A DNA stretch of 64,000 nt from Capsulimonadaceae bacterium (lineage in GTDB: Bacteria; Armatimonadota; Armatimonadia; Armatimonadales; Capsulimonadaceae), in contig OZ244065.1 in assembly GCA_965215505.1 (NCBI GenBank), positions 3,488,001 to 3,552,000 on the forward strand, given 5' to 3'. The notes below the pieces were generated by a model, which made no database searches, was not told where the DNA came from, and worked only from the letters and a program-made list of their open reading frames with translations. The position numbers and the translations under genes were made by a program. Below, one piece after another: positions 1-64,000 of this stretch. Numbering within the stretch: the first letter of the stretch is position 1; the number at the start of each line of letters is the position of its first letter.

Positions 1-30
1 AGAGCGCCTGTGGGCGAACGCGCACAGGCA

Positions 31-108
31 GGGCGAACACAAGGTTCGCCCCTACGGGGCAGGACCGGATGTATAGACGGATGTAGGGCGCGAACCTTGT
101 GTTCGCCC
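31..108. repeat. Pair of GTAG-type REP hairpins (family F)
   Basis: GGGCGAACACAAGGTTCGCCCCTAC (31-55) and an inverted copy GTAGGGCGCGAACCTTGTGTTCGCCC (83-108); related motif at 19431, 28211 and 47720. Confidence 0.8.
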
Positions 109-198
109 TTCAATACGATTAGGCGCAAATAAGCCATCACGACAAACGAAAGGGGGCGCGGTGAACCGCGCCCCCTTTCCTGCCGCACCCTCTCCAGA

Positions 199-417
199 TT
201 AGAACGCATGCGCGATGGCGAACACGGCGTAGGCCGCGCTCGACCCCATCAGCGCCACCACCCCGACCATGTCCCACCGCCGCGCGAACCGCCGGGCCAG
301 GCTCGTCCGGCGGGCCGCCGGGGTCGTCTTGACCGTGCCCGCCGCCGGGAGGGCAATGCTGTTGCCGTTGATGGTGATGTCGCCGATGGTGGTGCTGTTG
401 TAGATGGCCTGCTGCAT
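199..417 (-). CDS. Small hypothetical membrane protein
   Basis: 72 aa ORF with a C-terminal hydrophobic helix; TATAAT upstream (~463-468, minus strand); hairpin downstream (149-178). Confidence 0.6.
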   Translation of the reverse strand: MQQAIYNSTTIGDITINGNSIALPAAGTVKTTPAARRTSLARRFARRWDMVGVVALMGSSAAYAVFAIAHAF

Positions 418-567
418 GGTCGTGTCCCCCGTGTCCCGTCCGCTTCAATGTCGTTGATGGGGGTATTATAGACCGGGAACCGGGGGGCGGGTGCGCCGGG
501 CGTCACACGCCGCCTGTGAACTTTGTCACACGCAGGAACTCCGCCGGACGACGGCGAACCTATCGCC

Positions 568-1434
568 ATGACACTTTCCGAAGCCCCAAACGGGCGGCCC
601 ATCCGTGTAGACCGGCGGTTCAGCGCCGGGTCCGTCTGCGCCAGCGCCCTCCTCCTGCTCGCCCTGTCTCCCCTGCGGCCCGCGCGGGCCGACGCCCCAG
701 CCGCGCCCCCCACCAAACCGGCGGCCCACTTCCCGGCCCTGGCTCCCGATGCCTCGGGCCGCGTCGGGGCGGGGACGCCCTTGCAGAATGTCCACCGGAT
801 CGTCTGCCTCGGCGACAGCATCACGCAGTTCGGCGAAGGCCCGAACGGCTACGTCGGCCTGATGCGGGCTTATCTCGCTCAGGCGTACCCACAGAACGGC
901 TTCGAGGTCGTCAACGCGGGCGTTTCGGGCAACACCTCGAACGACGAACTGGGCCGCTTCGACCGGGACGTGCTGCAAAAGAAGCCCGACCTGCTCACCG
1001 TCAGCGTCGGCGTCAACGACGTCTGGCACGGCTTCAATTCCAAGTCCCCGCAGGGCGGCGGGCCGGGCGGCGTCGCGCTCCCCGTCTACCGCGCCAACGT
1101 CGAGAAGATGGTGACGGAGGCTCAGGCGCGGGGCATCGAGGTCGTCCTGCTGTCCCCCACCGTCATCGGCGAGGACCTGAACGACCCGCGCAACGCCCTA
1201 GCGACGGGCTACCTCGCGGCCCTGCGGGACATCGCCCGCCGCCACAAGTGCCTGTTCATAGACATGCGCGGCCCCTTCCAGACGTATCTCGACCTGTACC
1301 GCACCACCGGCCACACCGACAACCTGCTGACCGGGGACGGCGTCCACATGAACGACTGGGGCAACCGCCTGATGGCCGCGACCATCCTGTCCGCCCTGCT
1401 GGCCCCCGCCCCCAAGGGCGTGACGCTGTTATAG
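568..1434 (+). CDS. Secreted SGNH/GDSL hydrolase
   Basis: GDSIT, NAGVSG, GVND and DGVH blocks; signal peptide ending ARA; start uncertain. Confidence 0.9.
   Translation: MTLSEAPNGRPIRVDRRFSAGSVCASALLLLALSPLRPARADAPAAPPTKPAAHFPALAPDASGRVGAGTPLQNVHRIVCLGDSITQFGEGPNGYVGLMRAYLAQAYPQNGFEVVNAGVSGNTSNDELGRFDRDVLQKKPDLLTVSVGVNDVWHGFNSKSPQGGGPGGVALPVYRANVEKMVTEAQARGIEVVLLSPTVIGEDLNDPRNALATGYLAALRDIARRHKCLFIDMRGPFQTYLDLYRTTGHTDNLLTGDGVHMNDWGNRLMAATILSALLAPAPKGVTLL
578..630. repeat. Family B REP arm inside the 5' end of the SGNH gene
   Basis: Nearly identical to 17418-17470 and to the reverse complement of 8561-8614. Confidence 0.85.
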
Positions 1435-1451
1435 AATAAGGAGACTCGGCC

Positions 1452-2450
1452 ATGTCACAGGACGTAATCACAGACGCAGCGAAGACGATGAAGGCGATGA
1501 TGCTGCCCCGGTTCGGGGGCTTTGATCAGTTCCGCCTGGAAGACGTCGCACGGCCCGCGCCGGGACCCGGCGAAGTTCTCGTCCGGATCGCCGGGACGAG
1601 CGTAAACCCGGTTGATGCCAAAGCCCGCGCCGGGGAACTGCTGCCGATGTTCCCGGCAGAGCGCCTGCCGCTGCTGCTCGGCTTCGACGCGAGCGGCGTC
1701 GTGGAAGAGGTGGGGGCGGGCGTCACGGACTGGCGGCCCGGAGATGCGGTCTACGGCTTCCCTGGGGCGGACCCCGGCACCACCATGCAGTTCAGCCGTG
1801 GCACTTTCGCGGAGTATGTCTGCCTCCGCACGGATGAAGTCGCCGCCGCCCCCCGGTCCATCCCGCTCGCCGAGGCGGGGGCGATCCCCCTGGCGGCGAT
1901 GACGGCCTGGCACGGCCTGATGACGCAGGGCGAGATGCAGCGCGGCCAGCGCGTGCTGATCCAGGGGGGATCGGGCGGGGTCGGCCATTTCGCCGTCCAG
2001 TTCGCGCACCGACTCGGCGCGACCGTGTACGCGACCGCCTCGGGCCGGAACACGGAGTTCCTGCGGGAGCTGGGGGCGGACGTGGCGATCGACTACGGCA
2101 CGGATCAGCTTGAAGAGCTTGCGGGCCAAATGGACCTGGTGTTCGACCTCGCACTCGGCAAGACCGAGGCGGCTTCCTGGGCCGCCCTGAAACCGGACGG
2201 GATGCTCGTCCTGGCGGCGGGGATGCCGGACCTCGCCCTGGCGCGTTCCCCCGGCCAGCGCGCCCGCTTCGCCATGGCACAGTCAACCCCCGAGGACCTG
2301 GGGCGCGTAGCCCAGATGCTGGACGACGGTCAGCTCCGCCTCACCCTCTCCGGGCGCTTCCCACTGGAGCAGGTCGGCGAGGCGCAGGCACAATTGGAGC
2401 GTGGCGGTTCCAGAGGCAAAGTGCTGGTGACCGTCTCCCAGGAGGCATGA
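1452..2450 (+). CDS. NADP-dependent oxidoreductase (MDR/quinone oxidoreductase family)
   Basis: SVNPVD, GFDASGVV, GGSGGVG and GKVLV motifs; AAGGAG RBS. Confidence 0.92.
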   Translation: MSQDVITDAAKTMKAMMLPRFGGFDQFRLEDVARPAPGPGEVLVRIAGTSVNPVDAKARAGELLPMFPAERLPLLLGFDASGVVEEVGAGVTDWRPGDAVYGFPGADPGTTMQFSRGTFAEYVCLRTDEVAAAPRSIPLAEAGAIPLAAMTAWHGLMTQGEMQRGQRVLIQGGSGGVGHFAVQFAHRLGATVYATASGRNTEFLRELGADVAIDYGTDQLEELAGQMDLVFDLALGKTEAASWAALKPDGMLVLAAGMPDLALARSPGQRARFAMAQSTPEDLGRVAQMLDDGQLRLTLSGRFPLEQVGEAQAQLERGGSRGKVLVTVSQEA

Positions 2451-2643
2451 GGCACGCGCAGATGCGTGGCTTCTGCCGCTCGGCGTTGAGGAAAGCTACC
2501 CCCGTCCCCCCGCTTGCGCGTCGGACAATTCCTCTTGCGAGGAGGGCCGGTTGCCCGGAAGGGTAGCCGTCGTCATTATAGCATATCGGTCAGGTGATGG
2601 CAGGCTCCATGCCAGAGGGCGGAGGGCTGAGATGAGATCGGGA

Positions 2644-2773
2644 CGAGTGATTAAAATCACTCGCTCCTGTCGGACCTGTCCAGGGGACAGAAGAAGGAGA
2701 GGGCGCTGCCGTCCATGTCGCTCCCCTTGTCCCCTGGACAAATCCGGCGGCAGCGAGTGATTTCAATCACTCG
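2644..2773. repeat. Family A REP doublet (REPIN-like), copy 1
   Basis: Inverted arms CGAGTGATT(G/A)AAATCACTCG...TGTCCAGGGGACA around a spacer. Confidence 0.9.
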
Positions 2774-2854
2774 GCCTGTCTCGGCCCCGCTTGGCCTGTC
2801 CGTTTCAGCCAGCCTCGACCACTGGCCCGTAGCTTCACCCAATGAGCCGTTGAA

Positions 2855-4264
2855 ATGCAACCCAGACCCCGCCCCCGATGGCCCCTACTTCTCACCCTGC
2901 CCCTCTGCCTCGCCGCGCCCCTGCTGACGCCCCGCGACGCCCGTGCGGACGCCATTGACGACTTCGTCCAGGCCCAGATGGCGAAGCAGCACGTCCCCGG
3001 CGTCGCCGTCGGCGTGGTGGTGAAAGGGAAGTTCGTCAAGGAGAAGGGCTACGGGCAAGCCGATGTCGAGCGGAACGTGCCGGTCACGACGGACACGGTC
3101 TTCGAGATCGGCTCCGTCACCAAGCAGTTCACCGCGACGGCCATCATGATGCTGGTGGACCAGGGCAAGATCAGCCTGGACGACAAGATCAGCCGCTACC
3201 GGGACGGCCTGCCCGAAGCATGGCGGGCGGTGACGATCCGGCAGCTTCTGTCCCACACCTCAGGCATCCCCGATTATGAAGCCATCATGGGCTACAGCTC
3301 CTATCGTAATATCATGACCGCCGATCAGGTCATCGCGCTGGCCGCCGGCAAGCCCATGGACTTCGCGCCGGGCACGCGCTGGAACTACAGCAACACGGGC
3401 TACTTCCTGCTGACTTTGGCACTGGAAAAGATCACAAAGCAGCCCTATATCCAGTTCATCCAGGCCCGCATCCTCTCGCCGCTGGGCATGACCCACACCC
3501 GGTCCAGCGAGCCGCGCGACATCATCCCATTGCGGGCGGCGGGGTACGCTTACGAGGACGGGCATCTGGAGAACCGCGACGCGATCCAGCCGACGGCGAC
3601 CGGCGGCGCGGCCATGCTGGTCTCCACACTAGGGGACATGGCGAAATGGGGGGCCGAAATCCTGACGCCCACTCTGCTGCACGAGAAGGACTACGACCTA
3701 ATGTGGGCCGACACGCCGCTCGCCGACGGCACCCCGAGCGGCTACGGCTTCGGCTGGTTCGTCAGCCCCAAGCACGGACACCGCGCCCTGGAACACTCGG
3801 GCGGCACGGCGGGCTTCACCTGCGACATGCTCTGGCTCCTGGACGACCGGGCGGTCGTCATGGTCCTGACCAACGGCTACCAGTCCACGGCCCGCCCGAC
3901 GCCGATCCTGGACTTCTGCGCCGACGCCTTCGTCCCCGGCCTGGCCTACCGGCCCATCCCCGACGCCAACCCGAAAGTCACCGCCGCCGTCAAGGATCTG
4001 GACGCCCACCGCACCGACCCGGACGTCTACGCCGCCCCCCTGACCGCCGCCTTCGCCGCCGCCCTCCGGCCCACCTGGGCGCAGGACCGCGCCTTCTTCC
4101 GCGCCCTCGGCCCGGCGCGCTCCGTCACCCTGGTCGGGCGCACCGGCACTGATGCCCGCCCCCAGTACCGCTACCGGGTGCGCTACGCCGATGCCACCTG
4201 GCTCCTCCTGGTCACGACGGACGGCGCGGGCAAGATCGCCGGCATTCAGGCGGACGAGGAGTAG
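2855..4264 (+). CDS. Secreted serine hydrolase, beta-lactamase/PBP class C-like
   Basis: SVTK (SxxK), YSN and HSGG motifs; signal peptide. Confidence 0.9.
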   Translation: MQPRPRPRWPLLLTLPLCLAAPLLTPRDARADAIDDFVQAQMAKQHVPGVAVGVVVKGKFVKEKGYGQADVERNVPVTTDTVFEIGSVTKQFTATAIMMLVDQGKISLDDKISRYRDGLPEAWRAVTIRQLLSHTSGIPDYEAIMGYSSYRNIMTADQVIALAAGKPMDFAPGTRWNYSNTGYFLLTLALEKITKQPYIQFIQARILSPLGMTHTRSSEPRDIIPLRAAGYAYEDGHLENRDAIQPTATGGAAMLVSTLGDMAKWGAEILTPTLLHEKDYDLMWADTPLADGTPSGYGFGWFVSPKHGHRALEHSGGTAGFTCDMLWLLDDRAVVMVLTNGYQSTARPTPILDFCADAFVPGLAYRPIPDANPKVTAAVKDLDAHRTDPDVYAAPLTAAFAAALRPTWAQDRAFFRALGPARSVTLVGRTGTDARPQYRYRVRYADATWLLLVTTDGAGKIAGIQADEE

Positions 4265-4271
4265 CGGGCCG

Positions 4272-4550
4272 ATGTCAAAGACGAACAGCGGGCTGCTCCT
4301 CATCGTCGCAGGCGTCGCCATGAACGTGGCCGGGCAGATGCTCGGCTCCGTGCAACTCCCCCTGCCCTGGGCACTCGCCTATCCGCTGACGGGGCTGCTG
4401 GTGTTTGCCTCGCTGGTCGTGGGCCTGTTCGGCGTCTTCCGCCTGTTCGTCGGCCAGTTCAGCCCGGAGAAGCGGGTCAAACCGGAAGAAGATCGCCCGC
4501 CCGCCGAAGGAGTCTGGCCGCCCGCGCCCAAGCCGCCGGGCGCGGCCTGA
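4272..4550 (+). CDS. Small 2-TM membrane protein with a C-terminal VWPPAP motif
   Basis: Two hydrophobic segments; ATG directly after the upstream stop. Confidence 0.7.
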   Translation: MSKTNSGLLLIVAGVAMNVAGQMLGSVQLPLPWALAYPLTGLLVFASLVVGLFGVFRLFVGQFSPEKRVKPEEDRPPAEGVWPPAPKPPGAA

Positions 4551-4556
4551 GAGCCA

Positions 4557-4605
4557 CCGGCCATGAATGGCCGGCCTACTCCTGAGTGAAAACCCCTCCG
4601 GGGTT
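4557..4605. repeat. Family C REP arm
   Basis: CCGGCCATGAATGGCCGGCCTACT...AACCCCTCCGGGGTT; recurs at 28052, 28258, 48666, 63497 and 63601. Confidence 0.85.
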
Positions 4606-4965
4606 GGGGACTCGCTCGTCCTGTTCAAAGACCACGTCCGCGAGCTGCACGAGCTGACCCCCGCCGTGCAGTCCGCCTTGTTCCAGGAGGTCATGGCGGC
4701 GACGAACGCCCTCGTCAAAACCTGGAACCCCTGGAAGATGAACCACGCCTGCTACGGCAACGCCGAGGCGCACGTCCACTGGCACCTGTTCCCCCGCTAC
4801 GAGAGCCTGCCCGACCACCGCAACAACCCCTGGCTCCACGCCGCCGAGTTCGGGGACCATCGGATAGACGCCCAGGCGGCGCGGGAACTGGCGCGGCGGG
4901 TGCGTGAAAACCTGGCGGCAACGGTGAGGGGCGGGGAGAGAGAGGGGAGGCAGGACGAGACGTAG
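4567..4965 (+). pseudogene. HIT-family hydrolase, N-terminus apparently replaced by a REP
   Basis: GN..AHVHWHLFPRY HIT motif; usual N-terminal part is absent; the ATG lies inside the family C hairpin. Confidence 0.7.
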
Positions 4966-4976
4966 ACGAGTGAAGA

Positions 4977-5106
4977 CGAGTGATTGAAATCACTCGCTCC
5001 TGTCGGACCTGTCCAGGGGACAGAAGAAGGAGAGGGCGCTGCCGTCCATGTCGCTCCCCTTGTCCCCTGGACAGGTCCGGCGGCAGCGAGTGATTTCAAT
5101 CACTCG
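4977..5106. repeat. Family A REP doublet, copy 2
   Basis: Near-identical to 2644-2773, including the spacer. Confidence 0.92.
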
Positions 5107-5148
5107 TCTGCTTTCCCTTCCCCTCTACCGGCCCGGACGGTGGGCGGC

Positions 5149-6039
5149 CTACTGCTGGCCGACCCAGTCCGGCTGGACGACCTCGTTCCAGCGGGCGCGG
5201 ATGGCCTCCACCTGGGCGGGCGGCAGCGGGCCGGCGTCCAGCAGGCGGGCGTTCGCGCCCCAGCGGTCCGGGTTCTGCGTCCCGACGATGGCCGTCGCGA
5301 CGGCGGGCTGGGCCAGGGTGAAGCGCAGGGCGACTCCCACGGCGTCCGGCCCGCCCAGGAAGTCGTAGGCGAGGGACTGGAGGCGCTTGAAGTACGGGTA
5401 GGCGTACTCGCTCTCGGGCATGGTCTCCTTGGTCCAGGCGGCGTTCGCGATGGGCCGCTTGGCGATGACGCCCATGCCCCGCTCCAGGGCCAGCGGCAGG
5501 GTCAGGGTGATGGTCTGCTGGTCGGCGATGTTCACCGAGGTCTGGAGCGTGTCGAAGGCTCCGCACTCGACCGCATAGCGGGCCGCCTCGCGGTCCCCGC
5601 TGTAGCCGATCAGGCGGGTCTTGCCGGCGTCCCGCGCCTCCAACAAGACGGCGATCACGTCCCCCTGCCGCAGCTTGTCCTCATCGCATGAGTGGAGCTG
5701 GATCAGGTCGATGCGGTCGGTCCCCAGCCGCTGGAGGCTACGGTCGATGCTGGCCCGCAGCATGTCCGGGTCCCAATCCTCGCCGGGCAGGCCGGAGGTG
5801 TGGCCGCACTTGGTGAACAGGTGGAAGGCGTCCCGGCGGTGCCCAACGGCTTGCCCGATCAGCTCCTCGCTGCCCGCGTAGCACTCCCCCGTGTCGATGA
5901 CGTTCAGCCCGGCATCCAGGGCGCTCCCCAGCAGGCGCTCCACCGTCTCCAGTGCGGCGTTCTGAAAGCCGATCTCGGCCCCGCCGAAGCCGAGCGCGCT
6001 GACCTCCAGCCCGGTTTTTCCTAATGGTCGTCGTTCCAT
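5149..6039 (-). CDS. Aldo/keto reductase
   Basis: [42 protein letters not shown]. Confidence 0.93.
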
Positions 6040-6677
6040 GCGTGTCTCCCGTCGTGAATAGGTAGTGCAGGCTTTGTACCCAAGGTGGGGGGAACCCACC
6101 GCACCTCCAGCCAATAGCGGCGCGGGTCAAAATACGCCTTCCGCCGCGCGGCGGGCTGGAGGGCGACCCAGTTGGCGAACCGGGTCGGCACCTGCACCTG
6201 GGCGGCATTAATGACGGCCCCGCCGCGCCCCGCCAGGTGTGCGGGCAGGTGTACGGGGAAGACGGCCCAGCCGGGACGGGACGGGCCGCCGTCCATCGGG
6301 CCGTAGGGGTTCGGCAGGGGCGGGTCGTCCGGCATCGCGAGGCCGGGGGGCAGGGAGGCGTGGTCGGTCGGCAGGCGCGAGTGCGGCCACAGAGTCAGAT
6401 GCGGGAAGTGGACGGGGTCCGCCTGCATGGCCGCGAGGTCGTGCGCGCCGGTGTCGAACAGGATGGAATTCGCGTGGGTGTGGATGCCCGTGTGCCCGAT
6501 GTCCACACGCAGGGCGCGCGCGATGACGAGCCGCCCCGGCGTCTGCGCGGCCGCTGGCCTGAGTGCCGACGTGAACAGGAGCAGGCACGGGAGGGAGAGG
6601 CAAAGCAGGAGCGGGCCGGGGGCGCGGCGTTTGTGCCGCGCCCCGCCGGGGAAGAACAAGACCGATGTTTTACGCAC
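6021..6677 (-). CDS. Hypothetical secreted protein
   Basis: Signal-like hydrophobic stretch ending AAA-Q; GTG start inferred. Confidence 0.55.
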
Positions 6678-6693
6678 GTTAGGGACCCCTTCA

Positions 6694-7239
6694 ATGGCCG
6701 TTGACCGGACCGACACACAAAGACTTGACGCCGAAAAACCCCCGCAGGTCCAGGCACCGGACTCGGAATCGCAGTTCATCCTCCAGAAAGTCCAGCCCGG
6801 CCTGCTCGGCCTGATGGACGGCTCGGTTTCCACCTTGGCCCCGATCTTCGCGGCGGCGGGCCTGACGCACAGCTCGCACAGCGCCTTCTTCGTCGGCCTG
6901 GCCGCCTCGGTGGGCGCGGGGATCAGCATGGGTCTGGCGGAAGCCCTGTCGGACGACGGCGAGGTGACGGGCCGGGGCAAGCCGATCACGCGCGGCCTGA
7001 TCACGGGCCTTGCGACCACCTTGGGCGGGATGCTGCACACGCTGCCTTTTTTGATCCTGCACCTCGCCGTCGCCCTGCACCTGGCCTACGGGGTCGTCGT
7101 GGTGGAGCTGTTCGCCATCGCCTACATCCGCTTCCACTTCATGAAAAGCCCGCTGGTCCAGACCGTCGTCCAGGTCATCGTCGGCGGCGGCATCGTCTTC
7201 GCCATCGGCCTGTGGCTGGGTAAGATCGGGGCGGGGTAG
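6694..7239 (+). CDS. VIT1/CCC1-family iron/manganese exporter (MbfA membrane-domain-like)
   Basis: [23 protein letters not shown] and [14 protein letters not shown] motifs; multiple TM segments. Confidence 0.88.
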
Positions 7240-7243
7240 CGCC

Positions 7244-7795
7244 TCAAGGATGGGCGGCAGGCCGGGGCCGCGCGGCCGCCGCTTTGACCATCGCGGCGAT
7301 GCGCGGGTAGTCGCGGTTCGTCCCGAGCGGCATCGCAGGCATGCCTTCCAGCATCGCCCCCCACATTACCACCGTTTTCCCTTGCTTGTCGCGGTAGCGG
7401 ATGTCCGCGCCTTTGGACAGAAGCGCGCTGACTATGTCCGAGTCGCCGCGCAGGACGGCGAGTTCCAGCACGGACCAGCGCGGGTTCATGTCATCCATGT
7501 GCCCCCAGTCCGGCGTCTTGATCTTGTGCGTCACGCCAAGGTAGTAGATCTGGGCCTTCTGCGAGAGGCCGAAGGCGGGGAGTAGCGCGTTCGGATCCGC
7601 GCCTTCCTCCAAGAGGCGCGTGACGTCGGGGAGGTCGTTCGTTTTCACCGCGTGTACCAGGTCGTTATCACGCTGCCGCGCCCGCCCGTCGTCCGGCCAC
7701 AGCCGCCAGGTGACGACGCCAAGGATGGCGATAATCAGGAACGCGGCGGCGTACTGCTTTGCGGTGCGGGTCATTCCCGTGCCTTCTCCTGCCAC
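7244..7795 (-). CDS. Membrane-anchored ankyrin-repeat protein
   Basis: VTRLLEEGADPN and IVSALLSKGADIRYRDKQGKT ankyrin motifs; N-terminal TM. Confidence 0.8.
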   Translation of the reverse strand: MAGEGTGMTRTAKQYAAAFLIIAILGVVTWRLWPDDGRARQRDNDLVHAVKTNDLPDVTRLLEEGADPNALLPAFGLSQKAQIYYLGVTHKIKTPDWGHMDDMNPRWSVLELAVLRGDSDIVSALLSKGADIRYRDKQGKTVVMWGAMLEGMPAMPLGTNRDYPRIAAMVKAAAARPRPAAHP

Positions 7796-7805
7796 TGGCG
7801 ACGCG

Positions 7806-8513
7806 CTATGCCTTGCGCGCCCTCGCGCGGGCGGGCTTCGGGGCGGGCTTGCGGGCGGGGTGAACCGGGGCGGGCGCGGGGGTCGGCATGCTCAGGGACG
7901 GGACGGCGGCCCCGAAGGTCCGCAGGAGGCTGCCGACGACGGCCATGTCCGGGTAGCCGTCCGCCCGCACCACATACACCGTGTCCCCCGAGTGGATGGC
8001 GGCGGCGAAGCCGCGCGGCTGGTCAAAGCCGACGGTCACGACCTGACTCCCCTGGGTGATGTAGAGCAGGCGGTGGCCGCCCTCGGCCTCGAACGGGGCC
8101 TCGTAGAAGGCCAGGAAGTCGGTCGGCGCGGCCCCGGCCGCGTCGGCGGCGGGTTTGAACGAGACGACGTGCAGGTGGTGGATGTCTCTGAGCAGCGCGG
8201 TGAGCTGCCCGTCGCCCAGGAGGGCGAGGAACGGGTTGGAGGCCACCGCGTCCGCCACCGACCCTTTTTTGGGCGTGGCCGCGCCCGCCAGCAGGCCCTT
8301 GACCATGCCGAGCAGGTCCGAGTCCTTACCGTCCATTTCCATCTGCACGGCGGCACCGGGCGGGAGGGGGATGGGCAGGGGGGTGGAAGGGGCGGCACGG
8401 TCGGCGGTCATTCGCTTCCCGTCCCCGGTCTGCCCCAGCGAAGTCGGGAACTGGGCGCGGGCGGGCACGGCGAGGGAGAGTGAGAGGAGCAGCAGGGCGG
8501 GCATGGTTCGCAT
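7806..8513 (-). CDS. Hypothetical secreted protein
   Basis: Signal peptide ARA-Q; AAAGGA RBS. Confidence 0.75.
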   Translation of the reverse strand: MRTMPALLLLSLSLAVPARAQFPTSLGQTGDGKRMTADRAAPSTPLPIPLPPGAAVQMEMDGKDSDLLGMVKGLLAGAATPKKGSVADAVASNPFLALLGDGQLTALLRDIHHLHVVSFKPAADAAGAAPTDFLAFYEAPFEAEGGHRLLYITQGSQVVTVGFDQPRGFAAAIHSGDTVYVVRADGYPDMAVVGSLLRTFGAAVPSLSMPTPAPAPVHPARKPAPKPARARARKA

Positions 8514-8560
8514 GGTGGTTTCCTTTGGGATGCGGATGGGATGCCGACGAGAAAGAGCCG

Positions 8561-8735
8561 CCCGGCGCTAAACCGCCGGTCTATACGGATGGGCCGCCCG
8601 CTTCGGGGCTTCGGACAGCATGATGCCCGGAGGGGGGATTAAAGAGGGCGGGGGAACCCCGCCCCTACGCGGCCCGGATGATGCCGCCAATGACAGCGTC
8701 CCTGTAGGGGCCGGGTTTCCCGGCCCTCCTTCCGG
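8561..8735. repeat. Family B arm followed by GTAG-type hairpins
   Basis: CCCGGCGCTAAACCGCCGGTCTA...CTTCGGGGCTTCGG (8561-8614), GGGCGGGGGAACCCCGCCCCTAC (~8646-8669), GTAGGGGCCGGGTTTCCCGGCCC (~8704-8726). Confidence 0.75.
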
Positions 8736-8880
8736 CATTGTCTTTCCCCGGCTTTGTCCCCTCTTCCACTTCCCCTCCCGAATCTCCTGCCGGAACCTTT
8801 CCATTCTCGGAGCGTCCGTGATATAATAAAACCATCACCAGACGGGCGGGCAGGGAGCCGCCCGCCTTAGAGGAGCTTCT

Positions 8881-9528
8881 ATGAACAGCGACGGCATACA
8901 GAACATCATCGCGGGCGACACGGGCCAGGCCGAAAATATCAGGGCCGAAGACGGCGCGCTGACGCGCCGGCAGGTGCTGACGACGGCGGCCCGGACGGCG
9001 GGCGCGGGCCTGCTCCTGCTGCTGCCGATGGCCCGCGAGGCGGCCCACGCCGACCCGGCGGCACCTGCCCCGGCAGCACCTGCGGCCCCCGCAGCCCCGG
9101 CCACCCCGGCGGCCCCCGCGACCCCGGACCCCAAGGCCCCGGTCACCCCGGCGGCTCCCCCGGACACCTCCACCTGGACTTCGCTCGGCAAGGCCACGCT
9201 GTTCGTCAAGGGCCAGCCGCAGCGGACGGAACTGCCGAACGGCGACGTGCTGTATGTGACGCGGCTGACGGCGGACACGTTTGACGTCGTCTCGGCCAAA
9301 TGCACCCACCGGGGCTGCGAGGTCGGCTACAACAAGGACGCCAGCCAGTTCGTCTGCCCCTGCCACGGGGCGGTCTTCGCCACCAGCGGCAAGAACGTCC
9401 ACGGCACGACGCGCCGCCCCGACGAGCTGCTCCCCGCCCTGCCGTCCGTGCCGTCCGTCCAGAAGAAGGGCGAGGTGCTGGCGAACCTCAAGGCCGTCCC
9501 CGCCCCCGCGCTGATTCCGGGGCATTAA
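8881..9528 (+). CDS. Tat-exported Rieske (2Fe-2S) protein
   Basis: TRRQVL Tat motif; CTHRGC and CPCHG motifs; Pro/Ala linker; TGATATAAT extended -10 at ~8819-8827. Confidence 0.92.
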   Translation: MNSDGIQNIIAGDTGQAENIRAEDGALTRRQVLTTAARTAGAGLLLLLPMAREAAHADPAAPAPAAPAAPAAPATPAAPATPDPKAPVTPAAPPDTSTWTSLGKATLFVKGQPQRTELPNGDVLYVTRLTADTFDVVSAKCTHRGCEVGYNKDASQFVCPCHGAVFATSGKNVHGTTRRPDELLPALPSVPSVQKKGEVLANLKAVPAPALIPGH

Positions 9529-9597
9529 TCGGGGCATTAGATTGGGCATTAGTCACTGACGGTTCGCGTCAGTCGAGGCCGCCGGGACGGGGTGGGA

Positions 9598-9751
9598 CGA
9601 GTGATTGAAATCACTCGCTTCGCTCTGGACCTGTCCAGGGGACAGAAGAGGGGGCAGGAGGGGCGAGGCAGAGGAGGCCGGTCCTGTCCCTCTGCTCCGC
9701 TCCCTTGTCCCCTGGACAAATCCGGCGGCAGCGAGTGATTTCAATCACTCG
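9598..9751. repeat. Family A REP doublet, copy 3
   Basis: Same arms with a different spacer; lies between convergent genes. Confidence 0.9.
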
Positions 9752-9798
9752 GCCCACCCCCGCACTCGGCCTACCACGGCCCGTCTTGGTGGGTCAGG

Positions 9799-10617
9799 TC
9801 AACGCGGCGGCAGGTGGCGGCGGCGCAGGGCGCTGACGATGGCCGGGTCGGTGACGACGTAGGCGGGGAAGGTGCCCCAGGGGCGGCTGACGACCCAGGG
9901 GAAGGGGCACACGTCGGAGATGCCGATGAAGACGTCTATGTGGTTGCCGTGGACCCCGTAGCCGTCATCGGCGGCGAAGAAGTACCCGTCGTGGCGGACC
10001 CGCTTGCCGTCCGGCAGGGTCAAGAGGCAGCCCCGCGCGCTCGGGATGTAGAGGACGGTGCCGATGGGGATCTGCGCCTCGTCCACGGCGATGGTCCGGT
10101 AGGGCACCAGGTCGTAGTCGTCCACGCCTTCGCCGTAGGGGGTGTCGGACGGCTCGAAGCGGACGTAGGGGGCCTGCGTCATGGTCGGCCAGTAAGGCTT
10201 GCAGTCGGTCAGCTTGTGCGGACCGATGCCCGCGAAGGTGTAGACCCTGCCGTCCATCCGCACGGCACCCTCGACGGCGGCCCGGCAGAACGACTCGGGC
10301 GGCAGATGCAGGCCGCTCGGCTTCGGCCCGAGCGGCTTTTCGTCCGTGTCCAGGAGGGGGATGCCCGCCGCAGACTGGTAGCTCGGGGTCCAGTACCAGG
10401 TCGCCCACAGCGTCTCCGGGTTTGCCAGGGTGCGCGGCGCGGGCAGGTCGAACCCCTCCTGCGCCTGGAGCCGCTGCCGGTCACGGGCCGCGCGGAAGGC
10501 CCGGAGGCCGAAGGCGGCCCCGACGGTAACCAGGAGGCTCAGGGCCAGCAGGCCCGCCGTCCGCCACTGTGTTCTCTGCCGGGGCGACTGTGGCCGGATT
10601 GATCTTCGTGCGGTCAT
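9799..10617 (-). CDS. 3D-domain (MltA-like) cell-wall protein
   Basis: RTIAVD...IPIGT...AADDGYGVHGNHIDVFIG; N-terminal TM. Confidence 0.85.
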   Translation of the reverse strand: MTARRSIRPQSPRQRTQWRTAGLLALSLLVTVGAAFGLRAFRAARDRQRLQAQEGFDLPAPRTLANPETLWATWYWTPSYQSAAGIPLLDTDEKPLGPKPSGLHLPPESFCRAAVEGAVRMDGRVYTFAGIGPHKLTDCKPYWPTMTQAPYVRFEPSDTPYGEGVDDYDLVPYRTIAVDEAQIPIGTVLYIPSARGCLLTLPDGKRVRHDGYFFAADDGYGVHGNHIDVFIGISDVCPFPWVVSRPWGTFPAYVVTDPAIVSALRRRHLPPR

Positions 10618-10645
10618 CTGGAGAGGATATACCCGTTCCTGGAGG

Positions 10646-10817
10646 ACCCCCACCCCCCGCCCCTGCCCTTCACCCCGCTACGGAGGCCCTGCGACTAGGG
10701 GCCGCAAGCGGGAGAGGGAAGCATGAGGGAAAGAAGCCGAACGATTCCCGTTCCTCCTCTGCCTCCAAATCTGACTCCCCTCTCCCGCTTGCGGGGGAGG
10801 GGCGGGGGGTGGGGGGT
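10646..10817. repeat. Family E inverted-repeat element
   Basis: ACCCCCACCCCCCGCCCC...GCAAGCGGGAGAGGG / CCCTCTCCCGCTTGC...GGGGCGGGGGGTGGGGG; second copy at 42893-43070. Confidence 0.85.
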
Positions 10818-10818
10818 C

Positions 10819-11508
10819 CTACCGCCCCCACGGCACCAGGAACGGCGTCCCGCTCGCCTCGTAGGCCGCGTACTCCTCCCCATACCTTTCGCGCAGGCGG
10901 GTGGCCTCGTGGCGGGAGGCGGGCCAGGTGTAGAGGGTGATGAGGACGTTAAACAGCAGCAGCCGGGCGGTCATCCGGGGCATCAGCCAGAAGATGGGCA
11001 GTATCCAGAAGTTCAGGGCGTGCCGGCTCTGGCGGAACGGCCCGCCCGTCTTCAAGCGGCCCGCGTCGTCCGCCCCCGGCCCCTGCGCTTCGGGCGCGTC
11101 GGGGACATCGGCCTCACCCCGCAGCAGGGCGGCCAGGCTGTGGAAGCCGGCGAACCGGCGGAACTCGATCTGCCGGACGCCGCCCACCATCTGCCCCAGG
11201 GCGAACGCCTGCCCCAGCCGCAGCAGGCCCGCGACCGGGCCGGAGGCGCGGTACAGCTCGCGGTCGGGCAGCCGAGCCGCGTAAGCCCCCAATGCGCCGA
11301 AGGAGAGCAGGGCGAAGGCCTGATAGAACAGGCGGTACAGGCCGTTCCGCCGACGCTCCCCCAGCAGCCGGGCGGCGGCCTCCTTCGCCGGACGGCACGC
11401 CAGCAGGCTGTGCCCTCCCAAAAACAGCGCGGTCGCCGCCGCCAGTCGCCAGAGCGATTTCCCCAAACGTCTTCTCCAAACGTCTTCTCTTGCCAGGCCG
11501 CTTCTCAC
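10819..11508 (-). CDS. Isoprenylcysteine carboxylmethyltransferase/nurim-like membrane protein
   Basis: GHSLLA, YRLFYQ, LKTGGPFRQSRH and E..L..RYGEEYAAY...TP motifs; GTG overlaps the upstream stop. Confidence 0.75.
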   Translation of the reverse strand: MRSGLAREDVWRRRLGKSLWRLAAATALFLGGHSLLACRPAKEAAARLLGERRRNGLYRLFYQAFALLSFGALGAYAARLPDRELYRASGPVAGLLRLGQAFALGQMVGGVRQIEFRRFAGFHSLAALLRGEADVPDAPEAQGPGADDAGRLKTGGPFRQSRHALNFWILPIFWLMPRMTARLLLFNVLITLYTWPASRHEATRLRERYGEEYAAYEASGTPFLVPWGR

Positions 11509-12741
11509 GGCACGGCTTTGATCGCCTTCACCGCCTCTTTTACCCATTCCAGGTTCACATCGCCCTGCTCGATGCTCGGCGGGATGGCGTAGCCTTCCGT
11601 CCAGCCGTTCCAGGTGTCTATGGACAGGCCATCGGTCTGGTAGCGCAGGGCGAGGGCCTCCTGACGCTGCCGCCAGGACGCACTGAAGCCGTAGACGGGC
11701 AGGCCGGGGAAGACGAGGTGGGCGTCATAGCCGGGCAGGACCGGCGCGATCAGCGGGATGCCGGAGTCGGCCCAGTGCCGCAGGACCGACTCGGCGTGCT
11801 GCCGGCGCTCCTCCTCGGTGATCGCGCCCTGGTCGGCCTTGTAGGTGACACCCTGGGCGGTGATGTTGTACGGGTTGATCGCCAGGACGCTGGCCTGATG
11901 CCGCAGCGCCTCGGGGTCCGGCCCGGCCTCGGGGCCGTAGGCGGAGAGGGGCACCGGGTCGAGGAGGAAGCCGACATCATACCCCGTCTCCTGCTTCAGA
12001 CGGGCGGCGGCGGTGCCGAAACCCTGGGCGAAAGTTTCGGGAGCGATTGCGCCGCCGTGGATGGTTTCGAGGAGCCACAGGGCGTGGCGGGGCCGTCCGT
12101 CCCGGTCGGTGACGCGCAGCCAGTTCGGCTCGTCCCCGAAGTTTTTGAGCAGCCACCCGGCCCGCTGGGCCAGCGGGTCAAGGTTTGCGGGGAAGTCGGC
12201 ATAGAACGGGAAGCGCGGGCCGACCTCCAGCATGGGCGCGACCAGCAGCCCGTGCGCCCGCGCCAGGGCGAAGAAGTGGCGGGCCAGCGCGACCTGCTCC
12301 GCCTCGGCGTAGGGTCCGGGTTTGGTGTCGCCCGGCCAGCGCGTCCGGGAGAAGAGCCAGGCGGGCGCGGAGGAGTCCGTCTCGCCGTCGTGCCCCCAGT
12401 AGGAGAGCTTGACCGTGTTCAGCCCCGCCGAGGCCAGGAGCGCCAGTTGCCCGTCCATGTCGCCGTCCCCGGCCGGCGGCTTGACCGCCGCCGCCGGGTG
12501 CCGGGTGTAGAGAGCCGGGGTTGGGCGGCCCCGCGAAGAACAGGGCGCTCAGGAGGCGCTCGCCGTGGTGCAGGGGGTTCGCGATGCGGCCCCAGACGGG
12601 CTTTGCTACGGGCGGCGGAACAGGAGCCGGAGCGGCGACGGCGGGCCGCAGGCCGAGCATCAGGCCGAGCATCAGGAGAGTACAGGCCAGGGCGAGTGCG
12701 AGGCGTCGGGTGCGAGAGGCGCGGGGGGTTCGTTTTGACAT
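11505..12741 (-). CDS. Secreted putative glycoside hydrolase (TIM-barrel-like), frameshifted at ~12517-12520
   Basis: Signal-peptide ORF (12741) joins the catalytic-like ORF (SYWG, PGYD, TWNGWTEGYAI) if one base is removed from a C4 run. Confidence 0.65.
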
Positions 12742-12960
12742 TTTTTCATCGCATGATTTCTGCGGTCTTCCCGCTCCCCCTGCCGACAGTTCGTTTTCGC
12801 AGATTTCGTTGTTGTGATCGCACGGCCTCTTCCGCCGTGTGCGCGGATGGCATTTCAGTTGTCTACCATTATACCCGATGGGAATGGATATTTGGCCGTC
12901 CGCCCGGTGGGAAGCGTCCAGGTGCGAGGCGGTGCGCTTGCCACGGGGCCGGGTGGAGTC

Positions 12961-13896
12961 CTATCTGAACCGCGCCAACGCTTCCCCGGCGGCTTTCTTC
13001 ACAGGGTCGGTCCCGTAAGCCGCCGCCTGCTGAAACGCCGCCTTCACCTGCTGGGCGTCGGCGACCTTCAGGCGGGCCTTGGCGCCGAGGTTCTGCCAGC
13101 CGTAGCCGTAGTAGTAGTTCGTCAGCGGCGAGTCCGGGCATAGCCGCCGGGCCGCGTCGAACTCCCCCATCGCCTTGTCGTACTGTGAGCCGGAGAAGGT
13201 GGCGCACAGGCCCAGCGCGACGTGCGCCGCCGCCTGGAGGTCCGCCGCAGGGGTTCCGGGGGGCAGGGCGAGGCTCATGCCGGGGCGGTCCGACTCGGGC
13301 ACCCGGATCACCGCCTTGCGGTAGATGACGGCGGCCTCCGCCCCCTGGCCGGTCTGACTGAGCAGCAGGGCGTACTTCATCCAGGCGACCTCCGCCCCCC
13401 CGCCGGGGCAGACGCGGATGTCCGGGTTGAACTGCCCATGGAGGGGGATGTCGTTCTGGATGGGGGTGGTGAAGGGCGGCCCGTAGATGCCGCCCCGGTA
13501 GGCGGCGATGGCCTCCGCGCCCCGCCCCTGGCCGGTCAGCGCCTCGGCGAGTTCATAGTAAGTGCTTGGCGACGGGCAGGTGTCAAGGCTCTCCCGGAAG
13601 GCGGCCTCGGCGGCGGTGTAGTCGCCGTCGCGGAGGGCCTTCGCCCCGGCGTGTTCCAGTTCGTTGATCTTCGCGAGGACTGCGGCGGAGTGTGCCTTCT
13701 GCTCAGGCGTGAGGGAGGAGCGGTGTATGTCATGGCTGGCCCGGAAGAAGTAATCTAGAGCCGCCCGCAATGCTTGCGGCGAAGGGGTGCTTGGTGTCGG
13801 ACTTGCCTGAGCAGTACCTGTTTGGGCTGTGTTCGTTTGAGCCACACACGGCGAGGCTGTGATGGTCAGTGCGAGAAGAAGAATGGCTGGTTTCAT
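12961..13896 (-). CDS. Secreted TPR protein
   Basis: Signal peptide; helical repeats; paralog of the next gene (YALLL..GQ, NYYYG.GW..L). Confidence 0.85.
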   Translation of the reverse strand: MKPAILLLALTITASPCVAQTNTAQTGTAQASPTPSTPSPQALRAALDYFFRASHDIHRSSLTPEQKAHSAAVLAKINELEHAGAKALRDGDYTAAEAAFRESLDTCPSPSTYYELAEALTGQGRGAEAIAAYRGGIYGPPFTTPIQNDIPLHGQFNPDIRVCPGGGAEVAWMKYALLLSQTGQGAEAAVIYRKAVIRVPESDRPGMSLALPPGTPAADLQAAAHVALGLCATFSGSQYDKAMGEFDAARRLCPDSPLTNYYYGYGWQNLGAKARLKVADAQQVKAAFQQAAAYGTDPVKKAAGEALARFR

Positions 13897-13932
13897 CGGC
13901 TTGGGTTCCTAAACGAAGTCGCTCCCGGCCCG

Positions 13933-14718
13933 TCACGCCGGCTTGTTGAGGCGGTTCAGCGTCTTCCGGGCGGCCTCCTTGACATCCGCCCGGCCCATCA
14001 GGATCGCCTTCTTCAGCGACGCTTTGGCCTGCTGCCCGCTGCCGAACTCCAGGCGCTCCTTCGGGTTCAGCTTCTCCCAGCCGAAGCCGTAGTAGTAGTT
14101 CGCCAGGTCCGCGTCCGGCGCGAGCCGCAGCGCCTTGCTGAACTCGGCCATCATCTCCTTGTATTGGCCCTCCCCCGCCCAATCGTCCCCCGCGTCGTAC
14201 ATCACGCCCTGGGCGATGTGGAGGGCCACCGCCAGCGCGACCGGCTCCGGTGTGTCGGGCGCGAAGTGGCTGTTCGCCCGCAGGAGGTCCTTCTCGGGGA
14301 ATTGAGCTATCGCCTGGTTGTAGACGGTGGCGGCCTGTCCCCATTGGCCCGACTTGAGCAGCAGCAGGGCATAGGGGAAAAGAACGCGCGGGTATTGAGC
14401 CTGCTCATCCACCACCATCACGCGGTAGGCATGGAGAGCTTCCTGGTTTTTCCCCTGCGCGTCCAGCGCCGCCGCCAGCACTTCTTCGCCCACATCGCTG
14501 TCGTGACCTCGGGACAGCGCCTCCCGTGCCTCCGTCTCTGCCTGGGCGTAACGGCCCGCGTGCAGCGAGGCGGCGGCATCGTGAACCACTTGTGCGGTCT
14601 TCTCCAGGAACGCCTGCCGTTCGGGCGTGATCTGTACGGGGTTGGCAGGCTGGGCCAGGGCGGCGGGAGCGGCGCTCAGGCAGAAGGCCAGAGCCGCATA
14701 GAGTGTTTGTATTTTCAT
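13933..14718 (-). CDS. Secreted TPR protein (tandem paralog)
   Basis: Signal peptide; TPR-like repeats with motifs shared with the neighbouring gene. Confidence 0.85.
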   Translation of the reverse strand: MKIQTLYAALAFCLSAAPAALAQPANPVQITPERQAFLEKTAQVVHDAAASLHAGRYAQAETEAREALSRGHDSDVGEEVLAAALDAQGKNQEALHAYRVMVVDEQAQYPRVLFPYALLLLKSGQWGQAATVYNQAIAQFPEKDLLRANSHFAPDTPEPVALAVALHIAQGVMYDAGDDWAGEGQYKEMMAEFSKALRLAPDADLANYYYGFGWEKLNPKERLEFGSGQQAKASLKKAILMGRADVKEAARKTLNRLNKPA

Positions 14719-14889
14719 GGTGTGTCTCTGATCTCTCCCATGGGCGGCGAAGAAGGCGGCGGGGGACGACGATGTCCAGTACCACGACTATAGCACAGAC
14801 ACCGAAAAAGCGCAAGGAGGGCGGCGACAGGACGGCCCCCCCGCCCCCAATTCTGGGGGTGCATGAGAAGGAGGGAGAGCCGGGGGAGA

Positions 14890-14992
14890 GGGGGGCGCGG
14901 ATCTAGGAAAGAGGGCGCGGATCTAGGAAAGAGGGCGCGGCAAGACAAGAGGGCGCGGCAAGACAAGAGGGCGCGGCAAGCGGCGCCCCTAC
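14890..14992. repeat. Stuttered tandem repeats ending in a GTAG-type REP
   Basis: GGGCGCGGATCTAGGAAAGA x2 and GGGCGCGGCAAGACAAGA x2, then GGGCGCGGCAAGCGGCGCCCCTAC. Confidence 0.8.
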
Positions 14993-15032
14993 GAGGCTTG
15001 GACAATGCATCCGGAGCCGCAGCGGGGGAGGG

Positions 15033-17036
15033 TCAGAAGCCTTTGTTCACGTCCATGCGGAAGGTGCCGGTCAGGGTGCTGGGCGTGTCCTTGGTTTTGC
15101 GGGACCAGTTCGTCACCTCGCCGTTGAAGGCGATCGAGTCGGCGTCGTCCATTTTGCAGGTGAAGGTCATCTTGAAGGTCTGGCCGGGGACCGTCGTGCC
15201 GTCCACGCGCAGCTCGGGGCGGCCGAGCATCAGGGCGATGCTCTCGTGGGGCGTGATGTCGCCTTTGAAGCCGGCCAGCCAGCGTTCCAGGCCGGAACGG
15301 TCCGCGCGGTCGTCCGTGTGTTCGTACTGGAGGTTCCAGGCGAGGGTGCGGGTCAGAGCGCCGTCGGCCTCGTAGTGCGACAGGACGGAGTCATGGACCG
15401 AGCCGTCGGGCTGCTCCGACTGGTTGAGGTAGTGGTAGCCCAGGGTGACGTGATGCAGGTGCATCCCGACCGTGTAGTCGCGGACGTCGGCGAGGCGGCC
15501 TCCTAATGTCTGCGTGCGGGACTTGTAATAAAGGCTGTAGTGCAGCCAGTCGCCCGGCGCGATGCTGGCGACGCGGACGGCGCGGCTGACGAGGGTGGAG
15601 CGGGCCTTGTCCCAGCCCGATTCCGCCCCGGCGTACTGCAAAGTGACGTGGGCGTCCGGCAGGTCCGACTCGAAACACAGGGCGCGCGTGTCGCTCTGCA
15701 TCTTCCCCTGGGACACGGCCTGGGCGAGACTGATGACCGCCTTGGAATTCCGCAGGCCGCGCAGGCGCAGGGCGTCCAGGGTGGCCGTCATGTCCCGCTT
15801 CTCACCCCGATCCGCTCCCCCGCTTGATGCCCCGGCGGCGGCGCTCTGGGCGTTGACGCCGTCCCAGTGCCCTGCCAGCGTCAGGCCCTTCGACGCGCGC
15901 CAGTCCATCTCCAGATGCTCGGTCGTCCGGGCCGTCCGGCTGCCGTCCTTGGCGGTCGCGCCGGCCTGGAGGAACGAGGCTTTCAGCCCCAGACCCTTCA
16001 CCTGCCGGTCGATGTCCACGCCCATCGCCTGGTCGGTCGCCTTCGCGCCCGCTTTATCGCCGCCGTCCAGGAGGCTGTTCGAGCCGAAGTGTGCGGCGAC
16101 GTGCGTCCCTTTGATCTGGTCGGCGAAGGCGTAGGCGAGGTGCTGCTCGGCCCGGCCCTTCGTGTCCCCGATCAGGCTGGCTTCGGCGGAAAGTGTCAGC
16201 CCCTTGCCGCCGTCCATCCCGAGCTTCAGGTGGTCCGTGGTGGTCGTCAGGGCCTGTGCGTCGCCCTGGGTCGGTCTGGCGTTCAGGGCGTCCCGGCTGG
16301 CCTCGAACTGGAATCCGTGGCCGAAGGTGCGGCCCAGGGACAAGGTCTGCTGGGTGGTTTTGAGGTGGGTGACGGCGTTGTCGTTCTCCTTGAAGGCCGC
16401 GCCGAGGGTGCCGTGGGCGTCCGCGCGGGTCAGCCCGAAGCCGAGATCGTTCTGCCCGCGCAGGGCGGCGAGCTGCCCCGCCACGGCGGCCGTCAGGTCT
16501 GAGGCCAGGCCCAGGGAGGGGGCCGCGCCTTTGAGCGCGTCGGCCGCGCCGAAGTCTTTGCCGACGGACTGGTAGTGGGCGTCCAGCTTCCAGCCCTTGT
16601 TTTCAAACGCCAAAGCCTGCGAGACGACCGAGGAGGCTTTGGCTTTGCCGTCGCCGCCCGGCCCGTTCGCGAGGTACATCAGGCCGTTCAGGTGGAGGGC
16701 GTCGTGGCCGAAGGCGAGGGCGTTGGAAAAGCCGTAGGTGGCGGCGCGGGGCGCGGCGGCCGTCTTCGTGTCGGCGGCGGGCGAGGCGGCGGCGAGGTTG
16801 TAGAGGAAAGAGACGCCGCTGCCGTGGCCGAACTGGACGTTCACCGGGAGCAGAAGGGGGGCGGTCGGGGCAGAGGCCGTGGTAAAGCTATGGGCCAGGG
16901 GGACGGCGGGGCCGTCCGCGTGGGCGGGGGCGGCGGCCAGGCAGAGCCAGCCGAGGGCGACCCCGAGCCGTCGGGGTGTTTTCGTGGTGCTGCTGGTTTT
17001 TCCCCTGCTTGAAAGAGCCATAGGTTTCCGGGCCAT
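15033..17036 (-). CDS. Large secreted beta-strand-rich protein, possibly outer-membrane
   Basis: Signal peptide AHA-D; amphipathic beta pattern; terminal Phe. Confidence 0.7.
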   Translation of the reverse strand: MARKPMALSSRGKTSSTTKTPRRLGVALGWLCLAAAPAHADGPAVPLAHSFTTASAPTAPLLLPVNVQFGHGSGVSFLYNLAAASPAADTKTAAAPRAATYGFSNALAFGHDALHLNGLMYLANGPGGDGKAKASSVVSQALAFENKGWKLDAHYQSVGKDFGAADALKGAAPSLGLASDLTAAVAGQLAALRGQNDLGFGLTRADAHGTLGAAFKENDNAVTHLKTTQQTLSLGRTFGHGFQFEASRDALNARPTQGDAQALTTTTDHLKLGMDGGKGLTLSAEASLIGDTKGRAEQHLAYAFADQIKGTHVAAHFGSNSLLDGGDKAGAKATDQAMGVDIDRQVKGLGLKASFLQAGATAKDGSRTARTTEHLEMDWRASKGLTLAGHWDGVNAQSAAAGASSGGADRGEKRDMTATLDALRLRGLRNSKAVISLAQAVSQGKMQSDTRALCFESDLPDAHVTLQYAGAESGWDKARSTLVSRAVRVASIAPGDWLHYSLYYKSRTQTLGGRLADVRDYTVGMHLHHVTLGYHYLNQSEQPDGSVHDSVLSHYEADGALTRTLAWNLQYEHTDDRADRSGLERWLAGFKGDITPHESIALMLGRPELRVDGTTVPGQTFKMTFTCKMDDADSIAFNGEVTNWSRKTKDTPSTLTGTFRMDVNKGF

Positions 17037-17173
17037 TCCCCATTCTCGGCGGCGAAGCACTCTTACTGTACCCGATTCATACGAAATCGGTCCTACGAAA
17101 TCGGGTGCGTTGGCTATGGAGACAAGAAGGGCGTGGGAAAGTTTCAGGAGTTTTGGGGTGTCCCGTCATGTGC

Positions 17174-17236
17174 CCACGACGGGACCGGACCACGACGGGA
17201 CCGGACCACGACGGGACCGGACCACGACGGGACCGG
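17174..17236. repeat. 16-bp tandem repeat, about 4 copies
   Basis: CCACGACGGGACCGGA repeated without spacers. Confidence 0.85.
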
Positions 17237-17260
17237 CGCGTTGATTAGGCCCGCAAGAAC

Positions 17261-17470
17261 CCGGCCCTGAAGGGCCGGTCTAAGGTTTCATTGGGGTATT
17301 CCCGGCTCCGCCGGTGGGCCGCCCCTTCGGGGCTGAGGACAGGAGGGCAGAAAAGAGGTCACGGCGGGGGAAAGAGGTCGCGGCAAGCGGCGCCCTACGA
17401 GGCCTGAACGATGCCGTCCGAAGCCCCGAAGGGGCGGCCCATCCGTGTAGACCGGCGGTTCAACGCCGGG
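17261..17470. repeat. Family B doublet with a nested GTAG-type REP
   Basis: CCGGCCCTGAAGGGCCGGTCTAAGGTTTCATTGGGGTATTCCCGG arm; opposite arm at 17418-17470. Confidence 0.85.
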
Positions 17471-18151
17471 TCATCGGGACTTTTCTGCCTTCTTCCGCCT
17501 GCCGGCGATCACGCCCCCCAGGCCCAAGGCCAGGAGCAGGGAGAAAGAGACCGTCGTGGACGCCTCGGGGACGGGGGCACCCACCTGAACGCTGAACGCG
17601 CCCTGAGTGGCGGTCTGGTTGGTGTAGGGCTGGCTGTTGAAACTGTTGAGGTGCGGACCCGTCTCGCCGATGGAGTTAAAGCTCCATGCGCCCGCCTCGT
17701 TACCCGTCTCCACCTCGTACAGAAAGTAGGAGGCCCCGGCCGTCAGCAGCGGATGGCTTGTCGAGGTGATGAGGAGACTGGAGGAGGACACCCCGAATAT
17801 CGGGAGGTTTGTGATCGTAAAGCTTTCCAGAATCGCGCCCGGCACCCCGCCGGAAGCATTCGCCAGGAACAGATGGGCGTCGTTGGTCCCGCTGTAATGC
17901 TGGAGCGCGATGTTGATGGTGCTGAGATTGCCGCTGGCGGAGGCGGTGAAGCCCTCGCCCTGGCTGTCGGTGCCGTTAGAGGCGGCGAGAGGGTTTGTCG
18001 GGCCATACGATAAATAGGCGGAGGTGCCGAACGTGTTACCCGGCCCGAAGTTGCTGAACACCGTGGTCTGGGCGAGGGCGGCTGGGGCGGACAGGGCGAG
18101 GGCCAGGCCTGCCAGTGCCAGCCCGAGGCCGGCCTTGTGGAGAGTGGACAT
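17471..18151 (-). CDS. PEP-CTERM-type (VPEAST) surface protein
   Basis: Signal peptide ALA-Q; C-terminal VPEAST + TM + RRKK. Confidence 0.9.
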   Translation of the reverse strand: MSTLHKAGLGLALAGLALALSAPAALAQTTVFSNFGPGNTFGTSAYLSYGPTNPLAASNGTDSQGEGFTASASGNLSTINIALQHYSGTNDAHLFLANASGGVPGAILESFTITNLPIFGVSSSSLLITSTSHPLLTAGASYFLYEVETGNEAGAWSFNSIGETGPHLNSFNSQPYTNQTATQGAFSVQVGAPVPEASTTVSFSLLLALGLGGVIAGRRKKAEKSR

Positions 18152-18241
18152 GTTGACATTTCCTTTCGGACGAAGAGGAACCGAGTCAAGGCGGGATCGC
18201 CTGCGGCGGGGGGAGTGCGGGACGCCACACAATACTCCCAT

Positions 18242-18256
18242 GCACAAACCATGCCA
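18242..18256 (-). promoter_or_regulatory. Sigma54 (-24/-12) promoter
   Basis: TGGCATGGTTTGTGC = GG-N10-GC, upstream of the PEP-CTERM gene. Confidence 0.75.
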
Positions 18257-18453
18257 AACAGGCATTTTGGCGGGGCGGCGTGAATAGGACCTTCCGCGTG
18301 TAATGGGGGGGGCGCGGAAAAACAGAAAACTTTTTTGGGAACATAACTGACATTTTTATCGTCTGTTGTGGGGAGACGGGAACTTTACTGTCCGAATAAA
18401 CGCTATTTTTTGCGTTCTTGCGCCATTTTAGGGACAAATCAATGTGCAACTTG

Positions 18454-19299
18454 ATGGACACGCGCGACACACCGGTCATGGATGCTCCCGCCCCGACTCC
18501 CCCGTCCCCTGTCCCGCGCCAGGCCAAACGGCCGGGCGCGATGACGAGTGAGACCGACATCCACGTCCTGCTCCGCCACCACGCCGAGACGCGGTGCGGG
18601 CGCAGCCGGGAGGCGATCATCGCCCACTACCAGGGGCTGGTGCGGTCGCTGGCCGTGCGCTTCCTGTCCCGCTCCGAGTCGCTGGACGATCTGGTTCAGG
18701 TCGGCTCCATCGGCCTGATCCGGGCGGTGGACCGCTACGACCCCGCGCGCGGCCTGCCGTTCCCGGCCTACGCCGCGCCGTCGATCCTGGGGGAGATCAA
18801 GCACCACTTCCGGGACCGGACTTGGTCGGTGAAGGTGCCGCGCTCGCTCCAGGAGCGCCTGCTGGCCGCCCGGAAGGCGGACGCCGCGCTGACCGCGCGC
18901 CTGGGCCGGAGGCCGACGGTGGCGGAGGTCGCGGGGGAGCTGAACCTGGCCGAGGAGGACGTCCTGGAGGCGATGGAGACGGGCCGCAAGACGCGCGCCG
19001 ACTCGCTGGACCGGCCCCTGGAGGGGGAGGGGGGCGAGGACGGGCTGACCCTGATGGACCAGGTGGGGTCGTGGGACTCGGACATGCACGCCTGGGAGGC
19101 GTACACGGACCTGGTCCGGGCGGTGTCGTGCCTGAACCCGCGCGAGCAGGAGATCCTGCGCCTGCGCTTCTGGGAGGACCAGTCGCAGACGCAGGTGGCG
19201 GAGCAGCTGGGCCTGTCGCAGATGCACGTCTCGCGCCTCCAGGCCCGCGCCCTGTGCCGGCTGAAGGGGATACTGGCCGACGAGGCGGGGCGGTGGTGA
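18454..19299 (+). CDS. SigB/SigF/SigG-family RNA polymerase sigma factor
   Basis: DDLVQVGSIGLIRAVDRYDP, GEIKHHFRD..W..KVPR, SQMHVSRL; start uncertain. Confidence 0.93.
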   Translation: MDTRDTPVMDAPAPTPPSPVPRQAKRPGAMTSETDIHVLLRHHAETRCGRSREAIIAHYQGLVRSLAVRFLSRSESLDDLVQVGSIGLIRAVDRYDPARGLPFPAYAAPSILGEIKHHFRDRTWSVKVPRSLQERLLAARKADAALTARLGRRPTVAEVAGELNLAEEDVLEAMETGRKTRADSLDRPLEGEGGEDGLTLMDQVGSWDSDMHAWEAYTDLVRAVSCLNPREQEILRLRFWEDQSQTQVAEQLGLSQMHVSRLQARALCRLKGILADEAGRW

Positions 19300-19398
19300 A
19301 CCGTCTCCTACGGGTTGACGGTGAAGGGGCGTGATGAATCACGCCCTTCTTTCTGCCCCCCTTCCGGCATGGGAGAACAGGGCGCAGAGGGGAGAACA

Positions 19399-19455
19399 GG
19401 GCGCGATGAATCGCGCCCCTACGCAAGAAGGGCGCACACGCAGGTGCGCCCCTAC
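19399..19455. repeat. Two tandem GTAG-type REPs
   Basis: GGGCGCGATGAATCGCGCCCCTAC and GGGCGCACACGCAGGTGCGCCCCTAC. Confidence 0.75.
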
Positions 19456-20492
19456 CGCGTCAAAGTCACCTTAGACAGCCCGCGCGGGCTGTCGGGGTCC
19501 AGGCCCTTCTTCAGAGACAGGTAGTAGGTGAAGAGCTGGCCGGCGATGATGTAGACCAGCGGGCTGACCCACTCGGCGACGGCGGGGATGCGGACGGCGG
19601 TCTCGCTGCCGGCGAGGAAGGCGGCGTCGTGGGCGAAGCAGATCAGGGCCGGATGCTGGGCGCGCAGGGTCTCGGCCAGCTTCGCCATCGGGGCGAAGGC
19701 TTTGCCGTCGGGGGCGAACAGGAGGCAGGGGAAGCCGGAGACGACCTGGGTGATCGGGCCGTGCTGGAAGTCGGCGGCGGAGTAGGCCTGGGCGGACAGG
19801 GCGCAGGTCTCGGTCAGCTTCAGGGCAAGCTCGGCGGCCGTCGCGTGGTTGTAGCCCCGGCCCAGGATGATGCACTGGTCCATGTCGGCATACTTGTCCA
19901 CGAGGTGCCGGATGGCGTCGTCGGACCCCAGGGCCTGCTCCATCGAGTCGGCGGCCCGGCGCAGGTGTTCCAGCCGCTCCGGGTGGGACTCGTCCAGGGC
20001 CGTCGAGAGCAGGGCCAGCAGGGCGAGCGACCCGGTGTAGGTCTTGGTGGCGGCGACGCTTAACTCTTCGCCGGTGCCGATGGAGAGCGGGAACTCGGCG
20101 GCCTGGGCCAGAACCGAGCTGGGGTCGTTGGTGATGGAGGCGGTCAGCGCGCCGGACTCGCGCGCCCTTTTGACCACCTCCAGGACGTCCGGCGCGGCCC
20201 CCGACTGCGAGATTCCCAGCACCAGCGCGTTCTCGCCCAGACGCGGCAAAGCCCCGTAGAGCGTGAAGACGGAGGGCGCGGCCAGGGCGACCGGGATGCC
20301 GTGCTGGATCTCCAGGACGTACTTGCCGTAGAGGGCGGCGTTGTCCGAGGTCCCGCGCGCGGCGACATAGGCGAAGGCGATCTGGCGGCGCTTGATCTCG
20401 GCGGCCAGGGCCTCGACGTGGTGGAACTGTTCGCCGATGATGTTCCGGACGACTTCGGGCTGCTGCCGGATCTCGTCGAGCATGTGCGACAT
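19452..20492 (-). CDS. SIS-domain sugar isomerase/deaminase (GlmS C-terminal-like)
   Basis: EIRQQP, ARGTS, ISQSG, AATKTY, ELALKLTE, HGP, PRGLSKVT. Confidence 0.92.
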   Translation of the reverse strand: MSHMLDEIRQQPEVVRNIIGEQFHHVEALAAEIKRRQIAFAYVAARGTSDNAALYGKYVLEIQHGIPVALAAPSVFTLYGALPRLGENALVLGISQSGAAPDVLEVVKRARESGALTASITNDPSSVLAQAAEFPLSIGTGEELSVAATKTYTGSLALLALLSTALDESHPERLEHLRRAADSMEQALGSDDAIRHLVDKYADMDQCIILGRGYNHATAAELALKLTETCALSAQAYSAADFQHGPITQVVSGFPCLLFAPDGKAFAPMAKLAETLRAQHPALICFAHDAAFLAGSETAVRIPAVAEWVSPLVYIIAGQLFTYYLSLKKGLDPDSPRGLSKVTLTR

Positions 20493-20503
20493 GGCATTAC
20501 CTC

Positions 20504-21418
20504 TCAGTTTGGGGTGGTGGCGGCGGCGTGGCGCGGGAGACGCGCCCGCAGGGCGTCCAGCAGGGCGGGTGGGGCGGGGCGGCCTTCGTAGACGATGCCC
20601 AGGGGGACGTGGGGCTTGGCGATCCCGTGGAAGTCCGAGCCGCCGGTCACCAGCAGGCCCAGCCCGGCGGCGAGGGCCAGGAAGCGCTCGGTGTCGGCGG
20701 GGGTGTGCTGGGAGTAGTACGCCTCGATGCCGTCCAGCCCGTCGCCTTGGGCGAGACTCGTCACCCGGCCCGCCAGGGCAGCCTCGTCCAGAGGGACCAG
20801 GCCGGGGTGGGCCATGACGGCGACGCCTCCAGCCGCATGGATGAGGGCAATGGCGTCATGCGGGGTCAGGACCTCTTTGGGCAGATAGAGCGGCTTGCCG
20901 GTGGACAGATACTTCTCGAATGCCTCGGCGACGGTCCCGACGATGCCCTTCTTGATGAGGGCGCGGGCGAAGTGGGGCCGGGCGATCACCTGGGCGTCCT
21001 CGCCGGCCTCGGCCCGGACGTCGTCCATGGTGACGGGCAGGCCGAGTTCGGACATCTTTTCGGCCATCTGCGCGTTGCGGGCGGCCCGGCTCCGGCGCAG
21101 CTCGATCAAGGTGTCGGCCAGCGCGGCGTCTTCGGGGTCGAAGCCGTAGCCCAGCAGGTGAAAGCGCCCGCCGTCATCTTCCACGGACAGCTCGACGCCC
21201 GGCAGGAGGTCCAGGCCGACTTCCCGCGCCGCCGCCCGCGCCTCGGCCAAGCCGCCCAAGGTGTCGTGGTCGGTGACGGCCAGGGCGGTCAGGCCCAGGC
21301 CGTGCGCCTTTTCCACCAGTTCGGTCGGCGAGAGGCTGCCGTCCGAGGCGGTCGTGTGGGCGTGGAGGTCGATGCCGGCGTCCGGCCCGGTGCCAAGCGT
21401 GTTTGGCGGCGTAGTCAT
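20504..21418 (-). CDS. PHP-domain phosphoesterase (TrpH/YciV-like)
   Basis: DLHAHTTASDG, TDHD, RPH, AHP, GGSDFHG. Confidence 0.93.
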   Translation of the reverse strand: MTTPPNTLGTGPDAGIDLHAHTTASDGSLSPTELVEKAHGLGLTALAVTDHDTLGGLAEARAAAREVGLDLLPGVELSVEDDGGRFHLLGYGFDPEDAALADTLIELRRSRAARNAQMAEKMSELGLPVTMDDVRAEAGEDAQVIARPHFARALIKKGIVGTVAEAFEKYLSTGKPLYLPKEVLTPHDAIALIHAAGGVAVMAHPGLVPLDEAALAGRVTSLAQGDGLDGIEAYYSQHTPADTERFLALAAGLGLLVTGGSDFHGIAKPHVPLGIVYEGRPAPPALLDALRARLPRHAAATTPN

Positions 21419-21618
21419 GCCGCCATTATAGCCGCTCGGGGAAATGAAGTCAAGAAAGCGGGCCTACGCGGCCGGCGTGAACCCACCCCGGCGCAAGCGC
21501 CGACCCTCCCGCCCCTGCTCGCAGGGCCTCGGCAGCGGGTACAACGGGAGGGTGGGGTGGGAAGGTGGTTGGGGGGTTTGGTGAGATGATTGGGGGGTGG
21601 GGCGGTTAAGGGGTGGGT

Positions 21619-22133
21619 TCACGCCAGCCGCCCCAGCACTTCCTCCCAGCGGGCGCTATCGAAGCGCACCTGCCAGGCGAAGGGCCGGCCCTTGCGGTCG
21701 TAATAGACGGCCATCGCCGACTTCGCCACATGGCGCGGCTCGGTCGCCAGCAGTTCCCCGCAAGGCCCGCGTCCCGCACATAGGCGACCGCGTGCTTGCC
21801 GCTCATGCGCCAGGCCCGCCCGCCCTCGCCGGTGAAGTAGGCGGCAGGAGTCTCGGCCACGGCGCGGGCCGGGGCGGGTGCCTTGGCCGGGGCCTTGAGG
21901 GGCGGCTTGGGCGTCGCGGGCGGCTTGACGGCCACGGGCGGCTTGGCGGGCGGGGCCGCCTTCACGGGGGCGGGCGCTTTGACGGCGGCGGGCGCTTTGA
22001 CGGCGGCGGGGCGCTTGGCGGGCGCGGGGGCCGGCATGTCGGAAAAGAGGTCAAGGACGGCGGGCCTCTCGGCGGTCTTGATCTCGGCGGTCTTGATCTC
22101 GGCGGTCGTCTTGGCGGGCGGCGTCTTTCTCAT
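21619..22133 (-). CDS. Hypothetical protein with a Pro/Ala/Lys linker, frameshifted at ~21756-21759
   Basis: ATG overlaps the upstream stop; adding one G restores ...LAGELLATEPR...RWEEVLGRLA*. Confidence 0.55.
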
Positions 22134-22612
22134 GGGCGGTGTCCTCGGAAGCGGGTTTGCCGATTCGCGTTCGGCTTCGGGTTCGTTTTGGCATTTTTCG
22201 GCGCGCGCAGCAGGGCGGGCAGGTCGGCGGCGGGGAAGGCCAGCCAGATCTGCACCCCCGCCCACTCGGGCCGCAGGGAGTAGGACGCTTCCGCCCCGGC
22301 CTCCGCCGTGACCGAATCCCCCGTGACGACGGGGCCGCCGGGGAGGGCGGCCAGCCGCGTCCGCAGATACCGGCACAGGTCGGGCGCGTCCGGCCCGACG
22401 ACGCGGAACCGGGCGGAGACGGCGCGGGCGGGCGGCGTCGCCAGGGCGGTCTTCTTCTGGGCGGCAAGCTCCGCGCGCCAGGCCCGCTCGAACAGCCGCG
22501 CCCGGTCATTGCCCCGGCCCGCCGCGAGGGGGACGTCGAAGCGCAGCTCGCAGGTGGCGTCCGGCGGCCGGGAGGCGTCTGAGGCTAGGGTCTGGTCCAG
22601 GGTGTCCGGCAT
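22130..22612 (-). CDS. Hypothetical protein, leaderless
   Basis: ATG lies 6 nt after TATAAT of a consensus promoter. Confidence 0.65.
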   Translation of the reverse strand: MPDTLDQTLASDASRPPDATCELRFDVPLAAGRGNDRARLFERAWRAELAAQKKTALATPPARAVSARFRVVGPDAPDLCRYLRTRLAALPGGPVVTGDSVTAEAGAEASYSLRPEWAGVQIWLAFPAADLPALLRAPKNAKTNPKPNANRQTRFRGHRP

Positions 22613-22618
22613 GGCACC

Positions 22619-22648
22619 ATTATAGCAAACAAATGTTTGCCCTGTCAA
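22619..22648 (-). promoter_or_regulatory. Sigma70 promoter with a palindromic operator in the spacer
   Basis: TTGACA-18-TATAAT; spacer contains GCAAAC-ATTT-GTTTGC. Confidence 0.75.
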
Positions 22649-22743
22649 GCGGGAGTTTCGGGGCGTTTTGGGGGGTGGCGGCGGGGGCATGAGCGAGGGC
22701 GGCGGGGGGGGGCAGGACGACGAGAGGTGAGGACGAGTGAGGA

Positions 22744-22905
22744 CGAGTGAATGAATTCACTCGCTGCCGCCGGACCTGTCCAGGGGACAGAGGAAAGAGT
22801 GGACAAGAAGGCGCGAGGGGACAAGCAACGGCAGCCCACCCCTGCCTGACCCGCTTCACTGTCCCCTGGACAGGTCCGAGAGGAGCGAGTGATTTCAATC
22901 ACTCG
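22744..22905. repeat. Family A REP doublet, copy 4 (3' flank of tnpA)
   Basis: Arms CGAGTGAATGAATTCACTCG / CGAGTGATTTCAATCACTCG. Confidence 0.92.
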
Positions 22906-22947
22906 TCCTTACCCGCTCGTCCTTACCCGCTCGTCCTCACCCGCTGC

Positions 22948-23373
22948 TCACCTCTCGTCGTCCTCCGGCGAGGGTTCCCACTCCTTCCACAGATCGCCCG
23001 CCGCATGGTGGCTCTCCTGATTCTGGACATAGGCCCGCACGCGCGGGACGTCGGCAGGGCTGACGGTGGTTCCGTCGTAGCCCTCCTGCCACTTCAGGAA
23101 CAGCGTCACGGGGAGGAGGCCGTTCGCATAGCGGGCGGAGACGCCTTTGGCCTGTTTCACCGCCTGCGCCGGGGCGAGCGTACTCGGCATCTCCAGGAGC
23201 AGATGCACATGGTCGGGCATCCCGCCCAGGGCGAGTACGGTACACCCCATCTGGCGGCACTCGTGATGGATGCAGCCGTAAACCAGCGGCTTCCACTCCG
23301 GGACTAATACGTCTTCACGCCTCTTCGTGGCCCAAACGAAGTGTGAATAGAGTTGCGTCCTGCTTCGCGGCAT
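22948..23373 (-). mobile_element. tnpA: IS200/IS605-family HUH (Y1) transposase, REP-associated (RAYT-like)
   Basis: HFVWATKRR, DHVHLL (HUH), WQEGY and YVQNQ..HH motifs; AAGGAGG RBS; no tnpB; flanked by family A doublets. Confidence 0.92.
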
Positions 23374-23430
23374 TTGTTCCCCCTCCTTAGGAGTCAAGCC
23401 AGGTCAAGCGATGTCAGGCGGGCATCAGGA

Positions 23431-23551
23431 CGAGTGAATGAATTCACTCGCTATGTGCGGACCTGTCCAGGGGACAGAAGACCCGTCCCCGACCACCTAT
23501 TCCCTTGTCCCCTGGACAAATCCTGCGTCAGCGAGTGAATTCATTCACTCG
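23431..23551. repeat. Family A REP doublet, copy 5 (5' flank of tnpA)
   Basis: Both arms are the GAATGAATTC variant. Confidence 0.92.
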
Positions 23552-23600
23552 TTCGTTCCCTTGCTCGTTCATTCCCTTGCCGGTTCATTCCCCTCCCCTC

Positions 23601-25409
23601 TCACCGCACCCGCACCGTGACCACCATTGGCGGGGCGGATGCGGGGAAGGTGAGGGTGCGCGTCACCGTCCGGCCCCGCGCGTCCGTCACGGTGACGCGG
23701 TAGTCGCCGTAGAAGACGCGGCAGGTCAGGGACCCGCGCGCGTCGGCCTTCCCCGTGTCATCTGTCCACCACTGTTTGTGGATCAGGCCCAGCAGGCGCG
23801 TGTAAGCGGGCTTGGGGGTCATGTCCTTCCGCACCAGGCCCGCCGGGGCACCCTGCCAGGCGTTCCGGTCGCTGAAGTCCCACCAGGTGATCGCGCGGAC
23901 GGACGGGTGGCTGAACAGGACGCTGTAGAACTGCGCGACATAGTCGGCCTGCTTCGCCTCGCCTGCGGGCGTCGTGTCCCAGCCGGTCAGGGTGGCGTTG
24001 GTCGGGTTGTCCCGGCGCGGGCCGCTGAGGACGGTGGTTTCGGTGAAGTGGAGGGGGCGGCCGAACTGGGCGAAGGTCTGGCAGACGGCCCAGACCTTGG
24101 TGAGCGGCCACTCGCCGGTGTGCATGTGCGACTGGAGGCCGACGACGTCGGGCAGCTTGCCGTCCTTCTGGAGCTTGGTGAGCAGGGCGACGTTGCTCTC
24201 GCCGGTGTCGTAGTCGTTGTAGAGGAACGTCTCCGGCAGGCCCCGCCCCGCGTCGCGCGCCCAGCCCAGGGCGGTTTCGACGACGGGGGCGGGTCCGTCG
24301 CGCTTGATCCAGTTGGCCTCGCCGTTCGGGGGCGTGTGGCCCGCCGCGCCGTTGGCCTCATTCAGCACGTCCCAGACGTGGATGGTGTCTTTGTACCGGG
24401 GGACCAGGTCAAGAACGCGGGCGTGGAGCAGGGGGATGGCGGCCTCCGGGTCGGTCGGTGCCCAGCCGGGCCAGACCTCGTGCCAGACCAGCGGGTGGCC
24501 CTTGACGACGACGCCATGGGCGACGCTCCACGTTGCCAGCGTTTGCAGGCGGGCGTAGTCGGGTTTGCCCTGGGCGCTTTCAAACGCGCCCCAGTAGAAG
24601 GGCAGGGTGGCGTAGTTGAGCAGGCCGGTGAACTCGGCCTGGTACGCGCGCTGGGCCGGCGAGGCATCGGCGGGGTCCAGGCCGAAGAAGTTGCAGCCGA
24701 ACAGGAAGGCGTGGCGCGTCTGGGCCAGATGGATGGATACGCCCGGCACGGGTTTCCCCTGGGCGTCCACGACCCGGACGGTCAGTGTCCCCTTGCGGTA
24801 CTTCTCGATGCGCGCCTTGATGGCGGCGGGCTGGAGGGCGGCCTGGGCGGCGGCGATGGCGGGGTCCAGGCCCTCGTCGGTGACACTGATCTGCATCAGG
24901 TCCACGGTCCCCGCCGACTGGCCCATCTGGAGGTGGGCGTTCAGGCCGTAGCCGGGGGCGACGCCGCTGATGGAATAGGTCTGCCACTGCGGGGTCAGGG
25001 TGAAGGTCTGCACGGCGGCCGGGTCATAGGGGGGGCCGTTGCGCTCGACGGTGGCGCGCAGCGGGTTGCGGGTGGCCGAGCGCGCCCAGAAGGTCAGGCG
25101 GACGCGGTGGCCTTCGGGGATGACGGCGGGGATGTCTCGGGTGATCTGGACGAGGTAGAACGGGTCGGACGGCGTCTTGACGGTGACGCGCAGCAGGGGC
25201 GGGTCGCCGTCGGTGAGCGGGACGGTCGAGAGCGCGGCGTCGCCGGGGCGGGGGGCGCTGAGGGACCATTCGCCCGGCGCGAGCAGGTCCCCCGAAGCGG
25301 GCGGGGCGGCGGGCGCGGCGTAGGCGGGGAGTGTGCGGGAGAAGAACGGGAGGAGCAGGAGGAGAAGGCTGAGAAGGCGGTGGGCGGGCAGGCGGGACGG
25401 CGGTGTCAT
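23601..25409 (-). CDS. GH10 endo-1,4-beta-xylanase-like protein with an N-terminal CBM-like domain
   Basis: KGHPLVW, WDVLNE, YNDY, GLQSH, HFTE, PKPAY; signal peptide. Confidence 0.92.
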   Translation of the reverse strand: MTPPSRLPAHRLLSLLLLLLPFFSRTLPAYAAPAAPPASGDLLAPGEWSLSAPRPGDAALSTVPLTDGDPPLLRVTVKTPSDPFYLVQITRDIPAVIPEGHRVRLTFWARSATRNPLRATVERNGPPYDPAAVQTFTLTPQWQTYSISGVAPGYGLNAHLQMGQSAGTVDLMQISVTDEGLDPAIAAAQAALQPAAIKARIEKYRKGTLTVRVVDAQGKPVPGVSIHLAQTRHAFLFGCNFFGLDPADASPAQRAYQAEFTGLLNYATLPFYWGAFESAQGKPDYARLQTLATWSVAHGVVVKGHPLVWHEVWPGWAPTDPEAAIPLLHARVLDLVPRYKDTIHVWDVLNEANGAAGHTPPNGEANWIKRDGPAPVVETALGWARDAGRGLPETFLYNDYDTGESNVALLTKLQKDGKLPDVVGLQSHMHTGEWPLTKVWAVCQTFAQFGRPLHFTETTVLSGPRRDNPTNATLTGWDTTPAGEAKQADYVAQFYSVLFSHPSVRAITWWDFSDRNAWQGAPAGLVRKDMTPKPAYTRLLGLIHKQWWTDDTGKADARGSLTCRVFYGDYRVTVTDARGRTVTRTLTFPASAPPMVVTVRVR

Positions 25410-25500
25410 GGGAAAGTCTCCGGGGGAATGAGATTCGCGTGAAGGGCGGCATGACGCGGTCATGTCGCCTGATGCTCGGTGCGGCGGCTGCATCGGAGCG

Positions 25501-25668
25501 CCACGGGTTGAAACCCGAGGCTGACAAAAGCCCACTGTCGAAGCGACGTTAAGACAAAGACGCAGAGCGGAGACGCAGGGCAGAACGGAGCGACTGCACC
25601 CGACTGGCTGCCCGGAGGGCAGACCTGGAAGGCGGCGGGCTTTTTGCGCCTCGGGTTTCAGCCCGTGG
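25501..25668. repeat. Family G REP doublet
   Basis: CCACGGGTTGAAACCCGAGGC...GCCTCGGGTTTCAGCCCGTGG inverted arms; same design at 61457-61594. Confidence 0.75.
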
Positions 25669-25857
25669 TGTTCTGAGGCGATGGGTCTTCTTCCGCCTCC
25701 ATCCGCTGCCGGTACTTCTCTACGCCCGCCATGACCGCGTCCAGAAAGGCAAGATCATTGCGGAAACTGCCCATGACCGAGGCGAGCGGGTGCGGCTCGG
25801 TAGAGGGGGCCGCCCGACATCATTCTCCGTGTCCTTGTCGCCGGTTTGTGCTGCCAT
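25658..25857 (-). CDS. Small hypothetical protein, probable single-base frameshift
   Basis: GGAG RBS + ATG; the HPLASVMGSFRND...EKYRQRME frame is reached by adding one base. Confidence 0.35.
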
Positions 25858-25903
25858 GCTGTCTCCACAAGGCGTTGCCCCGTGCGTCCCGGCGCGGGCG
25901 TGT

Positions 25904-26242
25904 CCCGGCCCTGAAGGGCCGGTCTAAGGTTTCATTGGGGTATTCCCGGTTTCGCCGGTGGGCCGCCCCTTCGGGGCTTCGGATGTTGCTGCCGGACAAT
26001 GCTGGCCGGGCTTCGTAGGGGCGGGGTCCCCCCGCCCTCTTTGTCCTTCGCCTTTTTTGTCCTGTCGCGCCCTCGACGGGGGGCGGACAAGGAGAGGAAG
26101 GGGAAGAAGGAGGGCGGGGGGACACCGCCCCTACGCGGTCCGAATGATCCGAATGATGCCATCCGAAGCCCCGAAGCGGGCGGCCCACCGGTGGAGCCGG
26201 GAATACCCCAATGAAACCTTAGACCGGCCCTTCAGGGCCGGG
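25904..26242. repeat. Full family B doublet with two nested GTAG-type REPs
   Basis: About 78-bp inverted arms; internal GTAGGGGCGGGG... and ...CCGCCCCTAC. Confidence 0.9.
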
Positions 26243-26323
26243 TCTGATCCGGCCGGTGGCTTAACGCCGGGTCGCATTGCCGCTACTATACCACATCCCG
26301 CCCGCTTTACGTCCGGAACAAGA

Positions 26324-26360
26324 CGCGGAAAGGGCCTGCCGCGCGGCAGGCCCTTTCGTG
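26324..26360. terminator. Hairpin terminator after the 26387-26980 gene
   Basis: GAAAGGGCCTGCCG-cg-CGGCAGGCCCTTTC. Confidence 0.6.
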
Positions 26361-26386
26361 TCGTCGTCCTTCGGCATCGGGCGGCG

Positions 26387-26980
26387 TCAGCGGCGGTCGG
26401 CGTGGTCCTGGCTGTCGCGGCGCTGGTCGCGGCGCTGGTCCGGGCGGCTGTTCCAGTCGTGGCGCTGGCCGTCGCCGTTCCGGTCGTCGCGGCGGGCGTC
26501 GCCGTTCCAGCCGCCCTGGCCCCGGTCGCGGTTGTCCTGGGGGCGGTTTTCATAAGACCTGTCGCCGCCGCGCCACTGGCCGCCGTCGCTGCTGTAGCTG
26601 CCGCCACCGTTGTAGTAGCCGGCCCCATTGCCGTTGTCGTAGGTCCGGTGGTAACGCTGGCCGCCGTTGCGGCCGTCGTAGTTGCGGCCGTCGTAGTTGC
26701 CGCCGCCATAGTAGCCGCCGTTGTAGTAGCCGTTGTCCGACGACTGCCGCTGGCGGACGTTCTCGTACTGGCTGCCGGCGATGACCGCGCCCGCCGCGCC
26801 CAGGACGGTGGCGGTGTTGTTGTGGGTGAGCAGGCCGTAGCCCGCCACGGCGGCCCCGGCGATGGCGAGGTTCCGCAGGTTGTTCTTGTCGCCCTGCTGG
26901 TCGGCCAGGACGGGCGCGGAGACGGTGGCGGCCAGGGTCGCGAGCAGTCCCAGAGTGGTATATTTGGTGGTGCGTGTCAT
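26387..26980 (-). CDS. Secreted low-complexity Gly/Asp/Arg/Tyr-rich protein
   Basis: Signal peptide; glycine-zipper-like segment; disordered tail. Confidence 0.8.
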   Translation of the reverse strand: MTRTTKYTTLGLLATLAATVSAPVLADQQGDKNNLRNLAIAGAAVAGYGLLTHNNTATVLGAAGAVIAGSQYENVRQRQSSDNGYYNGGYYGGGNYDGRNYDGRNGGQRYHRTYDNGNGAGYYNGGGSYSSDGGQWRGGDRSYENRPQDNRDRGQGGWNGDARRDDRNGDGQRHDWNSRPDQRRDQRRDSQDHADRR

Positions 26981-27088
26981 TTCAGTAGGCCCTTCTTATG
27001 TGTCTCCCGCCGCGAACCGGGGGGAAGTCGGTGTTATCTGCAAGACGGCAGGCCGATTAGGATTGTTCCCGGCCTCCGTTGCCGGCCT

Positions 27089-28015
27089 CTAGGGATACCG
27101 GGCCAGCAGCCGCCGCGCCTGCGCCGCCGTGGCCGCATCGCCATGCGCGCTGACCTCCGACCATTCGCGCCGCGCATCCGCCTTCTGGCCGTCGGCGTAG
27201 AGGGCGATGCCCAGGTGCAGGCGCGCGGCGGCATCATTCGGGTCACGGGCGAGGACGGCGCGGAAGGCGGCGACCGCTTCGCGCAGGCGGCCCGCGCGGG
27301 CCAGGGCGAGGGCTGTCGCCGTAGGGGCGCCGCTTGCCGCGCCCTCCCCCCTTGCCGCGCCCTCCGTATTCCCCGGCGCGGCGGGAGGGGAGGGCGCAGG
27401 GGGAACAGGGGCATGGCGGGACAAAGAGGGCGCGGCAAGCGGCGCCCCTACGGCAGGGACGGGCAGGGCGCGGAGGGCCTGGGCGGCTTCGGCGAAGTCC
27501 GGCTTCAGGCGCAGGGCCTCGCGGTACTGGGCGGCGGCCTCGCGTCGGCGGCCGGCGTCGGCCAGGGCACCGGCGAGGTTGAAATGCAGGCGCGGGTCGG
27601 CGGGGTCGAGCGCGAGGGCCAGCCGGTACTCGGCGAGGGCGGAGGCGCTCTCGCCCCGGTCTTCCAGCAGGCCCGCCAGGGCGTTGTGCGCGGGGGCGTC
27701 GTTTGGGCGCAGGGCGACCGTCCTCCGGTACTCGGCCAGTGCTTCGCCCATCTGCCCCGCCGCCTCCAGGACGCCGGCCAGGGCGGAGTGCGCGGCGGCG
27801 TCGGCGGGGCGGAGGCGGACGGCGGCCCGGTACTCGCGGGCGGCGACGAGCGGCAGGCCCGCGCGCAGGGCGGTCTGCCCGGCCTGGAGGTGGGCGAGGA
27901 AGGGGTCGGGCGGGGCCTTCGCCTCGGACGCGCTCTGCGCCAACACGGGGGCGGCGAGCAGCAGGAGCAGGGCAGGAGAGAACAGGCGCAGGAAGAGCGG
28001 GGCGGGGCGTGTCAT
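27089..28015 (-). CDS. Secreted TPR protein with an in-frame REP doublet
   Basis: Multiple TPR motifs; GTAG arms at 27321-27344 and 27428-27451 lie inside the frame. Confidence 0.88.
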   Translation of the reverse strand: MTRPAPLFLRLFSPALLLLLAAPVLAQSASEAKAPPDPFLAHLQAGQTALRAGLPLVAAREYRAAVRLRPADAAAHSALAGVLEAAGQMGEALAEYRRTVALRPNDAPAHNALAGLLEDRGESASALAEYRLALALDPADPRLHFNLAGALADAGRRREAAAQYREALRLKPDFAEAAQALRALPVPAVGAPLAAPSLSRHAPVPPAPSPPAAPGNTEGAARGEGAASGAPTATALALARAGRLREAVAAFRAVLARDPNDAAARLHLGIALYADGQKADARREWSEVSAHGDAATAAQARRLLARYP

Positions 28016-28051
28016 GGGGTCATCATACCCCGGCGGGGCGCTGGAGAGGCA

Positions 28052-28307
28052 CCGGCCATGAATGGCCGGCCTACTCTTGCATCTAAGTCGCTCCGCGACT
28101 GAAGACAGGGCGGACAGGAAGGGCGAACACAGGAAGGGCGAACACAGGAAGGGCGAACACAGGAAGGGCGAACACAGGAAGGGCGAACACAGGAAGGGCG
28201 AACACAGGAAGGGCGAACACAAGGTTCGCCCCTACGACCTGTGCGTCTGCAATCTCCAACCCCGGAGGGGTTTCCACTCGAGGAGTAGACCGGCCATTCA
28301 TGGCCGG
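28052..28307. repeat. Family C doublet containing a 15-bp x7 tandem array and a GTAG REP
   Basis: AGGAAGGGCGAACAC x7 (28116-28220), then AAGGTTCGCCCCTAC. Confidence 0.9.
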
Positions 28308-28353
28308 TGCCCCGGATGCAGGAATCGCGCCCGTGCGCGTCGAAACAGGGGGC

Positions 28354-29055
28354 ATGAACACGAAGGCAATCTACACACTTTTCGCGCTCCTCACGCCGTC
28401 ACTGCTGACGGCCCCGGCCCTGTGCGCCCCGGCCAAGCCGCCCGCCGCGCCGAAAGTCACGGCCCCCAAAGTCACGGCCCCGCGCGTCGTGCCCTCGCCG
28501 AGCGGGGCGGTCCCCGGCCCGTGGCGGGAGGGGGACATCGGCAAGGTGGGGGTGCGCGGCGCGGCCCGCGAGGCGGCGGGGACGTGGACGGTCGCGGGGT
28601 CCGGCGAGGACATTTTCGGGGCCGCCGACTCGTTCCACTTCGTCTGGCGGCCCTGGCACGGCGACGGCCGGATCACGGCCCGCGTGGTCCGCTACCAGCG
28701 CCGGGACATGTGGACCAAGGTCGGGGTCATGGCGCGCGCCACGGCCGCGGCGGGGTCGAAGTTCGCCGACGTTCTGGTGACGCCGGACAAGGGGGCGGAG
28801 ATGCAGTGGCGGACCGAGGCGGGGGGCGAGACGCAGACCACCGACCAGGTGCCTTCGCCGGCCCCGTTCTGGGTGCGCCTGGTGCGGAAGGGCGACACCC
28901 TGACGGGCTACGCCTCCCAGGACGGCCGCCACTGGCAGCCACGCGGCAAGGCGACGGTGGCGCTCGGGGAGGACATCCTGCTGGGCCTGTGCGTGACCAG
29001 CCACCGCAACGACGCGGCGACCGAGGCCGTGGTGGACTCGGTGGAGGTGGAGTAG
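28354..29055 (+). CDS. Secreted beta-sandwich (concanavalin/DUF1349-like) protein
   Basis: GSGEDIFG.ADSFHF, GDG.ITARV, WVRLVRKGD.LTGYAS.DG..W, GL.VTSH. Confidence 0.8.
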   Translation: MNTKAIYTLFALLTPSLLTAPALCAPAKPPAAPKVTAPKVTAPRVVPSPSGAVPGPWREGDIGKVGVRGAAREAAGTWTVAGSGEDIFGAADSFHFVWRPWHGDGRITARVVRYQRRDMWTKVGVMARATAAAGSKFADVLVTPDKGAEMQWRTEAGGETQTTDQVPSPAPFWVRLVRKGDTLTGYASQDGRHWQPRGKATVALGEDILLGLCVTSHRNDAATEAVVDSVEVE

Positions 29056-29084
29056 TCCTCTCCCCTCTGATCCTCTGCCGTTCT

Positions 29085-29120
29085 GATCCTCTCCCGCCGC
29101 GCTCGCGCGGCGGGAGAGGA
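29085..29120. repeat. Collapsed family D hairpin
   Basis: GATCCTCTCCCGCCGCGCTCGCGCGGCGGGAGAGGA = only the outer ends of family D. Confidence 0.7.
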
Positions 29121-29127
29121 CTTCAGA

Positions 29128-29817
29128 TCACGCCGCCCGCTCCAGCCTCCCCGCCTTGACCTCTTCCTCTTGACCGTTTCCTTCCCCACGCGTTTCTCCC
29201 TCGGCCCCCCGGTTGCGGACGGTCAGCACGAGCTGCGTCCCCTCCGGGCCGGTGCAGAGGACCACGCTGTCCGCCAACGCCAGCATCAGGCGGAAGCCCA
29301 TGCCAAGGCCCGCGTCCGGGCGGCCTTCGCCCGCGCCCAGCAGGGCGTCGGGGGCGAGGCCGGCCCCGCAGTCGGAGACGAGGACGGTGACGCCCTCGTC
29401 GGCGGCCCAGACCTGGGCGATGCCGCCCTGGGAGTGGCGGACGGCGTTGCCGGCGGCCTCGGAGACGCAGGAGCAGAGGGCATCCAGGCGGCCATCAGAA
29501 AAGCCCCGGCGGGCGGCGATCAGGCGGAGGTTCTGGCGGAACTGTGAGACGTCCGCGCCGTCCAGCAGCGGCAGGCTCCACAGGCGCTCGCCGCGCAGGA
29601 GGCCGGGGACGTCGGCGGGTTCGCAGAGCCGCAGGCGGCCCCCGGTCACCGCCGCCAAAGTCTGCCGGTGGAAGGCCAGGGCGCGCGCCGTCTCCGCCCG
29701 GCATTCGGCCAGCGCGCGCGCGTGGGAGCGCCGCGCCCGGAGGAGGGCGGCCGTCAGCGCGGCCACGGCGGCGAGGCTCAGGGCGGGCACGAGCAGCAGG
29801 AATGTCGGGCTGGGCAT
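29128..29817 (-). CDS. Membrane-anchored RsbW-like ATP-binding (HATPase_c) protein
   Basis: SEAAGNAVRH, VSDCGAG and GLGMG boxes; N-terminal TM. Confidence 0.8.
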   Translation of the reverse strand: MPSPTFLLLVPALSLAAVAALTAALLRARRSHARALAECRAETARALAFHRQTLAAVTGGRLRLCEPADVPGLLRGERLWSLPLLDGADVSQFRQNLRLIAARRGFSDGRLDALCSCVSEAAGNAVRHSQGGIAQVWAADEGVTVLVSDCGAGLAPDALLGAGEGRPDAGLGMGFRLMLALADSVVLCTGPEGTQLVLTVRNRGAEGETRGEGNGQEEEVKAGRLERAA

Positions 29818-29975
29818 GGGGGGCGTTTCCGGGCGTCATTCTCGGGCGTTTGGCACGCGAAATGGATGTGCGAACGGGTGCGCGTCGTTTGTCGTACTTA
29901 CTGTCGTATGTACAGACAACGCTATGCCCGGATTGTTCCACAAGAAGCGTGTTTTTTGAGAGGATCTGTGCCGCC

Positions 29976-32900
29976 ATGTCAGTAACACGCCCGTTTGGCC
30001 GCCTGCTGCTCCCGGCCGCCTGCCTCGCCGCCGTCTGCGCCGCCATTTTCAGCCGCCCCGGCCCACTCCACTCCGCCCCGGTGACTGTGGCGGGAGTGGG
30101 CGCGGCCCCGGTCCGCGCAGGCGCGGCGATGCCCACGGTTCCTCCGGCGCGCACGGTGGAAGGGGTCGCCGTCTCGGCAGGGGGGAAGCCGCTGGCCCAC
30201 GCGACTCTGTACCTGTTCGGCCTGCCGCCGGGCGAGACCGACAGGATCAAATTGGGCGACCAGAGTACGGTGGTCACGGACGGCAAGGGCCGCTTCGTGT
30301 GGCAGGTCCCCGCTGCGCTGCCGCCGCTGAGTGACTACGTCGGCGTCCGCCCGATCCCCTGCTATGCGCTGGCCGCCGACCGGGGCGACACGCGGTTCCG
30401 GCTGGCCGTCCGGTCGGACTGGCACGGGGCCAATACGGCGCGGGCGGCGCGGGACCTGCTGGAACGGGCGGTTCGGCCCTGCGTCACGAAATGGGTGTTG
30501 GGCGGGCCGCATCCCGTCCTGTCGGTGGTCGCGCCGGACACCGCCGGCGTCACACTGACCGTGCGCGGGCCGGACGGGCTGCCGGTGCGCGGGCGGGCGG
30601 TCCGGGTGGTCCCGGCGGAGCAGCAGCGGACGGACTATGATGGGTCCATCGTGTACACGGGCCGGACGGACGCCGGGGGGCGGCTGCGCCTCCGGCTGTT
30701 CCCCGGACTGTTGCGCTTCCAGGTCGTCGCCCCGAGCGTCGGCTTCGGCGCGACCGGCGCGTTCGACCTGCGGCCGGGCCGGTCCGCCGCGCCCGCGCTG
30801 CCCCCGCTCGCGCCGTTCGCCCGGCTCTCCGGGCGGATGGATGCCGCCCTGGCCGGGCCGGGCGCGGTGGTCCACGGGGAGGTAGACAATGCCGGCGGGG
30901 CCATCTGGTACGACCCGCGTGCCGCCGTGGACGCCGGAGGGAGGTGGACGCTTGGGGACGTGCTGCCGGGACGCTGCCGGCTGGTCCTGGAAGGCGGGCG
31001 CGGCGCGAGCGAGCCGGTGGCGGTGACGGTCGCGCCCGGCGAACGGCTCGGCGGCCTCACGGTCGGCCCGTCGGTGCCGGTCCCCCCGGTGGCTCCGGCG
31101 GCGGCGCTTTCTTCCCCGGACAAGCCCACGGCGCGGGGCCGGGTCACGGACACGGCAGGCCGGCCGGTGGCGGGGGCGGACGTGTACGCCGACTTCTCGT
31201 ACTTCGGGATCAACGGCGGCACACAGGGCGTGTTCGCCGCCCAGTCGGACGCGGAAGGCCGGTATGTCATCCCCGACCTGAACGGTGGCCGAGAGCTGAC
31301 CCAGGTGGATGTCCGTCTCGTGGCGCACCGGCCCGGCTTTCCCCCTGCCGTCGGGGACGTGCGGGCCGACAAGGACCAGGCTTCGGGCCGGTGGCCGGAC
31401 GTGTCCGCCGACCTCACCCTCCCGGCCCTGCACGCCGGGCTGACGGTGCGCGTGCTGCGAGGCGGCCGGCCGCTCGCGGACGTCCCGGTGAGCCTCCTCC
31501 GGGACCAGGGGAACCGGGACCAGTTTTTCTCCCTGTCCCCCCCTCCGCTCCTGGCCTACGACCCGACGGGCCAGGGGAGGACGGGGCAAGCCCTCCGCGC
31601 CCTGCTCGCCCCCCGCGCGCAGACCGGGCCGGACGGGGTGGCCCACTTCGCGGACCTGACGCCCGGCCTGTGGGCCGTGGCGGTGAACCGGCCCGACGGC
31701 TTGTGGCAGGCCCCCCCGACCCCGTTCAATCTGAGTACGGGCCTCATCGTGCGGGCGGGCGAAGACCTGTCCTACACGGTCAGCGTCCGCCCGCCGCCCG
31801 GCCCGGCCGTCCTGCGCGTTCTGGCCCCGGACGGGCTGGCCCCGGCCGGCTCCTCCGTGTCCCTGAGCGCGGTGACGGCGCCGTTCTGGGGATACAGCAG
31901 CGCCCCGGCCACGACCGACGGCGCGGGGGACGAGCGCGCCGCCCTCCCCGCGCCCGGCCTGGTGCGGGTGACGGCGGACCTCCAGAGCGCGGGCCTCCCC
32001 GCCTTTGACCCGAGCAGCCCGGTCGGGCCGTACTCCGAGGGCGCGGCCCTGGTCGCGGTTTCGGACGCGACGCCGATCACGAGGCCGGTCGTCATCCCCA
32101 CCCGGCGCTATGGCCCGGCCAGCCTCCGCGTCCGGCTGGAAGACGCGCGGGGCCGTCCGGCGCGCGGGACGGTGACGGCGGGCGACAATCTCCAGCCCGC
32201 GCGCTATGCGGCCTCGACGGACGCGCACGGCCTGATCGTCTTTGCGGACATGCCGGCAGGGTATTACACGCTCACGGCCCGCCTCGCCGGGCCTCTGGGT
32301 GCGACCGCCTTGGGCGGCGCGGGCAGCCCTTTCCCGACGGACGCCGCCCTGCGGGCGCGGATGCGCCAGCCCTCGCCGCAGAGCGTCCACGTCCAGCCGG
32401 GCGAGGAGACCGCCGTCACGGTCCGCCCGCAGCCGATCGGGTATCTGCGCCTGCGCCTCGCCGTCCCGAAGGAGCGGGCGAAGGGCTACTACTTCGACGG
32501 GAGTCTGTACCCGTATGTCGAGGCGCTCGATACGCGGCAGGACCCCGCCACCGGCGAGTTCCTGGTCGGGCCGCTCCCGGCAGGACGCCGGACCTTCCGC
32601 CTGTTCCACAGCTTCCCTGGGCCGCCCTGGCAGTCCGTCCCGGCGGGCGCGGCGACGGTGACGGTGGAGGCGGGCCGGGTGACGCGCGCCGCCCTGGTCC
32701 CGCGCGACCCGCCCGGCCCGTCCCTCCTGCTTGAGTCCATCGCCCCTGCGGGGATGGTGCTGCTGGCGGACGGAAAAACGCCGGCCTGGGGGGCGCGGGC
32801 GGGCGTCTTCACTTCCGACCGGCAGTTCCCGCTCCGCCTGGTGCGGGCGGACGCGGCGGGCCGCCTGACGCTCTCCGACCGGTGGCAGGGCGCGACATGG

Positions 32901-33582
32901 CCCTGGAAGCTGACGCCGGGCAACCCGCCGGGTCCCGTCCTCGTCGCCTGGCTGCCGGGGACGGCGGGGGCGGCCATCGCACCGTATGTGCAGGGGCAGG
33001 ATACGCGGCTTGTCCTGCCGCCCGCCGTTTCCCTGCGCGGGCGGGTGACGGCGGGCGGGCTGCCCGTTTCGGGCCTGCCGTCGGGCTTCCGCGTCAAGGC
33101 GGCGTATCAGGGGCGGGGGGCTTTGAACGAGGCGTTGAGCGTGGAGGCGACGGCGCAGGCGGACGGGTCGTTTGAGCTGGCGGGCCTGACGCCGGGGGTC
33201 TACCGGGTCCAGGCGGTGCGGGACGAGATCTGGCTGTCCGAGGCCCGGACGGTGACGGTGGGGGGCGGGTCCGCTCGCGGCCCTGACGCTCGACATCGCG
33301 CCGCCGGGCGCGGCCGTCGTGCTGCACCTGGTGGACGGGGCGGGGAGGCCGCTGGCGGGCCGGGCGGTGACGGTCGCACGCCCCGCCGGGCCGCTGACCG
33401 CATTTGTCTGGCCGGACGGGCTGGCGACGGACGGCGCGGGCGACCTGCGGGTGGACGGCCTGGAAGCGGGTCCGCACCGGCTGACGGTTTCGGGGGTGCC
33501 GGGGGCGGGGGCAGGGTTCAACGTGCCGGTCTGGTCGGCGGACGCGCCGCCCTCAGTGCGGCGGGTGGTGGTGAAGAGGTAG
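29976..33582 (+). CDS. Large secreted protein with carboxypeptidase-regulatory-like repeats, frameshifted at G6 run 33260-33265
   Basis: Repeated GRVTD..GRPVAGA and TD..GRF motifs; the repeat pattern continues in the 33319-33582 frame. Confidence 0.8.
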
Positions 33583-33596
33583 TCGGCCCCGGAGTG

Positions 33597-33798
33597 CCCG
33601 GCGTTAAACCGCCGGTCCACACGGACGGGCCTCCCGCTTCGGGGCTTCGGAAAAAGGGCGCGGGTGAAATGAGAGGGCGCAGCAAGCAGCGCCCCTACAA
33701 TACGCAGAATGATGTTGTCCGAAGCCCCGAAGTGGGCGGCCCACCGGCGAAGCCGGGAATACCCTAATGAAACCTTAGACCGGCCCTTCAGGGCCGGG
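33597..33798. repeat. Family B doublet with a nested GTAG REP
   Basis: Arms at 33597-33650 and 33718-33798. Confidence 0.85.
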
Positions 33799-33976
33799 GA
33801 CGATGGGCCGGGTCATATCCATGGCGAGCGCTGGGGCCGCACGCCGGGGGCTTTTTCCTGTCACCCGTCTGCACGGGGGTGTCGGAATGAACAAATGGGG
33901 GCGGCAGGCGTTCTATAAAGCAAACACCCCCATCAAGGCCGATGAACGAAAAACGACTGAAAGGCGACCCGTTCCC

Positions 33977-34727
33977 ATGGAAAAACTGCCCGTGACGATA
34001 ACGCTAAAAACACTGCTCCCGGCGGCGCTGCTGGCGCTGGCCCTGTCCGCCGGCCAGGGCGTCCGCGCCGACGCCCCGGCTGCCTCAGCCCCACCGGCCA
34101 CCGCGACGGCCCCGGCTGCCGCGACGGCCCCGGCGGGGTCGTTCGAGGTCAAACTCGCGCCGCTCGTGCCCGGCAGCGCCGCCGCCGCCCTGGACGCCCT
34201 GGCCGGCAAGCCGCAGATCGTCGGCATCACGACCAAGAGCGGGGCGATGTTCCTCGGCCGGGTCCTCTCGGGCGACCACACCAACTACGCCGTGCAGGCG
34301 TTCCACTTCGTGGGTCAGCCCCGGACCGTGTCCCAGATCGTCGGCACGGGCCGCTACCGGCGTACCGTGCGGACGCGCGTACCCACCACCCTCCCGGACG
34401 TCCAGGCCGTCGGGTATCTGCTGCAAGGGGCGGCCGGCTCCAGGGTGAACCCGCCCGAGGCCCTCGCCGGGTCGGGGACGCTGGCCGCCTCCGACATCAA
34501 GTGCCTCCAGGCCCTCTCTCCGCCCACCAAGGCCGCCCGCAAGGCCGCGCGGAAGGCCGTGACGACAACCGTGGCCGCCGCCCCCGGCCCCTTCCACGTC
34601 TACCGCCCCTCCTACGTCTACCGCCCCTCCTACGTCTACCGCCCCTTCCATATCAGCCGCCGCGCCTGTCTCCCCGTGGGCCTGGACGCTGACCACGCTC
34701 TGGCCGCCGGCCGCGCCCAAGAAGTAG
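33977..34727 (+). CDS. Hypothetical secreted protein, frameshifted at ~34581-34585
   Basis: Signal VRA-D; removing one base gives STSTAPP repeats and WPPAAPKK*, just before a terminator. Confidence 0.65.
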
Positions 34728-34763
34728 CGCCCGGCGGCGAGAAGCCCCGGCGGCGAGAAGCCG

Positions 34764-34796
34764 CGCCCGCCTCCCCAGACGGAGGCGGGCTTTTTC
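34764..34796 (+). terminator. Rho-independent terminator
   Basis: GCCCGCCTCC-ccagac-GGAGGCGGGC-TTTTT. Confidence 0.8.
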
Positions 34797-34903
34797 GTGC
34801 GAAGTCCCGCTTTCTGGTGCGTATGCTTACTTCTCGCTCTTTTCGGGTAATCGTGACTATTGCTCTTTCCGAGGCGGGACCGCTCCCGTAGAAAGCCTTA
34901 GCC

Positions 34904-35134
34904 ATGGTGGTCATTACCTGCATCGCGCGCCAGACGCTGGAGATCGGTGAAGACGTGGAGGTCATGGTCGTTGAGGTCGCGCCGGGCGAGGTGCGGCTCG
35001 CCGTCCGCGCTCCGGGCCGGTGCGTGACGCGCCTTGACTCGATCCCCCTGCCTTCCAGCGCCTCGGAGCTGCGCCTGGTCCACCTGGAGGGCGGGTCGGG
35101 CTGGCCGCACCGCCGGGCGCGGGGCAGTAAGTAG
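34904..35134 (+). CDS. Divergent CsrA/RsmA-like protein
   Basis: L.IGEDVEVMVVEV..GEVRLAVRAP matches the CsrA fold pattern. Confidence 0.65.
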   Translation: MVVITCIARQTLEIGEDVEVMVVEVAPGEVRLAVRAPGRCVTRLDSIPLPSSASELRLVHLEGGSGWPHRRARGSK

Positions 35135-35289
35135 CCGCCGGGAGCGGGTGCCGGTGCATCGCGTGTAGACGGGCGCAAGACCGGGTAGGAAGAAGCAGCG
35201 CGCGCGGCGAAGATAGAAGGCAGCCGTTCACAGAAATCGCACGCGAGAGGCGCGCGCAAAGACCGCGCGAAGATCAAGGAGCCAGAGAC

Positions 35290-35916
35290 ATGCCTGAAGA
35301 CCCGAACAGCCCCGGCGAGCCGCAACGCGACATCAACGGGAACCCGGTCCCGCCGCCCGGACAGTCGCCCTTCGGGGCACCGCCCGCTCGGCCCCTGCCG
35401 GGCAATACCCCTCCGCCCCCCTCCTTCGGCGGCCCCGCGCCCGGCGCACAGCCCGGCGCGCAGCAGTACGGCCAGGCCGCCGAGCAGAAGTACGACCTGT
35501 CCGGCAACCCGATCCCGTCATCGAGTACCCCGCCCCCCGCCGCCCCCTACGGGGCACCGGCCGGTCAGGCCCCCGCCTGGCCGCCGCCCGGCGGGGCCTA
35601 CGGACAGCCGGGCGCGTATGGGCAGCCCGGCGGGTTCGTGCAGCCCGGCTACTACCCGGTCCAGGTCAAGGGCACTCAGATCCTGGTCATGGGCATCCTG
35701 AGCTTCTTCTGCTTCGGCATCATCCTCGGCCCGATGGCCTACACCCAGGGCAACTCCGCCCTGGCCGCGATCGACCGGGGCGAGGCCGACCCGATGGAAC
35801 GGGGCAAGGTGAACGCGGGACGCATCTGCGGCCTCATCGGCGGCATCCTCGCCGCGATCATCATCGTGGTCCGTGTCGGCATCCTGATCACGACCTTCTC
35901 CCACGGCACCCACTGA
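35290..35916 (+). CDS. Pro-rich membrane protein, DUF4190-like
   Basis: ILVMGILS...G.ILGPMA...AGRICGLIG; AAGGAG RBS. Confidence 0.8.
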   Translation: MPEDPNSPGEPQRDINGNPVPPPGQSPFGAPPARPLPGNTPPPPSFGGPAPGAQPGAQQYGQAAEQKYDLSGNPIPSSSTPPPAAPYGAPAGQAPAWPPPGGAYGQPGAYGQPGGFVQPGYYPVQVKGTQILVMGILSFFCFGIILGPMAYTQGNSALAAIDRGEADPMERGKVNAGRICGLIGGILAAIIIVVRVGILITTFSHGTH

Positions 35917-35959
35917 CGCCGCGCCGTGGTCGGCCGTGTTCGCATCGGTCACAGCCATG

Positions 35960-35994
35960 AAAGCCTGTCCCTTACCAGAGGGACAGGCTTTTTT
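35960..35994 (+). terminator. Rho-independent terminator
   Basis: AAAGCCTGTCCCT...AGGGACAGGCTTTTTT. Confidence 0.8.
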
Positions 35995-36134
35995 CTCGCC
36001 CGACTCTTATGGCCGGACGCTCCGGCCCGCCGCCTCTTGCGCCGGACGTGCTATAATCTCGCTAGTGGCTCCCCGGCTGCGCTTTGGGGCGATCCGTGCC
36101 GGGACACGGGGAGTGCGGGAGAAGAGGATCTTTT

Positions 36135-37241
36135 ATGACGGACGGCGACCACGGACCCACGGGCCAAGAACCACCGGGCCAAGAACCACCGGGCCAAGAA
36201 CCACCGGGCCAAGAACCCGTAGGCGGACGCACAGGCGGATACGTCCTCGGCCAGCCGCCCCCCCGGCCGGGCCGGACGCACCTGCTGTGGGACAACGGCG
36301 GCGGGACGGCGGCGGTGTGGCGTCTGGGCGAGTCCGGGCCAGGGGGGTCCGGGCCGGGGGAGTCCGCGCCGGGGGAGTCCGCGCCGGAGGGCCTGGAGGC
36401 GTCGGACCGGCAGCAGTTCGGGCCGTTCACGGGCTGGGCGGCGCGCGCCCTGGCGGTCGGGCCGAGCGAGCGGGTGTACCTGCTCTGGACGGGGCCGGGG
36501 CGGTCGGCCTCGGTCTGGAGCGTGGACATGGAGGCGGGGGCGGCGCGGCACCTGGAGTACGGGCCTTACGGCGGGTGGAAGGCGCGTGCCCTGGCGGTCG
36601 GCCCGGACGGTGTGCTGCGGGTGCTGTGGTCGGGGGCGGGCGGGGCGGCGGCTTTGTGGAGCCTGCCGGAGCAGAGTTTCGGGACGGGCGGGGTGCCGGA
36701 CTCGCTGGACTGCGGGCCGTTCGCGGGCTGGGAGGCGCGCGCCCTGGCGGTCGGCCCGGACAACCGGGCGCACCTGTTGTGGACGCGCGGGGACGGGGCG
36801 GCGAGCGTGTGGGCGGTCGGGGCGGACGGCCGGGCGCAGCCGAGCGAACACGGGCCGTATGACGGGTGGAGCGCGGTGGGCGTGGCGGCCTCGGGGCGCG
36901 GCGGGAGCCGGCTGCTCTGGCGGGGCGCGGGCGGCTACGCCTCGCTCTGGGACGTACAGGCCGCAGGGGTCGGGCAGGGCGGGGTCGGGCAGGGCGGGGT
37001 CGGGCAGGGCGGGGACGAGCGCGCGCCCGACGAGCGCCCGCAGGCGGTGCATGGGCCGTTCGCGGGCTGGACTGCGGCGGCGGTGGCGGGGGGCGCGGGC
37101 GACGCCGCCCATGTGCTGTGGCGGCGCGAGGGCGGCGGGCTGGCCTCCGTGTGGCGTCTGGGCGCATCGGACGGGGGCGACCACCGGGAGTGCGGACCGT
37201 TCGTGGGCTGGACGCCGGTAGCCCTGGCGGTGGGGCCGTAG
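36135..37241 (+). CDS. Beta-propeller-like repeat protein
   Basis: About 6 repeats of HLLW...A.VW...GPF.GW.ARALAVGPD; no signal peptide. Confidence 0.8.
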   Translation: MTDGDHGPTGQEPPGQEPPGQEPPGQEPVGGRTGGYVLGQPPPRPGRTHLLWDNGGGTAAVWRLGESGPGGSGPGESAPGESAPEGLEASDRQQFGPFTGWAARALAVGPSERVYLLWTGPGRSASVWSVDMEAGAARHLEYGPYGGWKARALAVGPDGVLRVLWSGAGGAAALWSLPEQSFGTGGVPDSLDCGPFAGWEARALAVGPDNRAHLLWTRGDGAASVWAVGADGRAQPSEHGPYDGWSAVGVAASGRGGSRLLWRGAGGYASLWDVQAAGVGQGGVGQGGVGQGGDERAPDERPQAVHGPFAGWTAAAVAGGAGDAAHVLWRREGGGLASVWRLGASDGGDHRECGPFVGWTPVALAVGP

Positions 37242-37284
37242 GGTATACTGGAGTCAATGGGAATGAAGCGATGAGGATGAAACC

Positions 37285-37908
37285 ATGAAAACGTCCGTCA
37301 GCGCCAAGCGCTGCCCGCAGTGCGGGAAAGTGACGGGTCTGCACACCGAGACGTGCGGGGAGTGCGGGCACCGGTTCCGGACGCACTTTGAGGAGCCGAC
37401 GGACCGCACGGAGGCGTTCGACGCCCACATGCTGCCGCGCCCGACCGCCGCGCGCCCGGCTGGCTCGCGCCGGCGGGCCTCGCCGTTCGTGCTGGCCTTC
37501 CTCGGCTCCTTCTGCGTGGTGGCCTCGGTGGGGGTGGGGGCGTGGCTGGCCTGGGCGCTGACGCGCGGCCCGTCCGACCTGCCCGCCCGGAATGCGTCGG
37601 GCGTGTCGGCGGGTGCCCCGCTGGCGGCCTCCTACGGGGACGGCCGCCGCACGGGCCGGGCGGAGGACCTGTACGAGCGCCTGGAGATGGCGATGTCGCT
37701 GTACGACGTGGACCAGGCGGCGGGCGGCATGGGGCGTCTGATCCGCTCGCCGGACGCCCACGTCCTGCTGCTGTCCTATGACTACCCGGACCAGAGCGTG
37801 CGCGTCTCGCTGTACCGCGGCGACCTGACGGGGGACGACTACCGGGTGCAGGCGGTCGCGCTGTACCGGGGCAAGACCTTGCTGCACCGGCACGCGGACG
37901 ACAACTAG
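37285..37908 (+). CDS. Zinc-ribbon membrane protein
   Basis: CPQCG...CGECG, then one TM. Confidence 0.8.
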   Translation: MKTSVSAKRCPQCGKVTGLHTETCGECGHRFRTHFEEPTDRTEAFDAHMLPRPTAARPAGSRRRASPFVLAFLGSFCVVASVGVGAWLAWALTRGPSDLPARNASGVSAGAPLAASYGDGRRTGRAEDLYERLEMAMSLYDVDQAAGGMGRLIRSPDAHVLLLSYDYPDQSVRVSLYRGDLTGDDYRVQAVALYRGKTLLHRHADDN

Positions 37909-37918
37909 GGGCTTGCAC

Positions 37919-38085
37919 CCTCTCCCGCCGCGCGAGCGCGGCACCCTCCCCTCGGAGGGAAGGGGTTTAGAACTAGCCCGGATAGCGGCCTTTGTCTCCC
38001 GCCACTGGGCCAGTGACCGCGCCCGTTGTCCGGAACCCTTCCCTCCGAGGGGAGGGGTGCCGCGCTCGCGCGGCGGGAGAGGATC
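37919..38085. repeat. Family D inverted-repeat element, copy 1
   Basis: CCTCTCCCGCCGCGCGAGCGCGGCACCCTCCCCTCGGAGGGAAGGG and its reverse complement. Confidence 0.9.
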
Positions 38086-38092
38086 GAGACGC

Positions 38093-41000
38093 CTACGCCG
38101 CCGCCAATTCCCGCCCCGCCTCCCGCCACTCGTCCCCCGCCCCGCCGCCGGTGTTGGCCGGGGGGCCAGCCGCGCCGCGCGCCGGGGGCAGCAAAGCTTC
38201 CAGGCGCTCGGGCGGGACGGGCGGGCTGAACAGGAAGCCCTGCATCTGGTCGCAGCCGAGACGCGCCAGGGTCCGCCGCTGCCCCTCGCGCTCCACCCCC
38301 TCGGCGATCACCTCCAGCGACAGGGCGTGGGCCATGTCAATGACGGCCCGGACGACGGCCTCGTCGTGGAGGCCGTCCTCATCCCCGCCCCCCTCGCCGT
38401 TCCCCTCGCCACGGTCCGCGCCGTCCCCGGCCGCGTTCCCGGCCAGGCCGAGGACGAACGAGCGGTCCACCTTCAGGACGTCGAGCGGCAGGCGGCGCAG
38501 GTAGGACAGCGACGAGTAGCCCGTCCCGAAGTCGTCCACCGACAGCCGGATGCCCAGGGCGCGCAGCGCGTTCAGGCGGCCCGCCGCCGTCTCGCCCAGG
38601 CCGTCCGCTCCTCTGCCGTCCGCTCCTCTGCCGTCCGCTCCTCTGCCGTCCATCCCCTTCCCGTTCAGGTTCTCGATTAGGGCGCTCTCGGTCAGCTCCA
38701 GGTCCAGCAGGCGCGGGTCCAGCCCCGCCGCATCCAGGGCGGCCCGGACGGAGGGGACCAGGCCGCGCTCGCCGAGCTGGCGGGCGGACAGGTTGACCGA
38801 GACGCGCAGGGGGCGGCCCTCGCGCGCCCAGACGGCGGCCTGGCGGCAGGCCTCCCGCAGCACCCAGTCGCCGAGCGGGACGATCAGGCCGGTCTCCTCG
38901 GCCAGCGGGATGAAGCGGCCCGGCGAGACCATGCCCCACTCGGGGTGACGCCAGCGGACGAGGGCCTCGGCCCCGACGATCTCGCCGGTGGCGGACGAGA
39001 CCTGCGGCTGATAGAAGAGGACCATCTCGCCGTGCCCGTCCGCCTCCGCCCTCTCCCCGCTTCCTTGTGCCTCGATGGCCTTCCGCAGACTGTTCTCCAC
39101 ATGGAGCCGGTCCTCGGCGGCCTCGGTCATGGCGGGCGTGAAGCGCCGCCAGCGCCCGCGCCCCTCGGACTTCGCGTGGTACATGGCGAGGTCGGCGTGC
39201 TTGAGCAGGGTCTCGGCGTCCGCGCCGTCCTCGGGGAACCGGCTGATGCCGATGGAGGCGGCGACGTGCAGCTCGTGGCCCTCGATGGTGACGGGGGCGG
39301 CCAGGCTGTCGAGCAGGTCGGCGGCGGCGGTGGCGGCGTCCTCCCCCGCCGCGCGCCCGCCTTCGGGCACCAGCAGCAGGGTGAACTCGTCGCCGCCCAT
39401 CCGGGCGAGGACGTCCTGGGGGCCGCCGTGCTGGGCGTGGCGGGCGGCGAACCGGCTGGCGACCTCCTGGAGCATGTAGTCGCCGGCGACGTGGCCGAGG
39501 CTGTCGTTGACGTGCTTGAACAGGTCGAGGTCCATGAACAGCAGCGCGAACGGCTCGGCCCGGCCGATGGCGTCGTCCAGCGCCTCGCCGAATCGGGCGC
39601 GGTTGGGCAGGGAGGTGAGCGGGTCGGTGTAGGCCTGCCAGCGGATCAGGGCGACGGCCTTCTTCTGCTCGGCCTCGGCCCGCTTCTGGGCGGTGATGTC
39701 GCGGGAGATGACCGAGGCGCCGATCAGCGCCCCGGTGTCGCTGCGGAGCGGGGAGGAGCGGAAGGAGATGTCTATCGGGGACCCGTCCTTGCGGAGCCGG
39801 GTGGTGTCGGCGATCTCCAGCGCCTCGCCCGCCTCGATGGCGGCGGCGATGCGGGCGCGCTCGGCGTGCAGGGCCGGCGGGAACAGGCGGGCGACGTTCT
39901 GCCCGATCATCTCCTCCGCCGTCCACCCGTACAGCCGCTCCGCGCTCGGGTTCCAGGTCAGGACGGTGCCGTCGAGGGTGCGGGAGACGATGGCATCGTG
40001 GGAGGAGTGGACGATGGCGGCCAGCCGGTTCAGCCCCTCCTGCCCCCGGCGGCGCTGGGTGCTGTCGAGGGCGACGCCGATCACGCCCTGCGGCGTGCCG
40101 TCCTCGCCCAGCAGCGGGAGGCACTGGGTCTCCCAGGAGTAGCCCCCCACCTCGGTGGTGTAGGTGACGGCCTCGCCGCCCAGCGCGCGCCGGATGTCGG
40201 CGAGGAGGGCGGGCGCGTCCGCGCGCAGGTCAAAGACGGACCGGCCCACCGCCTGCCCCGGCGCAAGCCCGAGCAGGCGCAGGCCCTTGCCCTCGGACAT
40301 GGTGAAGACGCCCTGGGTGTCCAGGCTGAACAGGATGAGGGGGGCGTTGTCCACCACGGTCTGGAGCCGGTCCTGCGCCTGCCGCAGCAGCTCCTCGGCC
40401 CGACGCCGGGCGGTGATGTCCTGGGCGATGCCCATGGCGGCGTCCTGCACCTCCCAGACCAGCGGGTGGGAGGTGATCTCGGCCCAGAGCAGCTCGCCCG
40501 ACTTCGTCAGGTGCCGCCAGACGCTGCCCGCCTGCGCGGTGCCGACGCTGCGGCGGACGGCGTCGCGGTCCTCGGGGGGCCGGATGTCCAGCAGGGTCAT
40601 CGCCAGGAACTCCTCCCGGCTGTAGCCGTAGCGCCGCACGGCGGCCTCGTTGACGGCCAGGAAGGCCAATGTCTGTTTGTTGTAGACCCACATCGGGAGC
40701 GGGTTCCGCTCGAACAGCAGGCGGTAGCGCACCTCGCTCTGGCGCAGGCCGTCCTGGGCGCGCAGGGCGGCGCGGAAGCCGGCCCCGGCGGCGCGGGTGA
40801 CGGCGAGGGCGAGGGCCAGCGACAGGAGGAGGATGACGCCCTGCCGGGCCTGGCCGAGCCGGAGGGTGCGCGCCCGCATCCGCGTCTCCGCCGCGCCCTT
40901 GCGGACCCGGTAGGCGTCCAGGCCCTTGCCCAGTGCGTCGAGACGGATCTCCAGGGCGTGGCGGGCGGCCGTCCCCTGCGACTCCCACAGGGCGCGCGCT

Positions 41001-41446
41001 TCGGCGCCCCGCCCCCCGCCGGACAGGCGGATCGCACGGTCCTCCAGGGGGGCGCAGACGGCCCGCTCCTGGCGCGCGGCCTCGGCACACTGCGCCCGCA
41101 GGTCGGCGTCGCCGGGCAGGCTTTGGAGGGTGGCCTGGAGCGCCTCGAACCCGGCCCGAACGTCCTCGTCGGCCTCCCGCTTGCGCTCGCGCTTCTCGGC
41201 CTGGGCCGTGTAGACGTAGCCCTGGGTGTCGGAGGCGGCGTCCCGCGCGGCCAGCGTGACTGCGGCGATCCCGGCCCCCCCCTCGCGGACGCGCGCGTCC
41301 GTGACGGAGGCCTGGTCGAAGCTCTCCTTCATCGCCGTCCCGGTCAGGACGTCGCCCGCCAGGCCGAGGAGGAGGACGAGGAAGAAGCTCGCCGCGAGTA
41401 CCCTGCCCATCCCCCACTGCGGGGATGGGGCTTCGGATTTAGTCAT
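38093..41446 (-). CDS. Membrane sensor-PAS(x3)-GGDEF-EAL diguanylate cyclase/phosphodiesterase
   Basis: 2 TM, three PAS-like repeats, intact GGDEF, EAL and DDFGTGYSS. Confidence 0.95.
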   Translation of the reverse strand: MTKSEAPSPQWGMGRVLAASFFLVLLLGLAGDVLTGTAMKESFDQASVTDARVREGGAGIAAVTLAARDAASDTQGYVYTAQAEKRERKREADEDVRAGFEALQATLQSLPGDADLRAQCAEAARQERAVCAPLEDRAIRLSGGGRGAEARALWESQGTAARHALEIRLDALGKGLDAYRVRKGAAETRMRARTLRLGQARQGVILLLSLALALAVTRAAGAGFRAALRAQDGLRQSEVRYRLLFERNPLPMWVYNKQTLAFLAVNEAAVRRYGYSREEFLAMTLLDIRPPEDRDAVRRSVGTAQAGSVWRHLTKSGELLWAEITSHPLVWEVQDAAMGIAQDITARRRAEELLRQAQDRLQTVVDNAPLILFSLDTQGVFTMSEGKGLRLLGLAPGQAVGRSVFDLRADAPALLADIRRALGGEAVTYTTEVGGYSWETQCLPLLGEDGTPQGVIGVALDSTQRRRGQEGLNRLAAIVHSSHDAIVSRTLDGTVLTWNPSAERLYGWTAEEMIGQNVARLFPPALHAERARIAAAIEAGEALEIADTTRLRKDGSPIDISFRSSPLRSDTGALIGASVISRDITAQKRAEAEQKKAVALIRWQAYTDPLTSLPNRARFGEALDDAIGRAEPFALLFMDLDLFKHVNDSLGHVAGDYMLQEVASRFAARHAQHGGPQDVLARMGGDEFTLLLVPEGGRAAGEDAATAAADLLDSLAAPVTIEGHELHVAASIGISRFPEDGADAETLLKHADLAMYHAKSEGRGRWRRFTPAMTEAAEDRLHVENSLRKAIEAQGSGERAEADGHGEMVLFYQPQVSSATGEIVGAEALVRWRHPEWGMVSPGRFIPLAEETGLIVPLGDWVLREACRQAAVWAREGRPLRVSVNLSARQLGERGLVPSVRAALDAAGLDPRLLDLELTESALIENLNGKGMDGRGADGRGADGRGADGLGETAAGRLNALRALGIRLSVDDFGTGYSSLSYLRRLPLDVLKVDRSFVLGLAGNAAGDGADRGEGNGEGGGDEDGLHDEAVVRAVIDMAHALSLEVIAEGVEREGQRRTLARLGCDQMQGFLFSPPVPPERLEALLPPARGAAGPPANTGGGAGDEWREAGRELAAA

Positions 41447-41636
41447 GAAGATGGTCTTGCTTTCCAGGCGTGGCGGCGGGCTTCCGGGAGGGTGTAGGCG
41501 GCTTGCTTCCTGATTGTTCCACACTCGGGCACTTCTCACCCATCTCGGTATTCTCCTTGCCCGCTTCCATTGTCGGCAGGAAGCAGGCGTCCCCTCAGCC
41601 CTCCGAAAGACGGTAGACAAAGTTATGCTAAAAGGC

Positions 41637-41665
41637 TTGACATGCGAACAAAACAAGTGTATACT
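41637..41665 (+). promoter_or_regulatory. Consensus sigma70 promoter for the head operon
   Basis: TTGACA-17-TATACT. Confidence 0.8.
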
Positions 41666-41781
41666 ATCTTCACCCCCGGCCCGTGGCGGTCCTCCAAGCC
41701 TTCCAGGCCACGGGACGGGGATTCCGATGCCGGTAATTCTGACTTTTTGCTATTCTGGAAAATGGAGAGAGGACAACGCTG

Positions 41782-42195
41782 ATGACCGCACTTTCCGCTT
41801 CCTATGACGCCCGCCGCAAGGACGGCGCGCTGGTCTCGTGCCCCGTGGGCGCGGGTGTCCACGTCTTCAAGAGCGCCCTGCTGGCCGTCGCCGCGACGGG
41901 GCTGATCCAGCCCGCCGGGGACGCGCCCGGCCTGGTCTTTGCGGGCGTCGCCTACGAGGAGAGCGACAACACGGGCGGCGCGGCCGGCGCGAAGTCCGTG
42001 CGCGTGCTGAAGACCGGCGTCTTCACGCTGGCGAAGGCCGGGGCCGCCCAGACGGACGTCGGCAGGCCCGCGTTCGTCCTGGACGACGCCACCGTGTCCA
42101 CGGCGGCCACCGCCGACAGCCTGGCCTGCGGCATCGTGGTCGGCACCGAAGGCGGCGCGCATGTGCAGGTGCGGATAGACAGCAAGGCGGGGTGA
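41782..42195 (+). CDS. Phage capsid cement/decoration protein
   Basis: LVFAGVA.E..DNTGG.AG...V.V...GVF pattern; head-module context. Confidence 0.75.
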   Translation: MTALSASYDARRKDGALVSCPVGAGVHVFKSALLAVAATGLIQPAGDAPGLVFAGVAYEESDNTGGAAGAKSVRVLKTGVFTLAKAGAAQTDVGRPAFVLDDATVSTAATADSLACGIVVGTEGGAHVQVRIDSKAG

Positions 42196-42209
42196 GGCCG
42201 CTCGCGTCC

Positions 42210-42389
42210 GATCCTCTCCCGCCGCGCGGGCGCGGCACCCTCCCCTCGGAGGGAAGGGGTTTTAGAGTAGGAAAATCCCCTCGCCGCTTGACCAGAGGCA
42301 GGGCCTTCCTCAACGATCTTAAGGCCCTCTTGTCGGAAAACCCTTCCCTCCGAGGGGAGGGTGCCGCGCTCGCGCGGCGGGAGAGGATC
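42210..42389. repeat. Family D element, copy 2
   Basis: Intergenic; ends just before the AAAGGA RBS. Confidence 0.9.
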
Positions 42390-42415
42390 AGAAAGGATCA
42401 GAAAGGAAACCGAAC

Positions 42416-43465
42416 ATGACCGACGACAACGCTGAATCCGACACGACCGGAACTGAGGCCGCCATCACTCTGGAAGCGCCCGCCGCGCTCGCCTTTTCTG
42501 AGGCAACCGCGGGCGGCGAAAGCGCGGAGGAGCGCCGCTCCGAGCGGGTGGCGCGGCTGCTGGAGGCGGGCGACTACCCGGACAAAGGGCTTAAGCTGAC
42601 CGAGGCCGACCTGGACGGGATCGTCGCGCGGTTCGCCGCCGACTCGCCCGGTGTCCCCGTCAAGGTGGAGCATGTGGACTCGCCCCTGGACCCGCTGGGG
42701 CACGTCAAGCGCGTCTGGCGGGAGGGCGCGGCCCTCTTCGGGACTCTGGCCTTCCCCGCCGACCTCGCCGCCTTCCTGCGGCGGCGCGGGGCGGCGAAGC
42801 TCTCCGTCGGGCTTCAGCGGACGCCGCTGGCCCTGCGGGAAGTCTCGCTGGTGCTGCACCCGCGCGTCGCAGGGGCCGTGCTGATGGGGACTACCCCCAC
42901 CCCCCGCCCCTCCCTTCACCCCGCTACGGAGGCCCTGCGACTAGGGGCCGCAAGCGGGAGAGGGGAGTCAGAGAAGGCCGATGACTCGGAAGTGTCCGAT
43001 CTTGCTTCGTCCGGCCCCTCTCCTTCATGCCCCCCTCTCCCGCTTGCGGGGGAGGGGCGGGGGGTGGGGGCATCGGACCCCGAGATCGTCCGCCTCCGGG
43101 CCGAAGTGGCGCGGCGAGACGTGGACGCGCAAATCGCCGCGTTCAAAGCGCAGGGGCGGCTCGTGCCCGCCGGGGAGGCGGACGCCCGCGCCCTGCTGGC
43201 CTTGGGTGGGGAGGCGTCCGTGACGCTCTCCGCCGCCCCGGAGCCGGTCGCGCGTGTCTTCCGCAGGTTCCTGGAAGCGCAGCCGCCCGTGGTGTCTTTC
43301 GGGGAGGCGGCGGCGACCGAATGGCGGGCGGCACACGGGTTCACACACGACGAACATACGTTCCTATCAAAGCGGCTGGGCGTGGACCCCGCCCGTGTCG
43401 CCGCCCTGCTCCGCGCGGAGCAGGAGGACAAGGACGGAAAGAACGGAGAGGGCGATGCACATTGA
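42416..43465 (+). CDS. Mu-like prohead protease/scaffold with an in-frame family E insertion
   Basis: G.YP.K, PVKVEH, LGHV, LSVG, VSLV.HPRV motifs followed by a helical scaffold region. Confidence 0.75.
   Translation: MTDDNAESDTTGTEAAITLEAPAALAFSEATAGGESAEERRSERVARLLEAGDYPDKGLKLTEADLDGIVARFAADSPGVPVKVEHVDSPLDPLGHVKRVWREGAALFGTLAFPADLAAFLRRRGAAKLSVGLQRTPLALREVSLVLHPRVAGAVLMGTTPTPRPSLHPATEALRLGAASGRGESEKADDSEVSDLASSGPSPSCPPLPLAGEGRGVGASDPEIVRLRAEVARRDVDAQIAAFKAQGRLVPAGEADARALLALGGEASVTLSAAPEPVARVFRRFLEAQPPVVSFGEAAATEWRAAHGFTHDEHTFLSKRLGVDPARVAALLRAEQEDKDGKNGEGDAH
42893..43070. repeat. Family E element inside the protease gene
   Basis: Arms match 10646-10817. Confidence 0.88.
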
Positions 43466-43646
43466 CCCACAAACGCTGACGCAGACACTGATCCTGGTGG
43501 GCGTCGCCGTCCACCTGCTGGCGGCGGGCGCGAAAGCCTTGTTCCACACGCCCAAGCGTCAGGCGCAGATAGACGCCATCGAGCGCAAGGTGGACGAGGT
43601 CTTGGGCCAGGTGAAGACCGCCGCCCAACCGACCGCAACGAACTGA
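43455..43646 (+). CDS. Small single-TM protein, holin-like
   Basis: 63 aa; TM followed by a charged helical tail; GGAG RBS. Confidence 0.55.
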   Translation: MHIDPQTLTQTLILVGVAVHLLAAGAKALFHTPKRQAQIDAIERKVDEVLGQVKTAAQPTATN

Positions 43647-43675
43647 CCGGACACGACACAAAAGGACACAGACCA

Positions 43676-44572
43676 ATGACACTGGTGAAATCAGACATCC
43701 CCGAGCTGCTGACGGCCGGGCTGAAGACGGCCTTCTTCCAGACCTTCGGCGAGTCCCCGGCGCAGTGGGACAAGGTGGCGACGACCATCCCGTCCGAGCG
43801 GGACACCGAGCAGTATGCGTGGCTTGGCGCGCTGCCCGGAATGCGCGAGTTCCGCGACGAGCGGCAGCCGGGCGACCCCAAGCCTTACGCCTACGCCATC
43901 CAGAACAAGACGTGGGAGAGCACCCTCTCGGTGGACCGGGCGGCTTTGGAGGACGACCAGTACGGGCAGATCGCGCTGCGAATCCGGCAGATGGCGCGCG
44001 TCGCCAAGTCCCACCTCGACTCCATCGTCTTCGGCCTGCTGGGGACCGGGTTTAGCGCGCCCGGCTACGACGGCGTGCCGTTCTTCGGGACGCACAACCA
44101 GGGGGCGACGCTCTCCAACAAGGGGACGGACCCCCTGAGCGCGGTCGCCCTGCAAAGCGCGATCACGGCGATGATGCGCTTCACCGACGACCAGGGCCGC
44201 CCGGCGGGGACCACGCCGAACGTCCTGGTCGTGCCGCCCGAGCTGTACTGGGAGGCGACCGTCCTGCTGACGTCCGCCCTGTTCCCGGACGCGGTGACGA
44301 CGGCCGCCCAGGAGCTTGCCGCGAACCCGCTGCGCGGGATGCTGACGCTGCTCGCGACCCCGTACCTGTCGTCGCCCACGGACTGGTTCCTGCTGGACAC
44401 CTCGCGGGTCATCCGCGCCGTCGTCTTGCAGATGCGGAAGGAGTTCGAGTTCGGGTCGCTGGAGGGCAGCTCGGAGAACGGCTTCCTGCGCGACCAGTTC
44501 CTGTACGGGGTGCGGGCAAGGTACAACGCGGGCTTCGGCGACTGGCGCGCGGCCTTCGGGGCGCAGGTGTGA
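43676..44572 (+). CDS. Mu-like major capsid protein (gpT family)
   Basis: EQYAWLG.LP.MREF, IQNKTWESTL.V.R..LEDDQYG, LVVPPEL, YGVRARYNAGFG.W. Confidence 0.92.
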   Translation: MTLVKSDIPELLTAGLKTAFFQTFGESPAQWDKVATTIPSERDTEQYAWLGALPGMREFRDERQPGDPKPYAYAIQNKTWESTLSVDRAALEDDQYGQIALRIRQMARVAKSHLDSIVFGLLGTGFSAPGYDGVPFFGTHNQGATLSNKGTDPLSAVALQSAITAMMRFTDDQGRPAGTTPNVLVVPPELYWEATVLLTSALFPDAVTTAAQELAANPLRGMLTLLATPYLSSPTDWFLLDTSRVIRAVVLQMRKEFEFGSLEGSSENGFLRDQFLYGVRARYNAGFGDWRAAFGAQV

Positions 44573-44726
44573 TCCTCCCCCGTCGCGCGAGCGCGCCACC
44601 CTCCCCTCGGAGGGAAGGGGGCTTCCAGGAGGACGCGCGCTGCTGCGTCTTCTTTCCGCTTCCCCTCCTGTCCGGAACCCTTCCCTCCGAGGGGAGGGTG
44701 GCGCGCTCGCGCGACGGGAGAGGATC
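44571..44726. repeat. Family D element, copy 3
   Basis: Starts within the capsid stop codon and ends at the next RBS. Confidence 0.88.
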
Positions 44727-44743
44727 AGAAAGGAACCCGCATC

Positions 44744-45310
44744 ATGTCCCTATTACCTCTCACCCACGCCGACCTCAAGCGCCTGTGCGCCATCGAGGCC
44801 GCCGACACCTCCCAGGACGCCGACCTGGACGGCCTTTTGGCCGCCCAGCAGCCGGCCCTGGAATACGCGCTAGACCCGGCCATCCTCCGGGCGGCATCCT
44901 CGACCGACGCCGACCTGGGCCTGCGCGCGACGCTCGTGCTGGGCATGGCCGAGAGCCTGGCGGGCGAGTGGCTGCGGGCGCAGGCCCGCGCGCCCGGCGC
45001 GGGGGACGACTTCCGCCTCGGCCCCCTGTCCGTCAGCGCCTCCCGGACCGACGGACCCGCGCCGATGGGCGACCGGCTGGCCGCGCAGGGCGGCAGGCGG
45101 CTCGCGCCGTTCGGGCGCGCGCCGAAAAGTGTCGGAACGGACGCCATCGGCAGCATCCCCGGCGGGACGCCCGACGGCTCCTCCCGCGCGCCGCTTCTGG
45201 CGCAGACGACGCTCGCCCGAACGACGCCCGCCCCGTCGGGCCGGGGGGCCGCCGGCGTCGGGTGGGCCGGGTGGGACGACGAGGGGAACATCGAGGAGGA
45301 CGACCGATGA
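44744..45310 (+). CDS. Putative head-tail connector/head completion protein
   Basis: T.ADLKRL.AI.....D..L..LL N-terminus; lies directly after the capsid gene. Confidence 0.6.
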   Translation: MSLLPLTHADLKRLCAIEAADTSQDADLDGLLAAQQPALEYALDPAILRAASSTDADLGLRATLVLGMAESLAGEWLRAQARAPGAGDDFRLGPLSVSASRTDGPAPMGDRLAAQGGRRLAPFGRAPKSVGTDAIGSIPGGTPDGSSRAPLLAQTTLARTTPAPSGRGAAGVGWAGWDDEGNIEEDDR

Positions 45311-45648
45311 GCCTGATGATCCCCGCCGACGCCGCCCGCGCCCGGCGCGTCTCCGCCCTGTTCGCCGGGTCGGGCGAGGACTTCATCCTGATCCGGTCGG
45401 GCCAGAACCGGCCCCACCGGGGCCTGTTCGCGCCGATGGACGGCCAGACGGCCGGGACCTACTTCGACGCCAACGAGTCGGTGGGCCTGCTGCGGCCCGC
45501 GCTGTCCTTGTACGGCGACGGCGCTTCCTCCGACCCGCCCGTGGCGGGCGACGTGTTCTTCCGCGACGGCCGCCTGTGGACCGTCCGCAAGACGCAGTCC
45601 TTCCGCCTGGGCGACACGCCGCTCCTGACCCTGGCGCTGTGCGATTAG
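45307..45648 (+). CDS. Putative head-closure protein
   Basis: ATGA-coupled; small beta-rich protein with P..GD....DG..W.V motif. Confidence 0.55.
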   Translation: MSLMIPADAARARRVSALFAGSGEDFILIRSGQNRPHRGLFAPMDGQTAGTYFDANESVGLLRPALSLYGDGASSDPPVAGDVFFRDGRLWTVRKTQSFRLGDTPLLTLALCD

Positions 45649-45683
45649 ACGAGACGCCAAGACGATTAGAAAGGACCCAGACC

Positions 45684-46238
45684 ATGACCACCCTGACCGC
45701 CGGCCGTATTTCCGCCGACCCCGTTTCCAGCCATTCCGCCGACCGCTGCGCCCTGCTGGCCCCGACGGAGGGCTATCCCTGGCACTCGCTGCCGCTGGAC
45801 CCCGAACGGCTTTCGCGCTACCTCGGGACCTGCCTCGCCCACGGCGTCGGCTACGAACTCGGCGCGAAAGCCTCCGACCTGGAAGCCATCCCGCCCGACT
45901 ACCACAACATCGACTGCTCCGGCTGGGTCCGGGCCGCCGTCGCGGTCGCGACCGAGGGCCGCGTCACCATGCCCGACGGCTCGGTCGTCCAGAACGACTG
46001 GTGCGCCGCCTCGGGCCTCAAGCGCAGCGACTACGGCGGCTGCCGCCTGCTGGACGGCCTGACGCGCATCGCCTTCATCCGCGCGAACGGCTTCCACCCC
46101 GTCGGCCACGTTTATCTGGCGCGCAACGGAAGGACCCTGGAGTCGTTCGGCGGCCACGGGCCGGGCAGCCGCCCGGTCACGACGCACGTCCTGAGCGCCG
46201 AGACGACCGACGTCTATGTGCTGGCGGTGCGGATGTAA
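45684..46238 (+). CDS. NlpC/P60-like cysteine peptidase (endolysin candidate)
   Basis: Y.LGAK...IDCSGWV...GHVYL Cys/His dyad. Confidence 0.75.
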   Translation: MTTLTAGRISADPVSSHSADRCALLAPTEGYPWHSLPLDPERLSRYLGTCLAHGVGYELGAKASDLEAIPPDYHNIDCSGWVRAAVAVATEGRVTMPDGSVVQNDWCAASGLKRSDYGGCRLLDGLTRIAFIRANGFHPVGHVYLARNGRTLESFGGHGPGSRPVTTHVLSAETTDVYVLAVRM

Positions 46239-46241
46239 GTC

Positions 46242-46449
46242 TCCTCTCCCGTCTCGCAAGCTCGCCACCCTCCCCTCGGAGGGAAGGGGTTTTGGATAAG
46301 CCGGATAAGAGGCGAGGGCTTCCGAGAGTACGCGGGCTGCTGCGTTTTTCTGCTTTCCCTTCTGTCCGGAACCCTTCCCTCTTGTCCAGTTTGTCCGGAA
46401 CCCTTCCCTCCGAGGGGAGGGTGGCGAGCTTGCGAGACGGGAGAGGATC
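46242..46449. repeat. Family D element, copy 4
   Basis: Lies between the hydrolase stop and the portal RBS. Confidence 0.88.
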
Positions 46450-46464
46450 AAAAGGAAACCCACC

Positions 46465-47691
46465 ATGAACTTTACCCTCCCCTCCCTCCCCTTCCTCAAA
46501 CGCCGTCCGTCCCCGGACGGCTCCTCCGCGCCCGCCCCGCCCCTCGGCGAGCTGGCCCCCGTCAGCGGCGCGTCCCTGCTCGGCATGACCGCCTCCCTCG
46601 CCCTGCCCGATGACGGCCTGCCGGGCGGGTACGCGGTCTACCGGAGGATGCAGAACGACCCGCAGGTCAAGGCGTGCCTGAACACCAAGAAGTTCGCCGT
46701 TCTGTCTCAGGGCTGGACCCTCCACGCCGCCTCCGAGTCGCCCGAAGACCTCGCCGTCGCCGACTTCCTCCGGGACACCCTGACGGCAGTGCGCGGGGGC
46801 CTGCTGGACGCATTGCACGACGTTTTAGACGCCCTGGCCCTGGGCGTCTCACTCGTCGAGATCGTCTACCGGATGAACGAAAGCGGCCCCTACGCCGGCC
46901 TGGTCGGTCTCCTCGCGCTCAAGGCCAAGGACCCCGACGGCTTCACCTTTGAAACGGACGACTTCGGCAACGTCACCGCCCTGCGCGGCCCCTTCGGGGT
47001 ATCTTATCCGTCCGACAAGTTCCTGCGCTATAGCCACATGCCCCGCTACGAGAACCCTCTCGGCCAGAGCGACCTGCGGGCCGCCTACAAGCCCTGGCTC
47101 GCCAAGCAGCAGCTTTTGCGCTGGTGGACCAAATATTTAGAGAAGTTCGGGATGCCCACCGTCACCGGCTCCTACGACGCCGAGCGCGGCTACGGCGTGG
47201 ACCAGCAGCGGGAGCTGCTGGCCCTGGTCGCGCAGGTGCATAACGAGAGCGCCATCGTCCTGCCCTCGGACATGCATTTGGGCCTACTGGAGACCGCGCG
47301 GGCCGCCCCGGCGGGCTTTTTGGAGGCGGTGGAGTACCAGGACCGGGCCATCGCCAAGAGCATCTTAGGCCAGACCCTCACCACCGACGGCAGCGCGTCC
47401 GGCGCGACCTTCGCCCTGGGCAGCGTCCACCAGGACATCCTGCTGTTCTACCTGCACAAGATCCAGCGCGATTTGGAGGAGACCGTGATCGGCGCGCAGC
47501 TCCTCGCCCCGCTGGTCCGCTATAACTTCGGCCCCAACGTCCCCTGCCCCCGGTTCACGTTAGGCACATTGGACGACGGCCGACTGGCGACGGCGGGCCG
47601 CCTGATCGCCGACCTCGTGGCCGGCAAGGTCATCGCCCCCGACGAGCCGTGGATACGCGCGTATCTGGGCCTGCCCGCGCCGGGCGAATGA
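46465..47691 (+). CDS. Mu gp29-like portal protein (DUF935)
   Basis: M..DPQVKACL..KK, W..YLEKFG.P, IAKSILGQTLT, ALG.VH, PLV.YNFG. Confidence 0.9.
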   Translation: MNFTLPSLPFLKRRPSPDGSSAPAPPLGELAPVSGASLLGMTASLALPDDGLPGGYAVYRRMQNDPQVKACLNTKKFAVLSQGWTLHAASESPEDLAVADFLRDTLTAVRGGLLDALHDVLDALALGVSLVEIVYRMNESGPYAGLVGLLALKAKDPDGFTFETDDFGNVTALRGPFGVSYPSDKFLRYSHMPRYENPLGQSDLRAAYKPWLAKQQLLRWWTKYLEKFGMPTVTGSYDAERGYGVDQQRELLALVAQVHNESAIVLPSDMHLGLLETARAAPAGFLEAVEYQDRAIAKSILGQTLTTDGSASGATFALGSVHQDILLFYLHKIQRDLEETVIGAQLLAPLVRYNFGPNVPCPRFTLGTLDDGRLATAGRLIADLVAGKVIAPDEPWIRAYLGLPAPGE

Positions 47692-47769
47692 CCCTCCTGA
47701 CCGCTTCCCCTGGCTCCGCGTAGGGGCGAACCTCGTGTTCGCCCTTCTTTTTCTTGTACTCGGTCGCTT

Positions 47770-47784
47770 TGGCACGGTTTATGC
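47770..47784 (+). promoter_or_regulatory. Sigma54 promoter
   Basis: TGGCACGGTTTATGC = GG-N10-GC. Confidence 0.8.
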
Positions 47785-47890
47785 ACAGGTATTCTTTACG
47801 GCCTCTCCCACGCCCCAGGCACTCATGCCACCCCCCGCCGCGCCCCCACCCGGCGCGCGCCGCCCCCCGAATCCGAAAAGGATCAGCGCC

Positions 47891-48472
47891 ATGCACTTCT
47901 CCTCCCGCCGCCCCGGCGGCCTCGCCGCTCCCGCCGCACTGGGCCTCGCCGCCCTCGCCCCTACCATGGCCCACGCCCAGAGCCTCAACGGGCAGCCCGT
48001 TCAGGTGACGGAACGCCAACCCAACACGGGCAGCGTTGTCTTGGACGCAGGCACCCAGACCGTCACGTCCGCAGGCGTCTCATTCACGACCGCTGTCGGA
48101 TTCACGACCGTCACTCCGAGCCAGATCGTCTTCACCTTTAATCCTAACTTCAATGGTTTCGGCCCGGCTTCCTTCAACGGCTTCCGCATCGCCGAGACGG
48201 GCAGCTCGCCCGTCGCCATCACGAGCGTGACGCTGGACCCCAGCAGCAACATCTCCGGCTTCGACGCCAGCCGGATCAGCTTCGACGCCACGGACGTGTA
48301 CGCCAACTTCCAGGGCCTCACTAACGTTTTCATCGTCGGCAGCAAGGTGACGCTCGACCTGAACCCCGCGCCCACCGCCGTGCCGGAACCCTCCCCGGCC
48401 CTGACCTTCGCCGTGGCGGCCCTGGGCCTGGGCGGGCTGATGATCGCGGCGCGGAAGAAGCGGACGGCGTGA
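47891..48472 (+). CDS. PEP-CTERM surface protein
   Basis: Signal AHA-Q; VPEPS + TM + RKKR. Confidence 0.9.
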   Translation: MHFSSRRPGGLAAPAALGLAALAPTMAHAQSLNGQPVQVTERQPNTGSVVLDAGTQTVTSAGVSFTTAVGFTTVTPSQIVFTFNPNFNGFGPASFNGFRIAETGSSPVAITSVTLDPSSNISGFDASRISFDATDVYANFQGLTNVFIVGSKVTLDLNPAPTAVPEPSPALTFAVAALGLGGLMIAARKKRTA

Positions 48473-48487
48473 GTCCCAGCGGAGAGG

Positions 48488-48716
48488 CCCGGCCCTGAAG
48501 GGCCGGGCTACTGGTGAATGGAAGTGTCTCCGACACTGAGGACGGGATCAGGACAGGAGGGCGAACACCAGGGGGGCGCGGCAAGAGAAGAGGGTACGGC
48601 AATCAGCGCCCCTACCATAAGCCATCCCCGATCTGTCTTCCTCTGTCTTTCTCTCTTCCTCTCTTCAACCGCGGAGCGGTTTTCACTCAAGAGTAGCCCG
48701 GCCATTCATGGCCGGG
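48488..48716. repeat. Hybrid B/C doublet with a nested GTAG REP
   Basis: Left arm CCCGGCCCTGAAGGGCCGGGCTAC; right arm GTAGCCCGGCCATTCATGGCCGGG. Confidence 0.8.
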
Positions 48717-48798
48717 GGGCCCCTCTGCTCCGCATCGGGTGTATTGCCTACAGACTCGATACCCGATGCGTGACGCCCGACGCAGGAGAGGCCGCCCT

Positions 48799-49143
48799 AT
48801 GACCACCGTGACCCTTGACGACGCGCTCCAGGCCCGCATCCGGGCCGTCGCCGCCCCGGAAGAAGACCTTCAGACGTTCATCGCCGCCGCCCAGGACCTC
48901 ATCGCCCGCCGCGAGCGCCGGGCCGCAGCGTGGGCCGCCGCCCGCACCGAAGCGCAGGCCATCCTGAACGGCCCGACCAGGCCGCACGACCCCGAGGCGA
49001 CCTACCGCAAATATCAGGAGAAGTACGGCTGGGCCGACCTGCCTGACGGCCCGCCCGAACAGTTGGAGGCGGAGGCGGAGGCGATCCTGGCCGCGCTGCC
49101 GCCGGAGAAGATCGCGGCGATGGAGCGGAAAGGCTTATTGTGA
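48799..49143 (+). CDS. Putative RHH-type antitoxin
   Basis: MTTVTLDDAL..RI N-terminus; AGGAG RBS; upstream of a toxin-like remnant. Confidence 0.55.
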   Translation: MTTVTLDDALQARIRAVAAPEEDLQTFIAAAQDLIARRERRAAAWAAARTEAQAILNGPTRPHDPEATYRKYQEKYGWADLPDGPPEQLEAEAEAILAALPPEKIAAMERKGLL

Positions 49144-49200
49144 GGCGGCCCGACCCGGCCCCGCCCGAGGACCCGCCGCGCCGTCCTGGCCGGGCTGGGA

Positions 49201-49346
49201 CGAGTGATTGAAATCACTCGCTGACGCCGGATTTGTCCAAGGGACAAGGGATTGGAATGACGCCTACGGCCCGCCCTGCCCCCGTCCTGTCTCCTTCTTC
49301 TGTCCCCTGGACAGGTCCTCGCGCAGCGAGTGATTTCAATCACTCG
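49201..49346. repeat. Family A REP doublet, copy 6
   Basis: Same arms as the other family A copies. Confidence 0.9.
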
Positions 49347-49545
49347 TCCGGCTCGTCCGGCTCCCGTCCTGCTCTGTTACGGCCCGACCAACAAGCGCAC
49401 CGGGACGCCCGTCTGCATCCTGTACACCGTCCTGCCGCCCGCCCCCGACGAGCCGCCCGAAACCGCCGAGTCGGTGGTCGTCCTGCTGCGCCTGCTCCAC
49501 GGCGCGCAGGCACTGCTCCCGGACGAGGCCGAGGATACCCCATGA
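49347..49545 (+). pseudogene. RelE/ParE-like toxin C-terminal remnant
   Basis: ILYTV...VVVLLRLLHGAQ; no N-terminus; stop is coupled to the next ATG. Confidence 0.6.
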
Positions 49546-49988
49546 TTCGCAGCGAGGCAGAGTATCAGGAGGCCCGGAAACAGATGGCCGAGGGCCGCGC
49601 CTTCGCGCGCCAACAGCGGGCCGAGCTGGAAGCCAGGGGCTACACCGCCGAACAGGTGGGCCGGGGGTTGGAGGCGACGCTCTCCTTCCAGGCCCAGATC
49701 GCCGAAGACGTGGACTGGTACGAGAGGGCCTGCCGCCGCGAGATCGCGCCGCTCGCCAATCTCGCCCAGGTCGGGCGGCTCTTGATCGCGCTGCGCCTGG
49801 CGAACGGCCTCTCCCAGCGCGCGCTGGCGGCCCGGCTGGGCGTCCCCGAGGCGTCCGTCTCGCGTGACGAGCGCAACGAATACCACGGCATCACGGTGGA
49901 GCGCGCCCAGCGCGTCCTGGAAGCCCTGGGGGAGACGACCACGACGGTCGTTGCGGGCACCCCGGCCCGCGCCCCGGTCGCCGCCTGA
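49542..49988 (+). CDS. XRE-family HTH protein
   Basis: MIRSEAEYQ; LIALRLANGLSQRALAARLGV....VSRDERNEY. Confidence 0.88.
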   Translation: MIRSEAEYQEARKQMAEGRAFARQQRAELEARGYTAEQVGRGLEATLSFQAQIAEDVDWYERACRREIAPLANLAQVGRLLIALRLANGLSQRALAARLGVPEASVSRDERNEYHGITVERAQRVLEALGETTTTVVAGTPARAPVAA

Positions 49989-50070
49989 TCGCCGGCCTCG
50001 CGGCCGGCAAGGTCATCGCCCCTTCTTTATCTTCGCCTTGTTTCCCTCTTTTTTCGCCGACCGGCCCTGT

Positions 50071-50085
50071 TGGCACGGTTCCTGC
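50071..50085 (+). promoter_or_regulatory. Sigma54 promoter
   Basis: TGGCACGGTTCCTGC = GG-N10-GC. Confidence 0.78.
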
Positions 50086-50196
50086 ACTGGTAATCTTTAC
50101 GGCGTCCGAAAGTTGCCCCCGCCGTCGGCACTCGTGCCACCCCCGCCGCCCCCTTGCGGCGCGCGCCGCCCTCCAAACCCGAAAAGGATCAGCGCC

Positions 50197-51210
50197 ATGC
50201 ACTTTTCTCCCCATCGACCCGGCGGCCTCGCCGCTCTCGCCGCCTTGGGCCTGGCCGCCCTTGCGCCCACGCCCGCCCGCGCCCAGACTCAGGACCTGTT
50301 CGTGTCCAACTTGAACAGCAACACCATCAGCCGCTTCGCCGGGACCGGGCCGGGCGCGTTCAGCACGACCGCCACGGCCATCACCGGCCTGAGCAACCCG
50401 AGGGGCCTGGCCTTCGATGCCAAAGGCGACCTGTTCGCCGCAAACCTCAACAACACCATCACGGAGTTCGCCTCGACGGGCGCGGGCACCTTCGGGGCCG
50501 GCACGACCTTCAGTGCCCCCAGCCTGGACAACCCACAGGGCCTGGCCTTCGATGCCAAGGGCGACCTGTTCGCCGCAAACCTTAACAGCGGCGGCATCAC
50601 CGAGTTCGCCGCCACGCCGGCAGGCACCCTCGGGCCGGGCACGACTGTCGTGACCCAGAACCACCCGGACAGCCTGGCCTTAGACGCCAAAGGCGACCTG
50701 TTCACCGCGAACCTCAACAACAACACCATCACGGAGTTCGCCTCGACGGGCGCGGGCACCTTCGGGCCGGGCCAGACCGTCGCGCTCCAGTACGACCCGA
50801 GCGGTCTGGCCTTCGACGCCAAAGGCGACCTGTTCACCGCGGACTTCGACAACGGCATCAGCGGCCAGGGCAGCATCACGGAGTTCGTCTCGACGGGCGC
50901 GGGCACCTTCGGGCCGGGCCAGACCTTCACCACCGGCCTGAACGGGCCGTCGGCCCTGGCCTTCGACGCGGGCGGCGACCTGTTCACCACATCCGGGGGC
51001 AGCGTCATTGAATTCGCCGCGACGGGGGCGGGCACGTTCGGGACGGGCACGACCGTTGAAACCGGAGCGAGCGCGCCGGTCGGCCTGGCCTTCAGCCCGC
51101 CGCCCGCCCCGAACGTGCCCGCCGTGCCGGAGCCGTCCTCCGCCTTCGCCTTCGCCTGCGGCGGCCTGGGCCTGCTCGGATTGGCCCTGCGCCCCCGGAA
51201 GACGGCCTAG
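50197..51210 (+). CDS. PEP-CTERM protein with NHL-like beta-propeller repeats
   Basis: Repeated P.GLAFDAKGDLF.AN...ITEF; VPEPS + TM. Confidence 0.92.
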   Translation: MHFSPHRPGGLAALAALGLAALAPTPARAQTQDLFVSNLNSNTISRFAGTGPGAFSTTATAITGLSNPRGLAFDAKGDLFAANLNNTITEFASTGAGTFGAGTTFSAPSLDNPQGLAFDAKGDLFAANLNSGGITEFAATPAGTLGPGTTVVTQNHPDSLALDAKGDLFTANLNNNTITEFASTGAGTFGPGQTVALQYDPSGLAFDAKGDLFTADFDNGISGQGSITEFVSTGAGTFGPGQTFTTGLNGPSALAFDAGGDLFTTSGGSVIEFAATGAGTFGTGTTVETGASAPVGLAFSPPPAPNVPAVPEPSSAFAFACGGLGLLGLALRPRKTA

Positions 51211-51285
51211 CAAGAGGCCCCCGGCCAGTCATGGCCGGGAGCCTCTTTTTCTTGCGATCCTTATTTTTCTTGCGATCATCGCTTT

Positions 51286-51300
51286 TGGCATGATTCATGC
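51286..51300 (+). promoter_or_regulatory. Sigma54 promoter
   Basis: TGGCATGATTCATGC, preceded by the direct repeat TTTTTCTTGCGATC x2. Confidence 0.7.
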
Positions 51301-51400
51301 AGTACGGTGTTAATACCGGCATCCCGAACCACCCCCGCCGCAGGCGATCGTGCCTTGTTCTACTTTTTGTCCTCACCCTTCGCACGAAAGGAACAGCGTC

Positions 51401-51667
51401 ATGTCCACCGTAGCCGACGAAGTACGCCCCCGGAAACACTTCACCGCCGCCGAGATCGAGGCCGAACTCGCGGTGGCCCCACACCTCATCGCCCCGCTGA
51501 CCTGCCAGGAGTTGTGCGGCGAGATCCAGAACGACATGGACACCCTCCAGAACCTGGAGGATTTCCCGGCCAACCAGCGCGCGCGCGTCCGCATAGGGCT
51601 GCTGCGGGCCATCGTCGCACTCCGCCACCAACTGAAGCAGCAGCACTGCCCGGATTGTCAGGACTGA
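51401..51667 (+). CDS. Small hypothetical Cys-containing helical protein
   Basis: AAAGGA RBS; CQELC and a terminal CPDC. Confidence 0.7.
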   Translation: MSTVADEVRPRKHFTAAEIEAELAVAPHLIAPLTCQELCGEIQNDMDTLQNLEDFPANQRARVRIGLLRAIVALRHQLKQQHCPDCQD

Positions 51668-51690
51668 CAGCGGGTGCCCGCCCCGGAGTG

Positions 51691-51810
51691 CCCGGCGTTA
51701 AACCGCCGGTCTCCACGGAGAGGCCGCCCGCTTCGGGGCTTCGGATCATTCGTTTCGGATCATTCGGGCGGCAGCCTTCGGTCTGCGTAGGGGCGGGCAG
51801 CCGCCCCTAC
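51691..51810. repeat. Family B arm plus a GTAG REP
   Basis: Matches 33597-33650; GTAGGGGCGGGCAGCCGCCCCTAC. Confidence 0.8.
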
Positions 51811-51867
51811 ATGGCCTGGGGGGACATCGCCCGACGGCGCTGACGCGGGCACACGCGCCGGGCCACG

Positions 51868-51955
51868 CCGTCATCGCCTCCCCACCCGTCATCGCCTCCC
51901 CACCCGTCATCGCCTCCCCACCCGTCATCGCCTCCCCACCCGTCATCGCCTCCCC
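51868..51955. repeat. 18-bp tandem repeat, about 5 copies
   Basis: CCGTCATCGCCTCCCCAC. Confidence 0.88.
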
Positions 51956-52054
51956 CCTCAAGATTTACTCCCCCTCTGCCGACTATCCTGCTGAGTCTGC
52001 ACGTCCGCCCCAGTGCGCGGCGGACGCTTGAACACGGGGATGGGAGACTTCTTA

Positions 52055-54154
52055 ATGGCTAATCTTAATCGGGCCGGGCTTACTCGCGCTGATATTACTC
52101 GCATGGGCCGGACGGGCGTGGCGGCGCTTGCGGCCCTGCTGGGCGCGGCGGGGTCCTGCTCGGCGGCGGGCTACGTCGTCCTGAACACGGCGAGCAGCGG
52201 GGCCGGGTCGCTGGCGGCGGCTTTGGCGGCGGCCTCGGCGGACAGCGACAGCGCGGACACGATCACCTTTGACCCCACCGTCACGGGCACTATCCCGACG
52301 GGCGGGGCGGAGCTTGCCATCGGCAAGAGCGTGACGATCGCGGGGCCGGGCGCGGACGTCCTGGCGATTGACGCGGGCGGGTCGGGCCGGGTCTTCGACA
52401 TCACCTCGGCCTCGGCCACGGTCGCCATTTCCGGCCTGACCCTCGCGAACGGGAACGTCTCCGGCGTCGGCAGCGGCTACGGCGGGGGCATCTACAGCCA
52501 GGGGGCGCTGACCGTCACCGCCTGCGCGTTCACCGGCGACGGCGCGGACTTCGGCGGCGGGCTTTACAACGACGGCGGCACGGTCAGCGTCGCCGGGTGT
52601 ACCTTCTCCGGCGACACGGCGGGCAGCTACGGCGGCGGCCTGTTCAACGGCGGCGGCACGGCGGTCGTCACGGACAGCACCTTCAGCGGCGACGCGGCGG
52701 GGGTGAGCGGCGGCGCGCTTGGCAACCTGGACACGGTCGCCGTCGCCGGCGTCACCTTCTCCGGCGATGCGGCGGGCACGGCGGGCGGCGCGGTCGCGAA
52801 CTACGGCACGCTGACCGTCACGGCCTCCCTGTTCGCGGGGAGTGCGGGCGGCGACAGTGACCCGAGCGGCACCCCGGCGGCCTCGGGCGGCTCCAACCTG
52901 CTCGGGGACGCGGACGGCAACGGGTTTGTCGGCGGCACGAACTACGACCAGACCGGCGTCGCCAACGCCCTGCTCGGGCCTTTGGCCGCGAACGGCGGGC
53001 CGACCCAGACCTGCGCGGTCTTCGCGGGGTCCCCGGCCATCGGCGGCGACCACAGCGGCGCGACGGCGGCCGACCAGCGCGGGACGGCCCGCGCGTCCCG
53101 CACCATCGGGTCCTTCGAGTATGTCGCGCCCGCCCCGGTCGTCCCGCCCGCCCCGGCCGTCCGCACCCACCTGCTGTGGGACAACACCGACGGGCGGGCC
53201 ATGCTCTGGAACGTGGACGCGGCGGGCGGCGTCACCCTCAGCGGCTTCGGGCCGTACACCGACGGTGCCCCGCAGAACAAGTGGGTCGCGACGGCCCTCG
53301 CGACCGGGCCGGACGGCATGAACCACGTCCTGTGGAACAACACCGACGGCCGCGTCATGCTCTGGACCGTGGACAACGCGGGCAACTTCACCCTGGCCGG
53401 CTACGGCCCCTACACCGACGACAGCGTCGGCAATGACCCCACGGTCAACAAGTGGCACGCCGTCGGCGTCTCGGTCGGCCCGGACAACGTGACGCACCTG
53501 CTGTGGGACAACACCGACGGCCGCGTCATGCTGTGGGACGTGGACCCCGCCTTCAGCTTCACCGTGGCGGGCTACGGCCCCTACACCGACGACAGCGTCG
53601 GCGGCGACCCCACGGTCAACAAGTGGGTCGCGGCGGCGGTCGCCACCGGCCCGGACAATGTCACCCGCCTGCTGTGGGACAACACCGACGGCCGCGTCAT
53701 GCTGTGGAACGTCGCCCCGGACTTCACCTTCACCCTGGCCGGCTACGGGCCGTACACGGACAACGCCCCGCAGAACAAGTGGTACGCCGCCGGCGTCTCG
53801 GTCGGCGCGGACAACACGACGCACCTGCTGTGGGACAACACGGACAGCCGGGTCATGCTGTGGGACGTGGACAGCTCCTACGGCTTCACCCTGGCCGGCT
53901 TCGGCCCGTACACGGATGACAGCGTCGGCGGCGACCCCAGCGTCAACAAGTGGTACGCGGCGGCCCTCGCGACCGGCCCCGACAACGTGACGCGCCTGGC
54001 CTGGGACAACACGGACAGCCGGGTCATGCTGTGGGACGTTGACCCCGCCTTCAGCTTCACCGTGGCGGGCTACGGCCCCTACACCGACGACAGCGTCGGC
54101 GGCGACCCCAGCGCCAACAAATGGTACGCCGTCGGCGTCTCCGCAGCCCCGTAG
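52055..54154 (+). CDS. Secreted beta-helix (choice-of-anchor Q-like) protein with C-terminal propeller repeats
   Basis: GGG(I/L)YN repeats, LGPLAANGGPTQT, DQRG; six LWDNTD.RVMLW...GPYTD repeats; start uncertain. Confidence 0.85.
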   Translation: MANLNRAGLTRADITRMGRTGVAALAALLGAAGSCSAAGYVVLNTASSGAGSLAAALAAASADSDSADTITFDPTVTGTIPTGGAELAIGKSVTIAGPGADVLAIDAGGSGRVFDITSASATVAISGLTLANGNVSGVGSGYGGGIYSQGALTVTACAFTGDGADFGGGLYNDGGTVSVAGCTFSGDTAGSYGGGLFNGGGTAVVTDSTFSGDAAGVSGGALGNLDTVAVAGVTFSGDAAGTAGGAVANYGTLTVTASLFAGSAGGDSDPSGTPAASGGSNLLGDADGNGFVGGTNYDQTGVANALLGPLAANGGPTQTCAVFAGSPAIGGDHSGATAADQRGTARASRTIGSFEYVAPAPVVPPAPAVRTHLLWDNTDGRAMLWNVDAAGGVTLSGFGPYTDGAPQNKWVATALATGPDGMNHVLWNNTDGRVMLWTVDNAGNFTLAGYGPYTDDSVGNDPTVNKWHAVGVSVGPDNVTHLLWDNTDGRVMLWDVDPAFSFTVAGYGPYTDDSVGGDPTVNKWVAAAVATGPDNVTRLLWDNTDGRVMLWNVAPDFTFTLAGYGPYTDNAPQNKWYAAGVSVGADNTTHLLWDNTDSRVMLWDVDSSYGFTLAGFGPYTDDSVGGDPSVNKWYAAALATGPDNVTRLAWDNTDSRVMLWDVDPAFSFTVAGYGPYTDDSVGGDPSANKWYAVGVSAAP

Positions 54155-54194
54155 GCGCGGCGCGGCACAGAGCGGCATAGGCACATAGGCAGGC

Positions 54195-54236
54195 AAAGGG
54201 CGCGGCTTCCTGGGAAGGAGGCCGCGCCCTTTTTCG
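54195..54236 (+). terminator. Rho-independent terminator
   Basis: AAAGGGCGCGGCTTCCT...AGGAGGCCGCGCCCTTTTT. Confidence 0.75.
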
Positions 54237-54270
54237 TCGGGGGCCATCAGGCCACGCCGGGGCCATCGGT

Positions 54271-54511
54271 CCCGGCCCTGAAGGGCCGGTCTAAGGTTTT
54301 ATTAGGGTATTCCCGGCTCCGCCGGTGGGCCGCCCCTTCGGGGCTTCGGAGGGCATTGTTCGGACAGCGTGATGCGGGATAACGCCGTCCAGGCCTTGTA
54401 GGGGCGCTGCTTGCCGCGCCCTCCTGTTATCACCGCGCCCCCACTCTCCGAAGCCCCGAAGCGGGCGGCCCACCGGCGGAGCCGGGAGGAGACCGGCCCT
54501 TCAGGGCCGGG
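54271..54511. repeat. Family B doublet with a nested GTAG REP
   Basis: Arms at 54271-54350 and 54447-54511. Confidence 0.85.
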
Positions 54512-54639
54512 TCAGACTGGCTTCACGCCCGCGCCGGGGACGAAAACGGGCGCGGCCCCCACTTCGAGGACCGCGCCCACCGGCTTCGTTCGGCCTGCAC
54601 CGCCTAGACGGCGGCCAAACGGCCCTCCCGCGCCCCGGT

Positions 54640-55026
54640 GGCGCGGGGGCCGCGTAGCCGTTCTCGATGACGGCCCGAATCCAGACCCCTTTGAGTTCGC
54701 GCAGGTTTCTCAGCGCCTCCTCCGGCGTGTCCCCGTCGGCGGCGCAGCCGACGAACTCGACGATCTCGGCCACATAGCACCCGTCACTCGGACTATGATA
54801 GACTCTCACCTCGTAGCCATCCCTAACACTTTGTCGTCTCCTGTGTACAGCGCCAGGGCGTCCCGGACCTGGGCGACCTGGTAGGACTTCGCCTTGCCGT
54901 CCCGGCGCGGCTGGACGTTGACCGCCACGGGACCAGCGGGTGCTTGTAAACCCGGTGGCTCGTCCCCCGGCTGAACTGCTCCAGAGAGTAGATCAACTCC
55001 GCGAAGCCGACATTGTAGAACATCAA
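54640..55026 (-). pseudogene. Degenerate HicA-HicB toxin-antitoxin pair
   Basis: HicA-like TSHRVYKHP and VNVQP..GKAKSYQV sit in different frames; HicB-like YVAEI.EF.GC.A.GDTPEEAL has a disrupted start. Confidence 0.7.
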
Positions 55027-55100
55027 GCAGGAAGACAGCGGCCCGATGCCGAAATCACACCCGGAAAGAAATCATACCCGGAAAGAAATCATACCCGGAA

Positions 55101-56165
55101 ATGAGCTACCGCGCCACGACACTGAGCTACATAAACGGCCCCACGGTGGACCCCCTGTTCATCACGGGGGAAACCTGTGCGGTTTTAAGGGAACTCCCGG
55201 ATGACACCATAGACTTCTGCATGACCTCGCCGCCCTACTGGGGCCAGCGTGAATATCCCTCCGGTGGGGTAGGCGAGGAGAAGACGCCCGCCGAGTATAA
55301 AGCGAATCTGCTCGCGATCTTCGCGCAGGTCCACCGGATACTAAAGCCGACCGGCTCGTTCTGGCTGAACATCGGCGACACCTACCAGGGCAAGGGGCTG
55401 CTGGGCCTCCCCTGGCGCATCGCGCTGGCGATGATCGACGAGCAGGGCTGGGTACTCAGGAACAGCGTCATCTGGGACAAGATCAAGGGCGGCCTCGACC
55501 AGTCCGGCGACAGGCTGCGGAATGTGCATGAGGACGTGTTTCACTTCACCAAAAAGGCCCAGGGCTTCTACTATGATGTGAACGCGATCAAGGCCGACCC
55601 CCGGAAGTCGAAGGTCGTGAACGGCGCGGTCGTCTCGGCGACCGGGGTTTCGGGGAAGCGGTATAAGAGGCAGATCGAACTCTCCACCGCCCTGAGCGAA
55701 GCGGAAAAAGGGGCGGCACTGGCGGCACTGGCGGGTGTGCTGGACGACGTGCGGGGCGGGAGGCTGAACGACTTCCGCATGGTGATCCGTGGCCAGCACC
55801 GGACGACCCACTCCGACTCTGCGCGCGTGTCGGGCCGAGCGAAAGAACTCCAGGAGAGGGGGTTCTACTTCCTGAAATACGACCCGAAAGGCACGAAGCC
55901 GACCGACCTCTGGGCGATTCTGCCCGAGGATGCGCCGGGGAGAAGTCTCGGCGGGAAGTCACCCCATTACGCCCCCTACCCGGAAGAACTGTGCCTCATC
56001 CCGCTCCTCGCCACCTGCCCACCGGACGGCATCGCTCTGGACATGTTTTGCGGGACGGGAACGACGAACGCCGTCGCGCGACGCCTCGGGCGGAAGTCCA
56101 TCGGCATTGATCTTTCCGCCGAATACACCTCATACGCCAGGGAAAGGGCGAGGCAGCCATCATGA
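55101..56165 (+). CDS. Beta-class amino-DNA methyltransferase (probably N4-cytosine)
   Basis: TSPPY precedes DMFCGTGTT; H.APYPEEL. Confidence 0.92.
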   Translation: MSYRATTLSYINGPTVDPLFITGETCAVLRELPDDTIDFCMTSPPYWGQREYPSGGVGEEKTPAEYKANLLAIFAQVHRILKPTGSFWLNIGDTYQGKGLLGLPWRIALAMIDEQGWVLRNSVIWDKIKGGLDQSGDRLRNVHEDVFHFTKKAQGFYYDVNAIKADPRKSKVVNGAVVSATGVSGKRYKRQIELSTALSEAEKGAALAALAGVLDDVRGGRLNDFRMVIRGQHRTTHSDSARVSGRAKELQERGFYFLKYDPKGTKPTDLWAILPEDAPGRSLGGKSPHYAPYPEELCLIPLLATCPPDGIALDMFCGTGTTNAVARRLGRKSIGIDLSAEYTSYARERARQPS

Positions 56166-57112
56166 GCGCGAAGGAGGGCAGGACGAAAGGGAGCGGACGC
56201 GGCATCACGGAGCTTTACACCCTCCCGACACTCCGGCAGGGGGTGGATTGGGCCGCAACGATCCAGGAGCAGGACTGCCGCTACATCGGCAAACGCTGCG
56301 CCAAGCGCCGCAAGACGGAGCCGGACGTCAGCATCGGCACTTGCACCGTCGGGTACAACTCCAAGAACCCCAAGAACATCATCATCTGCCCGTTCCGCTT
56401 CTTGGAGCGCCGGCAGGTGTTTACGCACTGCCTCCACCTGCTCACCCATACCGAGCCGGGGGATGAGCATCACGTCGTCTCGGAGGTCACTATTCCAGGC
56501 GGCAGCGTGGACTACTGCCTTGTCGCCACGCGGAAGGGGAGGGTGATCGACTTCGTGGGCATCGAACTCCAGGCCGTGGACACGACCGGAACGGTCTGGC
56601 CGACGCGGCAGCAGTTCCTGTCTTCGCTGGGCCTGGCGGGAGCGCCGCCGGAAGACAAGAGCTACGGCATGAACTGGAAGATGAGCGGCAAAACCATCCT
56701 CGTCCAGCTCCACCACAAGGTGGAGACGTTCGAGCATGTGGGGCGTCACTTCGTACTCGTAGTCCAGGACCATTTCCTTGATGAGATGGTGAAAAGCTTT
56801 TCCTTCGACCACATCGGGCCTGCCAAGATCGGGGACACGATGCACTTCCACTCGTGCTCGCTGACGGAGCAGAACACAGGTTCTCAGAGCGCAAGCTACA
56901 AGCTGGAACTCACCAAAAGGATCAGCACGGACAGTGCGGGTGTCCAGACCAGCCTCGGCAACGCCGCAGAAGCAAGGATAGAGCTTGCCGTCATCCTCTC
57001 CACCCTCCAGGAGAAGATTGATAAGGCCCTCTACACGACCCTCCTCTCGGTCACTGACGAAACCCTCCCGACCCCGACGGCGGCCACGAAGCCCGAACTG
57101 CTCGAAGAATAA
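56162..57112 (+). CDS. NotI-family restriction endonuclease
   Basis: C....C.K...GTC...ICP.RF four-Cys motif; SVDY..V, GIELQAVDTTG, QL.HK; ATGA-coupled to the methyltransferase. Confidence 0.85.
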   Translation: MSAKEGRTKGSGRGITELYTLPTLRQGVDWAATIQEQDCRYIGKRCAKRRKTEPDVSIGTCTVGYNSKNPKNIIICPFRFLERRQVFTHCLHLLTHTEPGDEHHVVSEVTIPGGSVDYCLVATRKGRVIDFVGIELQAVDTTGTVWPTRQQFLSSLGLAGAPPEDKSYGMNWKMSGKTILVQLHHKVETFEHVGRHFVLVVQDHFLDEMVKSFSFDHIGPAKIGDTMHFHSCSLTEQNTGSQSASYKLELTKRISTDSAGVQTSLGNAAEARIELAVILSTLQEKIDKALYTTLLSVTDETLPTPTAATKPELLEE

Positions 57113-57152
57113 CAGCGGGAGAGGGACGGGCGAGGGCTTTCCCGCTTCCCCC

Positions 57153-58652
57153 CTACCGCCCCGATGCCCCGTACAGCCGGTCGAACACCTGCGCGGGGTC
57201 GTAAGGCAGGGGGGTGTTTCCCGCCCCGCCGTTCCAGGCGCATTCGGCGGCTTGGACGAAGGCGACGAACTGGGCCTTCTCGTGCCTGAAATTGGCCTCG
57301 GACGAGTTGAAGCCCGCCCAGGTCGTCTCCAGAAGGCCGCGCTCATGGCCCGCCGAAAGCGCCGAGCCGAAGCTCGGGATGTTGCCGGCCTCGAACCAGG
57401 TCGCGCCGATGATCGGGCCGAAGCCCGCCCCGCGCAGCACGCCGAGGCTTGCGAACGGCCCGCTGCCCCTATAGTGCCAGTCGGTCAGGACGATGTCGTG
57501 CGGCAGGCGGGTCCGCATCTGACGCGCCTGTTCGGCCGACGGCGCGGAGACGGCATCGGCGGCCTCCCCTTGGGCCAGCAGCATGTCCCCCCACAGCATG
57601 GTGCGGACGTGCCGCGCCTTCAGGTGGTCGTGGGCGCGCGTCACCTGCGCGACATAGGCGTCCGCCAATGTGGGGAACTGGGCGCGGCTGCGGTACGGGT
57701 AGCGCCCGCGCAGGGCCACCTCGTCCCCGCCGATGTGCAGGGCGGACGACCCGAAGGTGTCCAAAACCTCGTCGTACAGCCTGAACAGGAACTTGTCGGT
57801 GGCGGGGGAGGCGACATAGGCCGCGTAGGGGGTCTGCGGGTCCTCGGCCAAGGCGAGGTTCGCGCCGCCCTCGAACGCCCACGGCATGTGGCCGACCGAG
57901 TTGACCAGGGGCGTCACGGCCAGGCCGTAGCGGCGGGCGAAGGCGACCTCGGTTTTGAGGTCGGCCTTGGACATGCCCCAGGACGGCGCGGCCTTGCCCA
58001 ATGTCGTCCACTTGGCCTGCTCGCATTCAAGCACCAGGGCGTTCATCTTGAGCCGGGCGAAGACCCGCGCGATCAGCTTCTCGTGGAACGGCAGGGCGTG
58101 GTCGCCGACGAACAGGTGCGCCCCGCGCCACCCCAGGGAGGGGTAGTCGCTGATGCGCGCGCCGCTGACATAGACCCCGCCCGCGTCCCGCCCCAGCATC
58201 TGACAGAGCGTTTGTGCCCCGTAGAAGGTCCCGGCGGGGTCATGGCCGGCCACGACCGCCCCGCCCGGCCCGGCGGCCAGTGCGTACCCCTCCGCCCGAT
58301 CCGGCGGGCCACCGCTCGACTCCCCAAACGCAATCACCGGGCCGCCGCGCAGGCCGCCCGGCGCGACCAACGGGTCGCCGCCTGCCGTGCGGATGGGCAG
58401 CAGGGGCAGGCCGAAATGCGCGTGCAGCTCGGCCTGCACCGACAAGGCCGCCATCCGGTCCATCCGGCCCGCTTCAGGGGCGAGCAGGAGCCGCGTGTGG
58501 GCATTGATCCGCAGCCGCAGGCCGGTCCACACGACGCTCTTGGGGCGGGGGATGAGCAGGGGGGCGTCGGCCCTCGCCCTCGGCAGGGGCGCGAGGGCGG
58601 CAAGGCAGGGGACGGCGAGGGCCAGGAGGCAGGCGGGAAGTTTGATGGGCAT
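57153..58652 (-). CDS. GH20 beta-N-acetylhexosaminidase
   Basis: LIPRP, EGY.L, FYGAQTL, DYP...RG, HIGGDE, WGDM. Confidence 0.92.
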   Translation of the reverse strand: MPIKLPACLLALAVPCLAALAPLPRARADAPLLIPRPKSVVWTGLRLRINAHTRLLLAPEAGRMDRMAALSVQAELHAHFGLPLLPIRTAGGDPLVAPGGLRGGPVIAFGESSGGPPDRAEGYALAAGPGGAVVAGHDPAGTFYGAQTLCQMLGRDAGGVYVSGARISDYPSLGWRGAHLFVGDHALPFHEKLIARVFARLKMNALVLECEQAKWTTLGKAAPSWGMSKADLKTEVAFARRYGLAVTPLVNSVGHMPWAFEGGANLALAEDPQTPYAAYVASPATDKFLFRLYDEVLDTFGSSALHIGGDEVALRGRYPYRSRAQFPTLADAYVAQVTRAHDHLKARHVRTMLWGDMLLAQGEAADAVSAPSAEQARQMRTRLPHDIVLTDWHYRGSGPFASLGVLRGAGFGPIIGATWFEAGNIPSFGSALSAGHERGLLETTWAGFNSSEANFRHEKAQFVAFVQAAECAWNGGAGNTPLPYDPAQVFDRLYGASGR

Positions 58653-58699
58653 GGGTCATTGTAGCAGAACGGCGCGCGGAGGGCAACCCGGCGCGGGCG

Positions 58700-58873
58700 A
58701 ACCGGGCGCGGCGTGTCGGCCCGGGCGCGGCGTGTCGGCCCCGGCGCGGCGTGTCGGCCCCGGCGCGGCGTGTCGGCCCCGGCGCGGCGTGTCGGCCCCG
58801 GCGCGGCGGCCATCATGACCCGGCCCTGGAGGGCCGGTCTAAGGTTTTATTAGGGTATTCCCGGCTTCGCCGG
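58700..58873. repeat. About 19-20-bp tandem repeat (about 5 copies) followed by a family B arm
   Basis: CGGCGCGGCGTGTCGGCCC(C) repeats; CCGGCCCTGGAGGGCCGGTCTAAGG at ~58820. Confidence 0.85.
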
Positions 58874-58928
58874 GTCTTATCCATGGCGAATGCATCGCCC
58901 CGCGCAATCCGCCCCGCACGCCCCTTCC

Positions 58929-59819
58929 TCACCGCCCCTTCCTCCCTTTCCCCTGCAACGCCGCCCGCACCGCTGACGCCGACACGCTGGCCGCGACCGG
59001 GTTGCCCGGCGCGTCCGCCCCCGCGCCCAGATGGACGCGGACGCGCATCCCCGGCTGGAGGTCCGCCAGCGCCGCCGCCTTTCCCGCCGATCGGATGCGC
59101 GTCGCCGCGTCTATGGCGACGGTATGCGCCAGGCCCGAGGCGTCCTGGAATGTCAGCAGGCTGAGGTCGGGCCGGGCCTCAGTGATGACGCCGGACAGCG
59201 CGACGGGCCGGGAGGCGGGGCCGTCACCCGTCGGAGCGGGCGCGTCCGGCAGCGCGTCCGAGACGGACACCGCCGCCAGGAGGCCGTTCGCCAGGCCGCG
59301 CGTCGTGACCGTCACGGATGCCCCCGGCCCGAAGGCGGAAGCCGACACCGCCGCGCCGCCCGCCCGGAAGGAGGTGCGCGGCGAAATCAGGACCGGCAGG
59401 GGGACATCGCCGCCGTCCGGCTGCACCGTCCAGACCCTCCCCTCCACGCCCAGCAGGGTGCCGGACAGCGGGCGGCCACGGGCGGCAAGGGCATCGGCCG
59501 TCTCGGCGTCGCAGACCAGCAGGGCCGCGCCGCCCGCGCCGCGCCCCAGCCGCACCCGCAGTGTCTCGCCGGGCATCAGGTCACGCGGCAGGGTGACCAG
59601 CCCGCGCTGCAAGACCCAGGTGGCGCGCGTGAGCTTGACCGTGAGCGCGCGGCCGTCTGCGCCCTGGACTTGGAGGGCGTTCGGGCCTGCCGACAGCAGA
59701 GTGACGGCCAGATCGGAGACGGGCAGGGGCCGCGCGGGCGCGGGTGAACCGCCACGGGCGAGTGAGAAGAGGAGCAGGAATAAGGCCGGCAGGGGCCGGC
59801 GGGACCGTCCGTGGGGCAT
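58929..59819 (-). CDS. Secreted DUF5666-like (OB-fold repeat) protein
   Basis: Three repeats of TV.....T........DL.PG..V.V; signal peptide. Confidence 0.7.
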   Translation of the reverse strand: MPHGRSRRPLPALFLLLFSLARGGSPAPARPLPVSDLAVTLLSAGPNALQVQGADGRALTVKLTRATWVLQRGLVTLPRDLMPGETLRVRLGRGAGGAALLVCDAETADALAARGRPLSGTLLGVEGRVWTVQPDGGDVPLPVLISPRTSFRAGGAAVSASAFGPGASVTVTTRGLANGLLAAVSVSDALPDAPAPTGDGPASRPVALSGVITEARPDLSLLTFQDASGLAHTVAIDAATRIRSAGKAAALADLQPGMRVRVHLGAGADAPGNPVAASVSASAVRAALQGKGRKGR

Positions 59820-59846
59820 GGGGGCATCCTTTCAGTGGTGGGCGTC

Positions 59847-61433
59847 CTACCGCAGAACCGTGTTGCGCTCCACGCCCGCCTTGATCGTCGCCAGGTCCGA
59901 GGCCGTCAGGCGCGGAGCGCCCTTCTGGAGCAGGCGCAGGAAAAGCCTCTCCTCGGCCGCCGTGCCGGGCATCCCCATCGTCTCCGGCCCGTAGACCGAG
60001 TCGCCCAGCTTCTTACCTTGGGGCGTCAGGACGGCGTAGAAGGGGATGGCGTTCCGGCCCCCGTACTTGCGGAACAGGGCCAGGCCGCCGGGGTTCTCCC
60101 AGCCGTTCTTGCCGTGTTCCCAGATGTCCTCCTCCGCCACGACGAACCGGGACCCGATCAGCGGCCTGACCTGGGGGTCATTCAGGAAATGGTGCAGCAG
60201 GAAGCACGGACCGCACCAGGAGGCGTGGAAGTCCAGGAAGACCAGTTTGCCCTCGGCGCGCGCCCGCGCTAGGGCGGAGGCCAGCAGGGCGTTTGCGTCC
60301 GAGCCGTCCCCGTGGTCAGTCCGGTCCGCCTTGATCTCGGCGTCGAAGAGACGCCTCTTGCGGGCGTCCGCCTCCTGATGCGCGACCTGCACCCGGCGCT
60401 GGGTTTCCAGGCCGCCCCCCGCCGGGTCATAGCGGTAGTGGTACACCTGGTTCTCGTAGATGGCCGCCCCGGCGGGCAGGTGGGAACGGATGTCGAACGC
60501 GGCGGCGGGCAGCGGGGCGTCGGTGGCCGCGCTGATTAGGAAATCCACGGTCCGGGCGGGGGCGGGCGTCCCGTCCGCCAGCAGCTCGTCCTCCACCGAA
60601 TGCACCCGCCGGGCGAGCTGGACGCCCTGGAACGGGGCGGGCTGCATGAAGTCCCACTGCTGGAAGGGGCGGCCTGCCCCGTCCACGGTCGCCGCCCGCG
60701 TCACGCGGAGGCCGTCGCCGGTGCCGTCCGTGGAAACCGATCCCCACTGGTAGAGCGGGTCGGGGCGGCCGGGGATGAACTGGCGTGTTTCCAGCACGTC
60801 GCAGGCCAGCCCGCCGCCCGCCTGCGCGGCCTGCGCCCCGGCAGGGGTCTGCGGGGCGTCTCCGCGCGGCGGCTTGACGAGCGGCAGGCTTGGCAGGCCG
60901 ACGCCGGGCAGGAGGATGAACGGCATCCCGCGCCAGCCGTCGTCCATGGTCATGCGCTGCATCTGGGAGGAATAATCGTAGGTCCGGCGGCCGTCATACA
61001 GCACGACCTCGGTGTCCAGCGGCAGCGGGGTGGCCTTGCCCTTCTGGTCGGCGGCGTAGTCCCGGCCCGCCGTCTGGCGGCTGACGCAGAGCAGGCGGCC
61101 CGCCGACCCGGACAGCGTGACCCGGTACTGCTTGGGCGGGTGGGGGGCGCGCTCGCTGCCCTCAATCATCCGCACCATGCCGTCGGCCTGCGCCTGGGTG
61201 CAGCTGCCCGAGGCGACCATGCGGGCGTAGTCCGCCCGGATGTTCGCCGCCCGCGCCGCCTTCAGCGCCGGGGAGCGGACGTCGGTCTCGGTCGCGGTGT
61301 AGGTCAGCGTGAAGCCGTCATGCAGCCGCAGGGCCTGGACCTGGGCGAGCGTGGGCGGCGTCTGCGCGTGGGCGGGCAGGGCAAAGGTGGGCAGGGTGGC
61401 GAGAGCCAGGAGGGCAAGGGCGACGGGTTTCAT
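59847..61433 (-). CDS. Secreted protein with a C-terminal thioredoxin domain
   Basis: Signal AHA-Q; VFLDFHASWCGPC. Confidence 0.85.
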   Translation of the reverse strand: MKPVALALLALATLPTFALPAHAQTPPTLAQVQALRLHDGFTLTYTATETDVRSPALKAARAANIRADYARMVASGSCTQAQADGMVRMIEGSERAPHPPKQYRVTLSGSAGRLLCVSRQTAGRDYAADQKGKATPLPLDTEVVLYDGRRTYDYSSQMQRMTMDDGWRGMPFILLPGVGLPSLPLVKPPRGDAPQTPAGAQAAQAGGGLACDVLETRQFIPGRPDPLYQWGSVSTDGTGDGLRVTRAATVDGAGRPFQQWDFMQPAPFQGVQLARRVHSVEDELLADGTPAPARTVDFLISAATDAPLPAAAFDIRSHLPAGAAIYENQVYHYRYDPAGGGLETQRRVQVAHQEADARKRRLFDAEIKADRTDHGDGSDANALLASALARARAEGKLVFLDFHASWCGPCFLLHHFLNDPQVRPLIGSRFVVAEEDIWEHGKNGWENPGGLALFRKYGGRNAIPFYAVLTPQGKKLGDSVYGPETMGMPGTAAEERLFLRLLQKGAPRLTASDLATIKAGVERNTVLR

Positions 61434-61456
61434 GGTGTGTCCTTCGCGCAGGTGCG

Positions 61457-61594
61457 CCACGGGGCTGAACCCCCGTGCTTCGGTAAAGCAACTCCCCGCC
61501 TTCGCGGCCATCGGACTCAGGAAACGGATGTCCAGCCTCCTCGCCCGCGCAGGCGGGGGCTTGCACTTTTACAGCACGGGGGTTCAGCCCCGTG
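61457..61594. repeat. G-like REP doublet
   Basis: CACGGGGCTGAACCCCCGTGCT...AGCACGGGGGTTCAGCCCCGTG. Confidence 0.8.
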
Positions 61595-61596
61595 AC

Positions 61597-63438
61597 TCAC
61601 CGCACCGGCGTCAGCGTCAGCGACCGCAGGTTCATCGGCTGCCACCCGGCGGCCACCGGATGCACCGACACGGAGGCCGACCCAGCTTCTGGAACTGTCA
61701 AAGTCCCCAGCGTCACCGTCCGGTACTTGCCGTAGTCGCCCGTGTTCGGCGCGGTGCCGGCGACGGATTGCTGGGAAGGCAGGGCGGGCTTCGTGCGGCT
61801 CAGGAGCGCGGTCGCCAACTGCTTGGCCTCATACGCCTCTACCGTGAACGACCCGCTGCCCAGCGCGGCGATCTCCGCCGTCACCGTGAACGTGCCCGGC
61901 TGCGTGATCTTGACCGGCCACTCGGCCCAGTCGGCAGGATTGATCCAGTAGCCCAGGTTGTCGTGGCCCGCGCCCGGCTCGTACTGTACCCCGCCGTGAA
62001 GCTCGGCGTCGGGCGCGGCCAGTCTCAGGACGCCGTTCGCATCCTGGCCGATGTAGACGGGCGGGGGCGGCGTGACGGTCGGCGGCCCGCTGATCTTCAA
62101 GACGACAGTTGAGGAGACGGCGTCCGGGGCGGCACTCGGCACCGTCAGCGTGACGCCGTCCGCGTCGAGGGCGGCGGGCACGGCCCGCCGGCCGTCCAGC
62201 AAATAGGCGGAGCGAACGGCGTTCCGCAGCCCCGGCACGCGCAGCCTGCCATCGGCGGGCCAGTCGAAGACGTGCAGATAGAGGGTCGTGTTCGGGCCGT
62301 CCCTCTTCCGGGTGCAGCGGCCCCAGGGCAGCTTCTTGAACGGCGTGGCCGACGTTCCGTAGACCGCCTCGCCGTTCGTCTTCATCCACTTCCCGACCGC
62401 CTGGAGCCGCTCGGCCTCGGGGGCGGGGATGATGCCCTCCGAAGTCGGGCCGACGTTCAGCAGGTAATTCCCGCCCTTGGAGGCGATGTCTATGAGGTTG
62501 TGCAGCAGCGTCGCCGTACTCTTGAAGTTCGTGTCGTCGGTCTTGTAGCCCCAGGTGTCGTTGATCGTCATGCAGGTCTCCCAGTCCTTGCCGGGGAACC
62601 CGTTCGCGGGGATGGTCTGCTCGGGCGTCTCAGTGTCGCCCGGCACGCCGCCGCCCATGCGGTTGTTGGTGATCAGCCCGGGGTCCTGCCCGAACGAGGC
62701 GGTCAGCAGACGCGCCTCGTCGGGCGTGAACGGGCCGTTGATGTCCCACCACAGGACGGCGGGATGATAGCGGGTGATCAGCTCCGTCACCTGCGGCGCG
62801 GAGACCTTCTTCACATAGGCGTCGAAATCGCCGTTCTGGGCGGGGTCCCAGGCGGGTCCCGCCGTGCCGCCGCCCGCGTGATGCCAGTCGAGGTTCTGGG
62901 AGTAGTAGACGCCGAACTTGATCCCGGCCTTCTTGCAGGCCGCGCTCATCTCGCCGACGGGGTCGCGCTTGAAAGGGGTGCGGGCGTTGATGTTGTAGTC
63001 GTCAACCGCCGTGGGGAACATGGCGAACCCCTCGTGGTGCTTGGCGGTCATGACGATGTATTTCATGCCGGCGGCTTTGGCGATGCCCACCCACTGGTCG
63101 GCATTGAACTTCTCCGGGTCGAACTGCTTGGCATAGGCGGCGTAGTCGGCGACGGGGATGTGGGCGTCGTGCATGATCCACTCGCCGATGCCGCCGACCG
63201 GCTTGCCCCGGTAGCGCCCGGCGGGGACGGCGTACAGCCCCCAATGGATGAACATGCCGAAGCGGGCTTCGCGCCACCACTTCATGCGCGCGTCCCGCTG
63301 GGCCTTGGTCTCGTCCGCGTGGGGGTCGGGGGAGGCGGACGCAGGCGAAACGGCGGGGGGCGTCTGGGCGCACAGGGGGGCGGCGAGCAGGGCGCAGGCG
63401 AGGGCGGCGGCGGCGCACAGATGGCGGGGCGTGTTCAT
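61597..63438 (-). CDS. GH29 alpha-L-fucosidase with a C-terminal CBM-like domain
   Basis: RFGMFIHWG, TAKHHEGF, LWWD, WETCMT, GGNYLLNVGP. Confidence 0.95.
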   Translation of the reverse strand: MNTPRHLCAAAALACALLAAPLCAQTPPAVSPASASPDPHADETKAQRDARMKWWREARFGMFIHWGLYAVPAGRYRGKPVGGIGEWIMHDAHIPVADYAAYAKQFDPEKFNADQWVGIAKAAGMKYIVMTAKHHEGFAMFPTAVDDYNINARTPFKRDPVGEMSAACKKAGIKFGVYYSQNLDWHHAGGGTAGPAWDPAQNGDFDAYVKKVSAPQVTELITRYHPAVLWWDINGPFTPDEARLLTASFGQDPGLITNNRMGGGVPGDTETPEQTIPANGFPGKDWETCMTINDTWGYKTDDTNFKSTATLLHNLIDIASKGGNYLLNVGPTSEGIIPAPEAERLQAVGKWMKTNGEAVYGTSATPFKKLPWGRCTRKRDGPNTTLYLHVFDWPADGRLRVPGLRNAVRSAYLLDGRRAVPAALDADGVTLTVPSAAPDAVSSTVVLKISGPPTVTPPPPVYIGQDANGVLRLAAPDAELHGGVQYEPGAGHDNLGYWINPADWAEWPVKITQPGTFTVTAEIAALGSGSFTVEAYEAKQLATALLSRTKPALPSQQSVAGTAPNTGDYGKYRTVTLGTLTVPEAGSASVSVHPVAAGWQPMNLRSLTLTPVR

Positions 63439-63496
63439 ACGCCATTCTATCACGCGGGCCGGCGGGCGTCAAGCGGGGGGCGTCAAGCGAAGCGCC

Positions 63497-63646
63497 CCGG
63501 CCATGAATGGCCGGCCTACTCGGGAATGAAAGCCGCTCCGCGGCTGAGGACAACGAAGGACGATAGGACAAGGCGCGGCGAGCGGGCGTGGCATATCTTC
63601 AACCCCGGAGGGGTTTTCACTCAACAGTAGCCCGGCCATTCATGGC
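63497..63646. repeat. Family C doublet
   Basis: CCGGCCATGAATGGCCGGCCTACT...GTAGCCCGGCCATTCATGGCC. Confidence 0.85.
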
Positions 63647-63657
63647 CTGGACCGACT

Positions 63658-63897
63658 TCAGGACCAGTGCCTCACCAGATCCACAAGAGCCGCCAGCACC
63701 AGGACCACCGCGATGAGCATCGCCCCCATGAACAGCACCCCCACAACCACGAGGAGCCAGTAGAGGGAGAGGCCGAATACTTCGAGCGGTGTCAGGGGAG
63801 GCAATGGCCCCATGGGCGGGGAAACGCGCGGCGGGGGCGGCCAGACGGGGCTGTGTTCGCCCGGCGCAAGATTGGCGTCTGTCTGGTCGTCGTTCAT
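63658..63897 (-). CDS. Small membrane protein with a VWPPPP motif
   Basis: Pro-rich N-terminus followed by a long hydrophobic segment. Confidence 0.6.
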   Translation of the reverse strand: MNDDQTDANLAPGEHSPVWPPPPRVSPPMGPLPPLTPLEVFGLSLYWLLVVVGVLFMGAMLIAVVLVLAALVDLVRHWS

Positions 63898-64000
63898 CCT
63901 GCTTGCTTTTACCCCTTTTCGGGAACACGCCGACACCACGGCTAAAGCCACACCAGCAGAGACATAACCAGCAAGACGATCAGCGCCCCCGTCGTCAGCA

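Follow-up and report, generated by a model that had tools for sequence, protein, structure and literature searches.

The locus consists of tnpA, a gene for an HUH/Y1 transposase, and of inverted pairs of palindromic repeats (doublets) that lie on both sides of it and recur elsewhere in the window, that is, in the whole stretch of 64,000 nucleotides that was analysed (Table 1). Each repeat unit, or arm, contains two hairpins, H1 and H2. The tnpA ORF is intact and ends at the stop codon 22948-22950; the ATG at 23373 is the start used by the tnpA genes of relatives and probably also the start here, which gives a product of 141 aa. Y1_Tnp is the sole Pfam domain in the 149-aa form of the protein (E 2.9e-24; PF01797, 85.9 bits against a cut-off of 23), and among the neighbouring ORFs of the window no tnpB adjoins the gene. 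Both points agree with the sequence-only reading of this DNA, which had described an intact Y1 tnpA without tnpB and had placed a doublet within about 60 bp of it on each side. Indeed, 42 bp lie between the H1 at 22886-22905 and the stop codon; on the other side, the distance from the H1 that begins at 23431 is 33 bp to the ORF start (23397) and 57 bp to the ATG.

Table 1. Coordinates of the tnpA locus, its neighbours and the family A doublets in the window
Feature	Position	Strand	Remarks
tnpA, HUH/Y1 transposase ORF	22948..23397	-	149 aa from TTG 23397
GH10 glycosidase ORF	23601-25535	-	neighbour of tnpA
ORF without Pfam match	22130-22690	-	neighbour of tnpA
Outer arm upstream of tnpA	23503..23554	-	H1 form GAATGAATTC; reads H1(TGAA)-CT-H2 towards the gene
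Inner arm upstream of tnpA	23428..23479	+	H1 form GAATGAATTC; upstream doublet with 23503-23554
Inner arm downstream of tnpA	22857..22908	-	common H1 GATTGAAATC
Outer arm downstream of tnpA	22741..22792	+	H1 form GAATGAATTC; downstream doublet with 22857-22908
Dispersed doublet	2641..2776		between ADH-family gene and beta-lactamase-family gene
Dispersed doublet	4974..5109		between convergent genes (beta-lactamase family, aldo/keto reductase)
Dispersed doublet	9595..9754		between two minus-strand genes, one unknown and one with a 3D domain
Dispersed doublet	49198..49349		upstream of NHL-repeat gene; left-arm H2 loop AAG
Composite palindrome	22714..22964		bounded by a perfect inverted repeat of 18 nt (22714-22731 / 22947-22964)
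Tandem array, 14 nt x 3.1	22902..22945		begins within the H1 stem, in its outer half

A promoter and terminator scan found no terminator-like sites in the doublets, and a run of T is absent after the hairpins. The single perfect promoter-like site, at 22648..22619 on the minus strand, belongs to the next gene and not to tnpA. In Rfam, positions 22000-24200 matched nothing but miRNA precursor models from plants and animals, all below threshold (at most 70.6 bits, where the gathering score is 168); they were rejected, since a long hairpin is all that they reflect.

Placed against the RAYT and IS200 groups, TnpA is IS200-like and no canonical RAYT by HMM scores, motifs, fold and tree. It scores 76.6 bits with the NCBIfam IS200 model NF033573, above the cut-off of 55, and fails the RAYT model NF047646 (REP_Tyr_transpos) with only 21.4 bits against a cut-off of 80. 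In the 149-aa numbering its motifs are H63-V64-H65, W103-Q104, Y123, Q127 and H130-H131, so that the protein reads DHVH, WQ and, in the catalytic segment, YVQNQESHH. The HUH residues, the tyrosine (Y123) and the glutamine (Q127) are conserved across the alignment of relatives, with Y...Q..HH in 71 of 85 proteins, DH[VI]H in 79 of 85 and WQ in 76 of 85, while Y...NP, the motif of the E. coli RayT reference, occurs in none of the 85. The best PDB matches of the AlphaFold model (pLDDT 89.2) are IS200/IS605 TnpAs, and ISDra2, IS608 and Sulfolobus TnpAs are matched in both sequence and fold. In the tree, the window protein forms a long, unresolved branch beside a Bacteroidota protein with Y---Q--HH and separate from the five IS200 references (SH-aLRT 90, branch unstarred). 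Its closest relative is 76% identical (P0002). The 90% cluster to which it belongs has one member on two contigs, a count in which identical copies inside the 6.18-Mb contig would stay hidden, and a scan of genome contigs with TnpA gave a best match of 52% over a partial, frameshifted gene and of 46% over the full length.

TnpA was also modelled as a homodimer, with a score of 0.82 against 0.02 for the best of three controls; contact agreement between runs was at least 76% and the pLDDT of the partner at least 80. In a benchmark, 20 of 30 proteins with a solved same-chain pair attained the mark for a dimer, as did 1 of 23 that are single chains in their solved structures. Since dimers of this family have already been solved, the pass may reflect likeness only.

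We call the repeats around tnpA family A. The H1 pattern has 12 matches in the window, with 0 expected from 100 shuffles, and H2 (TGTCCAGGGGACA) also has 12, against 0.06 expected, the copy at 49234 carrying one mismatch. The H1 sites form six doublets (2644/2754, 4977/5087, 9598/9732, 22744/22886, 23431/23532 and 49201/49327), all of them intergenic, and the four away from tnpA are those that had been listed from the sequence (2644, 4977, 9598 and 49201). An arm is composed of GGAC, H1, CT, 11-12 nt and H2; taken as single-stranded DNA, it forms an 8-bp hairpin with a TGAA loop and, beyond the invariant CT and a spacer, a second hairpin of 6 bp. This two-hairpin fold is found in 12 of 12 arms (z from -2.8 to -4.6), 99.4% of the cells of the arm alignment are paired, and each helix shows one compensatory pair change. 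The bipartite arm of the sequence-only reading is hence confirmed in that both hairpins are present at all 12 sites, and amended in two respects: the loop at 2644 is TAAA instead of TGAA, and the arm is longer, about 52 nt. The CT after H1 corresponds to nnAG at the hairpin foot on the opposite strand, the rest of a GTAG tag not being invariant in the 12 arms, and GGGGWSAS is absent from family A.

Two forms of H1 exist: their innermost pair is exchanged in a compensatory way (T-A versus A-T), and both have the TGAA loop. As had been noticed, the form GAATGAATTC occurs only beside tnpA: it is found in three of the four adjacent arms (22744, 23431 and 23532) and in none of the eight dispersed arms, for which a hypergeometric estimate gives 4/220 = 0.018. 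The fourth adjacent arm (22886) has the common form GATTGAAATC. Those three arms differ from all eight dispersed ones at one stem pair, and another paralog could serve the dispersed form.

The doublets at 2641-2776 and 4974-5109 are identical at 129 of 132 positions including the spacer, and their identity ends at the outer feet of H1, which indicates that the whole doublet is a copied unit. The spacers of the other doublets differ. Arrays similar to that at 22902..22945 lie at 22727-22750, 23548-23592, 4964-4983 and 49343-49363. The outer inverted repeat of the composite palindrome brackets the downstream doublet and the tandem arrays, and overlaps the stop and last codons of tnpA. Upstream of the gene, the orientation of the outer arm matches that of the single upstream arm of relatives.

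To qualify as flanked, a locus had to carry an inverted arm of at least 35 nt. Inverted two-hairpin arms flank tnpA in 53 of 77 related loci, including 41 of the 44 in Armatimonadota, and in none of the 4 Bacteroidota loci. The left and right 300-bp flanks have 12-mers in common in 62 of 78 cases (the 77 loci and the window), against 5% of random positions (n=321). The relatives' arms fold with z below -2 in 39 of 53 cases, against 3 of 60 control segments, and at least two hairpin loops are found in 44 of the 53; a perfect stem of at least 7 bp is present in 32 of 58 arms, against 1.9% of shuffles, with a TGAA-like loop in 26 of these 32. Arm sequences are common within TnpA subclades and change between clades. 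Accordingly, arm similarity is 0.66 for pairs of TnpAs at least 75% identical and 0.18 for pairs below 50%, and in a Mantel test of arms against TnpA the observed value was reached by none of 999 permutations, a correlation that could stem from joint vertical descent alone. Paralogs within one genome (L002, L014 and L042) have unrelated arms.

At several of these loci only 0-40 bp separate the arms from the ORF; other end structures are absent, and there is no room for separate IS ends. The arms nearest to family A in sequence (L016, L018 and L066) are also doublets and have extra copies nearby, and the family A pattern itself was found in none of the 89 loci searched for it. Flank sequence recurs elsewhere within 10 kb on either side at 21 of 77 loci, and a strict arm search, of such low sensitivity that it missed five of the eight dispersed arms of the window, found arms mostly beside tnpA only. 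Because only a minority of relatives show arm copies nearby, a flanked tnpA does not by itself imply spread.

The relatives of TnpA are divergent low-copy genes and not identical IS copies. Many identical, unflanked copies of tnpA, which had been named as evidence against a REPtron-like locus, were not found among them: none of the 32 within-genome pairs of paralogs is at least 90% identical. Plasmid matches of at least 60% identity numbered 0 of 486. Of the 39 pairs with TnpAs at least 70% identical that could be tested, 23 share their neighbouring genes, mostly in Armatimonadota. In the Phycisphaerae and Acidobacteriota clades, TnpAs 80-99% identical are found in unrelated contexts, so that parts of the family behave as mobile units, and one genome carries tnpA copies that are 87% identical.

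IS200/IS605 elements end in subterminal hairpins on the same strand and have no inverted terminal repeats; REP/RAYT systems comprise a low-copy Y1/HUH gene and inverted palindromic repeats that flank it and are dispersed as intergenic doublets, with one repeat family per paralog. TnpA is like the enzymes of the former (IS608, ISDra2) in family, fold, Y---Q motif and predicted dimer, and by analogy would be expected to recognize hairpins in single-stranded DNA. IS608 TnpA is described as a dimer with active sites in trans (PMC3597680, accessible text). In contrast to IS200/IS605, the window locus has no tnpB, its flanks are inverted arms and not left and right end hairpins of one strand, and its relatives show neither high-copy identical elements nor plasmid presence. 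The likeness to REPtrons, as far as these are described in the accessible text of PMC6006769 and PMC8266576, lies in a tnpA flanked by inverted repeats that are also dispersed as intergenic doublets (four further sites in 64 kb), in a repeat family proper to each paralog, and in the synteny and probable vertical descent of many relatives. The doublets also resemble the REPINs of Bertels and Rainey (2011), with two inverted repeats and a spacer, six occurrences in 64 kb and one pair copied as a unit. On the other hand, the published catalytic motif of RAYT/TnpA-REP proteins (class 2) is Y---NP (PMC6006769, accessible text), whereas the window TnpA has Y---Q--HH, falls below the cut-off of the RAYT model, is nearer to IS200/IS605 TnpAs and was modelled as a dimer. 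Its arms also differ from REPtron repeats, which carry a GT[AG]G tetranucleotide at the hairpin foot, in having two hairpins and in that only the AG of the tag is invariant.

The window protein, with DHVH, WQ and YVQNQESHH in 141-149 aa, is matched by the published description of TnpAY1 subclass 1.2 (Quentin et al. 2018, PMC6006769), given in the accessible text as proteins of about 148 aa with DH[IV]H, WQ and Y---Q--HH, present in low-copy divergent copies and not on plasmids. The subclass, mostly from Cyanobacteria and Bacteroidetes, is listed there as 'REP: no', unlike the present family, in which inverted two-hairpin arms are found at the window locus and at 53 of 77 related loci, 41 of them among the 44 from Armatimonadota. 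IS200 Group 3 (Bertels et al. 2017, PMC5581495), which is both IS200-like and RAYT-like, is described in the accessible text as having abundant flanking 16-mers and is raised as a possible link between IS200 and RAYTs. A group of this kind is hence already flagged, as IS200 Group 3 (PMC5581495) and as subclass 1.2 (PMC6006769), and our guess is that the two may be the same. The accessible supplement text of both papers makes no mention of Armatimonadetes genera. Y1 genes with long inverted repeats, some of them 'double palindromic', are known as TIRtrons or TIRYTs (Di Nocera et al. 2013, PMC3733652), so double palindromic TIRs beside Y1 genes are already published; according to the accessible text, these repeats also form moderately abundant families in dimers, and GGGGWSAS is found in many TIRs. 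TIRYTs mostly belong to class 2.1, with about 238 aa and a C-terminal HTH-like domain (PMC6006769, accessible text). The window protein differs in being core-only (141-149 aa, Y1_Tnp alone), as do its arms in lacking GGGGWSAS.

We consider it likely that the locus is REPtron-like, that is, a low-copy IS200-like HUH/Y1 Y---Q--HH transposase (TnpAY1 subclass 1.2-like) maintained alongside a family of 52-nt two-hairpin arms proper to it. The same reading had been made from the sequence, and the comparative evidence supports it: 53 of 77 loci are flanked, the arms track TnpA clades, the relatives are low-copy and divergent, and a doublet has been copied. At such a locus TnpA, probably dimeric like IS608 TnpA, would bind H1 in single-stranded DNA, for example in the lagging-strand template, and would cleave at its outer foot. 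The whole doublet would then be a REPIN-like non-autonomous unit, moved or copied without target duplication, and the tnpA gene itself would remain in place. Amplification of the arms by TnpA, as had been proposed, is what we infer from these sequences. The two outer tnpA-adjacent arms, with the A-T innermost pair in H1, are probably the older flanks, and the dispersed T-A form is probably a sub-lineage that spread.

An ordinary autonomous IS could leave some of the same traces. Here arm-tnpA-arm would be mobile with the arms as its ends, the doublets would be deletion derivatives (MITEs), nothing would be domesticated and the window copy would be one of several. A doublet has indeed the layout of arm-tnpA-arm minus the gene, TnpA passes the IS200 model, and the Phycisphaerae and Acidobacteriota TnpAs (80-99% identical in unrelated contexts), as well as the 87% identical copies of one genome, are what such an element would produce. 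We nevertheless find it unlikely, given that 0 of 32 within-genome pairs are at least 90% identical, that plasmids yielded no member at or above 60% identity, that 23 of the 39 close pairs that could be tested retain synteny, that the cluster of the window protein has a single member, and that IS200/IS605 ends are one-strand hairpins and not inverted arms.

The dispersed doublets might also have nothing to do with this TnpA: they could belong to the host, as terminators or as RNA- or protein-binding sites, or be substrates for a different paralog, and the tnpA-adjacent arms would then be a separate regulatory sub-variant. That the variant stem pair is confined to tnpA-adjacent arms would suit this explanation, as would the place of the upstream doublet between tnpA and the same-strand GH10 gene, where it could attenuate read-through, the other REP-like families of the window without visible tnpA and the lack of nearby spread in most relatives. 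Yet arm 22886, adjacent to tnpA, is of the dispersed type, the two types differ by one compensatory pair only, no T-run follows the hairpins, and the closest arms (L016, L018, L066) are doublets too, with extra copies nearby, so that we hold this explanation to be quite improbable. A REP cluster might, finally, have been there first and have received an IS200-type gene, whether by accident or through a target preference; a parallel is ISPpu9, described in the accessible text of PMC8450116 as an IS inserted into REP sequences. This course of events is disfavoured here and appears most improbable, as clade-specific arms lie on both sides of homologous genes at 53 of 77 loci, with arms 0-40 bp from the ORF and other end structures absent.

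In textbooks, RAYTs exemplify the domestication of a bacterial transposase, and their origin from IS200 is unsettled. Read as REPtron-like, the locus unites an IS200-looking enzyme (by sequence, fold and predicted dimer) with REPIN-like doublets and a fixed chromosomal position, and offers a concrete enzyme-substrate pair for the changes that accompany domestication, whether in oligomeric state (monomer or dimer), in recognition of the tag or in the number of hairpins (one or two). Outside Bacteroidota at least, the locus would correct the view that proteins of the subclass 1.2 type have no associated repeats, and REP/RAYT-type systems are extended to Armatimonadota, for which a literature search found no paper on such systems. 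It is possible, if somewhat short of probable, that the Armatimonadota Y---Q--HH TnpAs are an undescribed REPtron class, dimeric, IS200-like and chromosome-fixed, in which every paralog would be partnered by a two-hairpin REPIN family of its own, built from a hairpin with a TGAA loop, a CT tag and another short hairpin. Such a class would be a living intermediate between IS200 and RAYTs, and the half-hairpin tandem arrays at the arm edges would be footprints of cleavage and joining.

The sequence-only reading had proposed an IS200-like enzyme acting on a distinct two-hairpin REP class. The IS200-like enzyme and the two hairpins stand; the class is not wholly distinct, in view of the nnAG foot, of the precedent in PMC3733652 as far as its accessible text goes, and of a sister family with a full GTAGG tag. 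Other REP-like families are present in the window with no tnpA in view. The sister family lies at 28049 and 63494, carries CCTAC, that is, GTAGG on the other strand, and has the same two-hairpin layout.

The tnpA locus probably works like a REPtron (a RAYT/TnpA-REP gene with its own REP repeats) or a REPIN system (inverted REP doublets copied as a unit). Its enzyme is an intact HUH/Y1 transposase of IS200 type. The tnpA product matches Pfam Y1_Tnp with an E value of 2.9e-24 (85.9 bits, cut-off 23), its neighbours are a GH10 gene and one ORF without family match, and no adjacent tnpB was found among the neighbouring ORFs in the window. This bears out the sequence-only reading, which had described an intact Y1 tnpA without tnpB. 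Because relatives begin at the second methionine, the likely start is the ATG at 23373 (141 aa). An 18-nt perfect inverted repeat (22714-22731 / 22947-22964) encloses the downstream doublet and overlaps the stop and last codons of tnpA, so that repeat sequence encodes the C-terminus of the protein (..DDER). Just upstream of the uncharacterised minus-strand ORF that comes after tnpA is a perfect match to a sigma-70-like promoter (22648..22619, minus strand: TTGACA, 18 nt, TATAAT, TG extension).

The enzyme had also been called IS200-like, and this holds. It scored 76.6 bits against the NCBIfam IS200/IS605 model (cut-off 55) and 21.4 bits, below the cut-off of 80, against the REP-associated tyrosine transposase (RAYT) model. 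A PDB sequence search returned IS200-type TnpAs as best matches (2F4F, 7.8e-12; ISDra2; IS608, 5.5e-7) and, at E values up to 1, no match to the E. coli RAYT chain. The AlphaFold model (pLDDT 89.2) was closest to the TnpAs of ISDra2 and IS608 (E 8e-10, TM 0.73-0.75 on target), the RAYT structure 4ER8 ranking 30th in the fold search (E 6.5e-6, 16% identity). In a quick maximum-likelihood tree (93 rows, 149 columns, LG+G4, SH-aLRT only) placing the protein against RAYT and IS200 groups, the two RAYT references separate from the rest with a support of 100; all five IS200/IS605 references fall on one side, and on the opposite side are the window protein, the relatives' loci and a Bacteroidota plasmid protein, with a support of 90 on a branch that was not starred. 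TnpA itself has a long branch (1.14) within an unresolved group of 36 rows. Its motifs are DHVH, WQ and YVQNQESHH, and among 85 proteins (loci from the best 80 of 110, plus the window) Y...Q..HH is present in 71 and Y...NP in none.

By HMM score or motif TnpA is hence no member of the RAYT family. The passages of Quentin et al. 2018 (PMC6006769) on these groups give class 2 RAYTs the motif Y---NP, and TnpAY1 subclass 1.2 the signature Y---Q--HH with DH[IV]H and WQ, a median of 148 aa, on average 1.7 copies per genome (36% identical), a mostly cyanobacterial and Bacteroidetes distribution and the entry "REP: no". TnpA has the motifs that define subclass 1.2, but its arms contradict the "no REP" description in those passages. 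The part of Bertels et al. 2017 (PMC5581495) concerning IS200 Group 3 presents it as the IS200 group closest to RAYTs, without duplicates or plasmid copies and with abundant flanking 16-mers. The inverted, double-palindromic flanks of tnpA recall TIRtrons, as outlined in the relevant part of Di Nocera et al. (PMC3733652), but TIRtron proteins belong to another class. Our search for literature joining Armatimonadetes/Armatimonadota with REP or REPIN terms found no report, and among the matches listed for the term TnpAY1 none was on Armatimonadota REP/REPIN.

Family A arms stand as inverted doublets on both sides of tnpA and at four further places (see table). The H1 pattern (hairpin 1) occurs at 12 places in the window, forming 6 inverted doublets where none is expected by chance, and the H2 pattern (hairpin 2) 12 times against 0.06 expected. 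The doublets flanking tnpA lie 33-57 bp and 42 bp off the gene; 6 of 6 doublets of the family are intergenic. Each arm, of about 52 nt, consists of GGAC, H1 (8-bp stem; loop TGAA, or TAAA in one arm), an invariant CT, 11-12 variable bases and H2 (6-bp stem; loop AGG, or AAG in one arm). As single-stranded DNA all 12 arms fold into two hairpins (z -2.8 to -4.6, 200 shuffles per arm), and their alignment has 99.4% of cells paired and one compensatory-change pair per helix: in H1 it is the innermost pair (8 distinct rows with T-A, 3 with A-T), in H2 the outermost (7 with C-G, 3 with T-A, 1 unpaired). The bipartite arms, the doublet within about 60 bp on either side of tnpA and the four dispersed ones had all been proposed from sequence and were all recovered, as was the confinement of a GAATGAATTC variant to tnpA-adjacent arms. 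This variant has A-T as the innermost H1 pair and is present in 3 of 4 tnpA-adjacent arms, including both outer ones (22741-22792 and 23503-23554), and in 0 of 8 dispersed arms. Because the arms at four loci of relatives in other genomes (L016, L018, L021 and L066; CGAG..AATGAATT..CTCGCT) have the same A-T inner pair and loop, we infer that the tnpA-adjacent form is the older one.

Positions of features in the window and of the TnpA paralogs at locus L037
Feature	Positions	Strand	Remarks
tnpA ORF	22948..23397	minus	149 aa; sole ORF of the region with a family match
Dispersed family A doublets (4)	2641-2776, 4974-5109, 9595-9754, 49198-49349		
Second two-hairpin family	4554-4612, 28049-28107, 48486-48544, 48662-48720 (-), 63494-63552		
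Further palindromic family	17258-17339, 25902-25983, 26178-26248 (-), 33734-33812 (-), 54269-54350, 58817-58898		
Further palindromic family	37919-38097, 42207-42392, 44570-44727, 46243-46461		
Further palindromic family	14946-14992, 27405-27451, 33652-33698, 48569-48615		
Tandem arrays at family A arm edges	4964-4983, 22727-22750, 22902-22945, 23548-23592, 49343-49363		5/12 arm edges
Tandem arrays beside other REP-like families	14909-14980, 17174-17236, 28114-28221, 58705-58808		
L037 TnpA paralogs	7863-8279, 10001-10414, 13772-14176		

The 90% cluster of the window protein has 1 member on 2 contigs (longest 6,177,771 bp), the next relatives being 76% and 59% identical. A library of 50% representatives gave 5546 matches at E <=0.001, 1618 at <=1e-10 and 14 at <=1e-30, none above 49% identity; 486 plasmid records matched, all below 60%, the best at 33% on a 632-kb Bacteroidota replicon. 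The relatives' loci are the best 80 of 110 confirmed in a contig scan, mostly from Armatimonadota MAGs, in whose assemblies identical repeats may be collapsed; several are chromosome-level. Left and right 300-bp flanks have common 12-mers in 62 of 78 cases (77 loci from the best 80 of 110, plus the window) against 5% at 321 positions taken at random within these loci, and at least 5 of them in 72% against 1.2%. At 53 of 77 loci from these best 80 of 110 the flank sequence in common is an inverted arm of at least 35 nt (Armatimonadota 41/44, Acidobacteriota 5/9, Planctomycetota 3/4, Chloroflexota 1/10, Bacteroidota 0/4). These arms have the family A layout, with a distal hairpin (loop often TGAA, TAAA or GGA), then CTA, CTG or TCT, then 1-2 short G+C hairpins on the gene side. 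Among arms of loci from the best 80 of 110, fold z was below -2 in 39 of 53 (3 of 60 control segments), at least 2 hairpin loops formed in 44 of 53, and a perfect stem of at least 7 bp was found in 32 of 58 (1.9% of shuffles), 26 of those 32 having a TGAA-like loop in either orientation.

The layout of these structured arms is conserved, and their sequence co-varies with the enzyme. Stems are clade-dependent and common within TnpA subclades (L012/L017/L020/L037, L032/L045/L055, L016/L018/L066, L031/L077); arm similarity is 0.18 for TnpA pairs less than 50% identical and 0.66 at 75% or more (loci from the best 80 of 110), and in a Mantel test of arm against TnpA the observed value was reached in 0 of 999 permutations. 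Joint descent alone could produce this correlation; paralogs with unrelated arms do occur within one genome, as for L002, L014 and L042 on one chromosome. The doublets at 2641-2776 and 4974-5109 agree at 129 of 132 positions, 38-nt spacer included, and the identity stops sharply, to the left at GACGAGTG... and to the right at ...CACTCG; this fits a doublet copied as a whole, its ends lying at the outer foot of H1. The spacers of the remaining doublets differ, and no direct repeat was seen flanking either member of the pair. As a single pair only, 2.3 kb apart, the two may also be the product of a local duplication. Arm spread beyond the gene is not general among relatives: flank sequence recurs elsewhere within +-10 kb at 21 of 77 loci (from the best 80 of 110), and at fewer in a stricter test. 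The 4 extra doublets in 63 kb place the window among the cases with most spread.

Whether such genes behave as insertion sequences seems to depend on the clade. Within genomes, 32 paralog pairs (loci from the best 80 of 110) are 30-87% identical, with 0 at 90%. Synteny was compared in 40 locus pairs with TnpA at least 70% identical, drawn from overlapping clades and non-independent, 39 of which had a testable flank: homologous neighbours were kept in 23 of 39 (loci from the best 80 of 110), nearly all Armatimonadota and Chloroflexota, synteny was weak in 3, and it was absent in 13, comprising Phycisphaerae and Acidobacteriota clades and locus L036. Armatimonadota genes therefore mostly behave as fixed and vertically inherited, and some other clades look mobile. 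TnpAs 80-99% identical stand in unrelated gene contexts in Phycisphaerae/Acidobacteriota (L058, L059, L061, L067, L073, L063, L075, L071, L076, L078, L079). One protein group would then appear mobile in these clades and fixed in Armatimonadota. Some Armatimonadota genomes hold 2-3 divergent TnpA paralogs (33-46% identical) within ~6 kb (L037, L042, L012, L020).

E. coli TnpA-REP is a monomer. The TnpA of IS608 is a dimer with trans active sites, according to the portion of PMC3597680 dealing with it, and TnpA-REP acts on folded single-stranded REPs that a conserved motif precedes, according to that of PMC8266576. Our homodimer model scored 0.82, whereas the highest-scoring of 3 controls had 0.02. 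Among proteins solved as one-chain pairs 20 of 30 attained the mark of the model, and among those solved as single chains 1 of 23 did. Between runs, agreement covers at least 76% of contacts, and partner pLDDT is at least 80. Since dimers of this family are solved, the score may reflect likeness only. Among the best 150 representatives (50% library), 22 are 270-315 aa long with two matched stretches; the representatives P0041, P0042 and P0044 have two complete tandem Y1 domains, each with an HUH-like and a Y...Q..[HR]H motif (the first HUH of P0042 is degenerate, DRVH). Such single-chain 'double' transposases would fit a dimer as the working unit. By analogy with IS608 and E. coli TnpA-REP, TnpA would bind H1 in single-stranded DNA, with the loop and the CT/AG tag setting its orientation, and would cut close to the hairpin foot; the doublet would then be moved or copied.

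The arms had also been proposed as a class distinct from GTAG REPs. The two-hairpin layout stands; the separateness was overstated, because the CT after H1 reads AG at the hairpin foot of the opposite strand, and because the family at 28049 and 63494 has the same layout and a full GTAGG tag. Members of this second family consist of the hairpin CCGGCCA-TGAA-TGGCCGG, the tag CCTAC (GTAGG when read on the opposite strand) and a 6-bp hairpin; in H1 and tag they are similar to the arms beside the TnpAs of L012, L017, L020 and L037, and no tnpA for the family was found in the window. The window also has at least 3 more dispersed palindromic families, some of them arranged as inverted doublets. Such an unusual wealth of REP-like repeats suggests that the source genome has several pairs of enzyme and repeat. 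Short perfect tandem arrays (period 9-19) start within the outer half of REP hairpin stems and extend outward, possibly through slippage at the hairpin or repeated cleavage and joining. Arrays of period 8-25 also occur in the tnpA flanks of relatives, at 20 of 73 loci (from the best 80 of 110), whereas control windows had them in 19 of 195 cases; examples are L002 (12 nt x 11), L006 (15 nt x 8.2) and L020 (15 nt x 5.9).

Follow-up and report, generated by a model that had tools for sequence, protein, structure and literature searches.

Phage-type head and terminase genes at two separate chromosomal loci across a genus of Capsulimonadaceae, with probable kinship to tail-less capsid-forming satellites

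Gene transfer agents (GTAs), such as RcGTA of Rhodobacter, BaGTA, VSH-1, and Dd1, consist of phage-derived structural genes that are chromosomally fixed and split over loci. They are without replication and integration genes, are inherited vertically under purifying selection, are regulated by the host, and cannot package their own full gene set. To our knowledge, all described GTAs encode their own tails.

Capsid-forming PICIs (cf-PICIs) are described as leaving the cell as tail-less particles that are completed by phage tails (10.1101/2025.02.11.637232; PMC10085698), and the survey of these elements places them in Proteobacteria and Firmicutes (PMC10085698). The Streptomyces satellites Mulch and Flayer are likewise described as encoding their own encapsidation machinery (PMC10690885).

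The locus described here lies in a Capsulimonadaceae bacterium (Armatimonadota; GCA_965215505.1), in a stretch of 64,000 nt (contig OZ244065.1, positions 3,488,001-3,552,000) that was analyzed whole and is called the window below. On balance, the system is more probably than not a host-fixed, two-locus derivative of a tail-less capsid-forming satellite family whose mobile kin still circulate in the genus. If so, it would represent a tamed tail-less virus parasite, kept by nearly the whole genus, with a possible role in transferring host DNA or in weakening attacking phages.

The head operon and its regulatory DNA

Eight intact, co-oriented open frames (g1-g8) occupy positions 41782-47691 of the window on the + strand, together with the following features.

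41613-41619, + strand: GTAGACA motif about 17 nt 5′ of the -35 element, invariant in 11 of 11 aligned chromosomal loci
41637-41665, + strand: sigma-70-type promoter TTGACA-17-TATACT, 11 of 12 consensus positions (1 site found, 0.2 expected)
41673-41720, + strand: leader stem-loop of 14 pairs (RNAalifold consensus, 11 species)
41782-42195, + strand: g1, virion structural protein, 137 aa (phrog_1731, E 3.4e-24; dN/dS 0.10-0.19)
42207-42392, unstranded: REP/MITE-like palindromic element in the g1-g2 gap (56-nt arms, 95% complementary)
42416-43465, + strand: g2, protease/scaffold-like protein, 349 aa (phrog_976 head maturation protease, E 2.4e-12, residues 226-308 only)
43455-43646, + strand: g3, single-helix membrane protein, 63 aa (one hydrophobic helix, seen by eye)
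43676-44572, + strand: g4, major capsid protein of Mu gpT type, 298 aa (PF10124 Mu-like_gpT, E 4.1e-64)
44570-44727, unstranded: REP/MITE-like palindromic element in the g4-g5 gap (50-nt arms, 98% complementary)
44744-45310, + strand: g5, head-tail adaptor-like protein, 188 aa (language-model look-alikes only, Atlas 0.94-0.95)
45307-45648, + strand: g6, stopper/head-tail joining protein, lambda gpFII-like, 113 aa (Atlas and AF2/Foldseek)
45684-46238, + strand: g7, divergent NlpC/P60-type cysteine peptidase, 184 aa (via homologues)
46242-46450, unstranded: REP/MITE-like palindromic element in the g7-g8 gap (47-nt arms, 100% complementary)
46465-47691, + strand: g8, Mu-type portal, 408 aa (PF06074 Portal_Mu, E 3.4e-71)
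47722-47746, + strand: terminator-like hairpin (10 pairs) followed by a T-run, 3′ of the portal gene

The capsid and portal genes are each present in a single copy in the genome, and the portal is the last gene of the operon. A decoration or cement role would suit g1, and g2, for which a Pfam search returned no family above cut-off, is Mu gpI/Z-like as judged by its position. The small protein g3 matched no family in Pfam or PHROG and is a possible holin. The look-alikes of g5, which had no HMM match in Pfam or PHROG, include Phage_connect_1, Phage_Gp19, and DUF3199 clusters (head-tail connector families), offering a lead toward an adaptor. For g6, the Atlas look-alike is PF05354 Phage_attach (score 0.95, 198 features in common), and the AF2 model (pLDDT 88) finds the lambda neck 8xow_f as its top Foldseek match (TM 0.61, with a weak E-value of 3.9e-3), the best nine matches all being phage neck or connector entries. 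No direct Pfam match was obtained for g7 itself, and its AF2 model is unusable (pLDDT 47); 9 of 33 g7 homologues (38-53% identity) matched PF00877 NLPC_P60 (best E 3.8e-7), and residues D77-C78-S79-G80 and H142 are invariant among the homologues. Together, g3 and g7 may form a lysis pair.

The spacer of the head promoter is nearly invariant across species, reading GAAACAAATG in 9 of 11 and AAAACAAGTG in this genome, which suggests an operator. The arrangement GTAGACA-N15-19-TTGACA occurs once in the whole genome, and 8 of the 14 leader pairs are kept in at least one species via changes on both sides. Eleven species share this promoter and the leader hairpin in conserved form, to which the upstream regions of the mobile relatives described below are unrelated.

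A first-pass annotation, made from the sequence alone, had described eight co-oriented head-type frames behind this promoter, bounded by ordinary host genes, with the portal last and without terminase, tail, transposase or integrase, repressor, or replication genes. All eight frames and the promoter are confirmed, and the flanks are free of phage genes. The upstream neighbor encodes a PAS-GGDEF-EAL protein, and none of 10 flanking ORFs tested matched a PHROG with known function. Downstream, a 245-aa ORF has no Pfam match and is PEP-CTERM-like by eye only; the ORF after it resembles PF07589 at E 0.0029, short of that family's cut-off. The absence of a terminase holds for the head locus but not for the genome.

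Orphan terminase, descent, and selection

The sole large terminase (TerL) of the genome lies 350 kb from the head operon.

G000:C1:3885553-3887004, - strand: TerL, 492-aa frame with Terminase_6N and Terminase_6C

This gene stands alone, its neighbors being host genes for an SLH-porin and a PAS-GGDEF-HD protein. All 23 aligned TerL rows keep the Walker A and Walker B motifs and the acidic residues of the nuclease without change. Neither the head locus nor the TerL locus holds an integrase, replication gene, or regulator, and no small terminase was recognized among the genes of the system. In 10 of 12 species, a LexA-type box (GAAC-N4-GTTC) adjoins an extended -10 element upstream of TerL; it is missing in this genome and has one mismatch in the close relative G022. 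Boxes of this type also lie upstream of recA and lexA in this genome, the perfect box not being enriched genome-wide (67 occurrences, 59.5 expected), and the system may be under SOS control.

The comparison set comprised 23 other species of the genus and one sister-genus genome. Portal and TerL are each found in 22 of the 23; the capsid gene is found in 21 and has stops in none of them. All three are absent from the sister-genus genome. The order g1-g8 is colinear in 10 other genomes, with the host gene up2 adjacent upstream in nine of them, and a SIS-domain gene downstream of the head locus is common to six genomes. At 9 of 10 TerL loci examined, at least one flanking host gene of this genome is present. 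In complete genomes of relatives, the head and TerL loci lie 93 to 565 kb apart, a spread that rules out repeated site-specific integration of a single element as the source of the pattern. In both the capsid-plus-portal tree (12 of 19 rows, support 100/99) and the TerL tree (17 of 23 rows, support 100/99), the chromosomal copies group in a single clade that excludes the mobile copies, and the major clades agree with those of the RpoB tree. Synonymous divergence of TerL is close to that of RpoB in the same species pairs.

G000-G012: TerL dS 0.27, RpoB dS 0.30
G000-G011: TerL dS 0.43, RpoB dS 0.49
G001-G020: TerL dS 0.54, RpoB dS 0.57
G008-G021: TerL dS 0.67, RpoB dS 0.62

All nine genes (g1-g8 and TerL) are intact in about 20 species, over which synonymous divergence reaches 0.3-1.0. 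Estimates of dN/dS by NG86, which are rough where third codon positions reach about 90% GC, as in this genome, are 0.02-0.49 for g1-g8 and 0.11-0.54 for TerL, and this overall range of 0.02-0.54 resembles that of neighboring host genes (up2, 0.08-0.38; GGDEF-EAL, 0.14-0.28; SLH-porin, 0.12-0.28; UvrD-like, 0.12-0.19). The highest values occur in this genome's clade (TerL, 0.27-0.54; g6, 0.49), and these, with the missing TerL box and the three REP-like insertions, may reflect relaxed constraint. In G015, an IS200-like gene with REP-like repeats on both sides stands in place of g1-g7 and portal and TerL remain, so at least one lineage can do without the system. Several genomes also contain related genes in decayed, fragmentary form, interrupted by stop codons.

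A split system that is vertically inherited and under selection is very probably what these comparisons describe. The first-pass proposal of a host-maintained, split-locus system rather than a decaying prophage is supported by four predictions that held and by the distance to cultured phages, whose closest portal is only 31.5% identical to g8. Syntenic orthologues were found across the genus, the phylogeny is congruent with RpoB, and dN/dS is well below 1. The orphan terminase expected elsewhere in the genome was found at a second, itself syntenic locus; the tail genes also expected there did not appear with the families tried.

Tail-less mobile relatives and possible functions

The nearest kin of the system are mobile elements without tails from the same genus, which occur as 15-16 kb episomes and as islands. 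One episome is a 15,312-bp unit assembled 1.63 times over, with a related 16.1-kb contig in the same genome. The episomes carry TerL, g1-g7, and portal in the same order, with the portal last. They also encode two HTH_17 proteins and a CsrA-like protein, and outside the head and terminase genes none of their ORFs exceeds 222 aa. An integrated island encodes a serine recombinase, Prim-Pol and AAA_25, TerL, the head genes, and restriction/GmrSD cargo. Both g3 and g7 are present in chromosomal and episomal copies and absent from the three island copies, and no tail genes were found in the episomes or the island. A distant Armatimonadota relative has the order TerL-portal-scaffold-decoration-capsid. 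By gene content, these mobile relatives appear to be capsid-forming satellites with Mu-type heads. With tail-less episomes of 15-16 kb and integrase/Prim-Pol islands of matching gene order as the closest kin, descent from a tail-less satellite family is probable, and a capsid-forming satellite without a tail is a better candidate for the ancestor than a Mu-like prophage from which the tail was lost.

In such a system, the operon would supply the portal, protease/scaffold, gpT capsid, and decoration protein for a small procapsid, to which a neck of adaptor (g5) and FII-like stopper (g6) would then be added. The orphan TerL would fill this capsid with DNA, and the NlpC/P60 enzyme g7, perhaps with g3, would free the particles. 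Episome size suggests a capsid capacity of about 15 kb. As the two halves are too far apart for one headful, the system could not move itself, and its particles would therefore carry other DNA, most likely that of the host. Delivery would occur only via tails borrowed from infecting phages, and the outcome would be transfer of the GTA kind, interference with the tail-donating phage, or both. The production of DNA-filled, tail-less capsids that need foreign tails is given about even chances.

Phage defense alone is an unlikely account, in which capsids, neck, and terminase made on infection would soak up tails or cut and package phage DNA, lowering the burst, with transfer as a by-product. Satellites of this general kind are reported to be able to cut helper yield (PMC10085698), g5 and g6 imply docking to a tail, and the island relatives carry their restriction and GmrSD cargo between TerL and g1, which places the family in a defense context. 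However, the same report describes negligible effects of a model capsid-forming PICI on its helper, and the LexA-type box that 10 of 12 species have at TerL points to DNA-damage control, not infection sensing.

It is improbable that the system is a complete GTA whose tail genes, at a third locus, were missed by the searches. The genes of known GTAs are dispersed over several loci, the presence of an adaptor and a stopper implies a tail partner, and the tail markers searched were only Phage_sheath_1 and one tape-measure family, PhageMin_Tail. Yet no phage tail genes were found with these markers in the whole genome, where the sole Phage_sheath_1 match belongs to a contractile-injection-type cluster with VgrG-like, PAAR-like, and baseplate-sized ORFs, and where the PhageMin_Tail, HK97 capsid, and Phage_portal families had no match. 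Mobile relatives with the full ancestral gene set also lack tail genes, and tblastn of all their ORFs against this genome recovered only g1-g8, TerL, one TerL fragment, and host CsrA genes.

Little weight is given to a helper or "public good" role, in which resident islands and episomes of the family would draw on the fixed copy for capsid, lysis, or packaging functions in trans. Chromosomal and mobile copies do occur together in G001, G013, G016, and G020, and the three island copies without g3 and g7 lack genes that the chromosomal copy has. Most genomes, however, including this one, have the chromosomal copy without an intact mobile copy, the mobile copies have capsid, portal, and TerL genes of their own, and protein identity between the two groups is only 50-69%.

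A satellite or prophage remnant that evolves neutrally and has yet to decay would fit the loss of g1-g7 in G015, the stop-bearing fragments in several genomes and the TerL fragment in this one, and the weaker constraint in this clade, but it is highly improbable, being already contradicted by nine genes intact at dS up to 0.3-1.0 with dN/dS of 0.02-0.54 by invariant catalytic motifs, and by a head promoter invariant over the same span. Least credible of all is a DNA-free, encapsulin-like compartment derived from a phage capsid: capsid, scaffold, and decoration genes alone could make a shell, yet a shell of this kind could do without the portal, adaptor, stopper, and terminase, every one of which is kept under selection, with TerL retaining its ATPase and nuclease motifs.

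Comparison with known systems

The head module shares with phage Mu the capsid family PF10124, the portal family PF06074, and a Terminase_6-type large terminase. It differs from Mu-like prophages in its permuted order, with the portal last rather than TerS-TerL-portal-gpF, in the absence of TerL from the locus, in the lack of transposase, repressor, gpF, small terminase, and tail in the window, and in the 31.5% identity of the best cultured-phage portal. Mulch and Flayer, as described, resemble the mobile relatives in encoding their own encapsidation machinery, but are mobile satellites of named helper phages in Actinobacteria, and nothing in that description indicates a fixed, split, vertical copy.

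As in GTAs, the structural genes lie in the chromosome without integration, replication, or lysogeny genes (g1-g8 and TerL only), are inherited vertically under purifying selection, and cannot be packaged as a complete set, the loci being 350 kb apart here and 93-565 kb in relatives. Control by host regulators may be a further parallel, to judge by the TerL LexA-type box (10 of 12 species, absent here) and the invariant operator-like spacer of the head promoter. Unlike GTAs, the system has no complete host-encoded tailed particle as judged with Phage_sheath_1 and PhageMin_Tail, and its predicted head is Mu-type and probably satellite-derived rather than an HK97-type, siphovirus-like cluster.

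With the cf-PICI EcCIEDL933, as far as it is described, the system shares its own capsid, portal, protease, head-tail adaptor or connector (a weak call here), and large terminase, and the lack of tail genes; the mobile relatives add an integrase, HTH regulators, and a primase-type replication gene, as in cf-PICIs. In contrast to cf-PICIs, the copy in the window has no integrase, regulator, or primase at either locus, its TerL is 350 kb away rather than within an island, and no small terminase or HNH was recognized. The head genes are of Mu gpT/portal type, the relatives use a serine recombinase as integrase, the operon includes a candidate lysis pair (g3, a possible holin, and g7, NlpC/P60) where cf-PICIs have no holin genes, the host phylum is Armatimonadota, and the copy is inherited vertically across the genus.

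The head operon and its distant terminase

The source genome carries a head-plus-terminase system that is split over two loci, has descended vertically from the time the genus arose, is under selection, and is kin to tail-less mobile elements. Its head half comprises eight open, co-oriented plus-strand genes (g1 to g8) at window 41782-47691, with frames chosen by third-position G+C in a genome of 70-76% G+C. The Mu gpT-type major capsid protein (g4; PF10124, E 4.1e-64) and the Mu-type portal (g8; PF06074, E 3.4e-71) were identified by Pfam profiles, and g1 matches a virion structural protein by PHROG profile (phrog_1731, E 3.4e-24). Only the C-terminal part of g2 resembles head maturation protease/scaffold proteins (phrog_976, E 2.4e-12), and g3 encodes 63 amino acids with a single hydrophobic helix and no family match.

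The remaining three genes are more divergent. No Pfam or PHROG profile matches g5, and its language-model look-alikes, which include head-tail connector families, serve as a lead only. The look-alike of g6 in the Atlas is PF05354, with 198 features in common, and the nine top Foldseek matches to its AF2 model (pLDDT 88) are all phage neck/connector entries (best 8xow_f, TM 0.61, E only 3.9e-3); on these grounds, g6 resembles the head-tail joining protein of lambda. Complex prediction for g5 with g6 scored 0.09 against a mark of 0.32, which speaks neither for nor against pairing. Direct Pfam search gave no match for g7; a profile search recovered 237 homologues, nine of 33 distant ones matching NLPC_P60, with an invariant cysteine within DCSG and one invariant histidine, and its AF2 model from a 14-row alignment has a pLDDT of 47, too low for use. 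Profile searches of g7, g5, and g6 against PDB sequences gave best E values of 0.012, 0.85, and 0.15, respectively, all to unrelated proteins. None of ten flanking ORFs matches a PHROG of known function, the upstream neighbor of the operon encodes a PAS-GGDEF-EAL protein, and an Rfam scan of window 36000-50000 returned nothing at the gathering score.

The genome, a single 6.18-Mb contig, contains one Mu portal, one gpT capsid, and one large terminase (TerL). The first-pass annotation had proposed looking for an orphan terminase outside the window, and this single TerL was found 350 kb from the portal:

G000:C1:3885553-3887031 (source genome), minus strand, TerL open frame with Terminase_6N and Terminase_6C

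An alignment of the upstream regions points to the GTG at 3887004 as the true start, which would give 483 amino acids. TerL has no phage companion, being flanked by an SLH-porin gene on one side and a PAS-GGDEF-HD gene on the other. A comparison of 23 TerL sequences shows no variation at Walker A, at Walker B, or at the acidic residues of the nuclease. Cyclic di-GMP enzymes with a PAS sensor are transcribed divergently from both halves of the system (GGDEF-EAL, window 38096-41656; GGDEF-HD, G000:C1:3887504-3889927), a pairing that is kept in some species only and may therefore be due to chance.

No match to PF03354, HK97 capsid, Phage_portal, or PhageMin_Tail turned up in the genome, and the sole sheath match falls within a cluster resembling an extracellular contractile injection system. 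This cluster (G000:C1:1030850-1060122) encodes a sheath of 649 aa (PF04984) along with a tube-sized ORF, VgrG-like (655 aa) and PAAR-like ORFs, and baseplate-sized ORFs; judged by the lengths and translations of these ORFs, it is probably such a system.

Inheritance and selection across the genus

Of 23 further species in the genus, 22 have the portal, 22 have TerL, and 21 have the capsid gene, the two capsid-less genomes being 75-76% complete; full-length matches contain no stops. All three genes are absent from the one genome of the sister genus. The first-pass annotation had called for syntenic orthologs in related genomes, and g1-g8 are indeed colinear in 10 of them, with the upstream host gene up2 adjoining in nine. 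Downstream, a SIS-domain gene is common to six genomes; in the source genome it lies 21 kb off on the opposite side, which indicates a local rearrangement there. Host flanks are shared with the source genome at nine of ten TerL loci examined. In complete genomes, the head locus and TerL lie between 93 and 565 kb apart. Repeated site-specific integration as the origin of these shared flanks was ruled out, as it cannot explain two separate conserved neighborhoods at variable distance in the absence of an integrase.

Trees of capsid plus portal and of TerL each place the fixed chromosomal copies in one clade apart from the mobile copies of the genus (support 100/99 in both), and each recovers the major clades of the RpoB tree. 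Species pair by species pair, TerL is as diverged as RpoB at synonymous sites, and the expectation of a vertical phylogeny held on both counts. By NG86 estimates, dN/dS is 0.02-0.49 for g1-g8 and 0.11-0.54 for TerL, below 1 throughout as had been anticipated and comparable to neighboring host genes (0.08-0.38; RpoB, 0.03-0.07).

Constraint shows signs of being weaker in the clade of the source genome, which has the highest dN/dS; the source genome itself has lost a regulatory box at TerL (described below) and has REP/MITE-like palindromes inside the operon:

window 42207-42392, palindrome in the g1-g2 gap
window 44570-44727, palindrome in the g4-g5 gap
window 46242-46450, palindrome in the g7-g8 gap

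The palindrome arms are 47-56 nt long and 95-100% complementary. As the 6.18-Mb genome has the element at only about 21 sites, three copies within 6 kb represent a local excess, and as RNA hairpins they may set relative product amounts. A further copy lies near window 37919, and the 92-nt tRNA-Arg(ccg) called by ARAGORN at window 37896-37987 (minus strand) is probably false because it overlaps the end of up2 and a REP-like element. In G015, another genome of the genus, a frameshifted gene for an IS200-like transposase stands in place of g1-g7 (L017:8150-9350), between REP-like repeats that resemble those of the window; it looks as if a REP-associated transposase unit removed most of that operon. 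Elsewhere in the window, a short tandem repeat array occupies 27092-29052, and ORF translations on its two strands show a long tandem repeat of FLCSP and TGRAN units.

Promoters and a LexA-type box

The head operon is preceded by a consensus promoter and followed by a terminator-like hairpin 3′ of the portal gene:

window 41637-41665, plus strand, promoter TTGACA-17-TATACT (1 site against 0.2 expected)

This sequence alone is the local housekeeping consensus, with 39 perfect copies in the genome. The wider promoter region is nearly invariant over 11 species, including a GTAGACA motif, the −35 and −10 elements, and the conserved spacer between them, and is followed by a leader hairpin of 14 pairs, eight of which have compensatory changes across these species. 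The operator-like motifs were found at no other locus of the source genome, and the upstream regions of the mobile copies are unrelated.

At the terminase, GAAC-N4-GTTC, which we take to be the LexA box of Gram-positive-type bacteria ("Cheo box"), lies directly against an extended −10 element in 10 of 12 species; of the other two, G022 carries it with a single mismatch and the source genome lacks it. The spacer of the head promoter, AAAC-AAAT-GTAT, was weighed as a possible LexA site and has three mismatches to this box. In the source genome, the same box type lies 5′ of recA2 (perfect) and of recA1 and lexA1 (tandem boxes, one mismatch each), and perfect copies are not enriched genome-wide (67 found against 59.5 expected). 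Contig C1 of this genome has three full-length lexA-like genes (483472, 1658128, and 4951723) and two recA genes (1655105 and 3300290), with one lexA-like gene adjoining one recA.

Mobile relatives and a candidate mechanism

Recent complete phages as nearest homologues would have counted against the host-maintained reading of the first-pass annotation; portals of cultured phages reach 31.5% identity at most, and the best viral-contig match 46%. The nearest kin of the system are mobile elements inside the same genus. In genome G001, a 15,312-bp unit is assembled 1.63 times over and accompanied by a related 16.1-kb contig, both of 62% G+C:

L042+L043 (contig C3, 15.3 kb) and L044 (contig C2, 16.1 kb), episome-like contigs with head, terminase, and regulator genes only

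These are probably circular or concatemeric episomes, with the order TerL, g1-g7, portal, two HTH_17 proteins, a CsrA-like protein, and small unknown ORFs; a CsrA-like gene lies directly upstream of TerL. Outside the head and terminase genes they have no ORF above 222 aa and no tail genes. A tblastn of all episome ORFs recovered nothing from the source genome beyond g1-g8, TerL, one broken fragment of TerL, and the host's CsrA genes. The fragment (G000:C1:4697563-4697793), which has an in-frame TAG, is a decayed remnant of a second element, unlike the intact orphan TerL.

Integrated islands combine a large serine recombinase, HTH_17, TerL, restriction-type cargo (SNF2/PLD helicase, Eco57I-type methylases, GmrSD), head genes, and a Prim-Pol plus AAA_25 protein. 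In the G016 island (L022:11807-19086, L048:1018-2931), the helicase, two methylases, and GmrSD lie between TerL and g1, an interval where satellites of this family may preferentially take up cargo. The mobile relatives also carry the portal last, so this order is ancestral to the element family. A distant Armatimonadota relative has the canonical order TerL-portal-scaffold-decoration-capsid; in it (L065:8515-17982), a 1018-aa ORF and then an adaptor-like gene come after the capsid gene, and host-like genes resume without obvious tail genes in between. A MAG labeled Janthinobacterium lividum has a portal fragment (L068, 71% identical) and a g7 homologue (P0016), more likely from a mis-binned Armatimonadota contig than from transfer.

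We infer that the system builds small DNA-filled capsids with a tail-docking neck, that foreign tails are needed for delivery, and that in most species it is activated along with the SOS response; candidate benefits are gene transfer, interference with phages, or a combination of the two. A bolder reading, which we put forward as rather unlikely, is a gene transfer agent acting as a "tail-thief": a whole genus would have tamed a capsid-forming satellite, which makes its own capsids and borrows its tails. DNA damage would lead the host to assemble small capsids of the Mu type, to be filled with ~15-kb headfuls of its own DNA by a terminase that would have lost its specificity subunit. Lysis by the system's own membrane protein and NlpC/P60 pair would release tail-less particles, infectious only after acquiring tails of unrelated phages, and how widely genes could be transferred would depend on the borrowed tail. 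The LexA-type box at the terminase and the invariant promoter and leader hairpin at the head operon offer testable handles.

To our knowledge, every described gene transfer agent encodes its own tail, and we know of no described capsid-forming satellite that is not mobile. No prior description of such a system appears by title or abstract among the matches listed. The mobile relatives are a functional match to the capsid-forming PICI described by de Sousa et al. (PMC10085698) and He et al. (10.1101/2025.02.11.637232) and differ from them in their Mu-type head. A tamed copy alongside still-mobile cousins, both episomes and islands with defence cargo, in the same genomes makes a clean natural comparison. 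If the reading is true, satellites as well as prophages are open to domestication, the little-studied Armatimonadota join the lists of phyla with gene transfer agents and with capsid-forming satellites, and a head-plus-terminase system without tails, kept by a genus throughout its existence, links the two.
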